DNA from: Acidobacteriota bacterium
Lineage (GTDB): Bacteria; Acidobacteriota; Thermoanaerobaculia; Gp7-AA8
Direction of reading: 5' to 3'
Length of the DNA stretch: 60,093 nucleotides
NCBI GenBank assembly: GCA_039931435.1
Contig: JBDTRY010000003.1
Span: forward strand, 1 to 60,093
Part shown: positions 1-60,093 of the stretch, piece after piece
How positions within the stretch are numbered: position 1 is the stretch's first letter
Layout: every line of letters starts with the position of its first letter
Made by a program: the position numbers and the translations under genes
The notes under the pieces: model-generated
Seen by the model: only the letters and a program-made list of their open reading frames with translations
Database searches by the model: none
Told to the model about the DNA's origin: nothing

Positions 1-437
1 GCTCCGTTGCCGGAAGTGGGATTGGAGAGATTCACGGAGAAGGTCTCATCGGGCTCGTCCCGAGTGTCGTTATTGATGGTGATAGAGATGGTCTTGGTGG
101 AGAGGTCGCCGTCGCTCCAGGTGACCGTGCCGTTTTTGGTCACGTAGTCGGAGCCGGCGAATGCCGTTCCGTCGCTGGTGGCGTAAGACACAGTGTGCGA
201 GCCGACACCCGTCCCGCTACGCGTGAGCGTGATGGGAACGGTGCCCACAGATTCGGCCACCGTGTAACTGGAAGGCGCGAATTGGATCGTGTCGGCAAAG
301 GACGGAGAGGCTACGAAGAGAACGGCTGCGACGAATGTAAGCGCATGCAGAACGCCCATTCGTCCGGGTTTGTTCGAGGACGCTCTGGCAAGAGAGTCGA
401 CGTTTGCTGAGGCGTTCACTGTCGTGTGCGCATTCAT
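1..437 (-). CDS. Secreted Calx-beta domain protein (partial, runs off the window)
   Basis: Not in ORF track. Manual translation from ATG 437 (ATGA overlap with the upstream gene stop; alternative ATG 359) gives a signal peptide then TIQFAPSSYTVAESVGTVPITLTRSG...VSYATSDGTAFAGSDYV...EPDETFSVNLSNP, a typical Calx-beta repeat. Confidence 0.85.
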   Translation of the reverse strand, partial: MNAHTTVNASANVDSLARASSNKPGRMGVLHALTFVAAVLFVASPSFADTIQFAPSSYTVAESVGTVPITLTRSGTGVGSHTVSYATSDGTAFAGSDYVTKNGTVTWSDGDLSTKTISITINNDTRDEPDETFSVNLSNPTSGNG

Positions 438-895
438 GACGAAGCTCCGACCGTTGTTGCCGTGCCTGCGCTGCGTCCGTTTCCGTAGATCGTGCAGACT
501 CCGCTGCTCTCGGCCAATGACGCTCCGCGGGGATGGGCGAGCGTGACGAGGAACTTTCGATCTTCATTTCGACCGGCGCCAGGGAGCACTCGGACGAGCA
601 GTCGCGCCGCTGTTTCACCACGGGGAATGATCAACGTTCCCGCTGCCTGCTCGTAATCGGATCCGGCGTGAGCGTCACGGTCTTCAGTGATGTACTCGAT
701 GGCCACATCCGCGAACGCCGGAGCGGAGAGCTGGACGGTGAAGGCAGCGACGGCTGGACCCCGTTCATTCGCCGTCAGGCCGATGTCGTTGATGGTGATG
801 GCGGGCTGCGTCTGCGCATACGCCGTTACGGCCGAGGCGGCGAGAAATCCCGCCAGAAGTCGAACAACATGCTTCACATTTCTGTGACGTGTCAT
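434..895 (-). CDS. Secreted single Calx-beta domain protein
   Basis: Signal peptide (AYA-Q) then AITINDI...FTVQLSAP...TEDRDAHAGSDYEQAAGTLIIPRGET. Confidence 0.75.
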   Translation of the reverse strand: MTRHRNVKHVVRLLAGFLAASAVTAYAQTQPAITINDIGLTANERGPAVAAFTVQLSAPAFADVAIEYITEDRDAHAGSDYEQAAGTLIIPRGETAARLLVRVLPGAGRNEDRKFLVTLAHPRGASLAESSGVCTIYGNGRSAGTATTVGASS

Positions 896-1706
896 CAGTC
901 CACCCTTGGAAAATCGGAGTCGTGTACGGGGTGGATGCTACGGATGGGACGTCATTCCAGCGTCAGCCGGACTGTCAATGAACCGTCAATAATAGAAACG
1001 GGCTGAAGATCAGTTCGGCCGGGCAGAAAGCTAGACGAACCAGGAACGACGGGAGTTTCGAAAGTCGCCGTTCGAGACCAACGCCTCCCGTATCATAATG
1101 AAAAGCAAGCTACTTAAAGCTGTCGATGGTTCTTGGCCAGAGAGAGCCGGATCGCTGCCCAACATAGTCATGAGCGGCCCGAACGTGAGCGGGCGAGGCC
1201 TTCCTGCCTTTTATCAATTCCGAAAGATTCGCGGCGGAGAGATAAACACTCAATAACCTTTCCACGCGTCGGCAAACAAAAGGCAAACACTGCAAAGCGA
1301 TCGAGCCGTAACTCATTCTCTTCGTCGCATTGTGTTTCCGAATACCGCCCCTTGCCAGCAACAGCCTCTCCGCAAACTCTCGAACCTGGCATCGGTGTAT
1401 AGAGAAGTCCGGAAGTCAGCGTCGAGCAAGCCCTCGGGTAAGGTTCGAGATCGAGTGCCACCCTTCGCGGGCGCATTCGCCCGAAGTTTTTCGCTGGCGG
1501 TTGATCAATGGTTTCCGGGAAGGAGAGGTATCAACCGATCGGCCTTCACTTTCCTCGGCAAAGCCGATGTCAGACCCTGAATACCTTCGCCAAATTCATC
1601 GGTGCAGTAATCGGTGCAGTAGACGATTGGCACATCATTCGTAGGAAGGAGAGCGGGAATGCCTCCTTCATTTCAGTTGATGTCACGTAACGAGCGCTCC
1701 GAAAGG

Positions 1707-1880
1707 ATGCATCCCCTTCGCCAAAGACTCTGTTCTCTGCTCTTCGCGTTGCTGGCCTTCCGCGCTTCTGCGCAGGTGACGGTTACAGGCGTCGTCGTTG
1801 ACCCTTCGGGAGCCGTTCGCGATTCCCTGCGGCGAACTCTGCCGTCGCGATTCACCCCGGGTACATCTGCCGTCTGCTAA
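1707..1880 (+). pseudogene. N-terminal fragment of a carboxypeptidase-regulatory-like domain / TonB receptor protein
   Basis: MHPLRQRL...ASA-QVTVTGVVVDPSGAV then loses similarity and stops. Confidence 0.4.
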
Positions 1881-1889
1881 ATTAAAACG

Positions 1890-2696
1890 ATGAGTGATGC
1901 ATCGAGAAATGCAGTAGCAGCCCCATCCTCGTTCGGCCGCACGATGCTGAGCAAAGTCCCCGAGGTGACGCTTTACTTCTGGGTAGTGAAGGTCTTGTGC
2001 ACGACCGTGGGCGAGACCGCGGCCGACTTACTCAACGAAAACCTTCACCTCGGCCTGACCGGCACGACCGTGGTCATGGGCATTCTGCTGGTCATCGCGC
2101 TGATCGTGCAATTCAGGACGGCGCGATATGCCCCGGCCATCTACTGGCTGGTCGTGGTTTTCCTCAGTGTCTTCGGCACCCTCATCACCGACAATCTGAC
2201 GGATAACCTCCATGTGCCGCTCACCACGACCAGCATCATTTTCGCCGTGGCCCTGGCCATCGTCTTTGCCACGTGGTACTGGTTCGAGAAGTCGCTGTCG
2301 ATCCACTCGATCTACACGACACGCCGAGAGTCTTTCTACTGGCTGGCCATTCTCTTCACGTTCGCACTGGGAACGGCTGTCGGCGATCTCGTGGCTGAGC
2401 AATTTAAGGTTGGCTACCTGCTTTCGGCCGGCATCTTTGCCGCGATCATCGCTATCGTTGCACTCGCTCATTTTCGCTTCGGCGCGAACGCCATTCTTTC
2501 CTTCTGGATCGCATACATCGTCACCCGACCCCTCGGCGCATCCCTGGGCGACTACCTTTCCCAGTATCCCAAGGACGGGGGATTGGGGCTCGGGGCCGTC
2601 GTCACCAGTGTCATCTTCCTGGCGGCAATTCTCATCGTCGTGACCTATCTCGCCGTGACAAAAAAGGATGCGCCTCAGGAGCGCAACGAGGTCTGA
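1890..2696 (+). CDS. COG4705 / DUF347-repeat membrane protein
   Basis: SKVPEVTLYFWVVKVLCTTVGETAAD, RESFYWLAILFTFALGTAVGD and FWIAYIVTRPLGASLGD repeats. Confidence 0.85.
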   Translation: MSDASRNAVAAPSSFGRTMLSKVPEVTLYFWVVKVLCTTVGETAADLLNENLHLGLTGTTVVMGILLVIALIVQFRTARYAPAIYWLVVVFLSVFGTLITDNLTDNLHVPLTTTSIIFAVALAIVFATWYWFEKSLSIHSIYTTRRESFYWLAILFTFALGTAVGDLVAEQFKVGYLLSAGIFAAIIAIVALAHFRFGANAILSFWIAYIVTRPLGASLGDYLSQYPKDGGLGLGAVVTSVIFLAAILIVVTYLAVTKKDAPQERNEV

Positions 2697-3070
2697 ACCG
2701 GCGCTCCTTGTTTGTGGGTCATTCGGGATCGAGTGGGTGAATGGCCTAAGCACCCTTGGTTTCAACCGACGACAGGCCTCGCCGAGCCAGTCCAGAAAAA
2801 TTCAACACCGCGCAAGTACGTGGATCGGAAGTTTCTCGTCGCGGTCAAAGTGCGAGGTCGAAGGGGAAAGCACTTCACGGACTCAGTCCGAAGCGATCTC
2901 AACCCACGGCGAATCCGGCAGCTGGGGATTATGTTTGCGCTTCATCGCTGTGTCGCTTACTCCTTGCCTTGCGGTGACCGCTACGATTCTGACCCTCAGC
3001 CCACCCAGAGCGGCGCGAGCTCGACGCTGACTGCTTCGAACGGCGAGCGAATCCGCACTGCGTAATGTCG

Positions 3071-3780
3071 CTATCGGTATCCCGCGGCCTGCAACTCGAA
3101 CAGCTCTGCATATCGTCCGTGCTGCGCCAGCAGTTCTTCGTGCGTTCCGGAAGCCTCCAGCTGCCCTTGGGCGAGAACGAGGATTCGATCGGCCATTCGC
3201 ACGCTGGAGAAGCGATGGGAGATCAGCACTGCGGTCTTGCCTTCGCTCAATTCCTTGAAGCGTTGAAAGACTTCAAACTCGGAACGGGCGTCGAGCGCGG
3301 CGGTCGGTTCGTCCAGGATCAGCACCTGCGCGTCGCGCATGTACGCGCGGGCAATGGCAACTTTCTGCCATTCACCTCCCGAGAGATCCACTCCCGTGCG
3401 AAATCGTTTGCCGATGATCTGATCGTACCCCTGGGCCAATTTGCGGATGAGTTCATCGGCCATGCTGCGCTCGGCGGCGGCCCGGATGCGGGAACGGTCC
3501 TCCCGCGCTTCGATCCGTCCCACCGCGATGTTGTCGGCCGCGGTCATGTGGTAGCGGACGAAGTCCTGGAAGATCACTCCGATATTCGAACGGAGCGAAT
3601 TGAGGTCGAACTCGCGCAGATCGTGTCCATCGAGAAGGATTCGTCCTTCATCCGGTTCGTAAGGTCGGGCCAGCAACTTCACCAGTGTGGTCTTTCCCTC
3701 GCCGTTCTCTCCCACCAGGGCCAGCACTTCGCCCGCATGGAGCGTAAAGCTCAGGTTTCTCACTGCCCAGCGCTCGGCCT
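3071..3780 (-). pseudogene. Truncated duplicate of the ATPase half of the ABC transporter at 32440-34311
   Basis: 710 bp near-identical to 32440-33149; no membrane domain or native start; Walker A GENGEGKTT versus GENGAGKTT. Confidence 0.85.
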
Positions 3781-4195
3781 CGTGAGCGGGTATGGGTAAG
3801 AAGGGTCTACCATCGGATTTTGACGCAGAACCACGGTAGATCGAAGTCGGTGCTGGTCGAAGGGAACGATCGTTCCTCAGCACGCGACGAAAGATCCTGG
3901 AGTTGAAGCACTTGCGTGAGGCGCTGCCGCTGGCAAAGCGGGTCCTGCATCGGGTGGGAGTGACGCCGGTGGAGAACGAGCAGCTCAAGCGCTTCCCACG
4001 GCGCAGGCACCAACTGGTCGAGGAGAAGAAGCGGTGAGCAACCGGCCGTGGGCGGATCTTCAAGCGGTCTCGCCCGGGCTGCTGGAGATCGCCGGGGACA
4101 TCGACAACCGATGGTTCCTGAGCTTGCTGAGCTGTCGTCGGAAAATCAGGGTAGTTGGATCGCAGTTAGCAAGGGGATGACTCGAAGGAGAACTC

Positions 4196-4516
4196 ATGAG
4201 AATACGCTTTGTGTCCCTGGCAGCACTGACTTTCGTGATGACATTGCCGGCAATCGCCGCAGGCCCGGACGGGGCCGCACTCTTCAAGAAGTCGTGCGTA
4301 AGCTGCCATGGCGCCGACGGCGCCGGACAGACTACGATCGGCAAAAAGCTGAAGATGCGCGATCTTCGCTCGCCCGAAGTCCGGAAACAGACCGACATCG
4401 AGCTGATGAAGATCATCGCCGGAGGGAAGGAAAAAATGCCGGCGTACGGGCAGAAGATGTCGACGCCCGAGATCCAGGCGGTGATCGCTTACATTCGCAC
4501 ACTCAAAAGCGACTGA
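4196..4516 (+). CDS. Monoheme class I cytochrome c (periplasmic)
   Basis: Signal peptide, CVSCH, distal Met in KMPAY, RBS AAGGAG. Confidence 0.92.
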   Translation: MRIRFVSLAALTFVMTLPAIAAGPDGAALFKKSCVSCHGADGAGQTTIGKKLKMRDLRSPEVRKQTDIELMKIIAGGKEKMPAYGQKMSTPEIQAVIAYIRTLKSD

Positions 4517-4545
4517 AAAAGCGTCCCAACCGCAAGTCGTATCTT

Positions 4546-4573
4546 CGGCGAGGATCCCCTGGGGATCCCGCCG
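4546..4573. terminator. GC-rich hairpin between convergent cytochrome c and mtrB-like genes
   Basis: CGGCGAGGATCCCCTGGGGATCCCGCCG imperfect inverted repeat; no clear U-tract. Confidence 0.4.
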
Positions 4574-4594
4574 GCTTGATGGCACTGAAACGAT

Positions 4595-6535
4595 TCAGGG
4601 GTGCCAGCGGAGGTACACGCCGTAGCGGCTGGCATCGAACTTTCCGTATGACGGAGAGGGTTCGTCATATTTGTCGCGATCCCATTCGACCGCGACCCCT
4701 GTCTTCGACTTGAAGTCGTACGTGAGGCGAAGGCGATAGCGGTCCATGTCGAAGGGAGTCGTTCCGCTATTCTCGAATCGTCCCAGGCTGGTGTCGAGTG
4801 AGAACGGGCCGCGCAGGAAGCTCACGCCGCCTTCCCGCGCTTTGCCGTTTTCGCTATGAACCGACTCGTCGATGCTGAAGTTTTCCGGATGCCGGAAGCT
4901 GATGTTGCTGTCAGCTCGGAACTGCGAGAGGGATCCCCGCAGCCGCAACCAGGCCCTCGGCGCCACTTCAACGTCGCCGCTATATTGGCGGATTCGCGCA
5001 TCGTAACCGGCCTCGGGCCGGTCGTTGCTTTGATTGGTGCGCTCCGCGGTGAGGCCGGCGCGGAAGAAGTCCTTCGGCGAACTCCACGCTCCGCGAACGC
5101 GGACGCGATCACGATCGAGAAAATCAGTCCGAAAGACGGGATTGTCAGCATTGTCGGTGCGCCAGGCCGCGCCGAGCATGAGGCCGGACTGTCTAAACGT
5201 GCCGCTGACATCGAACGTATGCACGCGTCGGTCGAACTGGCCTTCCTGAGCGCCCGGCACAACGATTTCCGAGAGGTCCGGCGAAACCTTGACGTCCTGT
5301 TTCGATTCCCGATATTCACCACGAAGAGCAAAGGGTCCCAGGGCCCGTGCGGACACTGAGGCGTTGAGGACATCCTCGTTGCGGTCCAGGGAGCTGGACG
5401 CCTTCAGGATGGTCTCGAGGTCGCGCCGGTCTACCCCTCCGAAGGTGATGCTCTGAAGAAAAATCGTGGTGATGAGCGCTGAGCCGTCCAGCTCGCGATG
5501 CTCTTTCTGAAAACCAGCGGACACGTCGACGTTCGGATATACGGTGATTTCCGCCCGCCCGCCTCCGCGCCAGGTGGTGTTTTTTGCCGAGGAGCTGCCT
5601 TGCTCAGAGATCCCCGTGAAGAAGCGGCTGATGGGAAATGAAATGAACGTCCCGGCCGCGTTCTCGCTCTCGCTGCCGTCGGAGTCAGCGGCGAAGCGGA
5701 CGTAGTTGCCGATCAGGCGGATGCGCGTCAGTGGCTGGCCCGTGATGTAGAAATTCGTAAAGGGTGTGTCGACGTCGGTGCGGTCGGTGCGGCTGATGGT
5801 CTGGGCGCTGACGGGTTGGTCGAGGATGGATCCGGGATTGTTGCCGGCTCCCGCTCCGGAAGCGAGCGAGAGTGAATCAGTTCCACGAAAACTTCGCCAG
5901 CCCTGCGTCAGCTGACCCTGGACAGATCCGAAGTGAAATGATGCGCCGGCCCGGAGCTCGCGGTCCCGTTCCTTCAGATTGTTACTGAGGCGGAACTCGT
6001 CCTGCCCGAGGTTGTACGTTGTTGTTCCGGGACCATGGTTGTCGTTCCATGTGTAGCCGACGAACGGTACGATGGCTCGGTCCGGCAGCAGTTCCAGATC
6101 GACGTCGAGCATTCTGCGCGTGCGTTCGTAGGTGTGCTGTCCCGGGACGATACCCTCACCAAGCAGGGGATTTGCGAATCCGGGCAACGCACTGAATGCG
6201 TTTGTGGAGCGATACCCTACGCGCAGGTGATAGCGGCGGCTCTTTTCTGCTTCGATGCGAAGCGAGCCGGCCGGACCGGCTCCAAGGTCGCTGACATCGA
6301 CGCGGAAGCGGTCCATGAACGTGGTCCTGCCACTGAAATCGGACGTGGCCAGAGTGAAGTTGCGGATGAGCAGGCCGTCCCGCTCGTTGATCTGGGTTCG
6401 GTACATGTCCTCACTGCCTTTGAGATCGAGCCAGCGGTAGCCGATCTCGAGATCGAACGGCACCGTTTGCGCCTGGGCAGTGAAGGCGACCGCAACGACC
6501 GTTGCAGACAGCAATGTGGTGAGGATTCGTCTCAT
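4595..6535 (-). CDS. MtrB/PioB-like outer-membrane beta-barrel porin
   Basis: Signal peptide, alternating beta-strand pattern, C-terminal YGVYLRWHP, directly downstream of an MtrA-type decaheme. Confidence 0.8.
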   Translation of the reverse strand: MRRILTTLLSATVVAVAFTAQAQTVPFDLEIGYRWLDLKGSEDMYRTQINERDGLLIRNFTLATSDFSGRTTFMDRFRVDVSDLGAGPAGSLRIEAEKSRRYHLRVGYRSTNAFSALPGFANPLLGEGIVPGQHTYERTRRMLDVDLELLPDRAIVPFVGYTWNDNHGPGTTTYNLGQDEFRLSNNLKERDRELRAGASFHFGSVQGQLTQGWRSFRGTDSLSLASGAGAGNNPGSILDQPVSAQTISRTDRTDVDTPFTNFYITGQPLTRIRLIGNYVRFAADSDGSESENAAGTFISFPISRFFTGISEQGSSSAKNTTWRGGGRAEITVYPNVDVSAGFQKEHRELDGSALITTIFLQSITFGGVDRRDLETILKASSSLDRNEDVLNASVSARALGPFALRGEYRESKQDVKVSPDLSEIVVPGAQEGQFDRRVHTFDVSGTFRQSGLMLGAAWRTDNADNPVFRTDFLDRDRVRVRGAWSSPKDFFRAGLTAERTNQSNDRPEAGYDARIRQYSGDVEVAPRAWLRLRGSLSQFRADSNISFRHPENFSIDESVHSENGKAREGGVSFLRGPFSLDTSLGRFENSGTTPFDMDRYRLRLTYDFKSKTGVAVEWDRDKYDEPSPSYGKFDASRYGVYLRWHP

Positions 6536-6546
6536 CTCAGCCTCGC

Positions 6547-7557
6547 CTACTTCAGCAGTTGCGGATCGCGGTTGGAGCCGTGGACGGCAACGTGACAGGT
6601 CGTGCAGTTCTGAAAACGCGGGCTGCTGAGGTTATGAAACGACGGCGGTTGGGACCCCAGCGTATCGCCACCGATGGGCGAATGACATTCGATGCAGAGC
6701 TGCGCGACCGTAGCTCGTTTGAGCTGTTTCGGGTTCGAGGAACCGTGCGGCTCATGGCAGGTCATGCAGTCCCCGGCGGCCAGCGCGCCGTGCTGGAAAA
6801 CAAAGGGGCCACGCTTATCGGCATGGCAGGACAGACAGGGCAGCTCACCGGCACGGGTCCTGCGCAGGCTTTCTCTCCCCGGCATTCCGTGCGGCTCGTG
6901 GCACGATGAGCATTCCATTCCGCCCCGCCCGATCCGGTGAGCGAAGGGCTTGTTGCGCATCGAAGCTACCTGGGTCATGTGGCATGTGTCGCAGAGGGCC
7001 ATCTCCCGTTTTACCAGCAGATGCGGCGAGTGCGGGTCCGCAGCGTGAATGGCGTGGCAGGTCAGGCAATTGACCGCCGTTGAATTCGCGTGCACGCCCG
7101 CGTGACGGGAGACCTGGTCGGTGCTGACGTCGTGACAGGACAGGCAGGTTTTGTTCGCGCCCGTCACTCCCACCGGTTTGTAGATCTTGTCCGTTTCGCC
7201 ACCGCTCTCGATATGCGCTTGGCCGTCACCGTGACAGGTCTCACAGACCGCATTGGGAATCTCGCCGTCTTTCACCTTGCCATGACCATGCGGGTTCGAG
7301 CCGAACGTGGCCATGGCGTCATGGCACTGCGTGCAGGCAGGGAGCGCTTCCGCTTCACCAGCAGAAGCCGGCGTCGCTTCGGGAGTCGCCTCCGGCGAAG
7401 CCTCGGGCGAGGGCTGTTCGGCGGGCGCGGCCGTCGTGGTTTGCGGCTGTTCCGTGGGAGTGGGAGCGGGAGTTGTGGATTGCGGACCGCTGGCGCACAG
7501 CCCCGGCACGGCGAGACAGAGCACGAACGCGAGGGGCCCGATCCAACGGTGTCTCAT
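6547..7557 (-). CDS. MtrA/DmsE-family periplasmic decaheme cytochrome c
   Basis: 10 CxxCH counted; KRGPFVFQH and CHxxHGSN motifs. Start reassigned to ATG 7557 (MRHRWIG, RBS AGGAG). Pro/Thr/Glu-rich linker follows the signal peptide. Confidence 0.92.
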   Translation of the reverse strand: MRHRWIGPLAFVLCLAVPGLCASGPQSTTPAPTPTEQPQTTTAAPAEQPSPEASPEATPEATPASAGEAEALPACTQCHDAMATFGSNPHGHGKVKDGEIPNAVCETCHGDGQAHIESGGETDKIYKPVGVTGANKTCLSCHDVSTDQVSRHAGVHANSTAVNCLTCHAIHAADPHSPHLLVKREMALCDTCHMTQVASMRNKPFAHRIGRGGMECSSCHEPHGMPGRESLRRTRAGELPCLSCHADKRGPFVFQHGALAAGDCMTCHEPHGSSNPKQLKRATVAQLCIECHSPIGGDTLGSQPPSFHNLSSPRFQNCTTCHVAVHGSNRDPQLLK

Positions 7558-7575
7558 TTTTACTCCTGGACGCTG

Positions 7576-7599
7576 TGGGGGGACCTTGCGGTCCCCCCA
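7576..7599 (-). promoter_or_regulatory. Intra-operon stem-loop between mtrC-like and mtrA-like genes
   Basis: Perfect 10-bp stem TGGGGGGACC/GGTCCCCCCA, GCAA tetraloop on the transcribed strand, no U-tract. Confidence 0.55.
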
Positions 7600-7610
7600 T
7601 GCGCTCGACT

Positions 7611-9752
7611 CTATCGGGCGTGAACGCGCTCCACCGACCAGTCCTTGCCGGTGCCGTGGCAGGTTGCACAGGCTTCGGCGGGAGTGGTGCCTCCGGGGAA
7701 GGTGACCGTATTCAGGAACGCATGTGCGGCCGCATCTCTGTTGTCGTGGCAGCCCAGACAGGAAGCTGTGGCCGGACCCTGCGGACTGAAGTAGTCGCGA
7801 AGGGTGGTGACGGATCCGATCCTGGTGGGAAGAGGCAGCGTGTACGAAGTGCCGACGTGGCATTTCGCGCAATTGCGGAGATCACCAGGGAAGCGCACTT
7901 CGTTGAAGTTGTTCCGGCTGCCGCCGAACCCATAAATGGTGAAGTCCTGCGTCAGTTCCTCACCTTTATGAATCTTGTGGATCATCCGGTTGAAGGAGAT
8001 GGACTCGGCCGGTCCCTCCGTCGCCGGCCGCTGGGACTGATCGCCCTCGGTCGGATTGTGGCAGATGACACACTCCTCGGTGTTCATTCGCTGACCACCG
8101 TGAACTGCCAGCCGGTTGTGGCACTGGTTGCACTGTGCTGTCGAGACCACCATGCGGCGTGGGTCCACCGCCCCGGTCACGGCTACGTACTTGATGGGAT
8201 TGAAGGCCGCTTCCCGGACGGCAATGTCGGCCTTGCCGTCGGCGCGTTTCAGCGAGACGTTGCGGTAGATGTCGGCGCTGACCGTCCAGGTTCCACTGGC
8301 GTCGGCCGGTAGCGCATTGTTGAAGGTGTAGGAGGTGGTCCCTGTGGCCGCGTCGAAGACGGCTTTTGCCAGCGCGCTCTCGCGGAAGTACTTCGAGTAG
8401 CTTGAGGTCGGTCCACCAACGATGGGCGCGAACGTGGAGAGCTTCGTGCCATCGACCGCCGTTCCATCACCGTTCGTGATTTTGAACACGACCGTAGGCT
8501 TCTTGCCGGCGGCCATGTCGCTCACGCTGACGATCGTGGCCGAGATTCCCTTGAGCTGTTTCGATTTTTCAGGAATCGTATGCGCACCCTTGATGGAAGC
8601 GTCGAACTCCTGGCCGCTGTCAGGAATGTGGCAGGAGGCGCAGGCGCTGTCGTTCAACTGCGGGCCGCCCGGGTGATTTATCCCGGTGACCCAATCGATG
8701 TCGTCGTGGCACGAGCCGCACGCGGCGCGGCTGGGATAGGTGTACCAGGCGTTCGATTGCGCTCCCTTATTGTTCGGATCCGAGCCTTCGTGGCAGGTCG
8801 CGCAATTACGGATGTCCTGAGGGAAGGCCACGGTCGAGAAATCCACAACCGTCTGATTGAAGCCGATGATCTGGTAGGGAGTGCCGGCGATTACGCTGGG
8901 GAGGTTCTCGCCGCGGTGGATCTTGTGGGCCATGACCTTCATGTCCACTGTGTTGCCCGTATCAGGATCGGTGGTCTGCGGCTGATGGCAAAGCGCGCAC
9001 AACTTCACGTCCTGCCGGGCGCCGCCATGAGCGGAAAGCGGATCGTGGCAGCTGTTGCAGGTCGTGGCGGTGCGCATCTTGTCCCATGTCTCAGTGACCG
9101 GGGTGCCGTCCGGACGGAAGTCATATTCGACGTTGGCGACGTAGCTCTTTTTCAGTTCTTCGTCGATCCCCGGGACTGCGTTGAGCGCGCGTGTGGCGTA
9201 GATGCCGAGCGTATGGGTCTTCGTCACATCGAAGCCCGCGGGGAGTGCCGTTTTGAATGTGTATTTGACGTGCCCGGTCTCCAGGTCCATAAAGGTTCCC
9301 CCCGCGTCTGTGCCGGCCTGCATTGCGGACACGCCGGGATGGGGGCTGGACGGCGGGGTCGTCTGCGTCCGTACGGTGTACGACGTGTATTGCCGCGTCG
9401 CAGGGTCGTACCACGCCAGGATGAAGCTGATGGAGATCGCTCCCGGAGTGATCTTGCCGAGGCGGTCGAGCGGCTGATCGAGGGAATCCGTGATCGTGAG
9501 ATCGACCACCGGTCTGCGGTCGGAGCCGATCACGACGGAATTGACCTTGATCTTCAAACCCGGGCGGATGAATTCAATGGACTCCGGTGACAGGAATGAC
9601 TCGATCTCCGTTGAGGCAAACCCAGTCCTGTTCGGGTCCGACGGAGGCGCAGCCCCACGTCCCCGGCCCGTGGTCTCAGTGGCCAGCAGCGTGCTCGCGA
9701 ACAGCGCGGCCATCGATACCACGAGAACGGCGCGGTTCATCCCTGACTTCAT
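7611..9752 (-). CDS. OmcA/MtrC-family decaheme cytochrome c
   Basis: 10 CxxCH in two blocks of five, each preceded by a heme-free domain; LSAHGG/LAVHGG and MxHKIH motifs; start ATG 9752 after GGAGG. Confidence 0.9.
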   Translation of the reverse strand: MKSGMNRAVLVVSMAALFASTLLATETTGRGRGAAPPSDPNRTGFASTEIESFLSPESIEFIRPGLKIKVNSVVIGSDRRPVVDLTITDSLDQPLDRLGKITPGAISISFILAWYDPATRQYTSYTVRTQTTPPSSPHPGVSAMQAGTDAGGTFMDLETGHVKYTFKTALPAGFDVTKTHTLGIYATRALNAVPGIDEELKKSYVANVEYDFRPDGTPVTETWDKMRTATTCNSCHDPLSAHGGARQDVKLCALCHQPQTTDPDTGNTVDMKVMAHKIHRGENLPSVIAGTPYQIIGFNQTVVDFSTVAFPQDIRNCATCHEGSDPNNKGAQSNAWYTYPSRAACGSCHDDIDWVTGINHPGGPQLNDSACASCHIPDSGQEFDASIKGAHTIPEKSKQLKGISATIVSVSDMAAGKKPTVVFKITNGDGTAVDGTKLSTFAPIVGGPTSSYSKYFRESALAKAVFDAATGTTSYTFNNALPADASGTWTVSADIYRNVSLKRADGKADIAVREAAFNPIKYVAVTGAVDPRRMVVSTAQCNQCHNRLAVHGGQRMNTEECVICHNPTEGDQSQRPATEGPAESISFNRMIHKIHKGEELTQDFTIYGFGGSRNNFNEVRFPGDLRNCAKCHVGTSYTLPLPTRIGSVTTLRDYFSPQGPATASCLGCHDNRDAAAHAFLNTVTFPGGTTPAEACATCHGTGKDWSVERVHAR

Positions 9753-9854
9753 TCGAGCCTCCATAAACGGCCTCTGGCTTCCATTTTCACTTTTGGAGCG
9801 TTTGGAGCGTATTGTATCCGAAGTGGCCCGTCGCTGCCCGCCAACACGCACACA

Positions 9855-9870
9855 TGTGACTGCCGTCACT
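9855..9870. promoter_or_regulatory. CRP/FNR-family-like site upstream of the mtrC-like gene
   Basis: TGTGA-N6-TCACT; TACAAT -10-like hexamer on the minus strand at 9811-9816. Confidence 0.4.
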
Positions 9871-10030
9871 TCAGCAGGTGAGTGACAACAACTCTGGCTC
9901 ACCAGGAATGGCGATATATTAGAAAGCCTGTCTGGCTCGCAGTCGCACGGTTCTTGTTCTCATTTTCTCATTCCCATCCCGGCCGTTTCTGCTCCGCTTT
10001 GTCAAAACGACTAAAGAAAGGCTTTACCTC

Positions 10031-10594
10031 ATGAGCGCAGATCAGCAGCAATCACAAATGTCACCCAAGCTCGCGTTCCTCCTGGGAGCCGGGACAGCGG
10101 TGGTCCTGGCGTTGATCGTAGTCTTCGCAATGAGAGATACGCGTCCGGACTCTTCGTCGGCTGATGCTGGTTCGCCTTCAGTGAACAGATCGGTGGCGCT
10201 CCCATTCGAAACGAGCGCCGGAACTACGAGCGGAGCAATCGATCCCGCTCTGAACGCTGATCAGCCTGGCGTGATCTCCGGCACGATTCTTCTTGACGAG
10301 GCCGCGGCGAAGACCGTCTCCGGAAAAGTGATCGTGTTCGTCATCGCCCGCGCCGGCACCGGCAAAGGGCATCCCGTCTTTGCCAAGCGTCTGGACGTGA
10401 CCTCGTTTCCGGTGGCGTTCTCGCTCGGCGCCCGCGACTCGATGATGGCCCAGCCGCCGTCCGATCACCTGCGGCTGGAGGCGCGGATCGACCGAGACGG
10501 CGATGCCATCACCCGGGAGGCGGGTTCGCCCTCGGCAACCATCGAGTCCGTGCCTCTCGGCGCTCACGACGTTACGCTGAAGTTGCGGCTCTGA
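10031..10594 (+). CDS. Membrane-anchored protein with CcmI/CycH C-terminal Ig-like domain
   Basis: N-terminal TM helix; ISGTI...VFVIARA...PVFAKRL...FPVAFSL...DSMM...EARIDRDGDA matches the CcmI C-terminal pattern; no TPRs. Confidence 0.65.
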   Translation: MSADQQQSQMSPKLAFLLGAGTAVVLALIVVFAMRDTRPDSSSADAGSPSVNRSVALPFETSAGTTSGAIDPALNADQPGVISGTILLDEAAAKTVSGKVIVFVIARAGTGKGHPVFAKRLDVTSFPVAFSLGARDSMMAQPPSDHLRLEARIDRDGDAITREAGSPSATIESVPLGAHDVTLKLRL

Positions 10595-10682
10595 CGTTTC
10601 ACCAATGCTCGAAAGCGCCGATTGCCCCGATCTGCTCGAAACCACGATTACCGGTGGTCTCGCCATCCCGAAGGAGTAACGA

Positions 10683-12164
10683 ATGAACGACGCCCCACGG
10701 AAACCGAGTCTGTCCCGGAACGTCATCAGTGCCATCGGCGCATTGATCGTGTTCGTCGCTCTGATGAACACGATCTTCCTGATCTATATAGACAGCCGGC
10801 AGACTCATGGAAGCCCGTACCTGGGTATTCTGGCCTGGATCGTCGGTCCCGCCATTCTGTCTTTCGGACTCATTGTCTACATGGCCGGACTGCTGATCGA
10901 GAGACGCCGCCGTCGTATGCGGGCGCCGGATGACATTCCGCAATACCCGGCTATCGACCTGAACGTCCATCGAACACGAATGATCGTGGCCAGTATCTTT
11001 GCCGGCGTCATCCTCTTCGTCACCGCCAGCGTCATCGGCAGTTTTCAGGCCTTTCACTACACCGAATCGGACGAATTCTGCGGAACGGCATGTCATCAGC
11101 CGATGCATCCTGAGAACATCGCTCATCAGATCTCACCACACGCCAGGGTCGCTTGCGTTGCCTGTCACGTGGGAGGGGGAGCGGAGTGGTACGTCCGTTC
11201 AAAAATCAACGGCACCCATCAGCTCATGGGTGTGATCACAGGCAACTACAAACGTCCCATCGCCACGCCGATCAACAATCTCCGGCCGGCGCGGGACACC
11301 TGCGAGCAGTGTCACTGGCCGGAGAAAAACTTCGGAGATCAACTGAAGGTCTTCAGCCACTACCAGTACGACGAGCAGAGCACGCCAACGGAAGTGCGTC
11401 TCCTGATCCACGTTGGAGGCGGTAGCCCCGCCACGGGTGTGGCCCCCGGCATTCACTGGCACATGAATCTCGCAAACAAAATCGACTATGTCGCTGTGGA
11501 TCCTCAGCGTCAGGACATTCCATGGGTTAGGATGACCGACCGCAACGGCAAAGTCACGGATTACGTTCGAGAGGATTCGAAGGTGACGCCGGCGCAGATT
11601 GCAAACGCGCGGCAGATGGACTGTTTGGACTGCCACAGCCGTCCGGCCCATAACTACCTCTCACCAGACCGTGCCGTGGACCGGGCTCTGCTCACGGGAT
11701 CGATCGATCGCTCGCTGCCCTACGTCAAGCAGCAGGCCGTGAACATTCTCTCGAAGAACTATGGATCGACAGCGCAGGCAGTGAAGACCATCGGTAGGGA
11801 CTTCCCCGCCTACTACAGCAAGACCTACCCGGCCGTTTACGCTGCCAGGCGAGCTTCCGTGGACCACTCCATGAAAAGCCTTCAACGGATCTTCCAGTTC
11901 ACACGCTTCCCTGAGATGCGCGTCGACTGGCGGACACACCGGAACAACCTCGGTCACATGTACTCGCTCGGTTGTTTTCGCTGCCACGACGACCAGCACG
12001 TAAGCAAGGACGGCAGGCGAATCAGCAAAGAATGCTCGATCTGCCACGAAGTGCTGAGCGCTCCTGAAGGGAAAACGGCTGAGTTCCAGCATCCCGTGGA
12101 CCTGGGAGACCTCCGCGACATGGTCTGCACCGATTGCCACACCGGCGGAGATATGACCCAGTAG
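10683..12164 (+). CDS. ImcH-like NapC/NirT-family membrane multiheme cytochrome c (putative quinol dehydrogenase)
   Basis: Three N-terminal TM helices, YTESDEFCGTACH (CX3CH) plus six CxxCH = 7 hemes, 493 aa. Confidence 0.82.
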   Translation: MNDAPRKPSLSRNVISAIGALIVFVALMNTIFLIYIDSRQTHGSPYLGILAWIVGPAILSFGLIVYMAGLLIERRRRRMRAPDDIPQYPAIDLNVHRTRMIVASIFAGVILFVTASVIGSFQAFHYTESDEFCGTACHQPMHPENIAHQISPHARVACVACHVGGGAEWYVRSKINGTHQLMGVITGNYKRPIATPINNLRPARDTCEQCHWPEKNFGDQLKVFSHYQYDEQSTPTEVRLLIHVGGGSPATGVAPGIHWHMNLANKIDYVAVDPQRQDIPWVRMTDRNGKVTDYVREDSKVTPAQIANARQMDCLDCHSRPAHNYLSPDRAVDRALLTGSIDRSLPYVKQQAVNILSKNYGSTAQAVKTIGRDFPAYYSKTYPAVYAARRASVDHSMKSLQRIFQFTRFPEMRVDWRTHRNNLGHMYSLGCFRCHDDQHVSKDGRRISKECSICHEVLSAPEGKTAEFQHPVDLGDLRDMVCTDCHTGGDMTQ

Positions 12165-12189
12165 AAATAACCGCTGGGAAGCGCGGCCT

Positions 12190-12430
12190 TCAGATCTGTC
12201 TGATCTTCAGCGCCAGGGCCACCAGCGCTGCCAGGATCACCCAAAGCGAGATGAGGAGGCCGCGCCGGCGATAGGCCAGCTCGTCCAGTGAATGCTGGCC
12301 GCCCTCGAGCGCTGTCTGCGCATGAAGGAGCGCTTCCTTGCGTTTGTCGGCGAAGGCGCCGGCACTCGAGAAGCTGTGCACCAGCGTCTCGATCTGATTG
12401 TCGATGGCGATGTCCAGTTCCGCTCGTGCT
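12190..12430 (-). pseudogene. C-terminal remnant of a membrane-anchored multiheme cytochrome-type protein
   Basis: ARAELDIAIDNQIETLVHSF...ELAYRRRGLLISLWVILAALVALALKIRQI resembles the C-terminal anchor of cytochrome c3-family proteins; in-frame TAA upstream. Confidence 0.45.
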
Positions 12431-12492
12431 TAGGAACTGAACGGCTCCTCAGACCCCGCTACTTTGCGAGCCGGTTGAAGACCACTTCTGAT

Positions 12493-13008
12493 CTACGGCT
12501 CGCGACCCTGGTGCACCGGCAATCCGGCAGACTGCCATGATGCGAACCCTCCCAGAAGGGCGCCCGAGTCCATTCCACCGCTGGTAATGATGAGCGCCGC
12601 ACGGGCGCTCGATTCTTCGGCCGGTCACGTGCAGTAGGTAATGATCGGTTTACCCCGCGGAAGGTATGGCAGCTCGCCCTGAATGTACGAAAGCGGGATG
12701 TGCATTGCGCCGGGGATATGCGCCGCCACGTACGAATCGATGTCACGCACGTCGATAGCCCTGATCTCCCCCCGCTCCAATTTGTCCCTGAACGCCTTCA
12801 GCGGCATACGAGCAACGGAATCCAGCGAGGGGGCGGAAAACGGGGCCGGTGCGCTGGAGAACGGTGTGCCGGTCATGACGGGCGCGTTCGCGGCCACCGC
12901 ACTCCCGGCAGCCGGAGCTGGATTGGAAGCGCGCGTGGCAGCCCATCCGATGATCACCCCGACGACTGCCCCGGCGGCCACATAGGCGGTGATCTCCTGC
13001 CCTTTCAT
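12493..13008 (-). CDS. Membrane-anchored rhodanese-like protein, probable selenoprotein (CxU; UGA at 12625-12627)
   Basis: IDVR...HIPGA...YCT-TGA-PAEESSARAALIITSGGMDSGALLGGFASWQSAGLPVHQGREP-TAG; the rhodanese C-terminal signature lies in frame after the TGA. Confidence 0.85.
12592..12610 (-). promoter_or_regulatory. Candidate bacterial SECIS hairpin
   Basis: GAGCGCC-CGUGC-GGCGCUC, a 7-bp stem starting 14 nt after the UGA, with GU in the apical loop. Confidence 0.65.
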
Positions 13009-13070
13009 GCTTCCTCCTCCACGGCGGTTAACGACCCGGAGGCGACGCTCCCGTGACCAGCTTCCGTCAT

Positions 13071-13100
13071 GAAAAACGGCAGCCCGGAGACGGGCTGCCG
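13071..13100 (-). terminator. Rho-independent terminator of the cytochrome c gene
   Basis: CGGCAGCCCG-TCTC-CGGGCTGCCG-TTTTT on the minus strand. Confidence 0.75.
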
Positions 13101-13128
13101 AAACATCAAACTCTGAAATGATGGCTAC

Positions 13129-13434
13129 TTACTTCTTCAGGCTGCGCACGAAGGCGATGACAGCCTCCATATCCTGGGCGGAAAGTTTGGAGGGTTTCAT
13201 CTTTCCTTTACCTTCGGCGAGGATTTTCGTCATCTCCACGTTGGTGAGATTCTGAACCTCCGGCGTGCCGAGATCCTTCAGCTTGAGATTCTTCCCGATC
13301 GTCGTCTGTCCGCTTCCGTCCGCCCCGTGACAGGCCGCGCATTTCGCCTTGTAAATGGCCGCGCCATCGGCGAATGCGGCCACGGGCAGAGCCAGCGCCA
13401 GCAGCACCGCACAGGTCAAAGTTTTCTTCTTCAT
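13129..13434 (-). CDS. Monoheme class I cytochrome c (paralog of 4196-4516)
   Basis: MKKKTL signal peptide, CAACH, GKGKM; shares CHGADGxGQTTIGK with the first copy; RBS GAGGAG. Confidence 0.92.
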   Translation of the reverse strand: MKKKTLTCAVLLALALPVAAFADGAAIYKAKCAACHGADGSGQTTIGKNLKLKDLGTPEVQNLTNVEMTKILAEGKGKMKPSKLSAQDMEAVIAFVRSLKK

Positions 13435-13518
13435 CAATGACTCCTCTTTCGTTTTATATTCAAACATTCTTGCCCCACACTGTATTTCGTCGGCAGGTGA
13501 TTAAACACGGCAGATTCA

Positions 13519-13686
13519 CTAGTGGCGTGTATTGGATGAATGGGTACCAGATGACGCCGGAATCGGCGACGTGAGCTAGGCGCGCCGACGCAAGCATAGC
13601 GGCTCCTATGCTGAGGAGGCGCAACAACGCTCACGGCGTCGAGACCAAGTCAAGGTGGTACCCATTTGTCCAATACACGCCACTAC
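13519..13686. mobile_element. MITE-like element, copy 1
   Basis: Terminal inverted repeats TAGTGGCGTGTATTGGA...TCCAATACACGCCACTA; near-identical inverted copy at 28523-28689; no credible ORF. Confidence 0.8.
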
Positions 13687-14060
13687 GGCCTGATTACCGA
13701 CGCCGATGGTCGGCTGGCAATCGTTCCTGCGCCGTCGGGTGTCTATTTGCCCGGCGGTGGGAGCAACGAATCAGAGGATGCGGAACAGACAGTCATGCGC
13801 GAGATTCGCGAGGAGTGCGGCCTGTTAATCTAACCTGGCGTTTGGCGCCGCGCTGCCATCGACCGGTCCCTGGCCGCCGCGGAACGCACAACTTTTGAGA
13901 AACGCTTCATGTTCTTCGACGTGCTCGCGATTGGGCTATCCAATGGTCAAGCTGAGGCCGACCATCTCCTGGAATGGGCTAACGCTGCTGGCGCAGCCGG
14001 CCGCGTTCGCCCGCGAGCCATCGGTGGGCGATCACAGAGTGGTTGGCCACGTTCGCGCCG
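13684..14060 (+). pseudogene. Nudix hydrolase pseudogene, 5' end cut at the MITE
   Basis: YGLITDADGRLAIV...LPGGGSNESEDAEQTVMREIREECG (Nudix box), TAA at 13831, later EADHLLEW and frameshifted SHRWAI. Confidence 0.75.
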
Positions 14061-14165
14061 GACACGCCTGCCGGCATCAGAGCATCGACCGTGTGACGAT
14101 CGTTGAACCTGACCAGCGATCTGCGGATGCTCGTTTCGCCCCTTTATTTTGATTCGCGGGCGGCC

Positions 14166-14927
14166 TCACCACGCCACGAGCGCAGGCTGCTGCTGCGAGA
14201 GCCAGTCCTGAAGGCCTTCTTTCGTGTCGACAAGGAGCATGCCGCGCATGCGGTAGTGGCCGAGCCCGCATAGCTGCGCGCAGGCGATCTCCCACTGTTC
14301 GCCGTTGTTGGTGCGCGTTGGCGTGAAGTGAATGGGAATCTCCATGCCTGGAACGGCATCCTGGTTGACGCGCATGACCGGAAGCTTGAAGCTGTGAATG
14401 ACGTCCTTTGACGAGATGTGAATGACCACCGGACGATTCACCTCCAGGTGAAGCTCGTTCAGGGTGTTCAGGTCGTCCGTGGCATGCGGATCCTTCGCAT
14501 CGAGCCCGAGGGGATTATCCACCGAGACGAGGGTCACATCCCGCCTGCCGAAGATGCCGTCGGGACCCGGATAGTGGACATTCCACGCAAACTGCTCGGC
14601 CACGATCTGGATCTCCAGCGGCTTCACATTGCCGGCGAGCGGCTGAGCCCAACGCGTCCATGCGGGGATCGAGTATCCGAACAGGTCAACGAGCTCGACG
14701 GCGAACACCGCGATGATGAGATAGACCGGCCAACGCGAGCGCATTCCCCCGTAACTCACGGGCTGGTGCCCACCGGCGCGAAAACGAATCAGCACGTAGA
14801 TGATGTATGCCGCCCAGAAAACGAACAGAATCACGATCATCCAGTGGATTTCGATCAGCAACTTGTCGATTTCCCATCCGTGGCGGGAGTAGTCGGGCGG
14901 CATGTGTCCGAGCAGAAAGTGTTTCAA
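14166..14927 (-). CDS. coxB: Cytochrome c oxidase subunit II (CuA)
   Basis: Two TM helices, EQFAW, DVIHSF, CAQLCGLGHYRM; probable TTG start overlapping the upstream TGA. Confidence 0.9.
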   Translation of the reverse strand: MKHFLLGHMPPDYSRHGWEIDKLLIEIHWMIVILFVFWAAYIIYVLIRFRAGGHQPVSYGGMRSRWPVYLIIAVFAVELVDLFGYSIPAWTRWAQPLAGNVKPLEIQIVAEQFAWNVHYPGPDGIFGRRDVTLVSVDNPLGLDAKDPHATDDLNTLNELHLEVNRPVVIHISSKDVIHSFKLPVMRVNQDAVPGMEIPIHFTPTRTNNGEQWEIACAQLCGLGHYRMRGMLLVDTKEGLQDWLSQQQPALVAW

Positions 14928-15202
14928 GGCCGACCCCCTTCGATCAACACGAACGGCTCCGGTTTCATGGAGAACTCCCGTGATCGGCGCCAAAAGCTCC
15001 AGAAGAGGGTGGCGAATCCGATCTGGACGAGCCCGACGACAGCCAGGAGAAAGAGAATGGCGTAGTTCATCGACTTCGCCGCCTGGGAGCCGGCGGCCGC
15101 CCCGAAACAGACCGGGCAGGCCATTGCGGCGGGCGCGAACACCAGCAGTGCCACGGCGGCGAGCGCGGCGACGGTCGGGATGCGCAGGGCCGGTCTGGTC
15201 AT
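14924..15202 (-). CDS. Small oxidase-operon membrane protein with CPVC motif
   Basis: Signal peptide, ACPVCFG, one TM helix; coupled to both neighbours by overlaps. Confidence 0.7.
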   Translation of the reverse strand: MTRPALRIPTVAALAAVALLVFAPAAMACPVCFGAAAGSQAAKSMNYAILFLLAVVGLVQIGFATLFWSFWRRSREFSMKPEPFVLIEGGRP

Positions 15203-15396
15203 AGATTCATCAGCTTTCGGAAAACTCGTCCCGCATACGCGACGAGAGCGACCCCACAGAACACGAACATGATCGCCAGAACGAGCGCGCTGCTGTTCCT
15301 GGTGGCGAGAAACTCTCGAAAGCCCCAGACGGCCACGAAGACCGACAAGCCGATCGACACGGTAATGAAGACGATGTGAAAGTGACGAAGCCCCAT
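15199..15396 (-). CDS. Small two-TM oxidase-operon protein
   Basis: MGLRHFHIVFITVS..., two hydrophobic helices, ATGA overlap with the next gene. Confidence 0.7.
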   Translation of the reverse strand: MGLRHFHIVFITVSIGLSVFVAVWGFREFLATRNSSALVLAIMFVFCGVALVAYAGRVFRKLMNL

Positions 15397-15400
15397 GCTG

Positions 15401-15808
15401 TCACCGTCCGATGGCATCGACGAAGCCCTGCCACGGTCCCCAGAGGAGAAAGGAAAAAAAGAAGAGCGTCACGCCGAGAACCGAATAGATCAGTTTCTTC
15501 TCCGAGAGTAGATGCATGAAGAATCCGGCAACCAGAAATCCTTTCGTGCAGGCGATGACCAGGGCGATGGCGATGGCGGTGTGCACCGGCATTTTCAGTC
15601 CGTAGCACGCCCAGACCGTGAGCGCGGTCAGCGCGGCGAGGGCGCCAAAGACGATGAGATAGACGCGCATCTCCCGCCGGATCTCCTCGGGAGTGTGATG
15701 AAGATTCGGGTCGTGCACTCCGCCGTGGGTATGCTGATCTTCAGCGCGGCTCGCCGGCAGCGGCATGCCGTCGGACGGGGCGTTCGGTTGAATCACTTGT
15801 TCGCTCAC
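15401..15808 (-). CDS. Cytochrome c oxidase subunit IV family protein
   Basis: YLIVFGALAALTALTV...KGFLVAGFFMHL; GTG start after AGGAGG. Confidence 0.85.
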   Translation of the reverse strand: MSEQVIQPNAPSDGMPLPASRAEDQHTHGGVHDPNLHHTPEEIRREMRVYLIVFGALAALTALTVWACYGLKMPVHTAIAIALVIACTKGFLVAGFFMHLLSEKKLIYSVLGVTLFFFSFLLWGPWQGFVDAIGR

Positions 15809-15816
15809 CGGTCCTC

Positions 15817-16440
<624 letters not shown>

Positions 16441-18306
16441 TCAGACCTCCTTCTGTGCCACGGTCGTCTTCGGCAACATCCCGCCGCTCAGGGCAGGGGC
16501 CGGACGCAACTCGAGATTCTGGGGAAGATAGTCCGCAGTCTGGTAGTCCGGCGAGTTGTACTCGTAAGGACCGCGGTAGACGATCGGCAGCACCTCGAAA
16601 TTCCCGTGGGCCAGCGGCGGTGAGGTGGCGGCCACCCATTCGAGCGTGGTGGCTTGCCACGGATTGTCGTCGACGTTCTTCTTGTGCCGCGCGGCCTGGG
16701 CCACGTTCCAGACGAAATTCACGATGAACGGAATCTGCGCGGCGAGGAGGCACCAGGCGGAGATAGAGATGAACGGATTCGTCGCTGCGGCCGCCGCCTT
16801 CGCATGCGCGTACTGCAACCCGCCGTCATACATGCGTCGCTGCACCCCGGCCAGACCCTGGAGAAACATCGGAAGGAACACGCCGTTCATGAACAGGAAC
16901 GAGCCCCAGAAGTGCACTTTTCCCAGAGTGTCGTTCAGCTTTCGCCCCGTGACTTTCGGGAACCAGTAGTAGATGCCTGCGAACAAGGCGAAGATCGTCC
17001 CCGGCGCTACGATGTAGTGAAAGTGGGCGATGACGTAGTAGGTGTCGTGCAGATGGAGGTCCGTGGTTGCCAGGCCAAGGGGAAGCCCGGTCAGCCCGCC
17101 GAGCCCGAACATGGGAAGGAAGGCGACGGCAAAATACATCGGGGTCGTCATGCGTATCGAGCCACCCCAGAGAGTGACGAGCAACACCGTCAGGATGATC
17201 ACCGAGGGGATGGAGATGATCATCGTCGTGGTCTGGAAGAAGCCGCTGACCATCGCTCCCATGCCGGTGATGAACATGTGGTGCGCCCAGACCACGAAGG
17301 ACATGAAGCCGATCCAGAGCACCGAGTAGACCAGCCAGCGATATCCCCATATGGGCTTGCGGGTGTTGTTGGCGATGACCTCGGTGATGATTCCGAGCGC
17401 CGGCAGGATCAGGACGTATACCTCGGGATGAGCCAGGAACCAGAACAGGTGCTGCCACAGCAATGGATTTCCACCGCCGGCGACCGCAAGTCTTTCACCG
17501 CTGACAACCAGGTCTGCCGGCAGGTAGAAGCTCGTCCCCGCCACGCGATCCATGAACTGCAGGATGGCGCCCACCTCGAGTGCGGGAAAGGCGAGCAGCA
17601 GCAGGAACGATGTGACGAACTGGGCCCAGACGAAGAACGGCAGGCGCATGAAGGTCAGCCCCTCGGCCCGAAGCTGCACGATCGTAACGATGAAGTTGAT
17701 CGAGCCGAGGAGAGAGGATGTGATCAGGAAAACCATTCCCACGATCCAGAAGGTCTGACCACGGGATGCAATATCCGCGAGCGGAGGATAGGAGGTCCAG
17801 CCTGAAGCGGCGGTTCCCAGCGGAAGGAAAAAGCTCGCCAGCATGATCATGCCGCCGGTGAAGTACGCCCAGTAGCTGGCCATGTTGAGCTTGGGGAATG
17901 CCATGTCCGGCGCGCCGATCTGCAGCGGCACGATGTAGTTTCCAAAGGCGCCGACCGCCAGCGGGACAATGGCCATGAAGACCATGATCGTGCCGTGCAT
18001 CGCGCCCAGCTGGTTGTAGCCCTCGGGAAGCATGATTCCGCCCGGCGCGCGCGACTCACCGAGAATTCTGAACAGACGGAATGCATGTCCGGGCCAGCCG
18101 AGCTGCAGACGCATCAACAGCATCAGGCTGAAGCCGAATAGCAGAAATACGAGCGCCGTCACTCCATACTGAATCCCGATCCACTTGTGATCCGTGGAGA
18201 ATACATAGCGGCGAATCCAGGATAGATGATGCTGCCCTCCGGCTTCGACTGCCGGTGCCCCGCCGCCGGAAGGCGAGAGCGCGGGGTCATGGGGTGTCTC
18301 AGACAT
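16441..18306 (-). CDS. coxA: Heme-copper oxidase subunit I, A family
   Basis: STDHK, HGTIMVF, PDMAFP, HPEVY, WAHH, HDTYYVIAHFHY, RR. Confidence 0.95.
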   Translation of the reverse strand: MSETPHDPALSPSGGGAPAVEAGGQHHLSWIRRYVFSTDHKWIGIQYGVTALVFLLFGFSLMLLMRLQLGWPGHAFRLFRILGESRAPGGIMLPEGYNQLGAMHGTIMVFMAIVPLAVGAFGNYIVPLQIGAPDMAFPKLNMASYWAYFTGGMIMLASFFLPLGTAASGWTSYPPLADIASRGQTFWIVGMVFLITSSLLGSINFIVTIVQLRAEGLTFMRLPFFVWAQFVTSFLLLLAFPALEVGAILQFMDRVAGTSFYLPADLVVSGERLAVAGGGNPLLWQHLFWFLAHPEVYVLILPALGIITEVIANNTRKPIWGYRWLVYSVLWIGFMSFVVWAHHMFITGMGAMVSGFFQTTTMIISIPSVIILTVLLVTLWGGSIRMTTPMYFAVAFLPMFGLGGLTGLPLGLATTDLHLHDTYYVIAHFHYIVAPGTIFALFAGIYYWFPKVTGRKLNDTLGKVHFWGSFLFMNGVFLPMFLQGLAGVQRRMYDGGLQYAHAKAAAAATNPFISISAWCLLAAQIPFIVNFVWNVAQAARHKKNVDDNPWQATTLEWVAATSPPLAHGNFEVLPIVYRGPYEYNSPDYQTADYLPQNLELRPAPALSGGMLPKTTVAQKEV

Positions 18307-18340
18307 GCACCTGTCCTCCTAGTTGCGCGTTCGCATTGTT

Positions 18341-18359
18341 TGTCACGCCCAGCGTGACA
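18341..18359. promoter_or_regulatory. Perfect palindrome in the cox / cyc2-like divergent region
   Basis: TGTCACG-N5-CGTGACA about 35 bp upstream of coxA. Confidence 0.4.
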
Positions 18360-18551
18360 CGCAGGCGCATCCGCCGGATCACCCGGCGGCACTCGGACCG
18401 CCGTCGGGGCGTGCAACGCGGCGGTGCAAAAAATTTGCGGTTTTCCATTGCTAAAACAGGCAGGTAGAATATAGTAGATGAAATTGGATTCTGGGGTCAA
18501 CGAACTTTTTGTGAATCGGCATCATCACCGTCAAGGAGATGGGAATCACGC

Positions 18552-19250
18552 ATGTTCAAAAAAATAAGTCACGTCCTGGCATTGGCTGTCTGTTTCGTAT
18601 TCACCACTGTCGCGGCTCATGCGGCGACGCTCGTGGCACACGTAGAGTTGAAGAGTCCGGTGCATCCCGCGCACATGATCAACACCGCGGCCGATCCGTA
18701 CTGCAATACGGTTCACAAGACCGACAAGCTCATGACCGAGGACCAGATGGCGAACCCGAACGGAACGATGGGCAATACGTTCGTCTTCATCAGTGAAGGG
18801 GTCACCGGCAACTACGCGCCCCCCAAGACTCCGGTCGTCCTGGACCAGCAGGGATGTCATTACGTCCCGCATGCGTTCGGCGTCATGGCCGGGCAGCCCA
18901 TCGTGATCAAAAACAATGACGCGACTCTGCACAACATCCACCCCCTCCCGAAAGTGAATACGCCGTTCAATATCGGCATGCCGATGAAGGGCATGACCCA
19001 GACCCGCGTGTTCCCCAAGCCGGAAATGCCGTTCCACATCAAGTGCGACGTTCATCCCTGGATGTCGGGGTTCGTCGGCGTGTTCGCCAATCCGTTCTTC
19101 GGTGTGTCGAACGACAAGGGAATCGTGGAAATCGACAATCTCCCTGCCGGGACGTACACGGTGGAATCCTGGCACGAGCGGTTGGGACCGAAGTTTCAGA
19201 AAGTCACCGTCGGAGGTTCTGACCGCAAAGAGGTCACCTTTACGTATTAA
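18552..19250 (+). CDS. Periplasmic cupredoxin-like / carboxypeptidase-regulatory-like protein
   Basis: Signal peptide, DQQGCHYVPH, LHNIH, KCDVHPWM (possible His/Cys/His/Met Cu site), PAGTYTVESWHE. Confidence 0.75.
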   Translation: MFKKISHVLALAVCFVFTTVAAHAATLVAHVELKSPVHPAHMINTAADPYCNTVHKTDKLMTEDQMANPNGTMGNTFVFISEGVTGNYAPPKTPVVLDQQGCHYVPHAFGVMAGQPIVIKNNDATLHNIHPLPKVNTPFNIGMPMKGMTQTRVFPKPEMPFHIKCDVHPWMSGFVGVFANPFFGVSNDKGIVEIDNLPAGTYTVESWHERLGPKFQKVTVGGSDRKEVTFTY

Positions 19251-19341
19251 AGCCCTCGTGAACTGCTCCTGGTAAGAGCGCGGCCATACCGGCCACGCTT
19301 CCGCTCCATCAATCGATCTCGGGTATAAAGGAGACGAACCG

Positions 19342-20640
19342 ATGCGTTGCGTTACTCGTCCATGGGCACGGTGTTGGGGCCTTCTGCTCCTGCTGCTGTT
19401 CCTCATTCCCACTCCAGCCTTCTCCATCCCTGCATTCGCACGCAAGTACCAGGTCCGATGCACGGCCTGCCACGAGGCCTGGCCCATGCTGAACGACTTC
19501 GGACGTGCTTTCCGGGACAATGGATACCAGATGATGATGGGCAAGGACGGTCCGACCGCCACTCCGGTGGGCTACTGGCCGGTTGCCTTCCGCCTCGTTC
19601 CGAGCTTCGAGCGGGACACGATCAACCACCAGGAGACCGACCAGGGCGTCAAGACGCTGACCACCAGCAATGGGTTTGGCGTCGGAGCCTTCGACGTCTT
19701 GAGCGCCGGCACGCTCGCTCCGAACATGTCATTCCTCTTCGTACCGGCCTACGAGGGGGGCGAGTGGGAGGTCGAATCCGCGTGGGTGCGCTTCGACAAT
19801 CTCGGGAAATCCTCCTGGCTCAACCTGAAACTGGGGCATCACGAACTGGATCTGCCCCGCTCGGCGCATCGACCCTTGAACCAGACAGGCGCCGGGTTTC
19901 TCGTCTACAGCTACCATCCACCGGGCTCCATCTCGGAATTCGACATGGGGGGCAACCAGGACGGCGTGGAATGGGTAGGCCACGACAAGGGGAGCCTCAA
20001 CCGCGCTGCGGTTTCACTGTTCAGTGTGGACGGATCGCCAGGTTCAAGGAGCGCATTCAACACTCCGGGCGTGTACTTCCACCTCATTCATGAGTTTCTT
20101 CCAAAAAGCCGCGTCGTCTCGGAGGCCAAGATCGGTGCCTTCGGCGCCGACGCCAGTTGGCCTACGACGTTCCTCACCTCGGACGGCGACCCGATCGAGG
20201 GCTCGGGAACTACGTTGAAGCATTCGACTCGGTACGGTCTCGAGGGACATGTTCTGTTCGGGCCGAATGTAACTCCCTTCCATGCCCTCGTGGTCCTTGC
20301 TCATGGGTCGGACAATCGCAATCTCATCGAGGGAGCGACGCGGAATGCCACGTGGGACGGAGGCTTTGTCGAGCTGGCCTGGACGCCCCGGCTGAAGACC
20401 ACGCCATTTTTCCGCTACGACTGGATCTCGAACGGGGACCAGTCAAATTCCGAGTTGGCGAGCAACGCAAACGATCAGACCCAATACACCATCGGCATCC
20501 GCCATACCCTGAACTACTCGACGCGGGCGGAGTATGCGTTGCACGGCGAGTACTCGGCGCTTCGAGCTCGAGGCCTGACGGCGGATGAGCCGACCGTCAC
20601 CTCTACCAGCCTTTTCTTCGGAGTTGATTTCGCTTTCTGA
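19342..20640 (+). CDS. Cyc2-like fused monoheme cytochrome-porin
   Basis: Signal peptide, IPAFARKYQVRCTACHEAWPMLNDFGRAFRDNGY, then a beta-barrel-like region ending in Phe. Confidence 0.8.
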   Translation: MRCVTRPWARCWGLLLLLLFLIPTPAFSIPAFARKYQVRCTACHEAWPMLNDFGRAFRDNGYQMMMGKDGPTATPVGYWPVAFRLVPSFERDTINHQETDQGVKTLTTSNGFGVGAFDVLSAGTLAPNMSFLFVPAYEGGEWEVESAWVRFDNLGKSSWLNLKLGHHELDLPRSAHRPLNQTGAGFLVYSYHPPGSISEFDMGGNQDGVEWVGHDKGSLNRAAVSLFSVDGSPGSRSAFNTPGVYFHLIHEFLPKSRVVSEAKIGAFGADASWPTTFLTSDGDPIEGSGTTLKHSTRYGLEGHVLFGPNVTPFHALVVLAHGSDNRNLIEGATRNATWDGGFVELAWTPRLKTTPFFRYDWISNGDQSNSELASNANDQTQYTIGIRHTLNYSTRAEYALHGEYSALRARGLTADEPTVTSTSLFFGVDFAF

Positions 20641-20650
20641 GGAGGATGCG

Positions 20651-21439
20651 ATGAAGAATTTCAACCGTCGATTGCTCCCCAGCGCACTGGCGTTGTTGCT
20701 TTCGGCAAGTTCGCTCCCAACGGCCGATGCTGTGGCTCCCCCCGGCGACCCGGTCCAGGGGAAAGTCGTCTACGACCGGTATTGCGTCTCCTGTCATGGT
20801 GTCGAGGGAGACGGCCGCGGAGAGGGTGCAGGCTACATCTTTCCCAAGCCACGTGACTTCCGGCAGGGAACTTTCAAGTGGCGCTCAACCCCGTCCGGGG
20901 CGCTTCCATCCGTTGCCGACCTCGACAAAACCATTCGCGACGGCTTGTACGGCACGAACATGCCCACCTGGTATGTTCTTGGCGAACGAAACCGGATGAA
21001 TGTCATCTCCTACATCATGACATTCTCTCCGCGGTGGCAGAGCGAAGAGATTCCTGCGGCGATCACGATCCCGGCGGAGCCGCCCTTGACCAGCGAATCG
21101 GTCGACGCTGGCCGCGCGCTTTTCGAAAAGCTTCAGTGCGCGCAATGCCACGGGGACGCAGGGAAAGGCGATGGGCCATCCTCGCATGAGCAGAGAAACG
21201 ACTGGGGTGATCCGATCACCCCTGCCGACCTCACCGTCGGCCATTTCAAAGGCGGGGGCACGCCGTCCGACATCTACCGCGTCTTCATGACCGGCCTGAA
21301 CGGTGCACCGATGCCGTCCTTCGCCGACTCCATCCAGCCGGCGGAAGCGTGGGACCTCGTTCATTTCATCGAGAGCCTCAGCGCTCACGCGGCACCCAAC
21401 CCGCAGTTCGGTGTCGATGGGGTGCCCATCCACCGCTAG
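20651..21439 (+). CDS. Periplasmic diheme class I cytochrome c
   Basis: RBS GGAGG, signal peptide, CVSCH...PRDF...MP and CAQCH...PADL...MP domains. Confidence 0.9.
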   Translation: MKNFNRRLLPSALALLLSASSLPTADAVAPPGDPVQGKVVYDRYCVSCHGVEGDGRGEGAGYIFPKPRDFRQGTFKWRSTPSGALPSVADLDKTIRDGLYGTNMPTWYVLGERNRMNVISYIMTFSPRWQSEEIPAAITIPAEPPLTSESVDAGRALFEKLQCAQCHGDAGKGDGPSSHEQRNDWGDPITPADLTVGHFKGGGTPSDIYRVFMTGLNGAPMPSFADSIQPAEAWDLVHFIESLSAHAAPNPQFGVDGVPIHR

Positions 21440-21444
21440 AGACC

Positions 21445-21930
21445 TCATGGCGCGCCCTCACTCCCGGTGAGGGCGCGCTCGATCATCCCCATCTCTCGCT
21501 TTCTTCTTTTCTTCACCGCGATCGCGGTGAAGATGCTCTCCACGTCCGACACGATGTGCGTGGAAAGGATTACCAGCCTCCCGTAGCCGACGTCCGAGAG
21601 TATGTTGCGGAAGCGCGTGCGTTCCTCCGGATCCAACCCTGCAGTGGGCTCGTCGACGATCAGGACTTCGGGATCGTTGACACCAGTGCCTGGGCGATGC
21701 CAGGACGCTGCTTCATGCCGCCGAAAAGCCGCGGTGACGCGGTGCGCGACCGTGTGGGGTTCACCAGCTCCAGCAGTGCCATCACCCGCGTGCTCGAGCG
21801 CACGCCCTTCAACGCGGCGAAACAGGTCAGGAACTCGCGGGCTTTCAGGTTGGCGTAGACGCCGAAATCCTGCGGCAGGTAGCCCAGGCGCCGTCGCAGC
21901 CGGTCGCGTTTCGCCAACCGCTGCAATCAG
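21445..21930 (-). pseudogene. Fragmented ABC transporter ATP-binding protein
   Basis: LGYLPQDFGVY, GGMKQR-GIAQAL and LIVDEPTAGLDPEER lie in different frames; Walker A absent. Confidence 0.8.
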
Positions 21931-21931
21931 C

Positions 21932-23827
21932 TCACGCCGACGGTGTTCGAATAGCGGCAGTCCGTGAGCCAATAACATCGAGATCGCGCAGAGCCATTCG
22001 GGGCACCGCCACGCGTAAAGCGTTGAGCACCGCCAGAACGTCGATCACTTCCTGCGCGATCGCGCCTGGCACCGGCGAGAGCCAGCCAGCGGCCGCGGCC
22101 AGCATGCCGATCATGCTCAGGCTCATGCCGCCGATCGCGCTTTGCAGGGCGATGGTGCGCATCCGCCGGCCGATGTGGATCAGCTCATCGACCTCGGCCA
22201 GCGAGGGCTCCAGCACCACCGCGTCGGCGGCTTCCGCGGTGATGTCGTTGGCGTGCCCGAAGGCGACGCTGACCGTGGCCGCCTCCATTGCCGGCGCGTC
22301 GTTGATGCCGTCGCCGAGGAAGAGGGTCGGGGCCTTCGCCGTCTCCTCGCGTACGATGGCCAGCTTTTCTTCGGGGCTCGTTCCGGAACGCACGATCTCA
22401 ATGCCGACCAGCGCCGCGAGATGCTGCACCTCGGCCTCGCGGTCGCCCGACACCAGCATCACGCGGGTGACCTGGTGGCGCGGAACGAGGTGCCCGACGA
22501 ACGACCGGCTTTCATCTCTCGGAACGTCCTGAAACCGCAGCGTGGCCGCGTATTCGCCGTTGCGCAGAATGATGCACTCCATGCCGGGAGCGGCCGGCGG
22601 CAATTGCGCAGATATTGCGGTCAACGCGATCTGTTTCCGGCCGGTGATCTCGATCACGTCCTCGGCGATTCTGCCACGCAATCCGTGGCCCGGCTGTTCG
22701 CTGATCTCAGTGACGGCGATGGGCACGATTCCCTCCGCGCGCGCCGCCTCGAGAATGCTCGTGGCCAGAGGATGCCGCGAGTACTGCTCGAGACTCGATG
22801 CCATCCTTAGCACGCCCTCGCGCGTCAACCCGGAGGCGCAAAGGACGTCCGTCAGCGAAGGTTTTCCGTAGGTCAGAGTCCCGGTCTTGTCGAAGATGAT
22901 CGTACGGCAGCGATCGATCCGTTCCAGCATTGCCGGATTCTTGATGATGATTCCCCGGGCCGCCGCCAGCGAGATCGCGCCGAGGATTGCAACCGGAATT
23001 GCCAGGAGGAGCGGACAGGGCGTAGCGATGACGAGGACGGAAAGGAACCGCCGAGGATCGCTGCTGAGGATCCATGCGGCGGCGGCAACGACCAACGCCA
23101 GCAGCGTGTACCAACCGCCGAGGCGGTCGGCAATCCTCCGAAGCTGCGGCCGTTGCGCCTCCGCCTGCTCCATCACTTGAACGATCTTCGCGTAGCGTGA
23201 GTCGACGGGAAGCGTCGTCACGACGATCGTCATCGCATCAGAACCGTTGATCGCCCCGGACAAGACCGCCGAGCCGGGCGCCTTTCCGATCTGAAACGGC
23301 TCGCCGGTCAGATACGACTCGTCCATTGCTCCGTGACCTTCCACGACCGTTCCGTCCGCCGGACAGGTTTCATGCGGCAGCACGACGAGGCGGTCGTCGA
23401 TCCGGACGTCGCCTGTGGGGACCTCCACAATCCCTGTATCCGTCAACCGGTGCGCCTGGCTTGGCAATCGTTTCGCGAGTGCGGAAAGGACGGCGGACGC
23501 TCTGCGCATGGCGTAAAGCTCGAGCGCCGTTCCACCGGCCATCATCAGCACGATGATCGCGCCGGCCAGATATTCGCCGAGGATGGCCGCAGTGACGATG
23601 CATAGGCCGGCCAGCGCGTCGGCTCCGACCTCGAGTGCGGCCAGCTTCTTCAGCAGATCGAAGAGCAATGGAGTGCCGGCGATGAGCACCCCGATCAGCG
23701 GCCAATCGCTGTGGTGTGCGTGACACAGAAATCGCAGAACGAGATAAGCGGCGATGCCGAGGAGCGAAGCAGATGCGATCCATGTCTCCTTGGATGGCAT
23801 GTTCCTATCGCGCGGCAGCGCACTCAT
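21932..23827 (-). CDS. Heavy-metal P-type ATPase, P1B-5-like
   Basis: TGE, TPCP, DKTGTLT, HP, GDGIND; QSAIGGMSLSMIGM and PVPGAIAQEVIDVLAVLN fit P1B-5 TM motifs; no hemerythrin domain. Confidence 0.88.
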   Translation of the reverse strand: MSALPRDRNMPSKETWIASASLLGIAAYLVLRFLCHAHHSDWPLIGVLIAGTPLLFDLLKKLAALEVGADALAGLCIVTAAILGEYLAGAIIVLMMAGGTALELYAMRRASAVLSALAKRLPSQAHRLTDTGIVEVPTGDVRIDDRLVVLPHETCPADGTVVEGHGAMDESYLTGEPFQIGKAPGSAVLSGAINGSDAMTIVVTTLPVDSRYAKIVQVMEQAEAQRPQLRRIADRLGGWYTLLALVVAAAAWILSSDPRRFLSVLVIATPCPLLLAIPVAILGAISLAAARGIIIKNPAMLERIDRCRTIIFDKTGTLTYGKPSLTDVLCASGLTREGVLRMASSLEQYSRHPLATSILEAARAEGIVPIAVTEISEQPGHGLRGRIAEDVIEITGRKQIALTAISAQLPPAAPGMECIILRNGEYAATLRFQDVPRDESRSFVGHLVPRHQVTRVMLVSGDREAEVQHLAALVGIEIVRSGTSPEEKLAIVREETAKAPTLFLGDGINDAPAMEAATVSVAFGHANDITAEAADAVVLEPSLAEVDELIHIGRRMRTIALQSAIGGMSLSMIGMLAAAAGWLSPVPGAIAQEVIDVLAVLNALRVAVPRMALRDLDVIGSRTAAIRTPSA

Positions 23828-24087
23828 TGCCAGGTCATCGTAATTCCTAACGAGTACTGACCATTCTCCTTTCTGCGTGCGGCCGTCCAGGGGACTCGTC
23901 GATATCTCGCCCAGCAGGAACGCCAGCGAACTGCCTCACTCGCACTTGCAGCAGGACGTGGCCCGCTGTTTGTTGGTGCCACAGTGCGATACCATTCGGT
24001 GTCGCGGCCGCGCCGTCAAGGGCGGGTCCGCCAGCAGCATTCCGGACCACTAACTCACTTCTTCAGCACAGACATGGGAGCATCGTC

Positions 24088-24450
24088 ATGATCACGCTTT
24101 TGCCGAATCTGCCTGAAAACACCATCGGCATCTCAGCCTCCGGACGAGTAAGCGGAGCCGACTACGAAGCGGTACTCATTCCGGCGGTTGAGACTGCTCT
24201 TGAGAAGCACAAAAAGCTGAGACTGATCTATGAACTGAGCGACGACTTCACTGGGTTCACAGCGGGTGCGATGTGGGATGACATGAAGTTGGGTATGGCC
24301 CATCTCACCGCCTGGGAGAGAGTTGCCGTCGTCACCGATGTCAGCTGGATTGCAAACGCTGCGAACATGTTCCGGTTTGTCATGCCCTGTCCGGTAAAAA
24401 TTTTTCCGCTCAAAGACCGTGCTGAAGCCGAGGCGTGGATCGCGGCCTGA
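24088..24450 (+). CDS. SpoIIAA-like (STAS/SEC14) protein, cassette-like
   Basis: ADYEAVLIP, AMWDD, WERVAVVTD, EAEAWI; stop codon lies inside an attC-like site. Confidence 0.85.
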   Translation: MITLLPNLPENTIGISASGRVSGADYEAVLIPAVETALEKHKKLRLIYELSDDFTGFTAGAMWDDMKLGMAHLTAWERVAVVTDVSWIANAANMFRFVMPCPVKIFPLKDRAEAEAWIAA

Positions 24451-24569
24451 CCCTTCGCTCAACCGGACACGAAACAGCTTGCCACCCAGGCCGCGCAGCT
24501 GCGCCGGGCCATCATCGAGCGCGGCCTGGGCGTCAAGCCGTCGCGCGCCGGTTAGCTCGAACGTCAGGC
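24445..24569 (+). repeat. attC-like integron recombination site
   Basis: GCCTGAC-CCTTCGCTCAACCGG...CCGGTTAGCTCGAAC-GTCAGGC with complementary R boxes and an extrahelical base in the L box. Confidence 0.72.
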
Positions 24570-24597
24570 GGCAGAACCCAACGAAGGAGGTGTCGTT

Positions 24598-24989
24598 ATG
24601 AAGGGGCTCGTGGAAACATCGAGAGCATCGCCGTCGAGAATGAAGAATTTCGCCGGGTACTTTACACGCCGAAGAACTGCCAGCTCGTCCTCATGGCGTT
24701 AAAATCCAGGGAGGAGATCGGGGCGGAAGTCCACAGACTCGACCAGTTCTTTTGCGTGGAGGAAGGGACGGGTGGGGCGATTCTCGATGGCGTTCGCACG
24801 GCGATCAGCGCAGGCTTTGTGCTGCTCGTTCCGGCCGGGACGAACCACAATATCGTCAACACCGGCAGTGTTCCGCTGAAGCTCTATACGCTTTATGCGC
24901 CGCCGAATCACAGGGACGGCATCGTCCACCATACCCGCGACGACGCAGAGGCGGATAACGAACACTTTGATGGCAAAACGACGGAATAG
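24598..24989 (+). pseudogene. Cupin domain protein with a 1-nt frameshift near the start
   Basis: AAGGAGG then ATG 24598 MKGLVE; NIESIAVENEEFRRVLYT...EEIGAEVH...VPAGTNHN continues in another frame. Confidence 0.75.
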
Positions 24990-25118
24990 AGATTCGACTG
25001 GTCGCTGGGTTGATAACCGCACGAGCGCCCAACCTGACCTCCCCACATTGTTCCGGAGGCGGACCGCCTGACGATCCGCTGCGGCCGACCCGTTCAAAGG
25101 GGTCAGGAATATTTATCG

Positions 25119-25176
25119 GCCTAACCAACGGTTGCAGCGGACCCCCTGCGCGGGCCGCTGAACCTGATCGTCAGGC
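25119..25176 (+). repeat. attC-like site (58 bp)
   Basis: GCCTAAC-CAACGGTTGCAGCGG...CCGCTGAACCTGATC-GTCAGGC. Confidence 0.78.
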
Positions 25177-25193
25177 CCCGCTCCGGAGGGACC

Positions 25194-25424
25194 ATGACAA
25201 TCCAATTCGCAAAAGCAGCGTTACTCTGGTGCATCGGGATCAATCTTGTGTTCTTGCTGGTGTGGAGCATTGCTACGTTCGCCGCGCATGACGCCATCTA
25301 CGGTCTTTCTATGCACTTCTTACGCGTGCCTGTTGAGACATTCGATCCGTGGGGGATGAGGGAGTTTGCCATCGTTGATTCAGACGTGCAAAGGGTTACG
25401 CATCGGACAGACGCTTTAGTGTGA
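25194..25424 (+). pseudogene. Truncated copy of the 29217 cassette gene fused to a VOC/glyoxalase-like fragment
   Basis: First 51 codons nearly match 29217-29369, then PWGMREFAIVD. Confidence 0.7.
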
Positions 25425-25568
25425 AGAAATGCTGCAAACCAGTCCGCGAGATGCGCGCGCAACGGACTCGTTCGCCGGCTTCGCCTTCTCCCGCGCCGCT
25501 GGCGCGGCAGGCCGTCGGGTGCCATAATAGGGTGACATAATAATGTTGTTGAGCGCTTGAAACTAATC

Positions 25569-26636
25569 ATGGACAACGCCCTCACCGCAATCATTGACAG
25601 ACTGAAATTTCTTCTCGATGCGGAAATCATGTCAGATGACCGCTGGAAGATATTTCTTGACGAGGTCAGCGCCTACAGCGACCAGATTGGGAGCGAAGAA
25701 CGTTCGCTACTGGCGAACAACAAGGCACTGCTGGCCATCATCAATTTGATACCGGTGTCGTTCTTCGTGAAGGATCGTAACAGCCGCTTCTTTCTCATAA
25801 ACCACGCCTGCGAAGAACAATGGGGGATGTCTTTCAAGGATCTGCGCAATACGGACGGCAGCCAGTTTTTCCCGCCTGATCAGATGGAGCAATTCCTGGC
25901 CACAGATCGATCCATATTTGCGAGCCGGAAAGCGGTCGATTTCGAAGAAACTTTCTGGAGCGTGGCCCGGCAGAGCAACCGGATCGGCCATACATTCAAA
26001 CGCCCCATGTATGACACGAATGGCGATCCGCAATATCTCGTTTGCGTAACCCTCGATATCACAGACCAGAAATTCGCTCAGACAGCACTAGCCGATAGCG
26101 AAAAGAATTTTCAAGTGTTGGCCACCACAGATTCGCTCACGGATCTGCCGAACCGCCGCCAATTCCTCGCCAGGCTTTCAGATGAATTCGCCAGAGTGCA
26201 GCGTTTTGCCGGGTTGCGTTGCTCGGTCCTGGCACTCGATCTCGACCACTTTAAGCGGATCAATGATACCTATGGTCACGCCAGCGGAGACGCGGTGTTG
26301 AAGCAATTTGCTCAGGTCATGCGCGGCGCCTTACGCGAGATCGACACCCCGGCACGGATGGGCGGAGAAGAATTTGCCATCATCCTCCCGGGCACCGACT
26401 CGGCTGGCGCCCGAGAACTTGCAGAACGGCTGCGCGAGGTCGTGGCCACCACTCCCCTGGTGCAAGACGGAAAGACGCTGTCGTTGACGGTCAGCATCGG
26501 CATCGCCTCCATCGATCGACTAGATTCCAGCGCCGATGAGGTTCTCCTGCGCGGCGATGAGGCGCTCTACCGCGCGAAAAGCAATGGCCGCAATCGGGTG
26601 GAAGTATCCGAGAAAGAAATCCCCGGTACTAAATAG
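25569..26636 (+). CDS. PAS-GGDEF diguanylate cyclase
   Basis: PAS (FFVKDRNSRF...N), TDSLTDLPNRR, DLDHFKRINDTYGH, RxxD I-site, GGEEF. Confidence 0.92.
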   Translation: MDNALTAIIDRLKFLLDAEIMSDDRWKIFLDEVSAYSDQIGSEERSLLANNKALLAIINLIPVSFFVKDRNSRFFLINHACEEQWGMSFKDLRNTDGSQFFPPDQMEQFLATDRSIFASRKAVDFEETFWSVARQSNRIGHTFKRPMYDTNGDPQYLVCVTLDITDQKFAQTALADSEKNFQVLATTDSLTDLPNRRQFLARLSDEFARVQRFAGLRCSVLALDLDHFKRINDTYGHASGDAVLKQFAQVMRGALREIDTPARMGGEEFAIILPGTDSAGARELAERLREVVATTPLVQDGKTLSLTVSIGIASIDRLDSSADEVLLRGDEALYRAKSNGRNRVEVSEKEIPGTK

Positions 26637-26719
26637 CAGAATGAAGGATGGCGTCTTGTTGGCTTGGACGTTCACAGCAGACCCGCGCCAGACAAGGAAC
26701 TGACATCTCCATGAGTCGC

Positions 26720-26830
26720 TGACCTGCTCCCCGTAGCTCGGACCAGTGGGGACTGAAACACTGGCCGATCGGGGGAAGAGCCGATGCGCAAGAGTCGGTA
26801 CACCGGGGAGCAGATCATTCGGGTGCTCCA
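26720..26830 (+). mobile_element. IS3-family left end remnant
   Basis: TGACCTGCTCCCC terminus followed by [15 protein letters not shown], an OrfA-like N-terminus. Confidence 0.7.
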
Positions 26831-26834
26831 ATCC

Positions 26835-26970
26835 GGCCATGGACGGAGGACCGCGCGCTGGGACCGGGGCGATATCCGTAGACGTTGTCCGCGAAGTCTG
26901 CTTCGAAGATCGGTTCGAGAAACGGCACAACGGCGGTTTGTACCACCCGGTCCCGAATCGTCGGAATCCA
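26835..26970 (-). pseudogene. Group II intron reverse transcriptase fragment
   Basis: Manual translation [35 protein letters not shown]. Confidence 0.8.
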
Positions 26971-27293
26971 TCGGGGTAGTGATCGCAATCGGCATCATGG
27001 TTTCGGTTTCCGATAGCGGCACCAAGGAGACCATCGAAATCGACCGCGAGTCAGAAGTTCGTGTAATGAAACAGCATTCTGTGGCTGCCGGGGGGCGAAC
27101 CGTCATCGCCCTTCCTCTTCCTCTTGTTGTCAACGATCTCCCGGATTTCCCCCCGAGTGATCACTTAAAAATCCCCCTCCCCCCCAGGTTGCTTGCTCAT
27201 GACGCGCGTGAGCGCTCCGTTCGATGATGCGGTCGTGAGACCGCCTCCTTTTCGGTCTCCTCCCTCTCTCTTGTCTTTGTTTTCTCTCGTAGC

Positions 27294-27350
27294 AGGCCCT
27301 GTGGGAAAGTTGGAAACGCGGCTTTTTGCGTTTTCCACTTTTCCATCAGG
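27294..27350. repeat. Imperfect palindrome next to the truncated EAL gene
   Basis: GCCCTGTGGGAAAGTTGGAAACGC...GCGTTTTCCACTTTTCCATCAGGGC; resembles sequences near IS ends. Confidence 0.4.
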
Positions 27351-27429
27351 GCTCGTCCCCCGTGCTTTCTTTTTGGGCACTTTTTCTTTCTCTGCCAATC
27401 ACCCGCCCTTCCGCAGGCTTTTCCACAGA

Positions 27430-28460
27430 TCACGTCGTCTCGGCCGGCGCCGCGGTCATATCGTTCACGAAGGAGCGGTCGATCTTCAGTGTGTCCACCG
27501 GCAGTCTGGACAGGTATCTGAGCGAGGAGAATCCCGTGCCGAAGTCATCGATGGCGATGGTGATGCCCATGGAGCGGATCGCCTCCTGGCTGGCGAAATT
27601 GTGCTCAATATCGTCCATGATCATGCTCGCGGTGATGTCCAGCTCCAGTCCCTCCGCTGCATGCGGATCGACAGCAAGAGCCTGCTCAATCTCGGCGATA
27701 AAGCCGTGACGGTGCAGTTGCAGGGCAGACACGTTCACCGCGATGCGCACGGCAGTCACTCCTTCGTTGAGCCAGGGCAGGTTGTCTGCGATGGCTTGTA
27801 CAACGCCCAGCGCCCGACTTCATTGATCAATTCGGTTTCTTCCAGGATCGGAATGAATTTGCCCGGCGGCACCAGACCGGTGCGCGGATCGTTCCAGCGG
27901 ATCAGCGCCTCGGCGCCTGTGATCCTGCCGCTCCTGAGGTTCACCTTGGGCTGGTAAAAGAGCACGAACTCTTCGTTGTCGATCGCCTCGCGCAGCTGGT
28001 TTTCCCATTGTGAGCTTTCCGGCCACCGCTTCATTCATTTCCTGCTTATGGAACAGGGATTGATCGCCTTCCAACTTGGTCTTTTTGAGAGCGGCTTTGG
28101 CATTCCTGAGCAGGGAATCGGCATCGACAGCGTCACCCGGGAATAGCGCGATTCCAGCTCTTGCGGCGATGCGGAACACGGAGTCGTTCATCTGGAATGG
28201 ATGTTCAATAAAATCCCGTGCCATTTTCTCGACCAGACGAATCAGGTCGCCTTCCTGCCGTATTTCCGGCAGCACCATAGCAAAATGGTCGGCTTCGATG
28301 CGCGCCAGCAGGTGCACGTCTCCTGTGTTGTTTGTCAGTCACTCCGCTACCTGCTTCAGCAGCGCGTCGCCGCCTGGCCGGCCCAGGCTGTCATTGATGT
28401 TGCTGAACCGCTCCAGGTCGAACGGACACAAGGCCAGCTTGTGCCCGCCGCTGTCAGATT
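27430..28460 (-). pseudogene. GGDEF-EAL protein pseudogene
   Basis: Split across ORFs 27820-28317, 27756-28034 and 27430-27759: FYQPKV, AEALIRW, AIDDFGTGFSSL, LKIDRSF; both ends truncated. Confidence 0.85.
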
Positions 28461-28522
28461 GCGTCGTGGTCCTGGATCATCGGCCTCGGCCTCCTCCTCC
28501 TCGCCTGCCGAGTGCGAGGGCT

Positions 28523-28689
28523 CTAGTGGCGTGTATTGGACAAATTGGTACCACCTGACTTGGTCTCGACGCCGTGAGCGTTGTTGCGCCTCCTCAGCAT
28601 AGGAGCCGCTATGCCTGCGTCGGCGCGCCTAGCTCACGTCGCCGATTCCTGCGTCATCTGGTACCAATTCATCCAATACACGCCACTAG
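28523..28689. mobile_element. MITE-like element, copy 2 (inverted)
   Basis: CTAG-TGGCGTGTATTGGA...TCCAATACACGCCA-CTAG; reverse complement of 13519-13686. Confidence 0.82.
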
Positions 28690-28930
28690 TTCGGGCCGCA
28701 TGCGCCGTCTATCAATCTTCTGCGGATAACGCCGCAGGGTGACCGAGCGTGACCGCGGGCCGAGCCCCGGCATGCAATGCACTCGCTTCGCTCGGCGATC
28801 ACGAAGCTCCGCCCCTGAATGTTCCGATGGTGAAAAGAAGCCCTGCCCCTAAATTTCTGACGCTCGGGTGTATCGTTTACTCAGCGCCAGTGTGTTTCAG
28901 GCATCTATCGCGAATCGAGGAGGCTCAAGC

Positions 28931-29164
28931 GTGCAAGACGCGGTCTACTGGTTTCCTGCGTGGGGCTGGGGTCTACCGGTCTCCTGGCAAGGTTGGGTCG
29001 TCTACATCGGCTTCTTCGTGTTTTTGGCGGCAGGCGCCGTCGTTCTCATTCCCAGGCATGGTGAGCTGGCGTTCGCGGGCTACGCTTTCGTCCTCGCCGT
29101 ACTCCTCGTCGGCATTTGCCTTGTAAAAGGCGAGCGGATGGCATGGCGTTGGGGGAAGAAATAG
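28931..29164 (+). CDS. Small Trp-rich membrane protein, cassette-like
   Basis: GGAGG plus GTG; WGWGLPVSWQGW...ICLVKGE...WRWG. Confidence 0.65.
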   Translation: MQDAVYWFPAWGWGLPVSWQGWVVYIGFFVFLAAGAVVLIPRHGELAFAGYAFVLAVLLVGICLVKGERMAWRWGKK

Positions 29165-29171
29165 TGCAGTC

Positions 29172-29200
29172 ACCGAACCACTCCATGGCAAACGTTAGGC
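29172..29200 (+). repeat. Internally deleted attC-like site
   Basis: ACCGAAC...AAAC-GTTAGGC directly before the next cassette gene. Confidence 0.5.
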
Positions 29201-29216
29201 CCGCTCGGGAGGAACC

Positions 29217-29480
29217 ATGACAATCCAACTTGCAAAAGCAGCGTTACTCTGGTCCATTGGGATCAATCTTGCGTTCTTGCTGGTATGGAGCATTGCTACG
29301 TTCGCCGCGCATGACGCCATCTACGGCCTTTCTATGCACTTCTTCAACGTACCTGCTGAGACATTCGATGCCGTTAACTTCGCTTGTATTGTCGCTTACA
29401 AGATCGCTGTGCTGTTTTTCAATGTCGTTCCGTTTATGGCGTTGGTTCTCGTCACGCGGTCCCAGGCGCCGCGTGCCTGA
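29217..29480 (+). CDS. DUF6868-like small membrane protein, cassette-like
   Basis: LLWSIGIN...HDAIY...FDAVNF...YKIAVLFFNVVPF; RBS GGAGG. Confidence 0.75.
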   Translation: MTIQLAKAALLWSIGINLAFLLVWSIATFAAHDAIYGLSMHFFNVPAETFDAVNFACIVAYKIAVLFFNVVPFMALVLVTRSQAPRA

Positions 29481-29502
29481 CAACTCATTCAGGCCGAAGC
29501 CG
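29475..29502 (+). repeat. 5' half of an attC-like site
   Basis: GCCTGACAACTCATTCAGGCCGAAGCCG overlapping the stop codon; the 3' half is missing. Confidence 0.55.
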
Positions 29503-29768
29503 TTTACCTTGATGAGTCTTTTGGTTCTTCGAGTCCCACCGCGGAGCACCGGAGCGGAACGATTCAGTCGCGTCGACTGTGTCTAATGAAATTGCGGTCT
29601 GTGTCTCAAACTTGTTGACCGGTTCCGGCGCTTCAAGGAGTTCGAGGTCGAGAATCGCCGGTTGGAAGGCCGCGGGGTGGCGGATCTGGCGCGTCGTGAG
29701 TTATTCAAAATGTTACAATAGCTCTACGCTGCTAGCCGAACGACGCTCCAGCGCGGAGGCGTGTTCTG

Positions 29769-31133
29769 ATGAGAATGGTGCCAGCGTTCATGAAACGAAC
29801 GGTCATCTGCGTCCTGGCGGTAGTCTCCCTGGGCTTTTTGGTTTCCTCACCAGCCTCAGCCCAGGTATCACTCGGTACTGCGCAGGGCTTTGCCGTGCTT
29901 GGCGGATCGGCGGTGACCAACACGGGCGCGAGCGCCATCAATGGCGATGTCGGCGTGTTTCCCGGCACTTCCATCACTGGCTTCCCTCCTGGCATCATTG
30001 TCGGAGGAGCGCCACACTCGGCTGATGCAGTTGCGGGCCAGGCTCAAACCGATCTCACTACGGCCTACAACGCCGTCGCTGGCACGGCGTGCAATGTCGA
30101 CCTGACCGGACAAAATCTGGGTGGCCTCACTCTGACACCCGGTGTCTACTGCTTTTCAACGTCGGCATTTTTAACTGGAACCCTCACTCTCGATCTCCAG
30201 GGCAATCCAAACGCTCTATTCATCTTCAAGACTGGCAGTACACTCACGACCGCGAGCGGCTCGTCGGTTGTCCTGATCAACAGTGGCGGCACGACCTGTC
30301 CACCGAATCTTTACTGGCAGGTCGGCAGTTCAGCGACCCTCGGCACGGGCAGTACGTTTGCGGGAAACATCCTGGCGCTCGCCAGCATCACCATGAACAC
30401 GGGCGCAGGCTTGTCAGGGAGGGCCTTGGCGCGGAATGGGGCCGTAACCCTCGATACAAACACAATCACGCCGTGCGGGGTAGTGATCGTATGTCCGATC
30501 ATCACTGTGAATCCGGCGACTCTGCCCAACGGCACCGCGGGCACACCATACAATCAAGTGGTCACGGCTTCCGGCGGCACTGCGCCTTATGTCTTCTCGG
30601 TCACTGCCGGTGCCCTGCCGTCCGGGCTGCTCCTCAATGCCGCCACGGGCTCGATTACCGGCACTCCGCTCTCGCTTGGGACTTTCAATTTTACGCTTAC
30701 CGCCGCGGATGCGAACGGCTGCCTCGGCAGCCAAGCCTATGCGATCGTGATTGCGGCGCCCGGTTGCCCCGCCATTGCATTGAGCCCGGGGACGCTTCCC
30801 CCGGGCACTGCGGGAGTTGCCTATAGCCAGACGATCACTGCTTCCGGAGGAACCGCGCCTTATGCCTTCTCGGTCTCGGCGGGTTCGCTGCCGAGCGGGC
30901 TGACGGTCAATGCCAGTACCGGTACGATCGCCGGGACGCCGGCCACGCCGGGCATCTTCAACTTCACGATCCGAGCGACGGACCTGAACGGCTGCGCCGG
31001 CGAGCGGGCATACTCGGTCGCAATTGCAGTCATGCCTCCGATCAATGTTCCGACGGTCGATTTTTCCGGCCTGGCAATTCTCACGATGCTGCTCTTCATA
31101 GCAGGAATCTTCATGATGAAGACTTCCAGCTAA
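29769..31133 (+). CDS. DUF3494 ice-binding-like protein with two putative-Ig repeats and an IPTL-CTERM-like anchor
   Basis: FAVLGGSAVTNTG, LTPGVY, WQVGSSATLG, GRALA; two TLPxGTAG...LPSGL repeats; VPTVDFSGL plus TM tail. Confidence 0.88.
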   Translation: MRMVPAFMKRTVICVLAVVSLGFLVSSPASAQVSLGTAQGFAVLGGSAVTNTGASAINGDVGVFPGTSITGFPPGIIVGGAPHSADAVAGQAQTDLTTAYNAVAGTACNVDLTGQNLGGLTLTPGVYCFSTSAFLTGTLTLDLQGNPNALFIFKTGSTLTTASGSSVVLINSGGTTCPPNLYWQVGSSATLGTGSTFAGNILALASITMNTGAGLSGRALARNGAVTLDTNTITPCGVVIVCPIITVNPATLPNGTAGTPYNQVVTASGGTAPYVFSVTAGALPSGLLLNAATGSITGTPLSLGTFNFTLTAADANGCLGSQAYAIVIAAPGCPAIALSPGTLPPGTAGVAYSQTITASGGTAPYAFSVSAGSLPSGLTVNASTGTIAGTPATPGIFNFTIRATDLNGCAGERAYSVAIAVMPPINVPTVDFSGLAILTMLLFIAGIFMMKTSS

Positions 31134-31574
31134 GGACTTGCCCCAATCGGGCGCGCGTCAAGTCTCTAGTGTGCTGTGTCGTAAATATGGTGACAGCCTA
31201 GGCTACTGGGGATCTTGACTGGATCGGTGCTTTTGACGAGATGAACCCGAAATTGAAAAGACGGCATCTGAATGACACAGCACACTAGTCGTCGCTGACG
31301 GAATTGTAAGTTGGGGTTACATCTGGAACTCAACTTAACGAGAGACTGAAGGGCCGCCCGTCGTATCTGAAGGTCGACCAATTCGGAGCACTGGAACGGA
31401 GCGCGGCTCATCAGCATTCGGAGAATGCTTAGGGCCGGGCGGGGACCCTGTGCCGCCGAACCGGAAGGCAGTGTCGTAGGGACCGAATCCCGCGCTGAGT
31501 CAAGTTGATTTTCCAGATGTTACCCAGCTTACAAGCTCCAACTTATCGGTCTTGCCTCAGAAACGGATGCAATC

Positions 31575-31883
31575 TCACGGGTGCAGAGTAATGGCAATGA
31601 TCGTCAACACGGCGATCCTTCGCTTTCCTTCAACGCGATCCGGTCCGTAGAAAAAGAACACTCGGAACGCGCCCGGTGAGTGCTGCTGAGCGTACGCTTC
31701 AGAGATTTCCTCGCCACCGGGACCGGTCAGCGAATGAAATTGATGCGTCTGCAGGGGCGGGTGACGCAGATTCGTCTGGAGAAGGGCCAGTGTCTTGCGA
31801 ACCTGCTTGATTAAAGACGGCCGTATCTGGAGTTCCTTCAGGTTTCGTTCGGCTTCTCGAGTGAAGCGAAGCTCACGGTTCAT
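31575..31883 (-). CDS. Putative RelE/ParE-like toxin
   Basis: LRFTREAERNL...RHPPLQTH...EAY...AFRVFFFY; overlaps the upstream small gene. Confidence 0.65.
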   Translation of the reverse strand: MNRELRFTREAERNLKELQIRPSLIKQVRKTLALLQTNLRHPPLQTHQFHSLTGPGGEEISEAYAQQHSPGAFRVFFFYGPDRVEGKRRIAVLTIIAITLHP

Positions 31884-32175
31884 CTTCGTTTGCAAAGCGG
31901 GCAAACGATCGGACCTTTGTCTTTCCTTCCGAGGCATCCTTCAACCCGGCACGCACCGACTTCAAGGCGGCTGTGTTCCGGTAAAGCCATACTTCCGATG
32001 CGGGAAGTGAGACTTGGGGATCGAGCACAATCCTTCCTTGATCATCGCGATAGACGTTGAAGCTCGCATCCTCGAGATTCTCCAGGGCCTTGCCGAGCGT
32101 TACCCGCGTCCGGGAATCCGGCCTGACGTCACGAGCGATCAATTCCATTTTCTGAGTACCGGCGGCTTTTGCCAT
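31873..32175 (-). CDS. Putative antitoxin (AbrB-like N-terminus)
   Basis: DSRTRVTLG...GRIVLDP...EVWLYRN...GLKDASEGK; RBS GGAG. Confidence 0.65.
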   Translation of the reverse strand: MAKAAGTQKMELIARDVRPDSRTRVTLGKALENLEDASFNVYRDDQGRIVLDPQVSLPASEVWLYRNTAALKSVRAGLKDASEGKTKVRSFARFANEDEP

Positions 32176-32194
32176 CTTAGTTTTCTCCGGGGTA

Positions 32195-32211
32195 TTGCCC
32201 ATTATGGGTAA
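32195..32211. promoter_or_regulatory. Candidate TA operator palindrome
   Basis: TTGCCCAT-T-ATGGGTAA 20 bp upstream of the antitoxin start. Confidence 0.5.
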
Positions 32212-32260
32212 CACCCACGGCATGGTAGCTCTTCCATCATCCGATCCGTGATTTCGGTCG

Positions 32261-32303
32261 GCCCCTCACCCCGGCCCTCTCACCGCAAGCGGAGCGAGGG
32301 AGA
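32261..32303. repeat. REP-like palindromic element
   Basis: CCCCTCACCCCGGCCCTCTC...GAGGGAGA; related CCCCTCACCCGG near 45980. Confidence 0.45.
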
Positions 32304-32439
32304 TTTGTTGTACTCCGACCCTGCGGCTGGCGCTACAACATGGAACGCGCCCACCCACAACCGGGCGAGTTCACACTGACGCCGTCGGTTACGGCGCACG
32401 ACAAAACCCAACGACGAACGAATTCACGCTGCGCAGAAC

Positions 32440-34311
32440 CTACCGATAACCCGCGGCCTGCAACTCGAACAGCTCGGCATATCTTCCGTGCTGCGCCAGC
32501 AGTTCTTCGTGGGTTCCGGAAGCCTCCAGCTGCCCTTCGGCGAGAACGAGGATTCGATCGGCCATGCGCACGCTGGAGAAGCGATGGGAGATCAGCACTG
32601 CGGTCTTGCCTTCGCTCAATTCCTTGAAGCGTTGAAAGACTTCAAACTCGGAACGGGCGTCGAGCGCGGCGGTCGGTTCGTCCAGGATCAGCACCTGCGC
32701 GTCGCGCATGTACGCGCGGGCAATGGCAACTTTCTGCCATTCACCTCCCGAGAGATCCACTCCCGTGCGAAATCGTTTGCCGATGATCTGATCGTACCCC
32801 TGGGCCAATTTGCGGATGAGTTCATCGGCCATGCTGCGCTCGGCGGCGGCCCGGATGCGGGAACGGTCCTCCCGCGCTTCGATCCGTCCCACCGCGATGT
32901 TGTCGGCTGCGGTCATGTGGTAGCGGACGAAGTCCTGGAAGATCACTCCGATACTCGAACGGAGCGAATTGAGGTCGTATTCGCGCAGATCGTGTCCATC
33001 GAGAAGAATTCGTCCTTCATCTGGTTCGTAGAGTCGAGCCAGCAACTTCACCAGCGTGGTCTTTCCAGCGCCGTTCTCTCCGACCAGGGCCAGCACTTCG
33101 CCGGCATGAAGAGTGAAGCTCAGGTTCCTCACAGCCCAGCGCTCGGCCTGGGGGTAGCGGAATCCGACGTTCTCGAAGACGAAGCCGGAGGCAATCCTTT
33201 CGGGGAACGGCCGAGGATTCGCCGGAGAGGTGATCTCCGGAGTGATTTCGAAGAACGAAAACAGATCGTCAAGGTAGAGCGCCTGACCGGCGACCTGGGA
33301 GAAGCCGATGAGCAGCCCTTCCAGTAACGTGCGCAGCCGGCGGAATGACGCGGAGAGGAAGGTCAGATCGCCGATCGTGAAATCTCCGAGCAGCGTTCGC
33401 CAGGTGATTACGGCGTAGGCTGCGTAGTATCCGATTGTGCCGATGGCCGTGAGAATCGAGCCCCAGATAGCACGCCTCCGTGCCAGGTGCCGGTTGGCGT
33501 CGTAGAAGCCGGTGGCCAGAGTTCGATAGCGTTCGATGAGGAAATCGTTCAGACCGAAGATCTTCACTTCCTTGGCCGTCTCGACGCTCGCACCGGTCTG
33601 CCGGAGATAGTCCAGCTCGCGCCGCTGAGGAGTCCGTCCGAAGTCGAGCGAATAACTGCGGGCGTTGAAATGTGCCTCTCCGATGAAGGCCGGAACCAGA
33701 GCAACAATAAGGAGCACGATCAACCAGGGGGCATAGACCACGAGTCCGGCAGCGAAACTGAGAATGGTGATGACGTCCTGAGTCTGGCCGAAGAGCTGGG
33801 TCATGAGTGGCGAGCGGCCCATGGTCTGCCGGCGGGCGCGTTCGAGGCGGTCCTGGAGATCGCTGTCCTCGAAGTCTTCCAGGTCCAGCGTGGCCGCGTG
33901 TTCCATCAGCTCCACGCTGGTGGCATTGGTGAAGAGCTCTGAAAGGAGTGAGTCGATGAGCGACACGACACGCCCGAGGACGTCGGCCAGAACTGCCAGC
34001 CCGAGCTCGATGAGCAGCAGGGCGAGCAGCCGTCGCAGCATTCCGCTGTCCAGCCAGGAGCTCAGATCGTGCGGTCCACCGATGCGCGCCAGCCGGATCA
34101 CTTCATCGATGATCAGCTTCCCTACGTAGAGCGTGGCCACGGGCAGAAGCGCGCGCATGAGACGAAGGAGAACGTCGGCGACGGTGAGGGTCGGGCTCGT
34201 CTTCCAGATCAACTTCAGGAACGGGGGCACGTTGCGTAGCGCGCCGAACCGCTCGCTGAACGAGTGCCTGGGGCCCGGAGGCGTGGTCGGGGAGTTGTGC
34301 TTCTTCATCAC
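32440..34311 (-). CDS. ABC transporter, fused permease/ATP-binding protein
   Basis: N-terminal TM domain, GENGAGKTT, LSGGEWQK, LILDEPT. Confidence 0.95.
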   Translation of the reverse strand: MMKKHNSPTTPPGPRHSFSERFGALRNVPPFLKLIWKTSPTLTVADVLLRLMRALLPVATLYVGKLIIDEVIRLARIGGPHDLSSWLDSGMLRRLLALLLIELGLAVLADVLGRVVSLIDSLLSELFTNATSVELMEHAATLDLEDFEDSDLQDRLERARRQTMGRSPLMTQLFGQTQDVITILSFAAGLVVYAPWLIVLLIVALVPAFIGEAHFNARSYSLDFGRTPQRRELDYLRQTGASVETAKEVKIFGLNDFLIERYRTLATGFYDANRHLARRRAIWGSILTAIGTIGYYAAYAVITWRTLLGDFTIGDLTFLSASFRRLRTLLEGLLIGFSQVAGQALYLDDLFSFFEITPEITSPANPRPFPERIASGFVFENVGFRYPQAERWAVRNLSFTLHAGEVLALVGENGAGKTTLVKLLARLYEPDEGRILLDGHDLREYDLNSLRSSIGVIFQDFVRYHMTAADNIAVGRIEAREDRSRIRAAAERSMADELIRKLAQGYDQIIGKRFRTGVDLSGGEWQKVAIARAYMRDAQVLILDEPTAALDARSEFEVFQRFKELSEGKTAVLISHRFSSVRMADRILVLAEGQLEASGTHEELLAQHGRYAELFELQAAGYR

Positions 34312-34455
34312 GGGCGGCGGCTGTTCAGCGCGCAGTGCGACTATAGGGTATTGCCCGTTCCTGCCAACTCTCGAAAGGAATCCCTGGGCCGTTCACGGTG
34401 GCAGCAGAAGTTCGAATCCCGATGGGGGAAGCCGGTTCGTGCATCCTTCCTTCCA

Positions 34456-34989
34456 TCACGGCTCTCCATCACCCGTCCGCAGCACCTTCTCCCAATAGCC
34501 CACGTCGATCCAGCGATCGAACTTGAATCCCACTTCGTGGAAATGGGCCACTTTGCGGAAGCCGAGCTTTTCGTGGAGTCTTGTGCTGACATCGTTCGGA
34601 AGAGCGATGCCGCCGATGGCCACATGAACTCCCCGGTCCCGAAGATCGGAGAGCAGCCTGGTGTAGAGGCGCGATCCGACTCCCCGGCCGCCTCGTTCGT
34701 GCTCCAGGTAGACCGTTACCTCGGCTGAGAACCGATAGCCCACCCGGCGTTTCCAGTTTGCTCCGTAGGCGTACCCCAGAACCTCCGGCCCTCGCACCGC
34801 GACCACCCAGGGGAATGAAGCATTCAAGACTTCCTCCACTCTGGCGGACATGTCAGTTTCGCTCACCGGAGCTTCCTCGAACGTGACGATCGTTTCCCTG
34901 ACGTAGTAGTTGTAGATACGCATCAGCGCCGCGGCATCGTCAACTGTTGCCGTTCGGATCGATACCTGCTCGTCTCTGTCACGATCCAT
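34456..34989 (-). CDS. GNAT acetyltransferase, phosphinothricin acetyltransferase family
   Basis: IYNYYV...TFEE, GRGVGSRLY, ALPN, LHEKLGF, VGFKFDRWIDV. Confidence 0.9.
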   Translation of the reverse strand: MDRDRDEQVSIRTATVDDAAALMRIYNYYVRETIVTFEEAPVSETDMSARVEEVLNASFPWVVAVRGPEVLGYAYGANWKRRVGYRFSAEVTVYLEHERGGRGVGSRLYTRLLSDLRDRGVHVAIGGIALPNDVSTRLHEKLGFRKVAHFHEVGFKFDRWIDVGYWEKVLRTGDGEP

Positions 34990-35782
34990 CGGCTTCGCTC
35001 AGGCCCACTCTGCACTCATGATTCTCTCTGTTGATTCGCGGCTCAGGCGACGCGTCGCGCGACTGATTCTCTGAGAGATACCGCCGCTTGAGCCGTTCGT
35101 AGATCGACGTCGACGCGTAACGGGCGTTCTTGTCCGTCCCGCTTCGTCTCCAGAGTTCGTTCCAGAGGTGGATGGCATAAACGTCCACGCCGCCGGGAAG
35201 GTCCGCGTCCGGTTCTACCAGGCGCTGCCAGCGCTGATGGGTGATCGGGCAGAAGGTGCGATAGGGATGGCGGAAGCGGCGCAGTCCGAATCGCTCGATC
35301 GCTTCCTGCATGAGGATCGGACCGGTCTCTCCCCAGAGCAACGTACCCGGGTCGCGCCACCGGCACTCGTCCCAGGCAAAGCGCATGATGGCGCTTCCCT
35401 GGGGCGTGCGCATCACGCAGTTCGCGGCTACTTCCGTCCCAGCATCCGACATCTCGGCAGGGAAGACGTAGTCGCCCCCGAAATCGAAGGGCCGCAGACA
35501 GACGACGTCGAGATCGGACCACCATCCACCTTTCTCGAGGAGCAGTTTGTAACGGAAGTAATTCGAAAATCCGGCGTAGGAATCGTGGTGGCGGTACTTG
35601 AAGATCGAGGACTCGGGGAGAATCCGGTTGGCGTCTTCCATGACCGTTCCCTCGGGAACGCCGGCAATGTCCCTGTAAGCGTAAAGGTGATAGGGGTGGC
35701 CGTTCGCCAGGTACGAAGTGATGGACAGACGCTCCATCGTCGACAGTTCGCTGCCAATCCATAAACCGCAAACGGGGTCCAT
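34979..35782 (-). CDS. DXD-motif glycosyltransferase (GT32-like)
   Basis: LWIG...ERLSITSY, FSNYFRYKLL...GGWWSDLD, WGETGP, IHLWNE. Confidence 0.82.
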   Translation of the reverse strand: MDPVCGLWIGSELSTMERLSITSYLANGHPYHLYAYRDIAGVPEGTVMEDANRILPESSIFKYRHHDSYAGFSNYFRYKLLLEKGGWWSDLDVVCLRPFDFGGDYVFPAEMSDAGTEVAANCVMRTPQGSAIMRFAWDECRWRDPGTLLWGETGPILMQEAIERFGLRRFRHPYRTFCPITHQRWQRLVEPDADLPGGVDVYAIHLWNELWRRSGTDKNARYASTSIYERLKRRYLSENQSRDASPEPRINRENHECRVGLSEADGS

Positions 35783-35889
35783 CTCCTCTTGTTATCCGAA
35801 CGGCGTGCCAGATGCACCGCGGGGGGTGATGCACGGGTCGATTGTGCCAGTTGCCGGTCATCCCTTGCCGTTCGAATTTGTTTTGGTTG

Positions 35890-36000
35890 CCATCCGCGGC
35901 ACGCCTCCAGGCGGGGTAAACGACTCCGGTCCCACGGCCGTGAGCGGAGACAAGAAAGGTTCCGGGCAGATCACCATCTCCGGCGCGCAGTCATTCGAGG
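35890..36000 (+). pseudogene. Isolated diverged fragment homologous to the TonB receptor plug region (about 49626-49740)
   Basis: GVNDSGPTAVSGDKKGSGQITISGAQSF versus GVNDSGPNAVSGDKNGSGQITISGAQSF; DNA similarity is also evident. Confidence 0.75.
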
Positions 36001-36321
36001 TCTTCGAGTCGGCGCTGACCAGTCTATGTTCCTTCGATCCCACGAAATTCCGCGATCCACTATCATGGATCGGTATTGATCGGTTGCGAGGGAAGGGGAG
36101 TCTGCTCCTCGCTCGCTCCGGGCCCTTTACCCCGACCTGCCTCGGAAGACCGTCACCGGCAGCGGCATCGGATCATGCCTGACCAGCCGGAACAGTTCAA
36201 TTCGATTCACGACGACTTTCTGAGCAGCATTCAGGGATTGCAACGGCGGCTCGTCACGAGCGTGTCATCCGCAAGCCGCGCTCGTCCGGGATGACGAGCG
36301 CGGCGGCCATGCCTCGAGCAC

Positions 36322-36660
36322 TTACTGAACGCGAAGGGTTGCCTTCATTGCCGGGTGGAACGTACAGCCGTACGGCACTTCACCCTTCCTGGTGATGACG
36401 GTCTTCCAGGATTTGTCGGGCTGAATGATGCTCGAGTCGAATCCGCCGATCTTCGAAGTGGCCGTGTGAGCGACCAGATCCTTGTTCACCCAGACCACTG
36501 TGTCGCCCGACTTCATGGTCAGTGTTGGCGGATCGTAGTGCAACCCGGTCATGGTCACCGTGTGCGTTCGGGTGCGGCTCTTCGCTTTTTTCGCTGCGGC
36601 CGAAACGCCAAGAGTGCCGGTGACCAGGATCAGGGCAAGGATGAGGATGCGAAAGCGCAC
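36322..36660 (-). CDS. Cupredoxin (amicyanin/plastocyanin-like)
   Basis: GDTVVWVNKD, HTAT, YGCTFHPAM. Confidence 0.88.
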   Translation of the reverse strand: MRFRILILALILVTGTLGVSAAAKKAKSRTRTHTVTMTGLHYDPPTLTMKSGDTVVWVNKDLVAHTATSKIGGFDSSIIQPDKSWKTVITRKGEVPYGCTFHPAMKATLRVQ

Positions 36661-36662
36661 GA

Positions 36663-37184
36663 TCAGTGGCCTTTCGCCAGTTCAGCCTGCAGATGCTTGG
36701 CGTGGTTGAGGTGATCGATGAAAGCCGGCCGGACCTTGATCAGCAGCGCCTTGAGGTCGGGGTTGCTGGCGTCAGGGACGAGCGTCTTATCCAGGGCGTC
36801 GATGACTGCCTGGTGATAATCAACTTCGTGGTCCACGTAAGCTTTGTCGAATGCCGCTCCCTTCAGAGTCTTGAGGTTGGCGACGTTCTTTTCGCCTCCA
36901 GCTTTCAGACTCTGCGCGGTGGCGTTGTCTTCAGGCGTGACCTTCAGCCGGGTGACGAGGTCGACCGCTGACTTGTTGACCGAGGTGTGATCGCTGACCA
37001 TCAGATTGGCAAACGACTTCACCTCGGCGTTATGTGTGGTGTTCGCCGCCAGCTTCCCGGCATCGATGTCTACCTGGTTGGCAGTGACTACGATGGCCGC
37101 GATCTGGGCGTCGTTGACGCCTGCGGCAACCCCGGCCATCGGGACGAGAAGTGAACCTGCGAGAAAAAATGCTGAGAACTTCAT
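36663..37184 (-). CDS. DUF4142 secreted protein
   Basis: NDAQIAAIVVTANQVDI, MVSDH, FDKAYVDHEVDYH; RBS AAGGAG. Confidence 0.88.
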   Translation of the reverse strand: MKFSAFFLAGSLLVPMAGVAAGVNDAQIAAIVVTANQVDIDAGKLAANTTHNAEVKSFANLMVSDHTSVNKSAVDLVTRLKVTPEDNATAQSLKAGGEKNVANLKTLKGAAFDKAYVDHEVDYHQAVIDALDKTLVPDASNPDLKALLIKVRPAFIDHLNHAKHLQAELAKGH

Positions 37185-37479
37185 CTGTAAGACTCCTTTT
37201 CAAATGAGTTGCGTGTCGAATGTTCGCCCTCGGAATGAGGACGGACCGGGAAACGTGTTTTCCTGAATCACTTCAACAATTGCGGATTTGACCCTTCCGG
37301 ATGAAGCGTTCCATACATGTACAGAGTGCAATATTTGAAAAACGTGACAACCACCATGGAGTGCGGCAGCTTGCTGCCGCCTGGCTACGGTCCAAGTGTT
37401 GATTGAATCGACGACACCGCCAGCGCGCCGCGTAAATTGAGTGCGCGGCCAGCGATTCTGCGTGCGAGGGTGAATGAGA

Positions 37480-37764
37480 TCAGGGATTAGGCGCGACGAC
37501 GCTTTCCGGTTCCGCGAACTCTACCGACGGCTGAGTGGCCAATCCGGGGCGTTCCGGGACCAGGTTCAGGCGGGCTCTGGCGAAAACATCGAAATCCTCC
37601 GGCGAGTCCCGGAGATCGAGGACGTGGAATCCGTTGGCGGCGACCCAGGCCACGTGAAATTTCGCCCCTTTCGGAACGTCGCCGACCCAATTCACCTCCC
37701 TCCGCACCTGCTGATATAGCTCGGATGTGACTTTTGGCGAGTGCATGAGCATCAATGTCGTCAG
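37480..37764 (-). CDS. Hypothetical protein, possibly degenerate
   Basis: GGAGGGAG RBS followed by CTG where a start is expected; VNWVGDVPKGAKFHVAW...FHVLDL looks coding. Confidence 0.5.
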   Translation of the reverse strand: MTTLMLMHSPKVTSELYQQVRREVNWVGDVPKGAKFHVAWVAANGFHVLDLRDSPEDFDVFARARLNLVPERPGLATQPSVEFAEPESVVAPNP

Positions 37765-38279
37765 TGGTGATCTCCCTCCAATGTCAGCAATACAAGGCTC
37801 GACCGCGGATGGATGTGCGGGGCACTTGAGTGCGGCAGCTCGCTGACGCCTTCGTAGCGACGTAATCTCTGGCGGGGGAACAGCGGGGGAACAGGGACGG
37901 AGCTTCGGTTCTCGGGTTCGCCACGGTTGACCGAGTCGCGTCACTCCCCAGAAATTCCTTCAGGTCAGCGGGCTGAGTTCCTGCAGACGGACAGGTTGAG
38001 GCGTTGGGGACGGACTTTCTGCTCTCTCGCTGCTCTAGCACGAATGAAGCGATTACCTCTCGGCCGCGCACGAATGGCCTGGCAGAGAAACGAAGCTCCG
38101 TCCCCAAGCTGCAAGCTCCCAAGCTGCAAGCTGCCCGTCGTTACCAAGCTGTCCGTCCGCATGCTGGCCATCGTTCCCGAGCTGTCCGAAAGCGGCGAGG
38201 ACTTCGTCGGCGGGCTGCTGGTCCCCGGCAGTCATAGTGCGCCGCTCATCATTTCACGCCGTCGGCTGTCCGGTGGGAA

Positions 38280-39917
38280 TCAGGCGTTCGCCGGCGTCCC
38301 GATGCCGTAAGCGCGCAAACGCCGGTACAGCGTGGCCGATCCAATCCGCAGATGTTGTGCTGTTTTCTTCAGATTCCCTTCGTTCATGTCGAGTACGGCC
38401 AGGATGTAGTCGCGTTCGACGTCTGCCAAAGTCCTCGTCAAGTCCATCGACCGGCGATGCACCGAGCGCATACGCACTTCCTCGGGAAGGTCTTGTGCAT
38501 CGACTCTGGCGTCGCTGGCCAGAACGACTGCGTGCTCGACGGCGTTCTGCAATTCACGCACATTGCCGGGCCACGGATAGCGGAGCATGAGATCTGCCGC
38601 AGCGGAGGTAAAGCCGCTCATCTCTCTCTGCAGCTTTCTCGACAATTGAGCGAGAACCCGCCGGGCGATCGGCAGGATGTCCTGGCGTCGTTCGCGCAGA
38701 GGGGGGATACGCAGCTCGATGACCCGCAAACGATAGTAGAGGTCGTCGCGGAATCTTCCCGATGCCACTTCTTCGGCCAGATCGCGATTCGTCGCCGCGA
38801 TGACGCGTGCGTCGACTTTTCTGGTGCGGCTTTCTCCGACGCGGCGGATCTCGTGCTCCTGCAACACACGCAGCAGCTTGACCTGCATTGATTGCGCTAG
38901 CTCGCCGATCTCGTCGAGAAAAATCGTCCCGTGATGGGCGGCCTCGAAAAGGCCGATCCGATCCTGAGTTGCCCCAGTAAATGAACCGCGGACGTGTCCG
39001 AACAGCTCGCTTTCCAGAAGGCTCTCCGTGACGGCACCGCAATTCAGAGGGATGAATGGCCGCGTTACGCGCTCCGACTCTTCATGGATGAGTCGTGCCA
39101 CGCGCTCTTTTCCCACCCCGCTTTCACCGGTTATGAGAATGCTCGAGTCCACCCGCGCCACACGTCGGGCCATGTCCAGCGTTCGTTTCATGGAGTCGCT
39201 CGCCGCCACAATGCCGGAGCTATCAACCACGTCTCCCGACCCGCTGTAGATCTGCCGAACGTGCCGGCGCAGGCTTCGTTCCGTATTCTTCAGCGTTTCC
39301 GTCACCATGGCCAGGTCGTCGTACATCGATTCGCGGTGAAATAGAGCGCTTTCGTCAGAGCCAAGCTCGATCCATTGCTCGCGCGATCTGGCCGTGACGT
39401 GACATGTTGCGTCGCCTTTTGCGCGGCAGCGCGATTCCCGCGCATAGGTGTCGCGGCCGCGTGTCCGGCTCATGTATCCGCCGACAAATCCGGTCAGCGT
39501 CCAGCACACCGGCTCATCGGACTGACCGATCTGCAGAAGATGCTGTTCCGCTTCGTAGCTGTCTTTCCAGACCGCGTGAAAAACATCACTGCCGGGCTCC
39601 TCGTCCGGAGGTCGTTCGGCGACGACGACATGTCCGAACAACATGTGCAGGTAACTGCCGGCCTCGCGCCACTCATCTTCCGAATCCCAGGGAAAATCGA
39701 GGCGGAGGCTTTCTGCCGCGCGCCAGCCATTGGCAAATCCGAAGCGACTGAGCAGGATGCGAGTGGCGGTCCATCCCAGTCCTTCGATCAGCTCCTTGCG
39801 CAGCAGGCCCATCGCGCTTGCGTCCATCAGGAGCACACGCAGCGGACCAAAGTGGATCGGCCCTCCGTGCGGTGGAAAGCTCAGAAGCTCGCTGAGATTG
39901 AGATCGGTTGATTTCAT
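38280..39917 (-). CDS. XylR/DmpR-type sigma54 enhancer-binding protein (XylR_N, V4R, AAA+, HTH)
   Basis: LRKELI...RFG, SYEAEQH...PVCW, ESRCRAKGD..C, GESGVGKE, ESELFGHVRGSFTGA, WPGNVREL, TLYRRL. Confidence 0.93.
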   Translation of the reverse strand: MKSTDLNLSELLSFPPHGGPIHFGPLRVLLMDASAMGLLRKELIEGLGWTATRILLSRFGFANGWRAAESLRLDFPWDSEDEWREAGSYLHMLFGHVVVAERPPDEEPGSDVFHAVWKDSYEAEQHLLQIGQSDEPVCWTLTGFVGGYMSRTRGRDTYARESRCRAKGDATCHVTARSREQWIELGSDESALFHRESMYDDLAMVTETLKNTERSLRRHVRQIYSGSGDVVDSSGIVAASDSMKRTLDMARRVARVDSSILITGESGVGKERVARLIHEESERVTRPFIPLNCGAVTESLLESELFGHVRGSFTGATQDRIGLFEAAHHGTIFLDEIGELAQSMQVKLLRVLQEHEIRRVGESRTRKVDARVIAATNRDLAEEVASGRFRDDLYYRLRVIELRIPPLRERRQDILPIARRVLAQLSRKLQREMSGFTSAAADLMLRYPWPGNVRELQNAVEHAVVLASDARVDAQDLPEEVRMRSVHRRSMDLTRTLADVERDYILAVLDMNEGNLKKTAQHLRIGSATLYRRLRAYGIGTPANA

Positions 39918-39950
39918 CGATCAAAATGATCGCTCTTCAATCATCATGAG
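39916..39950 (+). promoter_or_regulatory. Candidate upstream activator sequence, copy 1
   Basis: ATCGATCAAAATGATCGCTCTTCAATCATCATGAG; 30/35 identical to the reverse complement of 45836-45870. Confidence 0.7.
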
Positions 39951-40017
39951 TCCATTGAAACCCGGTACATTTTTGCCAAGTCGTTGAAAACAAGTCGTCT
40001 ATTGTACTGAGCGTGGG

Positions 40018-40033
40018 TGGGCCGGTCCTTGCT
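40018..40033 (+). promoter_or_regulatory. sigma54 -24/-12 promoter
   Basis: TGGGCCGGTCCTTGCT (GG-N10-GC), divergent from the activator gene. Confidence 0.75.
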
Positions 40034-40045
40034 CCAGAGGGCAGC

Positions 40046-40615
40046 ATGACCACGGAAAACAAAACGCGTTACGATTTGTCAGCAAATGTCCCCAGCCGCC
40101 ATGCCTCAACCGCGCAGCAAATGTTGTCATGGGCGACGGCCGAACCGGCCGGCGAGCGACCGACGCTCGCAGAGGATCACGACGTGAAGCGAGGCAAGCC
40201 GCGGTCGACCGACGACCTCGTCATCAGCAGCTTCGACAAGGAACGCCTCAAGCGCCTTCTTGGCAGCACAGACGTCGGGGCCGAGGGCCGCGAGGAGCTC
40301 GAGGATCTGACACGCGAGATCGAACGCGGACTCGAAGTTCGCCCGCAGGAGATTCCGCCCGACGTCGTCACAATGAACTCCTCCGTTCGTGTGACCGATG
40401 TCGAGTCCGGAGCCAGCAACGTCTACACGCTCGTTTTTCCTGCGGATGCTGATTTCGAAAAGGGGAAGATCTCGATCCTGGCGCCGCTGGGTACGGCCCT
40501 GCTCGGATTCCGCATTGGAGACCGCGTCAGATGGCAGATGCCAGGTGGCGTTCGTCAACTGCGGATCGACGAGATCCTTTATCAGCCCGAGGCGGCGGGT
40601 GATTTTCATCTGTAG
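40046..40615 (+). CDS. rnk: Regulator of nucleoside diphosphate kinase (GreA/GreB family) with N-terminal extension
   Basis: IPPDVVTMNS, TLVFP, ISILAPLGTALLG, YQPEAAGD. Confidence 0.85.
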   Translation: MTTENKTRYDLSANVPSRHASTAQQMLSWATAEPAGERPTLAEDHDVKRGKPRSTDDLVISSFDKERLKRLLGSTDVGAEGREELEDLTREIERGLEVRPQEIPPDVVTMNSSVRVTDVESGASNVYTLVFPADADFEKGKISILAPLGTALLGFRIGDRVRWQMPGGVRQLRIDEILYQPEAAGDFHL

Positions 40616-40708
40616 CCGATCCCTTCCGGCGATCCCATAGCATTTCTGTTTCGTCACACACCGCGCGGATAGTCCTTATCGTTCCCAGACAGGCCAGGAG
40701 CCCACACA

Positions 40709-42304
40709 ATGAGGAGTGAAATATTCACCCCTGTAACGGAGACGGAGAGCCAGGGTTTAGCGTCGGCAACCATGGAGCGCCGTTATCACGCGCTGGTGAA
40801 CGCGTTGCCCGGACACGCCGTATGGGTAGCGAATGCGCGAGGAGAAATGGACGAGGACTCTCCACGCTTTCGCTGCGTTACGGGCCTGTCATGGGAACAA
40901 TTTCGCGGTTTGGGTTGGATGAACGCGCTCCACCCCGACGACCGCGCGACGGCGAGGGAGCGATTGATCTCTGCCACGACAGATCCGCATGGATACGAAC
41001 ACGAGTTCCGCGTCCGCGTAGCTGCGGGGCAGTATCGATGGTTCGCGGCGCGCGGCGTTCCGCTCACCGAAGCAAACAGCGTCAGCGGCTGGGTGGGCAC
41101 ATTCACGGATATTCACCGTCCAAAAGTTCTCACCGAAGGGTGGCGGTTTCTTCACGAGGCCAACGATCTTTTCGCCTCCACATTGGATGAGCAAACGGTG
41201 TTGTCGCATCTGGTGGCCATCGCGGTACCCACCCTCGCAGACTCGTGCAATGTTCAGTTGGCGGACAACGAGGGCCTTATGGATGCCGGTCCGGCCGCGG
41301 TCGATCCGAACGCCGAAATCATCCGGGACGTCTCCGACGAAATGCTGGCCTCGTACGTCGGGAATGCCGCTGATCTGGATGCGCTCTGCAGGATGGGCGA
41401 ACGGGCAATCATGCTCGTCCCGATGAGTATTCGAGGTTCACGATTCGGAACGATCCGCCTGATCGGATCGTCGACCAACAGATACTACGGCGATGAAGAG
41501 CTGGAGATCGCCTGTCGCTTCGCGCATCGAGCCGCGATCGCCCTGGACAAGGCGCGTCTGCATGCTCAAGCGGTCAACGCCATTCGTGCCAAGGACATCT
41601 TCCTGGCCACTCTGTCGCACGAGATGAAGACGCCGCTGACCGCCATTCTCGGATGGACACGCATGCTCCGCGCCGAGGGACCCGTCAGCGAGTTGTTTGA
41701 CGAGGCGTTGGATGCGGTCGAGCAGAGCGCACGCGTTCAGGAACGGCTGATCGAGGACGTTCTGGACGTGTCGCGTGTGATTACCGGGAAGATGCACATT
41801 GAGAAGAAACGTCTCGACCTTCGTGACGTGATCGTTGCTGCCGTGGACGTTGTCAGTCCGACGGCCGATCAGAACGGCGTTCGTCTGCGCATTCATGACG
41901 ATCCGCAGTTATTCGTTTTCGGAGACGCGACCCGGTTGGAACAGGTGATCTGGAACCTCCTCACCAACGCCGTCAAATTTACGCCTGCAGGCGGCTTTAT
42001 CGAGATTCAGACCTCTGCCCGCGACGGCGAGGCGGTGGTTACGGTTCGCGACAGTGGGCGGGGCATTCCTGCCGACTTCCTGCCGCATATTTTCGACCAG
42101 TTTCATCAGGCCACGCTGGCCGATCGTGCGCAACATCACGGACTGGGCCTGGGGCTGGCAATTGTGCGGCATCTGGTGCTGGCTCACGGCGGGAGTGTGG
42201 AAGCTCACAGTGAAGGGGAAGGAAAGGGCGCGGAATTCATCGTAGCGCTGCCTCTGTACGAGGAAGCGGAAGATTCCGAGACGATGGCGGACGGTGGAGA
42301 TTGA
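40709..42304 (+). CDS. PAS/GAF sensor histidine kinase
   Basis: GWMNALHPDD, LSHEMKTPL, NLLTNAVKFT, DSGRGI, GLGLGL. Confidence 0.92.
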   Translation: MRSEIFTPVTETESQGLASATMERRYHALVNALPGHAVWVANARGEMDEDSPRFRCVTGLSWEQFRGLGWMNALHPDDRATARERLISATTDPHGYEHEFRVRVAAGQYRWFAARGVPLTEANSVSGWVGTFTDIHRPKVLTEGWRFLHEANDLFASTLDEQTVLSHLVAIAVPTLADSCNVQLADNEGLMDAGPAAVDPNAEIIRDVSDEMLASYVGNAADLDALCRMGERAIMLVPMSIRGSRFGTIRLIGSSTNRYYGDEELEIACRFAHRAAIALDKARLHAQAVNAIRAKDIFLATLSHEMKTPLTAILGWTRMLRAEGPVSELFDEALDAVEQSARVQERLIEDVLDVSRVITGKMHIEKKRLDLRDVIVAAVDVVSPTADQNGVRLRIHDDPQLFVFGDATRLEQVIWNLLTNAVKFTPAGGFIEIQTSARDGEAVVTVRDSGRGIPADFLPHIFDQFHQATLADRAQHHGLGLGLAIVRHLVLAHGGSVEAHSEGEGKGAEFIVALPLYEEAEDSETMADGGD

Positions 42305-43455
42305 ATTCCATGATTGAAAGTCCATTGAAGCGGTTGAGTGCGCTCGGCCAGAGCGTCTGGTTTGATTACATTCGACGCGATCTCTGGCAAGGAACGGACC
42401 TGGAGCGGCTCATCGAGCAGGATGGCTTGGCCGGGATGACCTCCAATCCGACTATTTTTGAGAAGGCAATTGCGGGCACGGACCTTTACGATGACGATAT
42501 TCGGCGCCTGACGGCATCGGGGCTCACTCCCACGGACATCGTCGAGGCGCTTGCCATTGCTGACGTCTGCGGCGCCGCGGACGCTTTTCGTCCCCTTTAC
42601 GAGGCCACGGACGGCAACGATGGGTATGTCTCTATCGAGGTCGGGCCACAACTCGCACATGATTGCGCTGGATCTGTCGCAGAAGCTCGCCGTCTCTGGA
42701 ACGCGTGCAATCGACCGAATGTCATGGTGAAAATTCCCGCCACGGACGAAGGAATTGATGCAATTCGGCGCTGCCTGTCCGAAGGAATCAACATCAATAT
42801 CACGCTCCTGTTCTCAGTGGATCGCTATCGGCAGGTTATTCGGGCGTACCTGGAGGCGATGGAGGAGCGAGTGGCCAAGGGGCAGCCGGTGGATCAGGTC
42901 CGTTCCGTAGCGAGTTTCTTCGTCAGCCGCGTCGATACGAACGTGAACGCGAAGCTTGACGTCATTGCTGCATCAGCCACGAGCACGAACCACGAGAAAG
43001 CATTGGCGGCTCATTTGAGAGGAAGGGTCGCCATCGCGAACGCGCGCATCGCATACACAAAGTTCGAGAAGACTTTCAATGGCACTCGGTACGAAGCACT
43101 CCGTCGACAAGGAGTTCGGATCCAACGCCCGCTTTGGGCGTCCACGTCGGCGAAAGATCCCTCCTATCCCGAACTCTATTATGTTGAGGCTCTGATCGCT
43201 CCCAACTCCATCGACACGATGCCGCCAGAGACCTTCCGTACCTATCGGGACCATGGCCATCCGATGATCAGAATTCACGACGGCATCTCCGAGGCTCACG
43301 CGGTTTTCCAGCAGCTCGGGGAGTTGAGGATCGATGAGCATCAGGTTGGCCTCGACCTCGAGGAGGACGGTGCGCGAAAGTTTCGTGAGTCAGTCGAAAA
43401 GCTCCTCAGTGCGGTCCATGCCAAAGAAAGGGTTATCAATGCCGCCGCACGATAA
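42301..43455 (+). CDS. tal: Transaldolase
   Basis: GMTSNPTIFEKA, VSIEV, VKIPAT, NITLLFS, SFFVSRVD, LWASTS. Confidence 0.93.
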   Translation: MNSMIESPLKRLSALGQSVWFDYIRRDLWQGTDLERLIEQDGLAGMTSNPTIFEKAIAGTDLYDDDIRRLTASGLTPTDIVEALAIADVCGAADAFRPLYEATDGNDGYVSIEVGPQLAHDCAGSVAEARRLWNACNRPNVMVKIPATDEGIDAIRRCLSEGININITLLFSVDRYRQVIRAYLEAMEERVAKGQPVDQVRSVASFFVSRVDTNVNAKLDVIAASATSTNHEKALAAHLRGRVAIANARIAYTKFEKTFNGTRYEALRRQGVRIQRPLWASTSAKDPSYPELYYVEALIAPNSIDTMPPETFRTYRDHGHPMIRIHDGISEAHAVFQQLGELRIDEHQVGLDLEEDGARKFRESVEKLLSAVHAKERVINAAAR

Positions 43456-43479
43456 CCTGGCAAACGAGCAAGGTCGAGC

Positions 43480-43747
43480 TCTCTCTCCGGAACGCATCGC
43501 GATTTATCGGGACGGAGAAGGGCAAGTTCACGCCATCAGTAGCATTGCACGCATCGAGGCTGCACTGTCGGCTGGAAATGACCGGGAGAAACGCTGGGAT
43601 TGCCCCTGTCACGGCTCCAGGTTCTTGCCAACCGGCGAAGTGATTCATGGGCCCGCCACCAAACCTCTGAGAACGATGGCGCTGCCCGCTAAATTGGTTC
43701 TCACGTCAGACGTTGTGAATGTCTCGAGCACCACGCTGGGAGGCTAA
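43480..43747 (+). pseudogene. Rieske [2Fe-2S] domain with box 1 shifted out of frame
   Basis: WDCPCHGSRF is in frame; CTHRGCTVGW reads in an alternative frame between two compensating indels. Confidence 0.7.
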
Positions 43748-43751
43748 GTTG

Positions 43752-44042
43752 ATGTCTCATGTGCCCACGCCGGCGCTTTCCGGCGGCAGAACGCAACTGG
43801 ATCGAATTCTAAATCTCTTATCCATCTTCACCATGGTCATGACTTTGCCACAGGTGCTGACGGTCTGGGTGCGGCACAATACCGCCGGAGTATCTCTCCT
43901 CTCATGGGGCGCTTATCTCCTCGCTGCGGTGGTCTGGCTTTTTCATGGCCTGCAGAAGCGTGACCCGACCATCTACCTCGCATGCCTCGGGTGGATCGTT
44001 CTCGACGCCGCGGTAGTCATCGGCGTCGTTATTTATCGATGA
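43752..44042 (+). CDS. PQ-loop / SemiSWEET-like membrane protein
   Basis: TLPQV...GVSLLSW...WLFHG, three TM helices. Confidence 0.7.
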   Translation: MSHVPTPALSGGRTQLDRILNLLSIFTMVMTLPQVLTVWVRHNTAGVSLLSWGAYLLAAVVWLFHGLQKRDPTIYLACLGWIVLDAAVVIGVVIYR

Positions 44043-44129
44043 GTCGCGGACGCGACGGTACCGGGCCACAAACTCTTCAACGGCACGGCGATCTGCGCCA
44101 CCTGCCATGTCGCCTCCGATCATCACGGA

Positions 44130-44301
44130 GCTCGGTGATGACCACCGTGCATGCTTACACGGCTTCGCAAACGCTCGTGGATGGACCAGATTTACGAAGG
44201 TCGTCGACGCTGACCTCGCCAAGGTCATGAGCTGGTACGACAATGAATGGGGAGACGCAAATCAGATGGTGGGCGAGGCGCTATCGATCGTCGGGCGGTG
44301 A
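44130..44301 (+). pseudogene. Glyceraldehyde-3-phosphate dehydrogenase remnants
   Basis: MTTVHAYTASQTLVDGP and KVMSWYDNEWG are juxtaposed in different frames. Confidence 0.8.
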
Positions 44302-44410
44302 GTGACGGTGTTTGGAGCGATCGCCGATTCCGCGAACCGAAGCCACGGTATGTTCCGCCTGACGGATGCTACGACACATCACAACCCGAATTGCCGATGG
44401 CCGACCACAA

Positions 44411-45004
44411 TTAAAGAGTCGATCCGACGCGCTGCCAGACGCCGTCGCGAAGCTTTGCTCTGGCTCGGTGCAATCGAGTTCTTACGAGATCCTCGGAGAT
44501 CTGCAGACAGTCTGCTGTTTCAGCAGTGCTCATCCCTTCGACGTCCCGCATGACGATGACAGTTCGGAAGGAAGGCGGCAGCGCTGCCACCTCGCGTTCC
44601 AGGGTTTCCCGTAGTTCACTGATTGACGTCATCTGCTCCGGATCGGGCGTATTGCGATCGATGATGTTCATGACCGTCTCATCGTCGCCATCGTCTAGCA
44701 GGCGACCGCGCTGGCGGCGCCGGGCCAGCGCTTCATTCACTGCAATCCGTGTCAGCCAGGTCGAAAACTGTGCGGCGCCGACAAACTGACGGAGATGCAG
44801 ATAAGCGTTCAGATACGTTTGCTGCATCACATCCTCGACTTCGTCAACAGCGCCCAGCACTCCTCGAACGGCTCGGTAGATTCTCGCACTGTGCCGGCGT
44901 ATCAGGATCTCGTAGATCGCAACGTCGCCCGAAAGGACACGTCTGACGACTTCGTCATCAGAAGGTTTCTCCTCCGACGCTGCGATTTGCGCGAGTGCTG
45001 TCAC
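44411..45004 (-). CDS. ECF sigma-70 factor, C-terminal extension apparently truncated
   Basis: EDVMQQTY, FSTWLTRIAVNEA, RDVEGMSTAETA, TRLHRAR. Confidence 0.85.
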   Translation of the reverse strand: MTALAQIAASEEKPSDDEVVRRVLSGDVAIYEILIRRHSARIYRAVRGVLGAVDEVEDVMQQTYLNAYLHLRQFVGAAQFSTWLTRIAVNEALARRRQRGRLLDDGDDETVMNIIDRNTPDPEQMTSISELRETLEREVAALPPSFRTVIVMRDVEGMSTAETADCLQISEDLVRTRLHRARAKLRDGVWQRVGSTL

Positions 45005-45017
45005 TTGATTCCCTTCA

Positions 45018-45743
45018 TTAATTGAATTCGCTCAACGCGAACTCCGAGGCCGCGGCCGCCAGGGCCAGGCCGGCGCGCTCCGGCCGGCGCATCGCTGGCT
45101 GACCACGACGTCGCTGGGTATCGATGGGAAGGGGAGGGGCGTCCAGCAGGCTCGCCGGTACGCCGCCAGAGATGCCGACCAGGAAAAAGAGCGGATAGAC
45201 CTCGATCATCTGTTGTCTGGGAAGCTGATAGGCGTACTGCTTCAGAGCAGCGATGTCCGCCGCAATTACTCTGTCCTTCACCGCGGCGTCGATCCTCCCG
45301 CACAGGCTGACGAACAGGACCGGCTCATCCGACAACCCACGGAGTGCTGCGCCGACGAGCAGCATCAGATCGACGCCGAAGTGCACCGGAATTGAAATGT
45401 GAATCATCGGGAGCCGACGTTCCGGACCTGGGTAGATCGATGGTGCGCGAACGGTATTGAGCGCGCGACGCGGATACTCTGGTGTCAATCCGGCCGCCTT
45501 GAGCAGCCGCTCTGCGCGCTCCGCAAGTCTCAGGCTCCCATCGCCGGCACCATCGCTGCGATTGATACCTGCTGCGGGTTCGAGAATGACGTTCCCCGAT
45601 CCCCAGTGGCACGATGCGACGACGGCGCCGCTCGTGCGTAACTGGCGAGCACGGGCGACGATCCAGTCGTCCGATCGCGGGCCGCGGTCGACCTGATACT
45701 GGGAGGGTGAGATGACAAAGACTGGTTGCGGCTGCGAGGTCAT
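45018..45743 (-). CDS. Divergent LigB/DODA dioxygenase-like protein
   Basis: ASCHW, IYP...PMIHISIP, GAALRGL..EPVLFV, YPLFFLVG; other metal-ligand motifs not recognisable. Confidence 0.5.
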   Translation of the reverse strand: MTSQPQPVFVISPSQYQVDRGPRSDDWIVARARQLRTSGAVVASCHWGSGNVILEPAAGINRSDGAGDGSLRLAERAERLLKAAGLTPEYPRRALNTVRAPSIYPGPERRLPMIHISIPVHFGVDLMLLVGAALRGLSDEPVLFVSLCGRIDAAVKDRVIAADIAALKQYAYQLPRQQMIEVYPLFFLVGISGGVPASLLDAPPLPIDTQRRRGQPAMRRPERAGLALAAAASEFALSEFN

Positions 45744-45755
45744 ACTTTGTCTTAG

Positions 45756-45771
45756 AGCAAGGGCCGGCCCA
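45756..45771 (-). promoter_or_regulatory. sigma54 -24/-12 promoter
   Basis: TGGGCCGGCCCTTGCT, 15/16 identical to 40018-40033. Confidence 0.75.
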
Positions 45772-45835
45772 CGAGCTGTTGAACGCTAATTCATCACACG
45801 TCAACAGTTAGCTGTACCAAGCGGTGACGCAATCT

Positions 45836-45870
45836 CTCAGATTGATTGAAGAACGATCGTTTTGATCGAT
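45836..45870 (-). promoter_or_regulatory. Candidate upstream activator sequence, copy 2
   Basis: ATCGATCAAAACGATCGTTCTTCAATCAATCTGAG on the minus strand, starting 100 bp upstream of the -24 GG. Confidence 0.7.
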
Positions 45871-46129
45871 GCGTTCGGGCGGCCGGAAGGAGGGAGCATG
45901 CAATGCCTCTTCCGTTCGCTACGCGTACGGGGAAAGAGGTTGGGAGTGAGATGTTTATTCGCCGGTATCTCGCATCAATCCCCCTCACCCGGCTCGCGTT
46001 CGCTCGCTACTGGATGAACTGAGTACATCGCTCACAGAAAACCGAGGACATCGGTTACACACGGGTGTGGAGAGAAGACGATGCCGTCCCTGGCGGCCTA
46101 CCTGACACCCGTAATCAGGGGATTGAGAT

Positions 46130-47683
46130 TCAGACGATGGGGGAGTTTACGATCGACTCGAGTTCTTCGATATCGCCCTGGTTCATGGCCGCCTCGATCG
46201 CCAGGCTTTCCCGGTCCCGGAAGATCGTGGCCACTGCCAGCACTCTGCCGTCCGACCGGTAGGTGACCCGGGCATTGCGCGCTTCGAGATCACCGGCCAG
46301 GGTCGCTACGTCCCACTTCGGAGCGTATCCGACGTAAGAAATCACCACGTCATAGTGAGCACTCCAGAAGAAGGGGGCGAAACTGCAAGGCTCCCGGTTC
46401 CCCAGCATGTTCCTCGCGGCGATCTGCCCGTGCCGCTGCGCCACTGCCCAGTGTTCGACACGGCGCAACTCCCCGGAGCGTTCATCGCGCCATCGTGCCA
46501 GATCCCCGGCGGCGTAAACGCCGGGGGCCGAAGTCTGAAGAAACTGGTCGACGAGGATGCCCTCGTCGACAAGAATTCCCGCGGCCTCGGCCAGACCCGT
46601 GGCCGGCCGCACGCCGGTGCCGATCACGACGAGGTCGCATTCGATAACCTGGCCGTCCGCCAGCACAACGCCGGTCTCCTTGATTGTCGAGACGGCGGCG
46701 TCAAGGTGAAAGCGCACGCCCTTTTCCTCATGAATCTTCTGCACGAAGCTGCCGAGGTCGGAGCCAAGAACGCGTCCGAGCGGAACTTCGTCAGGAGCGA
46801 TGACATCGACGCTCAGGCCACGGGCAATCAACGATGCGGCGACCTCCAGGCCGATGAAGCCCGCGCCGATGACCACGGCTCGTCTCGCCTTCGAGGCCGC
46901 TGCAATGATGGCCTGGCTGTCACGAAAGGTTCGCAGAAGATGAACATGTGAAAGGGTGGCGCCGGCGATAGGGGGCACGAAAGGATCCGCGCCCGTGGCC
47001 ATGAGCAGGCGATCATAGGAAATTGATTCACCTTCGTCCGTGCGAATAGATCGTCCGTCGACGTCGATGGATGTGACGCGGGTGTTGAGCTTCACGGCGA
47101 TCTCTTGCTGGCGATAGAACGCGGCATCTCGCAAAGGGATCCACTCCTCGGGCGCGGTTCCGGCGAGATAGTCTTTGGAGAGGTTCGGTTTGTCGAAGGG
47201 GAGGTCGCGATCAGCGCTGATCATCCGAATGGACCCACGGTAGCCCTCGCGCCGCAGTGTTTCGGCAGCACTGTGCCCGGCGGCGCCGCCACCGAGTATG
47301 ACCATTGACGACGGCGTGTCGATCGAAGAAGGGGAAACCTGCGTTGCAACTTTCTCCCGGACGATGATCCTGTCACCTTGCAATTCCGTTCTCCAGCACT
47401 GGAGAGGATTGAAGGGCGGAGGCGAAACGACCGAGGCGTTCCTGAGATCAAAGGTTCCGTGATGCCATGGGCAATGGATTTCCGTATCCGTAAGCATTCC
47501 CTCGGCCAGCGGACCGCCGTAGTGGGTGCATGTGGCGCCGACCGCGAACAGGCCGGCGTCGGTCCGGCATACGAGCACGGCCTCCCCGCTCACATGGCCG
47601 ACAATCATGCCGCTCTGAGGAATGTCCGATGTTTCGATGCCGAGTGTCAGGTCGGGCCCTGCCAGTGCGGTTTCGCCACTCAT
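46130..47683 (-). CDS. Rieske-fused FAD-dependent oxidoreductase (AIFM3-like)
   Basis: CTHYG...CPWH, GGGAAG, ATG, GAGFIGLE, YAAGD, RVEHW, PFFWS. Confidence 0.92.
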   Translation of the reverse strand: MSGETALAGPDLTLGIETSDIPQSGMIVGHVSGEAVLVCRTDAGLFAVGATCTHYGGPLAEGMLTDTEIHCPWHHGTFDLRNASVVSPPPFNPLQCWRTELQGDRIIVREKVATQVSPSSIDTPSSMVILGGGAAGHSAAETLRREGYRGSIRMISADRDLPFDKPNLSKDYLAGTAPEEWIPLRDAAFYRQQEIAVKLNTRVTSIDVDGRSIRTDEGESISYDRLLMATGADPFVPPIAGATLSHVHLLRTFRDSQAIIAAASKARRAVVIGAGFIGLEVAASLIARGLSVDVIAPDEVPLGRVLGSDLGSFVQKIHEEKGVRFHLDAAVSTIKETGVVLADGQVIECDLVVIGTGVRPATGLAEAAGILVDEGILVDQFLQTSAPGVYAAGDLARWRDERSGELRRVEHWAVAQRHGQIAARNMLGNREPCSFAPFFWSAHYDVVISYVGYAPKWDVATLAGDLEARNARVTYRSDGRVLAVATIFRDRESLAIEAAMNQGDIEELESIVNSPIV

Positions 47684-47689
47684 CGTCTT

Positions 47690-48301
47690 CTACTCCCTTC
47701 CGGAACGCTGGCCGCGGCTGAGCGCGAGGAATTCGTTTCTTATCGTGGAGCTCGTCCGCACACCCCCACGAAAGGCCGAGGTGACGAGTTCGGCCTGTGG
47801 CTGTGCCACCCCCCGGCATCCCATGCAGAGGTGATGGGCAGTGATGAGGACGCCTACGCCCCGCGCTTCGAGGTGCTCCTCGACGGCCTCCGCGATCTGA
47901 CGCGTCATCCGTTCCTGAATCTGCAGTCGCTTCGCGAAACAGTGCACCAGCCTGGCCAGCTTGCTGATGCCGACGACTTTCCCCGGCAGATAGGCAACGG
48001 AGGCGGTTCCCAGAAACGGTAGAAGATGGTGCTCACACGTTGAGTGGAACGAGATGCCGCGCAGCATGATCAGGTCGCGGTTTAACTCGTCGAACGTTCT
48101 GGAGAGAATCTCAGCCGGGTCCTCGTCATATCCAGCGGTCATTTCCCGCCAGGCCCTGACAACCCGAGCAGGTGTTTCCAGCAGGCCGTCCCTCGCCGGG
48201 TCTTCGCCCATATACAGAAGCAGCTCGCGCACGGCATCCTCGGCTACTTCGTTTGCATTCTCTTCGAACGAGCTTTGTTTGCGGTTTGTGGCCGTCGTCA
48301 T
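47690..48301 (-). CDS. folE: GTP cyclohydrolase I
   Basis: [39 protein letters not shown]. Confidence 0.95.
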
Positions 48302-48469
48302 CGTACGTCTCCAGGTTTGCGGATGGGCGCCAGATCGAGCCGTTTGTGGTTTCCTTCTGCATTTGAGTGGACTGGATGATTAAAGGTGACAGGCCCAGGT
48401 CATCAACGATGCAGCGCGAATGCGTCAGCGGCTTTCGTCGGCAAAGGCCGGACGAACGTGACCGACTGA

Positions 48470-49007
48470 GATGGCGGATGCCGCCAACGCGTGATCCCTT
48501 CGTGGAGGAGATCGTCTCGGCGCGTGCCGGGCCGAGGCGTCGAGGATCCGAAACGTTTTCGGCTTGCCTCGTTGTAGGAGATGAAGAAGTGTTCGATCTG
48601 CTCCCAGCCGCCTCTTGTTCACATCGTCGAGCGAGCGAAAATCGCCATGCGTTCTCGATTTGTGTGCCACTCCGATGACGAGGTCGTTACGCATCGTCGC
48701 CCCGCTTTCGGTCTGCTCTGCTTCCATGACGCCCAGCAGCCGGGCCACTCCCAGACAGCCGGTGAAGGCCTGCTCATCCATGAGAAGCAAGACGTCGATC
48801 GGGTCACCGACTCCGCCGAGGGTGACCGGCACGAATCCGAAGTCGTAGGGGAAGAACGGTCCTGCGGGGAGAACCCCGCCGAGGCGGAAGAGGCCGAGCT
48901 CCGATCATATTCGAATTGTTCCGGCTGCCGCGGGGTGTGTCCACGAAGACGTTCCAGGTGTCGTCGTTCTCGTTTCTCGGAGCGGGGCGTACGGATCGGG
49001 CATTCAT
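48470..49007 (-). pseudogene. ppa: Inorganic pyrophosphatase pseudogene
   Basis: VDTPRGSRN, GDPIDVLLL and RND motifs split over several frames. Confidence 0.75.
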
Positions 49008-49185
49008 CTCTCCTTCGGATCTGATCGGAATCAGCGGAGAAAATAAGTTTCGCTTCGTAACAGGCGTGCCTGTTCTGGGCGCTGAATCGTTAGATTCTCC
49101 TTAGAAAATCGTAACGTTGCTTTTTCAACGTCGGAAGTACAATCCCCACTTCGTTCCACAATCATTACGAAGACGGGAGAGAACT

Positions 49186-52152
49186 ATGAGGCGGTTAGTG
49201 CGCATAATCCCTATTCTCATTCTGCTGATTCCTATGAGTCTGTTCGGTCAGGCCGGTACCTCCGGCGCGTTGACCGGCAACGTCACTACGGAGGGGCGAG
49301 CGCTGCCCGGTGTGACGGTAACCATCACCTCTCCGGCGCTTCAGGGAACCCGTACTACGGTCACCGGCGAGACCGGAGCCTACAACTTCCAGGCGCTTCC
49401 ACCGGGGCGATACACCGTGGCCTTCGACCTCGAGGGAATGCAGCAGGTCACCCGCGAATTGCAGGTATCGCTGGCGCAGACCAGCCGCGCGGATGCGGAA
49501 TTGCGCCTGGCTGCGGTCGCCGAGAACTTGACGGTCGTGGCCACGGCTCCCGCGGTCCTGGAGACCTCGCAGATCGCGGCCAACTTCACAGCCGCCGAGA
49601 TTGAGGAGCTTCCCGTGGATCGCACCATCCGCGGTACGGTGCTCCTGGCACCGGGAGTGAACGACTCCGGCCCCAACGCCGTCAGCGGAGACAAGAACGG
49701 TTCCGGACAGATCACCATCTCCGGCGCGCAGTCCTTCGACAATCTCTTTCTAGTGAACGGGGTGGTGGTCAACGAAAACCTTCGAGGCCAACCGCGCAAC
49801 CTCTTCATCGAAGATGCCATTCAGGAGACCACGGTGCTCACCGGGGGTGTATCCGCGGAGTACGGCCGGTTCCTGGGCGGCGTGGTCAGTACCATTACCA
49901 AGTCGGGCGGAAACCAGTTCTCAGGATCGATCCGGGACAACCTCACCAACGATTCCTGGACGAAGAAAAGCGATTTCGCCGCTCAGAAGGACCCGATCAG
50001 CGACATCAATCATCAGTACGAAGCGACCATCGGTGGACGAATCATCCGTGACCGGCTGTGGTTTTTCGGCGCCGGGCGCTACGAGAATCGTAATGGTTCC
50101 GACCAGACCTTCCAGACCGCCATTCCCTACTCCACTTCGAGCAAGGACAAGAGATGGGAGGGCAAGCTCACCGGACAGCTTTCGTCCAAACACAGCCTCG
50201 TTGCCTCCTACCTGAAAGATCAGCTGGACAGGACCGGCGTTGCCAGCGGCCGCATCCTGGATCTTCGCAGTCTGGCTACGCGAACCGAGCCGAACTCGCT
50301 TCTGGCTCTGCATTACAGCGGCATATTCACGAGCAACTTCCTCCTGGAGGGACAGTTCAGCAAGATGGATTACGCTTTCGCCCAGGGAGGCGAGCAGCGC
50401 GATCTGATCAACGGCACGATCCTTCTGCAGTCCGGACCGACCCGCCGGGCCTGGTCGCCCACGTTCTGCGGAGTGGTCTGCGGGCTGAAAGAGAGAAACA
50501 ACAAAGAGTACCTGGTGAAGAGCTCGTACTTTCTTTCCACCCCCACGATGGGCACACACAATCTGGTCGGTGGTTACGATGATTTCCATCAGCTCCGCGC
50601 AGAGAACAATTTCCAGTCCGGGAGCGACTATCGAATTCACGGGCATTTTTTCTTCGACGCCAATGGTCAGGTCGCGGGATTCGGAGTCGACCCCACGGAG
50701 GCTCAGATCGAGTGGGATCCCGTTCCTGCGCTCAGCGACACCTCCGACTTCGCCGTCCGGTCGCTCTTCATCAATGACAAATGGGAGCTGAACAATCGCT
50801 GGAGCTTCAACGCCGGTTTGCGGTACGACAAGGACTACGGTACGAACCAGGCGGGCGTGAAGACTGTCGACGACAGCGCTTTCAGCCCTCGTCTGGCTGC
50901 TTCATTCGACCCCATGGCCAATGGCCGGCACCGTTTCAATGTCAGCTACGGGCGCTATGTGTCGAAGGTGGATCAGGGGCCAGCGGACTTCACGGCCACC
51001 TCCGGGCGCTACGCTTCCTATTACTTCAATTACCTTGGGCCCGAGATCAATCCGGTGGGTACCCCACTCAATCAGCTTGTTCCCATTCCCCAGGTGATCC
51101 AGGGAGTCTTCGACTGGTACAACTCCGTGGGTGGCCGGTCCAACCCCGACATTCTCGATTCCGCAAGCGTTCCAGGCGTCACCACGAGATTCGACAAATC
51201 GCTCGTAGCGCCCTACCTCGACGAGATTACCGCCGGATACGGTCTGGCCTTCGGAAAGGGCTACCTGAAGGCTGACTACGTCCATCGAAACTGGGACAAG
51301 TTCTACACGATCCGCCGCACACTCCAGACTGGAACAGTGGTCGATGCGAATGGCGACACTTTCGATCAGGGAGTGATCGAGAACAGTTCCGGAGATCTGA
51401 AGCGGAACTACAACGCACTGCAGCTCCAGGGGACGTACCGCGTAAGCAGCCCCCTCTCCATCAGCGGAAACTACACCTTCGCTAAACTTCGAGGGAACGT
51501 GGAGGGGGAGGATGTTTCCTTCGCCACGACATTTACCGACGAGAACAATTACCCGGAGTACACGAACTTCGCCAACAATCATCCGGTCGGAAATCTCGAT
51601 GGCGACATCAGGCACCGGGCCAACGTCTGGCTGCAGTACGAACTTCCGACTTCGTTCGGGCGGTTTAATTTCTCGGTGCTGGAACGCTATCAATCCGCGT
51701 TGCCGTACTCGGGTTCGGCATTGATTGCCACATCGAAACTCACCAACCCCGGCTATGTGTCACCGCCCTCGACGGCGAATTACTTTTTTACCGAGCGCGG
51801 TGCCTTTCGTGTTGACAACGTCACCAGCACGGACCTCGGGCTGAACTACTACCTGCCGATTACGAAGGTAACGCTCTTCATTCAGGGTGACCTTCTGAAT
51901 CTGTTCGATGAACAGAGTATTTCACGACCGTTTTTCGTGGATCGAACCGTTCTGACCTCGCGCCAGGCTGCGTGTACACAGCTCTCCAATGGTCCCACCC
52001 CCGGCGCACGATGCCTGGCATTCAACCCCTTTATGGATACCCCCGTCGAAGGCATTCACTACCGTTTCGGGCCAAACTTCGGCAAGCCCACTACTGTGGA
52101 CGCCTATCAACTTCCGAGAACCTATCGTGTATCGGTGGGACTTCGCTTCTAA
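49186..52152 (+). CDS. Oar-like TonB-dependent receptor with carboxypeptidase-regulatory-like N-domain
   Basis: Signal peptide, LPGVTVT, SAEYGRFLGGVV..ITKSGGN, C-terminal PRTYRVSVGLRF. Confidence 0.92.
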   Translation: MRRLVRIIPILILLIPMSLFGQAGTSGALTGNVTTEGRALPGVTVTITSPALQGTRTTVTGETGAYNFQALPPGRYTVAFDLEGMQQVTRELQVSLAQTSRADAELRLAAVAENLTVVATAPAVLETSQIAANFTAAEIEELPVDRTIRGTVLLAPGVNDSGPNAVSGDKNGSGQITISGAQSFDNLFLVNGVVVNENLRGQPRNLFIEDAIQETTVLTGGVSAEYGRFLGGVVSTITKSGGNQFSGSIRDNLTNDSWTKKSDFAAQKDPISDINHQYEATIGGRIIRDRLWFFGAGRYENRNGSDQTFQTAIPYSTSSKDKRWEGKLTGQLSSKHSLVASYLKDQLDRTGVASGRILDLRSLATRTEPNSLLALHYSGIFTSNFLLEGQFSKMDYAFAQGGEQRDLINGTILLQSGPTRRAWSPTFCGVVCGLKERNNKEYLVKSSYFLSTPTMGTHNLVGGYDDFHQLRAENNFQSGSDYRIHGHFFFDANGQVAGFGVDPTEAQIEWDPVPALSDTSDFAVRSLFINDKWELNNRWSFNAGLRYDKDYGTNQAGVKTVDDSAFSPRLAASFDPMANGRHRFNVSYGRYVSKVDQGPADFTATSGRYASYYFNYLGPEINPVGTPLNQLVPIPQVIQGVFDWYNSVGGRSNPDILDSASVPGVTTRFDKSLVAPYLDEITAGYGLAFGKGYLKADYVHRNWDKFYTIRRTLQTGTVVDANGDTFDQGVIENSSGDLKRNYNALQLQGTYRVSSPLSISGNYTFAKLRGNVEGEDVSFATTFTDENNYPEYTNFANNHPVGNLDGDIRHRANVWLQYELPTSFGRFNFSVLERYQSALPYSGSALIATSKLTNPGYVSPPSTANYFFTERGAFRVDNVTSTDLGLNYYLPITKVTLFIQGDLLNLFDEQSISRPFFVDRTVLTSRQAACTQLSNGPTPGARCLAFNPFMDTPVEGIHYRFGPNFGKPTTVDAYQLPRTYRVSVGLRF

Positions 52153-52177
52153 TTCGTCATTGACAGGTGTGTCATGC

Positions 52178-52204
52178 AAGCCCCGGCAGAAGCCGGGGCT
52201 TTTT
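52178..52204 (+). terminator. Rho-independent terminator
   Basis: AAGCCCCGGC-AGAA-GCCGGGGCTTTTT. Confidence 0.85.
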
Positions 52205-52263
52205 CGTGTGCAGGCACGGCCCCGTTCGATGCCCGGCGGCGCCCGAGAGAGTTTGGCGCTCGT

Positions 52264-54459
52264 CTACCGGGATATTGCGGCAGGGAGTTTCTTCCGCCAC
52301 GTACGTTCCAGATCCGGCAGCTCGAGGTTGTGGAGCGTATTCAGAGCGACGGACCAGGTGTGGGGCTGCGGATTCTCTTCTACCATTCGCTGAAGGAGCC
52401 GGTCGATGTCGCCCGTTCTGTCCTGAACGCGATAGATCACCGCCAGGTTTGCCCAGGCCTGAAGGTTGTTCGGGAAAGCATGAATCTCGCGGTTATAAGC
52501 AGCTTCCGCTTCCTTCTCCCGGTTCATGCGCGCAAGCAGATCACCGCGAAGAGCGTCGAGGCCGAAAACGTGTTCGAGCTTCAGTGCTTTGGCCTGATCG
52601 TCGGCTGCACTGAGCGCGGCCATGGCGCCGCGCAGATCCCCACGCGCGCGCAGGATCTCAGCTCTGATCAGCGTCAGCGTCGGCTGTGGATTTCGTGTCT
52701 GAAGGGCCAGGGAGGCCTCGCGGTCAGCCTCATCGAGCCTGCCTTCGGCCAGGGCCGATCGGGCCATCAGCTCGTGTGCCCGCATGGGATTACCGCCCAT
52801 GGCCAGCGCGGCGCTGGTTCGCGCCTCCCCGGTCTTCCCGGCGAGGAGTTGGGCCTGCGCAAGGCCGAGAGCCATATCCGGAGAAAAGCGCTTGGCGCCC
52901 GCGATCGCCTGACGATACGAATCGATCGCTTCCTCATACCGTCCGGCAGCGATCAGACACTCACCCAGCCGTTCGCGGGCGTCGAGCAGGCCAGGGTTTT
53001 TCTGCAGCGCTGCTTGAAGGGCTGGTATTGCCTCGTCGAACCGGCCCTGGTCGGCTAGCAGAAATGCGGGCTTCACGCTTTCCAGAGAGTGAATCTCGTC
53101 GACGGGATTGCGAAGCGAAGCATCCTGCTGCTGCGAGGACACGCGGCCCAGATACCCGAGCGAGGCCAGTACCGAGGCTTCCTTCGGATCAATGACCGCG
53201 GGAGCTGGGGCGCCCGCGGGGATCGCTGCCAGAAGGTCTCGCAGCGTGGCGGCGGCGCGACGTTCGGACGAGATAACATTCGTCTTCTCGCCCGGATCAC
53301 TGCGCAGACGGTAGAGCTCGGGGCGCGGGCTCTCGATGTAATGATGTTCGCCATCGATCTCGGAACGCAGGGCGCTCCATCCAAGGTGAATTCTGGGGTA
53401 CCAGGTCTCGCTGTAGATCGTTTCCTGCGTCCCGTCATCGTTGACGAGAAGCGATTTTCCCCTCAGCTTTCCTGGTGGACCGCCCCCGGCGACGACGTCG
53501 GTGATGGTAGGAAACAAATCGATGAGTTGAACCGCGCGGTCCTCGGCCGTTCCTCTCCGCGAGTTTCCGGGCAGTTTGACCAGCAGCGGAACCTGAATCG
53601 ATTCCCTGTAGAGAAGAATGCCATGCTGATCCTCTCCGTGGTCCATCAGGCCTTCGCCGTGATCAGACGTGAGAATGATCAGGGCCCGGTCGTAGATCCC
53701 GCTGTCTCGCAGGTACTGGAGGAACCCGCCAGTAATTTCATCGGCGGAAGCGATCTCGCCGTCGTATTTCGAGGCGAAGGCGGAACGGAAGGGCTCCGGA
53801 GGATCGTACGGAGCGTGCGGCTCATAAAGATGAAGGAAAACGAAAAATTTCTGTTCTCGATGGGCAGCGATCCATTGCATGGCAGCGCTGGCCGCCAGAT
53901 GTCCGTCTCGCTGATGCCCGCTGTCGAATCCACCGTTTCCAACCGGAATGGCGTCGTCGTAATGATCGAACATGTCCGCCATTCCGGTTTCTCCGCGCAG
54001 TACCGATGAAGAGACGGAGGCGGCGGAGAGGTACCCGCGCTCTCTGAGCCAACCCGGGATATTGGCGTGATGGGCCGCGTCGAACCGGTAGCCGAGGTTG
54101 TTTCGAACGCCGTGCTCCGGAGGGAGCAGCCCGGTGAGCATCGAGAGGTGCGACGGAAGTGTCATCGGGCAATTGCTGTAGGCGTAGGAAAACAGGATGG
54201 CATCGCCGCGGAATCGGTCGATTGCAGGCGTTTTGACCTTGCCGTAGCCATAAGCGGGCAAGTGATCGGAGCGAAGTGTGTCGATGGAGATGAGGATGAT
54301 GGGTGGGGCGGATTGGCGCGCGTAGGGAACGGATCGTGCCTGTTCGGGGGAGCAGGCGAGGCTTGCCAGCGCGCCGGCAAGAACGAACAGCGAACGCGCG
54401 GTGGATGCGTGCCAGCGATCAAAGACGTCGCGTGCCGGCGGGAGACCTGAATCGTTCAT
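52264..54459 (-). CDS. Sulfatase-like hydrolase with C-terminal TPRs (start uncertain)
   Basis: ISIDTLRSD, MTLPSH, HLYEPHAPY, SDHGE, helical TPR tail. Confidence 0.88.
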   Translation of the reverse strand: MNDSGLPPARDVFDRWHASTARSLFVLAGALASLACSPEQARSVPYARQSAPPIILISIDTLRSDHLPAYGYGKVKTPAIDRFRGDAILFSYAYSNCPMTLPSHLSMLTGLLPPEHGVRNNLGYRFDAAHHANIPGWLRERGYLSAASVSSSVLRGETGMADMFDHYDDAIPVGNGGFDSGHQRDGHLAASAAMQWIAAHREQKFFVFLHLYEPHAPYDPPEPFRSAFASKYDGEIASADEITGGFLQYLRDSGIYDRALIILTSDHGEGLMDHGEDQHGILLYRESIQVPLLVKLPGNSRRGTAEDRAVQLIDLFPTITDVVAGGGPPGKLRGKSLLVNDDGTQETIYSETWYPRIHLGWSALRSEIDGEHHYIESPRPELYRLRSDPGEKTNVISSERRAAATLRDLLAAIPAGAPAPAVIDPKEASVLASLGYLGRVSSQQQDASLRNPVDEIHSLESVKPAFLLADQGRFDEAIPALQAALQKNPGLLDARERLGECLIAAGRYEEAIDSYRQAIAGAKRFSPDMALGLAQAQLLAGKTGEARTSAALAMGGNPMRAHELMARSALAEGRLDEADREASLALQTRNPQPTLTLIRAEILRARGDLRGAMAALSAADDQAKALKLEHVFGLDALRGDLLARMNREKEAEAAYNREIHAFPNNLQAWANLAVIYRVQDRTGDIDRLLQRMVEENPQPHTWSVALNTLHNLELPDLERTWRKKLPAAISR

Positions 54460-54822
54460 GAAGAAAATCTGAGCGAACCAGCGTCGTGGATTCTCCTTCA
54501 AATGGCCCTGCAGATTCTGCCCCGATCTCGGCGGTGCCATCAAATTGTAGAGGATAAAGGCAGGCGCAGCGGGAGTACGCGGGAATCGTCGCAAGCCTGT
54601 AGCGCTCAGTTTCGACCTACCAGAACCTCGAGCCCGGACGGAGCATGACGCTTACGTCGCACTGAAGCCCGGTTCTTACCTGCTTTACTGTTCGACCCTT
54701 GATCATTCCAGCCGTGTTGAATCGGCCGATGTGACTTTGGCGCCGTGAATCGATCAGGAGCGGGTCGTCCGTGGCCCGGACCATTGCGTGGTGACGCTGA
54801 CGGAACCCGGTTCGTCACTCAG

Positions 54823-55809
54823 TCAGTGAACGATTCCGGCGCGGATCAGAAGAAGAGTGGTCACGCCCACCACCGCCCAGAGAGCGAGGGCCATCATCAG
54901 TGGGCGTGGCCCGACCTTCCGCAGTGCCTGCCGGGAGATGTTGCTTCCGATCAGAAAGAGCGTAACGGTCAGTCCGATTCTCGCGGCACCGTAGAGGAAC
55001 GAGTAGATGCCTCTGCCGGCGGGAAGCCAGCTGTTGACGCAGGCAGCGATCACGAAGAAAAGAATGAACCAGGGCAGGCGGATTTTCGCTTTGCTGCGGC
55101 GCACGGCGGCGGTGATCAGAGCCAGGGGAACGATCCAGAGCGCTCGGGCCAGCTTTACCGTCGTTCCGACAGCGAGTGCCACGGCCCCGAACTTCGCAGC
55201 TGCGCCGACCACCGAGCTGGTGTCGTGAATGGCCAGCGCGGCCCATAATCCGAATTGCTGCTGGGTCATCCCCAGCGCCACACCGATCGGAGGAAAGGTC
55301 AGTAGAGCCACCGAGTTCAACAGAAAAACCGTGGCCAGTGAGACGCTGATCTGTTCGTCGCTTGCCTCGGTGATGGGCGCGACCGCGGCGATGGCGCTTC
55401 CACCGCAGATGGCCGTCCCCACGCTGATTAGAAAGGCGCTGACGGGATCGATCGACAAGATTCGTCCCAGCAGCGTTCCCAGAAGCAGGGCGAAGGAGAT
55501 TCCCACGGCCGTATAGAGGAAGCCACTGCTTCCGGCCTTGATCACTTCGTAGAGGTTCATTCCGAAGCCCAGGCCGACGACGGAAGCCTGCAGAAGAAGT
55601 CGGGAGAATCTCTGGCTTTCCGAAAGCCAGGGGTGCGGAAAGGTAAGTCCGAAACCGATTCCCAGGAGTAGAGCAAGGGGCGGAGAACCCCAGGGAGACG
55701 CCGAGAAAAGGAGCAGGACGAGAAAAGCGAGTCTGCCTGCCCGGCCGCCACCCTTGCCGGATGAAGGCGCGGACGGTGCCGGAAGTGTCTGTTCGCCGGG
55801 CTCGGTCAA
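54823..55809 (-). CDS. YeiH-family putative sulfate exporter
   Basis: GTAICGGSAIAA, AIHDTSSVVGAA, TTVKLARALW. Confidence 0.9.
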   Translation of the reverse strand: MTEPGEQTLPAPSAPSSGKGGGRAGRLAFLVLLLFSASPWGSPPLALLLGIGFGLTFPHPWLSESQRFSRLLLQASVVGLGFGMNLYEVIKAGSSGFLYTAVGISFALLLGTLLGRILSIDPVSAFLISVGTAICGGSAIAAVAPITEASDEQISVSLATVFLLNSVALLTFPPIGVALGMTQQQFGLWAALAIHDTSSVVGAAAKFGAVALAVGTTVKLARALWIVPLALITAAVRRSKAKIRLPWFILFFVIAACVNSWLPAGRGIYSFLYGAARIGLTVTLFLIGSNISRQALRKVGPRPLMMALALWAVVGVTTLLLIRAGIVH

Positions 55810-56240
55810 TTTGTGGTCATAGCGGAACTGCGGTGGTGTAGCGGGGACGATTGTCTGCCGGAAGTGGCTGGCTTGTCACGGGGGCAGTTATCGTTGTCGC
55901 GCTTTAGTTCTGTCGAGAGAACCGTAGTTCTCGTTCACCGGTCACGACCGTAGCACGAATGTGACGCCGATCACGCCCCGGTTTCAGGTCCGGCCTTTAG
56001 CTATTGGCGTCCGCTTTGACAACCTGTCGGGCCGATGACCTGGGAATCGACCAGCCAGGCGAAAGGTCAAATAAGTCTGAGATAATAGTCCGCGATACCG
56101 GCATGGCCCCGTCAATCGGGGGCGCACCCAGTCTTGACGTACGGCTGACGGCTGGTCGGTAGCATACCGCTCGCGTGTACTTGAGCGGCATCGGTCGCGC
56201 GAGGTGCAGAGGAAACGGAGCGACGGTTCACCCGGAAGAG

Positions 56241-57956
56241 ATGAGAAGTTCGATGGAGATGTTGTATTCGGCCCCGAGACGAGGCGAGCGCCTGATCGCC
56301 ATGGGCCGGATCATGCTCGCTCTCTTTTCAGTTTTCTCGGCCATCGTCGGACCGTTCGGAAGCTTCGGCCGAACCTCGGCGGTCTATTCGCTGATCTCGG
56401 TATACAGCATTTACGCGCTGGTTCTGCCGTTGATCGAAAGGCGAAGCTCTCCTTCGTGGCAATACAAAATCGTCACGCACAGCATCGATCTGCTGGTCTT
56501 CTCCTCATTCGTTTTTCTGACCACGCGCGAGGGCAGTCCTTTCTTCGCCTTTTTCTTCTTCTCTCTTCTCTGCGCCACGATTCGCTTCGGCGTGCAGGGG
56601 ACGATCTGGACCGGTCTGGCCGTGGTTTCGGTCTTCACTGCCATCGGCTTCGCCGAGTACAGTGTCCATCCGGCGACGGTCGTGTTCGATTCATTCATTC
56701 TGCGCGCCGGTCAACTGGCCGTCGTGGCCGGCCTGTTGACATTTCTCGCCGGATATCTGCAACGATTGCACACGGAGCTGTCCGGCCTGGCGTCGTGGCC
56801 GCGCACTGTCTCGCGGAACCCGAACCAGCTCATTCTGGATACGCTGCAGCGCAGTGCAGAGTTCCTGAACGTCCCGAGAGTGGTGATGGTCTGGACAGAG
56901 TACGACGAGCCTTGGCTTCAGGTGGCTTCCTACTCACCGGACGGATTCAAGAGTGTTATTCATCGGCCGGACGACTACGAGCCGCTGGTAGCCGAAGGGC
57001 TGGAGGAAATCACATTTTTCTCTTCCGACATCTGCGTGCCCACTCCGATGGTTGTTGCCGTGACGGCATTCGGAAAGGGAGAAGTAATCCGCCGCTCGCC
57101 ATTGAACACGAAATTCCGCGACGACTTTTCCATCTGCAGCGTGCTTTCCACCAGTCTTGTCGGCCAGACCGGTGAGGGCAGGATCTGCTATCTCGACCGC
57201 AAAGAGATGGGAGGAGACGAGCTTCGAATGGGTGAGATTCTTTCGCGCCTGATCGTTTCCAGGATGGACCAGCTCACACTCTCCAGACAGGCTGAGCGCA
57301 CCGCCATCGCCGAAGAGCGCGTCCGTCTGGCCCGCGACCTTCACGACGGATTGCTCCAGTCGTTGACTGCCACGGCGCTGCAGATCGAGGCAGCGCGCCG
57401 GATGCTGAACGATCAGCCGCGAGAAGTTGACGAGCGGCTCTCGCAGATCCATGACGACATCACCCAGGAGCACGAGGATCTGCGTTCGTTCATCCGCGAG
57501 CTCCGGCCCACGGGTGTGGAGTCTGAGGTCGACTTCCGGCTCACGTCGCGGTTGAACGATCTCGCCGACGGAATCGGCCGGCAATGGGGTGTGCAGGTCA
57601 GTCTCGACCTGAACGGAACCGACAGAAGGCTCCCCAACAGTTCCAAGAAGGAAATCTACCGTTTGATCCGGGAGGCCGTGATCAATGCTGCCAAACATGC
57701 CGCGGCGCGTAAAATAACGGTGGTGTCGTCGGTCAGCGACGGCAACGTGGAGATCGTTGTGGCCGATGATGGCAAAGGATTTCCCTTCTTTGGGAGTTAT
57801 GATCTTCAGACTTTGAATCGTTTACGCAAGGGACCAAGAACTCTCAAGGAAAGGATTGCGTCGGTTTCCGGAGATCTGCGGCTGATCTCTTCACCTTCCG
57901 GCGCCCGTCTGGAAATGAAGCTTCCTCTGATGCAGCACGAAGGATGGACGTCATGA
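56241..57956 (+). CDS. Membrane sensor histidine kinase (HisKA_3 type)
   Basis: Multi-TM N-terminus, ERVRLARDLHDG, EAVINAAKHA, DDGKGF. Confidence 0.9.
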   Translation: MRSSMEMLYSAPRRGERLIAMGRIMLALFSVFSAIVGPFGSFGRTSAVYSLISVYSIYALVLPLIERRSSPSWQYKIVTHSIDLLVFSSFVFLTTREGSPFFAFFFFSLLCATIRFGVQGTIWTGLAVVSVFTAIGFAEYSVHPATVVFDSFILRAGQLAVVAGLLTFLAGYLQRLHTELSGLASWPRTVSRNPNQLILDTLQRSAEFLNVPRVVMVWTEYDEPWLQVASYSPDGFKSVIHRPDDYEPLVAEGLEEITFFSSDICVPTPMVVAVTAFGKGEVIRRSPLNTKFRDDFSICSVLSTSLVGQTGEGRICYLDRKEMGGDELRMGEILSRLIVSRMDQLTLSRQAERTAIAEERVRLARDLHDGLLQSLTATALQIEAARRMLNDQPREVDERLSQIHDDITQEHEDLRSFIRELRPTGVESEVDFRLTSRLNDLADGIGRQWGVQVSLDLNGTDRRLPNSSKKEIYRLIREAVINAAKHAAARKITVVSSVSDGNVEIVVADDGKGFPFFGSYDLQTLNRLRKGPRTLKERIASVSGDLRLISSPSGARLEMKLPLMQHEGWTS

Positions 57957-58585
57957 TCAAGCTCGTGCTGGCAGATGATCATCCCATCGTCCTGGACGGC
58001 CTTGCCCAGATTCTGAAGCTGGAATCTGATTTCGCCATCCTGGCCACTTGCACCAACGGAGAAGACGCCCTTACTTCCGTGCGCACCCTCCGCCCTGATG
58101 TCCTCGTTCTCGATCTGCGCATGCCCGGCACGGACGGATTGTCGGTTCTGCGCACCATCAAGAAGGATCAGATCGGAACGACCGTCGTCCTGCTCACCGC
58201 AGCTCTGGACGAGAAAGAGGTGCTGGAAGCAATTCGCATGGGGGCCCGGGGAGTGATCCTGAAGTCGATGGCCTCACGTCTGCTTGTGCAGTGCATCCGG
58301 AAAGTGCATGCCGGTGGGCAGTGGCTGGAAAAGGAATCAGTCGCTTCCGCTCTCCAGCACATTCTCCACAACCAGACCAGTACCACGCCGGCAGCAGCGC
58401 TCAGTCCCCGCGAGCTGGACGTGGTGAAGATGGCCGCTCAGGGTCTGCGAAACAAGCAGATTGCCGAGAAATTGTTCATCAGCGAAGCTACCGTGAAGAT
58501 CCATCTTCACAACATCTACGAAAAGCTGAACATCGGGAATCGGGTGGAGTTGAGCCTCTACGCACGCGAGAAGGGACTGGTCTGA
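57944..58585 (+). CDS. NarL/LuxR-family response regulator
   Basis: ADDH, LDLRMP, LSPRE, NKQIA, TVKIHL. Confidence 0.95.
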   Translation: MDVMIKLVLADDHPIVLDGLAQILKLESDFAILATCTNGEDALTSVRTLRPDVLVLDLRMPGTDGLSVLRTIKKDQIGTTVVLLTAALDEKEVLEAIRMGARGVILKSMASRLLVQCIRKVHAGGQWLEKESVASALQHILHNQTSTTPAAALSPRELDVVKMAAQGLRNKQIAEKLFISEATVKIHLHNIYEKLNIGNRVELSLYAREKGLV

Positions 58586-58669
58586 GCTGAAAATAGACCG
58601 AAAGGTTTAAGACAATTACATCCGCTGTACTGCCTTTCTCCCTCGAACACTGGACATAATCGCAGTCCG

Positions 58670-59074
58670 ATGATGTCAAGACCTGCCTCGGAGCGGCGTC
58701 AGTCGCTCCGCTACGAAGTCATTCTGCCCATTACACTGGCTTCAGGCGAGGGCACGACGCACAATCTCAATCTCAGTGGGGTCTACTTTGAGACGGACGC
58801 TGCTCTGCAGCCCGGCCGCCCGGTGGATTTCTCAATCTGTGTCAGTGACGGGGCCAGCATCGGCGCGCACCTGTACTGCTACGGGTGCGTTTTGCGCGTC
58901 GAGGAGCAGGGCGAGGTTCGACGCATCGCTGCCTCGATCGACTCGTTCTGGTTCGAACGAATCGCTCAGCTTTCGGACTGCGAGCGCTGCCGTGAAGGCG
59001 CGAACGCCGCGGAGGGAGCGATCGACTCCCCAATCGAGCAGGAGATTCGAACTTGGGCCTCCGATTCTGAATGA
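58670..59074 (+). CDS. PilZ domain protein
   Basis: ERRQSLR then NLNLSG. Confidence 0.7.
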   Translation: MMSRPASERRQSLRYEVILPITLASGEGTTHNLNLSGVYFETDAALQPGRPVDFSICVSDGASIGAHLYCYGCVLRVEEQGEVRRIAASIDSFWFERIAQLSDCERCREGANAAEGAIDSPIEQEIRTWASDSE

Positions 59075-59601
59075 GGAGACCTCAGAAGAGATACTATTTC
59101 GCGCATCCCGAAGCGCCTGATCCCGACACAGAATCCTTCATCGCCGGACGGTCCGCGACACCGTCTGACGCGCCTCGACAACGCCGGTGGCCTGGCGCCA
59201 TCGGAGACCGGAGTGGCCGTTTGCAGCAGGCAGAAAGACGACGGAGTCAACGGGTGCAGTTCGAGCACCCCCTGGAGGGGATCTTCTCGCGGATGGCTGT
59301 GAAGATCATCTCCATCAGTCCGTACGGCGCTCTGATCGAACACGACCGCCGGCTGTGGTACGCCAGCCGGATGCCGCTGGAATTTTCCGTGGAAGGGCGA
59401 CAGGTCAAGCTCGATTGTGAAGTGGTCAGCTCCTGGATCGAGCGCTATCGTGATCCGATCACCACTTACCGATCCGGCATCCGTTTCGTGAACGTTACCC
59501 AGCATCTGGGCCGCATCCTTCAGCAAGTCACCGGCGCTCTGGCCGGTGACGAGGGAGCACCACCGAACGGGTGGGCGGCCCGCAGAAACAGCGACAGCTG
59601 A
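59071..59601 (+). CDS. PilZ domain protein
   Basis: ERRRSQR, SISPYGA, GIRF. Confidence 0.65.
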   Translation: MRRPQKRYYFAHPEAPDPDTESFIAGRSATPSDAPRQRRWPGAIGDRSGRLQQAERRRSQRVQFEHPLEGIFSRMAVKIISISPYGALIEHDRRLWYASRMPLEFSVEGRQVKLDCEVVSSWIERYRDPITTYRSGIRFVNVTQHLGRILQQVTGALAGDEGAPPNGWAARRNSDS

Positions 59602-59822
59602 TCGCCTGACTCCTTTCCCGCGACTCGGCTATGTGTCCTCAGTACGGACTTGTGAGCTGTCCGCATCGAGTCAGTGCCGCGGGGACCATGTCCTCGCACA
59701 CCAACGAAACGAGTTATCCCGAAGCCAAAGGCGAGGGATCTACGGTGAGCCTGGCGGTGTCGTTGAACCAGCCGAATCCCTCCTCGCTGCGCTCGTTTGT
59801 AAGAAACTCACATGGGGGTGCT

Positions 59823-59925
59823 TGTCATCCTGAGGGAGCGCAGCGACCGAAGGATCTCTTCAACGAGGAATTAGCTGGCAACCGGGAAGCTGGAAGAGAT
59901 CCTTCGCTCGACGCTCAGGATGACA
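59823..59925. repeat. Palindromic REP/MITE-like intergenic element
   Basis: TGTCATCCTGAG...CGAAGGATCT...AGATCCTTCG...CTCAGGATGACA. Confidence 0.7.
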
Positions 59926-60093
59926 ACCGGCCATAGAGTTTTCTTACCTCTGGTTCAGCACCCGCGCTGTGCCCTCGCTTGTAAGGAAACTCCCATGGCG
60001 TCCTGTGAGGTCGGCTCTGGAGATTCAAAAAGCGATGCTTTGCAAACGCGTCACCCCGAGCGGGAGCGAGGGGCCCCAGAGGGGTGGGTGGTA

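What the first reader, a model, noticed from the sequence alone, without database searches (positions are those of the whole stretch)
16441..18306. A-family oxidase with intact D-channel but no K-channel lysine
Seen: D-path residues are present (GNY, PDMAFPKLN, SINF, HPEVY), but helix VIII reads TMIISIPSVIIL where canonical enzymes have TMIIAxPTGxK. Subunit II has CAQLC instead of CxExC, and its second helix lacks the usual E-x-x-W while carrying a mid-helix ExxD. Known: K362 (Rhodobacter numbering) is needed for normal turnover in model A-type oxidases. Inference: a variant proton pathway or altered function.
Basis: partly seen in the sequence, partly recalled or inferred. Interest (0 to 1): 0.72.

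Follow-up and report, generated by a model that had tools for sequence, protein, structure and literature searches.

The report
Cyc2-linked oxidase with sealed K channel
This respiratory oxidase lacks the proton-channel lysine thought essential in its family, has also lost the channel's cytoplasmic entry residues while gaining acidic residues nearer the outer side, and sits beside a Cyc2-like cytochrome-porin gene, so it likely reduces oxygen with electrons from outside the cell and may draw part of its protons from the periplasm instead of the cytoplasm.

Summary
Confirmed, not an error. K362 is Ile in this subunit I and Ile/Val in 120 of 120 top hits (itself included); a contig from another study reads the same codon. 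D-channel, His-Tyr site and haem/CuB ligands are intact. The lysine-less A1 clade spans many phyla, is already catalogued (Degli Esposti 2021), and its subunit II carries a near-invariant buried Glu (E100, where R. sphaeroides has P108); this scan noted that before on three other genomes. New here: this copy belongs to a small subclade that has additionally lost the entry His and Glu, placed Trp and Val at P315/S365, and gained acids nearer the periplasm (D103, E48). In 124 family genomes a Cyc2-like porin-cytochrome occurs only in the three found with this variant, next to it (first readers also noted the cassette). A second, independent lysine-less lineage in other Acidobacteriota sits behind the same cassette in 6 of 7 genomes, with a similar layout. 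Best reading (about 0.4): an O2 reductase whose K-type protons enter from the periplasm, translocating fewer charges for a high-potential donor. No reliable structure or biochemistry; D-channel-only operation is a close rival.

The parts
16441..18306 (-). Haem-copper oxidase subunit I, A1 type, no K362
   Evidence: PF00115; best PDB hits are aa3 oxidases; TIGR02891 571 bits, under its 671 cut-off
17194..17196 (-). I371, position of K362
   Evidence: same codon in run X5
17203..17214 (-). S365 (A356 position) and S368 (T359 position): hydroxyls of the upper K-type path
   Evidence: S365 in 97/97, S368 in 96/97 clade sequences
17185..17187 (-). V374 at S365 position (variant subclade)
   Evidence: V/I in 8 of 120 hits, all among the 9 with W324
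17335..17337 (-). W324 at P315 position, channel mouth (variant subclade)
   Evidence: W in 9 of 120 hits, S/A in 111
17575..17577 (-). E244 in helix V (A247 position), clade-specific, role unexplained
   Evidence: E 89, Q 7, M 1 of 97
15817..16440 (-). Subunit III (short type)
   Evidence: PF00510
15401..15808 (-). Subunit IV (start at GTG 15808 inferred from sequence)
   Evidence: PF03626, TIGR02229 on the part 15404-15739
15199..15417 (-). Small conserved membrane ORF A
   Evidence: no Pfam or NCBIfam hit; same place in related operons
14924..15202 (-). Small conserved ORF B (CPVC motif)
   Evidence: no Pfam or NCBIfam hit; same place in related operons
14166..14927 (-). Subunit II, CuA ligands H200, C238, C242, H246, M249, Q240; no cytochrome c domain; last gene of the operon
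   Evidence: PF00116
14694..14696 (-). Subunit II E100, buried Glu at the P108 position
   Evidence: 82/83 pairs, 120/120 homologues
14685..14687 (-). Subunit II D103 (variant subclade)
   Evidence: D/H/E in 24 of 24 lacking the entry Glu, L/I/V in 96 of 96 keeping it
14715..14735 (-). R87 and I93: lost entry His and Glu (H96, E101 positions)
14844..14852 (-). Subunit II helix I E48 (variant) and H50 (clade-invariant)
   Evidence: D/E48 in 19 of 24 variants, acidic in 0 of 165 entry-acid sequences; H50 in 170/170
18552..19250 (+). Cupredoxin-like protein with a type-1 copper ligand set H127, C165, H168, M171; divergent from subunit I
   Evidence: weak hits to blue copper proteins (E 0.02-0.4); ligand set in 60 of 60 aligned homologues
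19342..20640 (+). Cyc2-like monohaem cytochrome-porin
   Evidence: motif spacing of Keffer et al. met except Ser for the first Ala; AF2 pLDDT 82, barrel, Foldseek hits are porins
20585..21439 (+). Dihaem cytochrome c
   Evidence: two CxxCH, PF00034 twice

Best explanation
This A1-type haem-copper oxidase has no K-channel lysine and no cytoplasmic entry residues, and it likely works as the O2-reducing end of a chain Cyc2-like porin-cytochrome -> copper protein/dihaem cytochrome -> CuA, with its K-type protons likely entering from the periplasm through subunit II acids (E48/H50, D103, E100) to S365/S368 and Y297. Shown: intact D-channel, His-Tyr and metal ligands; K362->I; clade-wide E100 and A356->S; subclade-specific loss of H96/E101 equivalents with P315->W and S365->V; gain of D103/E48; adjacency to the cassette; a second independent lineage with a similar layout behind the same cassette. 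From the literature: the E100 position (bovine P69) touches the haem a3 farnesyl tail with helix VIII, along a cavity that runs from between the subunit II helices to Y288/T359. Inferred: that E100 carries protons in place of the Lys (about 0.6); that in this subclade it is loaded from outside (about 0.4); that this lowers the charges moved per O2 from 8 to about 6-7 and so suits a high-potential donor such as Fe(II); that the donor is Fe(II) at all (about 0.35).
For:: 0/120 and 0/97 with Lys; E295, Y297, T361, S365 in 97/97. E100 in 82/83 and 120/120; 5 of 5 Lys-bearing pairs have Pro there. Register: entry Glu to the aromatic after Q is 42 residues in R. sphaeroides (counted on the alignment), in 4 of 4 A2 sequences and as the commonest value in the main clade; hhalign aligns Glu to Glu. 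PMC5947679 and PMC4256069 give the geometry; all 24 subunits II without entry Glu have D/H/E103, none of the 96 others; 3 of 3 paired variant operons have W324+V374, 0 of 108 entry-acid pairs; the variant is a nested clade (99), so the entry was lost secondarily. Cyc2-like gene in 3 of 124 family genomes, the same three, in three genera; second Lys-less lineage in 7 of 401 phylum genomes, 6 directly behind Cyc2-dihaem-cupredoxin; no entry His/Glu, S365->I/T, mid-helix Glu, helix I Glu at column 52 in all six intact frames read and an acid at column 48 in five; its 23 nearest loci all keep Lys and HGxxxxExxW-type entries. AU tests reject joining it to the variant (p 8e-38) or to the whole clade (p 3e-6). 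Acidithiobacillus rus-operon oxidases also lack K354 and E78 (bioRxiv 2020.03.01.968255). Periplasmic proton uptake has precedent in cNOR and in cbb3 reducing NO (PMC3431322).
Against: No usable structure: the subunit I model failed (pLDDT 46) and no coordinates were available. The variant is one clade, so its covariations are one event; with the second lineage two. D103 with E48/H50 could be a purely structural helix I-II pair; 6 of 24 have His at 103 and 5 of 24 lack an acid at 48; the second lineage has no acid at 103. A 3-residue register shift (E93=W104, E100=I111) is possible against the Lys-bearing acidobacterial sisters and in the pairwise alignment to P. denitrificans. A Glu cannot give the positive charge that K362 is proposed to give during electron transfer (PMC10341450). 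The link to Cyc2 is not exclusive: G422 has the second-lineage oxidase without Cyc2; the cassette precedes a cbb3-like oxidase in G477 and no oxidase within the fetched 20 kb in two loci; entry-less Lys-less oxidases occur with no Cyc2 gene in the fetched stretch (L017, L054, L075, L092). The Cyc2-like protein was not assigned to a cluster, and function outside cluster 1 is uncertain. No haem A or O synthase found in this 82% complete genome. I inspected about 45 of the 100 family genomes with a clade subunit II, the best-scoring first.
Confidence: 0.4

Rival explanations
1. D-channel-only oxidase: the K path is closed at both ends, all chemical and pumped protons use the D-channel, and E100/D103/E48/S365 are structural or tune the Y297 pKa and haem a3 potential.
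For: D-channel invariant in 96-97 of 97; lower K path fully hydrophobic in the variant; Degli Esposti proposed that rus-operon oxidases lack a functional K-channel and keep D.
Against: In model enzymes the D-channel is not connected to the oxidised centre and K362 is required (PMC10341450); a buried Glu kept in 120/120 and independently gained at the same depth in a second lineage is costly for a mere packing role.
Confidence: 0.3
2. Rerouted cytoplasmic path: E100 replaces the Lys but is still loaded from the cytoplasm, through a water or lipid cleft by Y91(II), T308, E309 and T373, so the enzyme stays fully electrogenic. This is the likely state of the main clade, which keeps H87 and the entry Glu.
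For: E309 in 95/97 and T/S373 in 97/97; S328 and T373 enriched in the variant; Y91 invariant in 24 variants.
Against: H87, E93 and the small residues at 324 and 374 are lost together, and the new acids appear above E100, not below it.
Confidence: 0.22
3. Altered substrate: an NO reductase or peroxidase-like enzyme that no longer needs the reductive-phase proton path.
For: Several NORs arose from O2 reductases (PMC11214002).
Against: Y297, H293, H342, H343, E295 invariant; neither NOR motif of PMC3084760 is met; full D-channel kept; relatives carry ctaA/ctaB-like genes right behind the operon (read from ORF translations).
Confidence: 0.05
4. Degenerate or mis-sequenced spare copy.
For: The genome has a second, canonical A2 oxidase.
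Against: All six genes are open; same residues in relatives across genera; same codon in an independent run.
Confidence: 0.01

Closest known systems
Canonical A1 aa3 cytochrome c oxidases (R. sphaeroides 1M56, P. denitrificans 1AR1)
   Same: D-channel, HPEVY, His-Tyr, haem and CuB ligands, CuA ligands, subunits I-IV
   Different: K362->I, A356->S, S365->V, P315->W; subunit II lacks H96/E101, has Glu at P108 and Asp at I111; Gln for the CuA-bridging Glu; new prolines in helices IX and X; subunit II gene last
'KC channel' A1 subclade of Degli Esposti et al. 2021 (Elusimicrobia, Methylacidiphilaceae; PMC8239418 Table S for Fig. S7)
   Same: Elusimicrobia rows read Y, A/S, I, S, C, E at Y280, S291, K354, T351, S357, E292, matching this clade's pattern; assignment is by these columns, the accessions were not aligned
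   Different: The table scores only E78 in subunit II; no mention, in what I read, of the second Glu, the entry-less subclade or a Cyc2 link
Acidithiobacillus rus operon and its aa3 oxidase (PMC13741234; bioRxiv 2020.03.01.968255)
   Same: Cyc2 + dihaem cytochrome + copper protein next to an A-family oxidase that lacks K354 and E78 but keeps the D-channel
   Different: Different oxidase lineage by the published description (not placed in my trees); divergent instead of single operon; no rusticyanin identified; host not known to oxidise Fe(II); no RuBisCO found
[quoted passage not shown]
   Same: Cyc2-like gene with COX genes in soil bacteria; duplicated COX3 as in my second lineage
   Different: The second lineage may be that group (preprint supplement not readable); the window's oxidase is not, by AU test against the second lineage
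cNOR, and cbb3 reducing NO
   Same: Precedent for chemical protons taken from the periplasm (PMC3431322)
   Different: Other families, other routes, NO chemistry; here the O2 site and the D-channel pump are intact

Membership tests
A1-type O2 reductase (Pereira/Sousa) | Six His ligands and helix VI Tyr | tested here: met
   H104, H293, H342, H343, H428, H430, Y297
A1-type O2 reductase (Pereira/Sousa) | D-channel Asp, three Asn, Tyr, Ser, Ser and Glu (PMC3084760 Table 2) | tested here: met
A1-type O2 reductase (Pereira/Sousa) | K-channel Lys354, Thr351, Ser291, Tyr280 | tested here: not met
   Ile, Ser, Thr, Tyr: Lys missing. Filed as a Lys-less variant of A1 descent, not as a canonical member
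A1-type O2 reductase (Pereira/Sousa) | CuA site in subunit II | tested here: met
   H200, C238, C242, H246, M249; Gln at the bridging position
A1-type O2 reductase (Pereira/Sousa) | O2 reduction with four pumped protons | not testable with these tools
   needs purified enzyme
A2-type | Tyr-Ser in place of the D-channel Glu | tested here: not met
   FLAHPEVY; the genome's other oxidase has YSHPAVY
B-type | No D-channel; Thr/Ser/Tyr alternative K path | tested here: not met
   D-channel intact; Ile at the Lys position
cNOR/qNOR | H-x-arom-x-E and H-H-x-arom-arom-x17-E motifs | tested here: not met
   HPEVY and HHMFI
Cyc2 (neighbour gene) | AXPXFAR[QK][TY], CXXCH 5 residues on, PXL 4 residues after | tested here: met
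   spacing exact, first Ala is Ser here; 114 of 120 hits have the spacing, 100 with Ala
Cyc2 (neighbour gene) | C-terminal beta-barrel porin, single haem | tested here: met
   one CxxCH; model pLDDT 82; top Foldseek hits porins, E 1e-12
Cyc2 (neighbour gene) | Cluster 1/2/3 assignment by FeGenie HMMs or reference tree | not tested
Cyc2 (neighbour gene) | Fe(II) oxidase activity | not testable with these tools
   needs assay

The most novel reading that the evidence does not exclude
A-family oxidases recruited to Cyc2-type extracellular-electron chains have repeatedly turned their K-channel round: the cytoplasmic half is sealed and a carboxylate ladder between the two helices of subunit II feeds the active-site tyrosine from the periplasm. 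That gives an A-type pump with deliberately lowered charge stoichiometry, tuned to high-potential donors, evolved at least twice within Acidobacteriota and perhaps explaining the Acidithiobacillus enzyme as well.
Probability: 0.3. Interest if true: 0.88.

Novelty: new variant of a known kind. Interest (0 to 1): 0.66.

Why it matters
Why A-family oxidases need a second proton channel, and what K362 does, is a long-running question studied almost only with inactive mutants. This clade offers natural, conserved replacements in graded form: the main type (Lys lost, entry Glu kept, second Glu added; in 100 of 124 family genomes by subunit II match and in a cultured strain, Rubritalea marina DSM 17716), and this variant (entry also lost). 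One genome (G039) carries both in tandem, the main type behind bc1-like genes and the variant with the Cyc2-like cassette, an internal control. If the periplasmic route is real it would be a new way of trading efficiency for driving force in an A-type oxidase, and would point to lithotrophic or mineral-fed respiration in soil Acidobacteriota.

Tried and rejected
AF2 of subunit I from a 26-row alignment: pLDDT 46, unusable, not searched. No two-subunit model was requested: binding of subunits I and II is not in doubt and a score would not give the geometry. Metagenome scan with the variant alignment returned 1 variant among 80 loci, the same protein as in G058, and no new pair. The first pairing count dropped variant pairs by a de-duplication slip, redone; two 'no entry' pairs there (L026, L080) have E or D in the multiple alignment and are not variants. 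Contig-length coincidences between variant subunits and Cyc2-like proteins (8460, 53487, 16870, 74282, 5594) are suggestive but unverified and are not counted; one such coincidence (17295) pairs a Cyc2-like protein with a main-type subunit I. CxQxC as marker of Lys loss: rejected, the Lys-bearing A2 has it. A shifted Lys on helices VII-VIII: none. No RNA holder listed. Runs X1, X3, X4 do not cover the Lys codon. The divergent intergenic region shows no clear shared motif in three genomes. Pfam and NCBIfam name neither the cupredoxin nor the porin; the Atlas gave unnamed acidobacterial clusters and a weak Porin_O_P lead. Trees were FastTree and quick LG+G4 without the mixture model. Not-in-print claim rests on searches (0 papers) and 100 of an open-access library; the 2020 BBA review by Degli Esposti and bioRxiv supplements (Table S1 of rus-like clusters, Fig. 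S10) were not seen and may cover the second lineage or this cassette.

Full report
Observation. The ORF at 18306-16441 is a 621-residue COX1 whose best solved relatives are aa3 oxidases. On the ungapped alignment to R. sphaeroides, K362 is I371, T359 is S368, S365 is V374, P315 is W324 and A356 is S365, while the D-channel, E286, Y288, the six His ligands and the arginine pair are kept. None of 120 top hits, itself included, has Lys there (I 112, V 8), and none has Lys or Arg between 324 and 384. A contig from another study reads the same codon. Subunit II has CAQLC, no entry Glu and E100/D103.

The wider clade. The operon runs I-III-IV-orfA-orfB-II and recurs in relatives. A genome scan gave 80 loci (best 80 of at least 599) titled Acidobacteriota, Verrucomicrobiota, Marinimicrobia, Omnitrophota, Planctomycetota, Bacteroidota, Elusimicrobia and others, including the isolate Rubritalea marina DSM 17716; a few titles look mislabelled and are not relied on. 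Of 97 clade subunits I, position 371 is I 79, L 15, V 3; E295, Y297, T361 and S365 are invariant. Of 83 operon pairs, 82 have E100 (one is a fragment), 78 keep an acid at the entry position, and 5 of 5 Lys-bearing controls have Pro at 100. A clade subunit II is found in 100 of 124 family genomes, usually beside a canonical enzyme; this genome's is an A2 caa3 on C14. Degli Esposti et al. 2021 list Elusimicrobia A1 enzymes with the same subunit I pattern (PMC8239418; passages, the K-channel table whole, part of Data Sheet 2), so Lys loss in this group is in print. Three earlier notes of this scan reached the E100 reading on other genomes; I had recorded it before the look-up.

Where E100 sits. 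The entry Glu lies 42 residues before the aromatic of the Q-W motif in R. sphaeroides (counted), in four A2 sequences and most often in the main clade, which puts E93 at E101, E100 at P108 and D103 at I111; a 3-residue shift is possible and keeps both on the same face one turn higher. Bovine P69(II), seven residues after E62 (the E62 = E101 equivalence is recalled), contacts the haem a3 farnesyl tail with A313, G317 and V320 of helix VIII (PMC5947679, passage), and a cavity lined by V107(II), I363 and F391 runs from between the subunit II helices along that tail to Y288/T359 (PMC4256069, passages). P315, S365, A356, H96 and E101 outline the K-channel (PMC9687966, passages). Among 135 of 150 distant representatives that could be scored, A356 is Ser/Thr in 37 of 39 with a hydrophobic residue at K362, 1 of 81 with Lys and 2 of 15 with Q/H/E; many of these are kin.

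This copy is a further variant. Among 120 subunit II hits, 24 lack the entry Glu; all 24 have D, H or E at 103 and none of the other 96 does. The 24 have also lost H87 (1 of 24 against 96 of 96) and 19 have D/E at helix I position 48, acidic in 0 of 165 entry-acid sequences from loci. In 113 paired operons, the 3 variant pairs (window, G058, G039) all have W324 and V374, and 0 of 108 entry-acid pairs do. The nine W324 subunits I form one clade nested in the main type. So the cytoplasmic mouth was closed secondarily and acids were added above E100. This is a single evolutionary event.

The neighbours. Divergent from subunit I lie a copper protein with a type-1 ligand set (60 of 60 homologues), a monohaem barrel protein with the Cyc2 motif spacing (10.1101/228056, passages) and a dihaem cytochrome. 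In 124 family genomes the Cyc2-like gene is found only in G000, G039 and G058, three genera, each time beside the variant (the G058 contig ends inside the gene). G039 has the main type behind bc1-like genes and the variant cassette right after it. In 401 phylum genomes 15 have a match. Of the 15 loci fetched from the other 14 genomes, 6 have the three-gene cassette directly before another Lys-less oxidase, 1 before a cbb3-like one, 2 have it with no oxidase in the stretch, and 6 distant ones have no cassette. That second oxidase type is in 7 of 401 genomes, 6 with Cyc2. It lacks the entry His/Glu, has I/T at S365, Thr at A356, a Glu 12 residues before the conserved Trp as here, and acids on helix I; its 23 nearest loci keep Lys and the entry Glu. 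It is sister to those Lys-bearing enzymes (100) and AU tests reject joining it to this clade. The Acidithiobacillus chain Cyc2-Rus-Cyc1-aa3 (PMC13741234, PMC10654088, passages) uses an oxidase without K354 and E78, and rus-like clusters are reported from soil bacteria (bioRxiv 2020.03.01.968255, passages; supplement not readable). Ferrigenium's aa3 also lacks the K-channel, unexplained (10.64898/2026.01.22.701106, passages). First readers had noted this cassette; I saw it before that look-up.

Mechanism. In model enzymes the K-channel delivers chemical protons in the reductive phase and needs K362 (PMC10341450, passages). I infer that E100, with S365 and S368, replaces the Lys as carrier to Y297; in the main type it is fed by H87/E93 from the cytoplasm, in this variant most likely by E48/H50/D103 from the periplasm, with the sealed lower half preventing a leak. 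The D-channel would still pump. One or two chemical protons from outside would cut the charges moved per O2 from 8 to 6-7 (arithmetic on recalled stoichiometry; four pumped protons per PMC11214002, passages), useful when electrons arrive at high potential. cNOR shows that periplasmic uptake is possible in this superfamily (PMC3431322, passages). Against: no structure, only two events in my data, non-exclusive linkage, a possible structural role for the acids, and unknown Cyc2 function. I put this at 0.4, D-channel-only at 0.3, a rerouted cytoplasmic path at 0.22 and NO reduction at 0.05 (NOR motifs of PMC3084760 not met, passages).

Verdict. Real feature; Lys loss known in outline; the sealed-entry subclade, its tie to a Cyc2-like cassette and the parallel second lineage were not found in nine literature searches. 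New variant of a known kind, interest 0.66. Tallies over 124 genomes include unpublished G056, G103, G104, those over 401 include G024, and the 170/165 counts include loci of G056 and G103; the three variant genomes and the second-lineage genomes are not marked unpublished.

Noticed in passing
window 4595-9902 (-) and 10683-12164 (+): MtrC/OmcA decahaem (TIGR03507 over cut-off), with what look like MtrA and MtrB downstream and a NapC/ImcH-like multihaem opposite: a second outer-membrane electron conduit 4 kb from the oxidase operon. It could also feed or drain this chain.
   Followed up: partly
window 17575-17577: Helix V E244 (E 89, Q 7 of 97) lies between the equivalents of L246 and I250, which line O2 channel 1 in R. 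sphaeroides; with invariant Q250, Q46, Q524 it is unexplained and might mark another polar route.
   Followed up: partly
window subunit I residues 398, 409, 435: Three clade-specific prolines in helices IX and X beside haem a3 (96, 97 and 95 of 97).
   Followed up: no
representatives P0121-P0270: Across A-family lineages a hydrophobic residue at K362 goes with Ser/Thr at A356 (37 of 39 against 1 of 81); several such lineages carry an acid in helix VIII itself (e.g. P0133, P0206, P0220, P0238, P0239, P0253).
   Followed up: partly
L017 (G028): A third Lys-less type (Phe at K362, YGHH) whose subunit II has a mid-helix Asp-Met-Asn and no entry Glu, followed by a dihaem cytochrome.
   Followed up: partly
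G000 C54:14-1597 (-): Second cupredoxin-like gene followed by a subunit II with a canonical entry motif that appears frameshifted, at the contig end; its subunit I is not in the assembly.
   Followed up: no
G000 whole genome: No CtaA, CtaB, bd oxidase subunit I or RuBisCO found in the 82% complete assembly, although G039 and G058 have ctaA/ctaB-like genes right behind the variant operon.
   Followed up: partly
L212 (G039): Rieske/cytochrome b/large cytochrome c genes, cupredoxin, main-type subunit I and II without III/IV, then the divergent Cyc2 cassette and the full variant operon: the two subunits I may share III and IV.
   Followed up: partly
Not tested here.
   Followed up: no
window 4196-4516 (+) and 13129-13467 (-): Two small monohaem cytochromes c, 52% identical, flanking the Mtr/ImcH block.
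   Followed up: no
window 21445-23827 (-): Fragmentary ABC ATP-binding ORF and a heavy-metal-type P-ATPase just past the dihaem cytochrome.
   Followed up: no
L041, L051, L061, L075: Record titles such as Bifidobacteriaceae, Enterobacteriaceae or Akkermansia on environmental MAGs that carry this oxidase look like mislabels.
   Followed up: no
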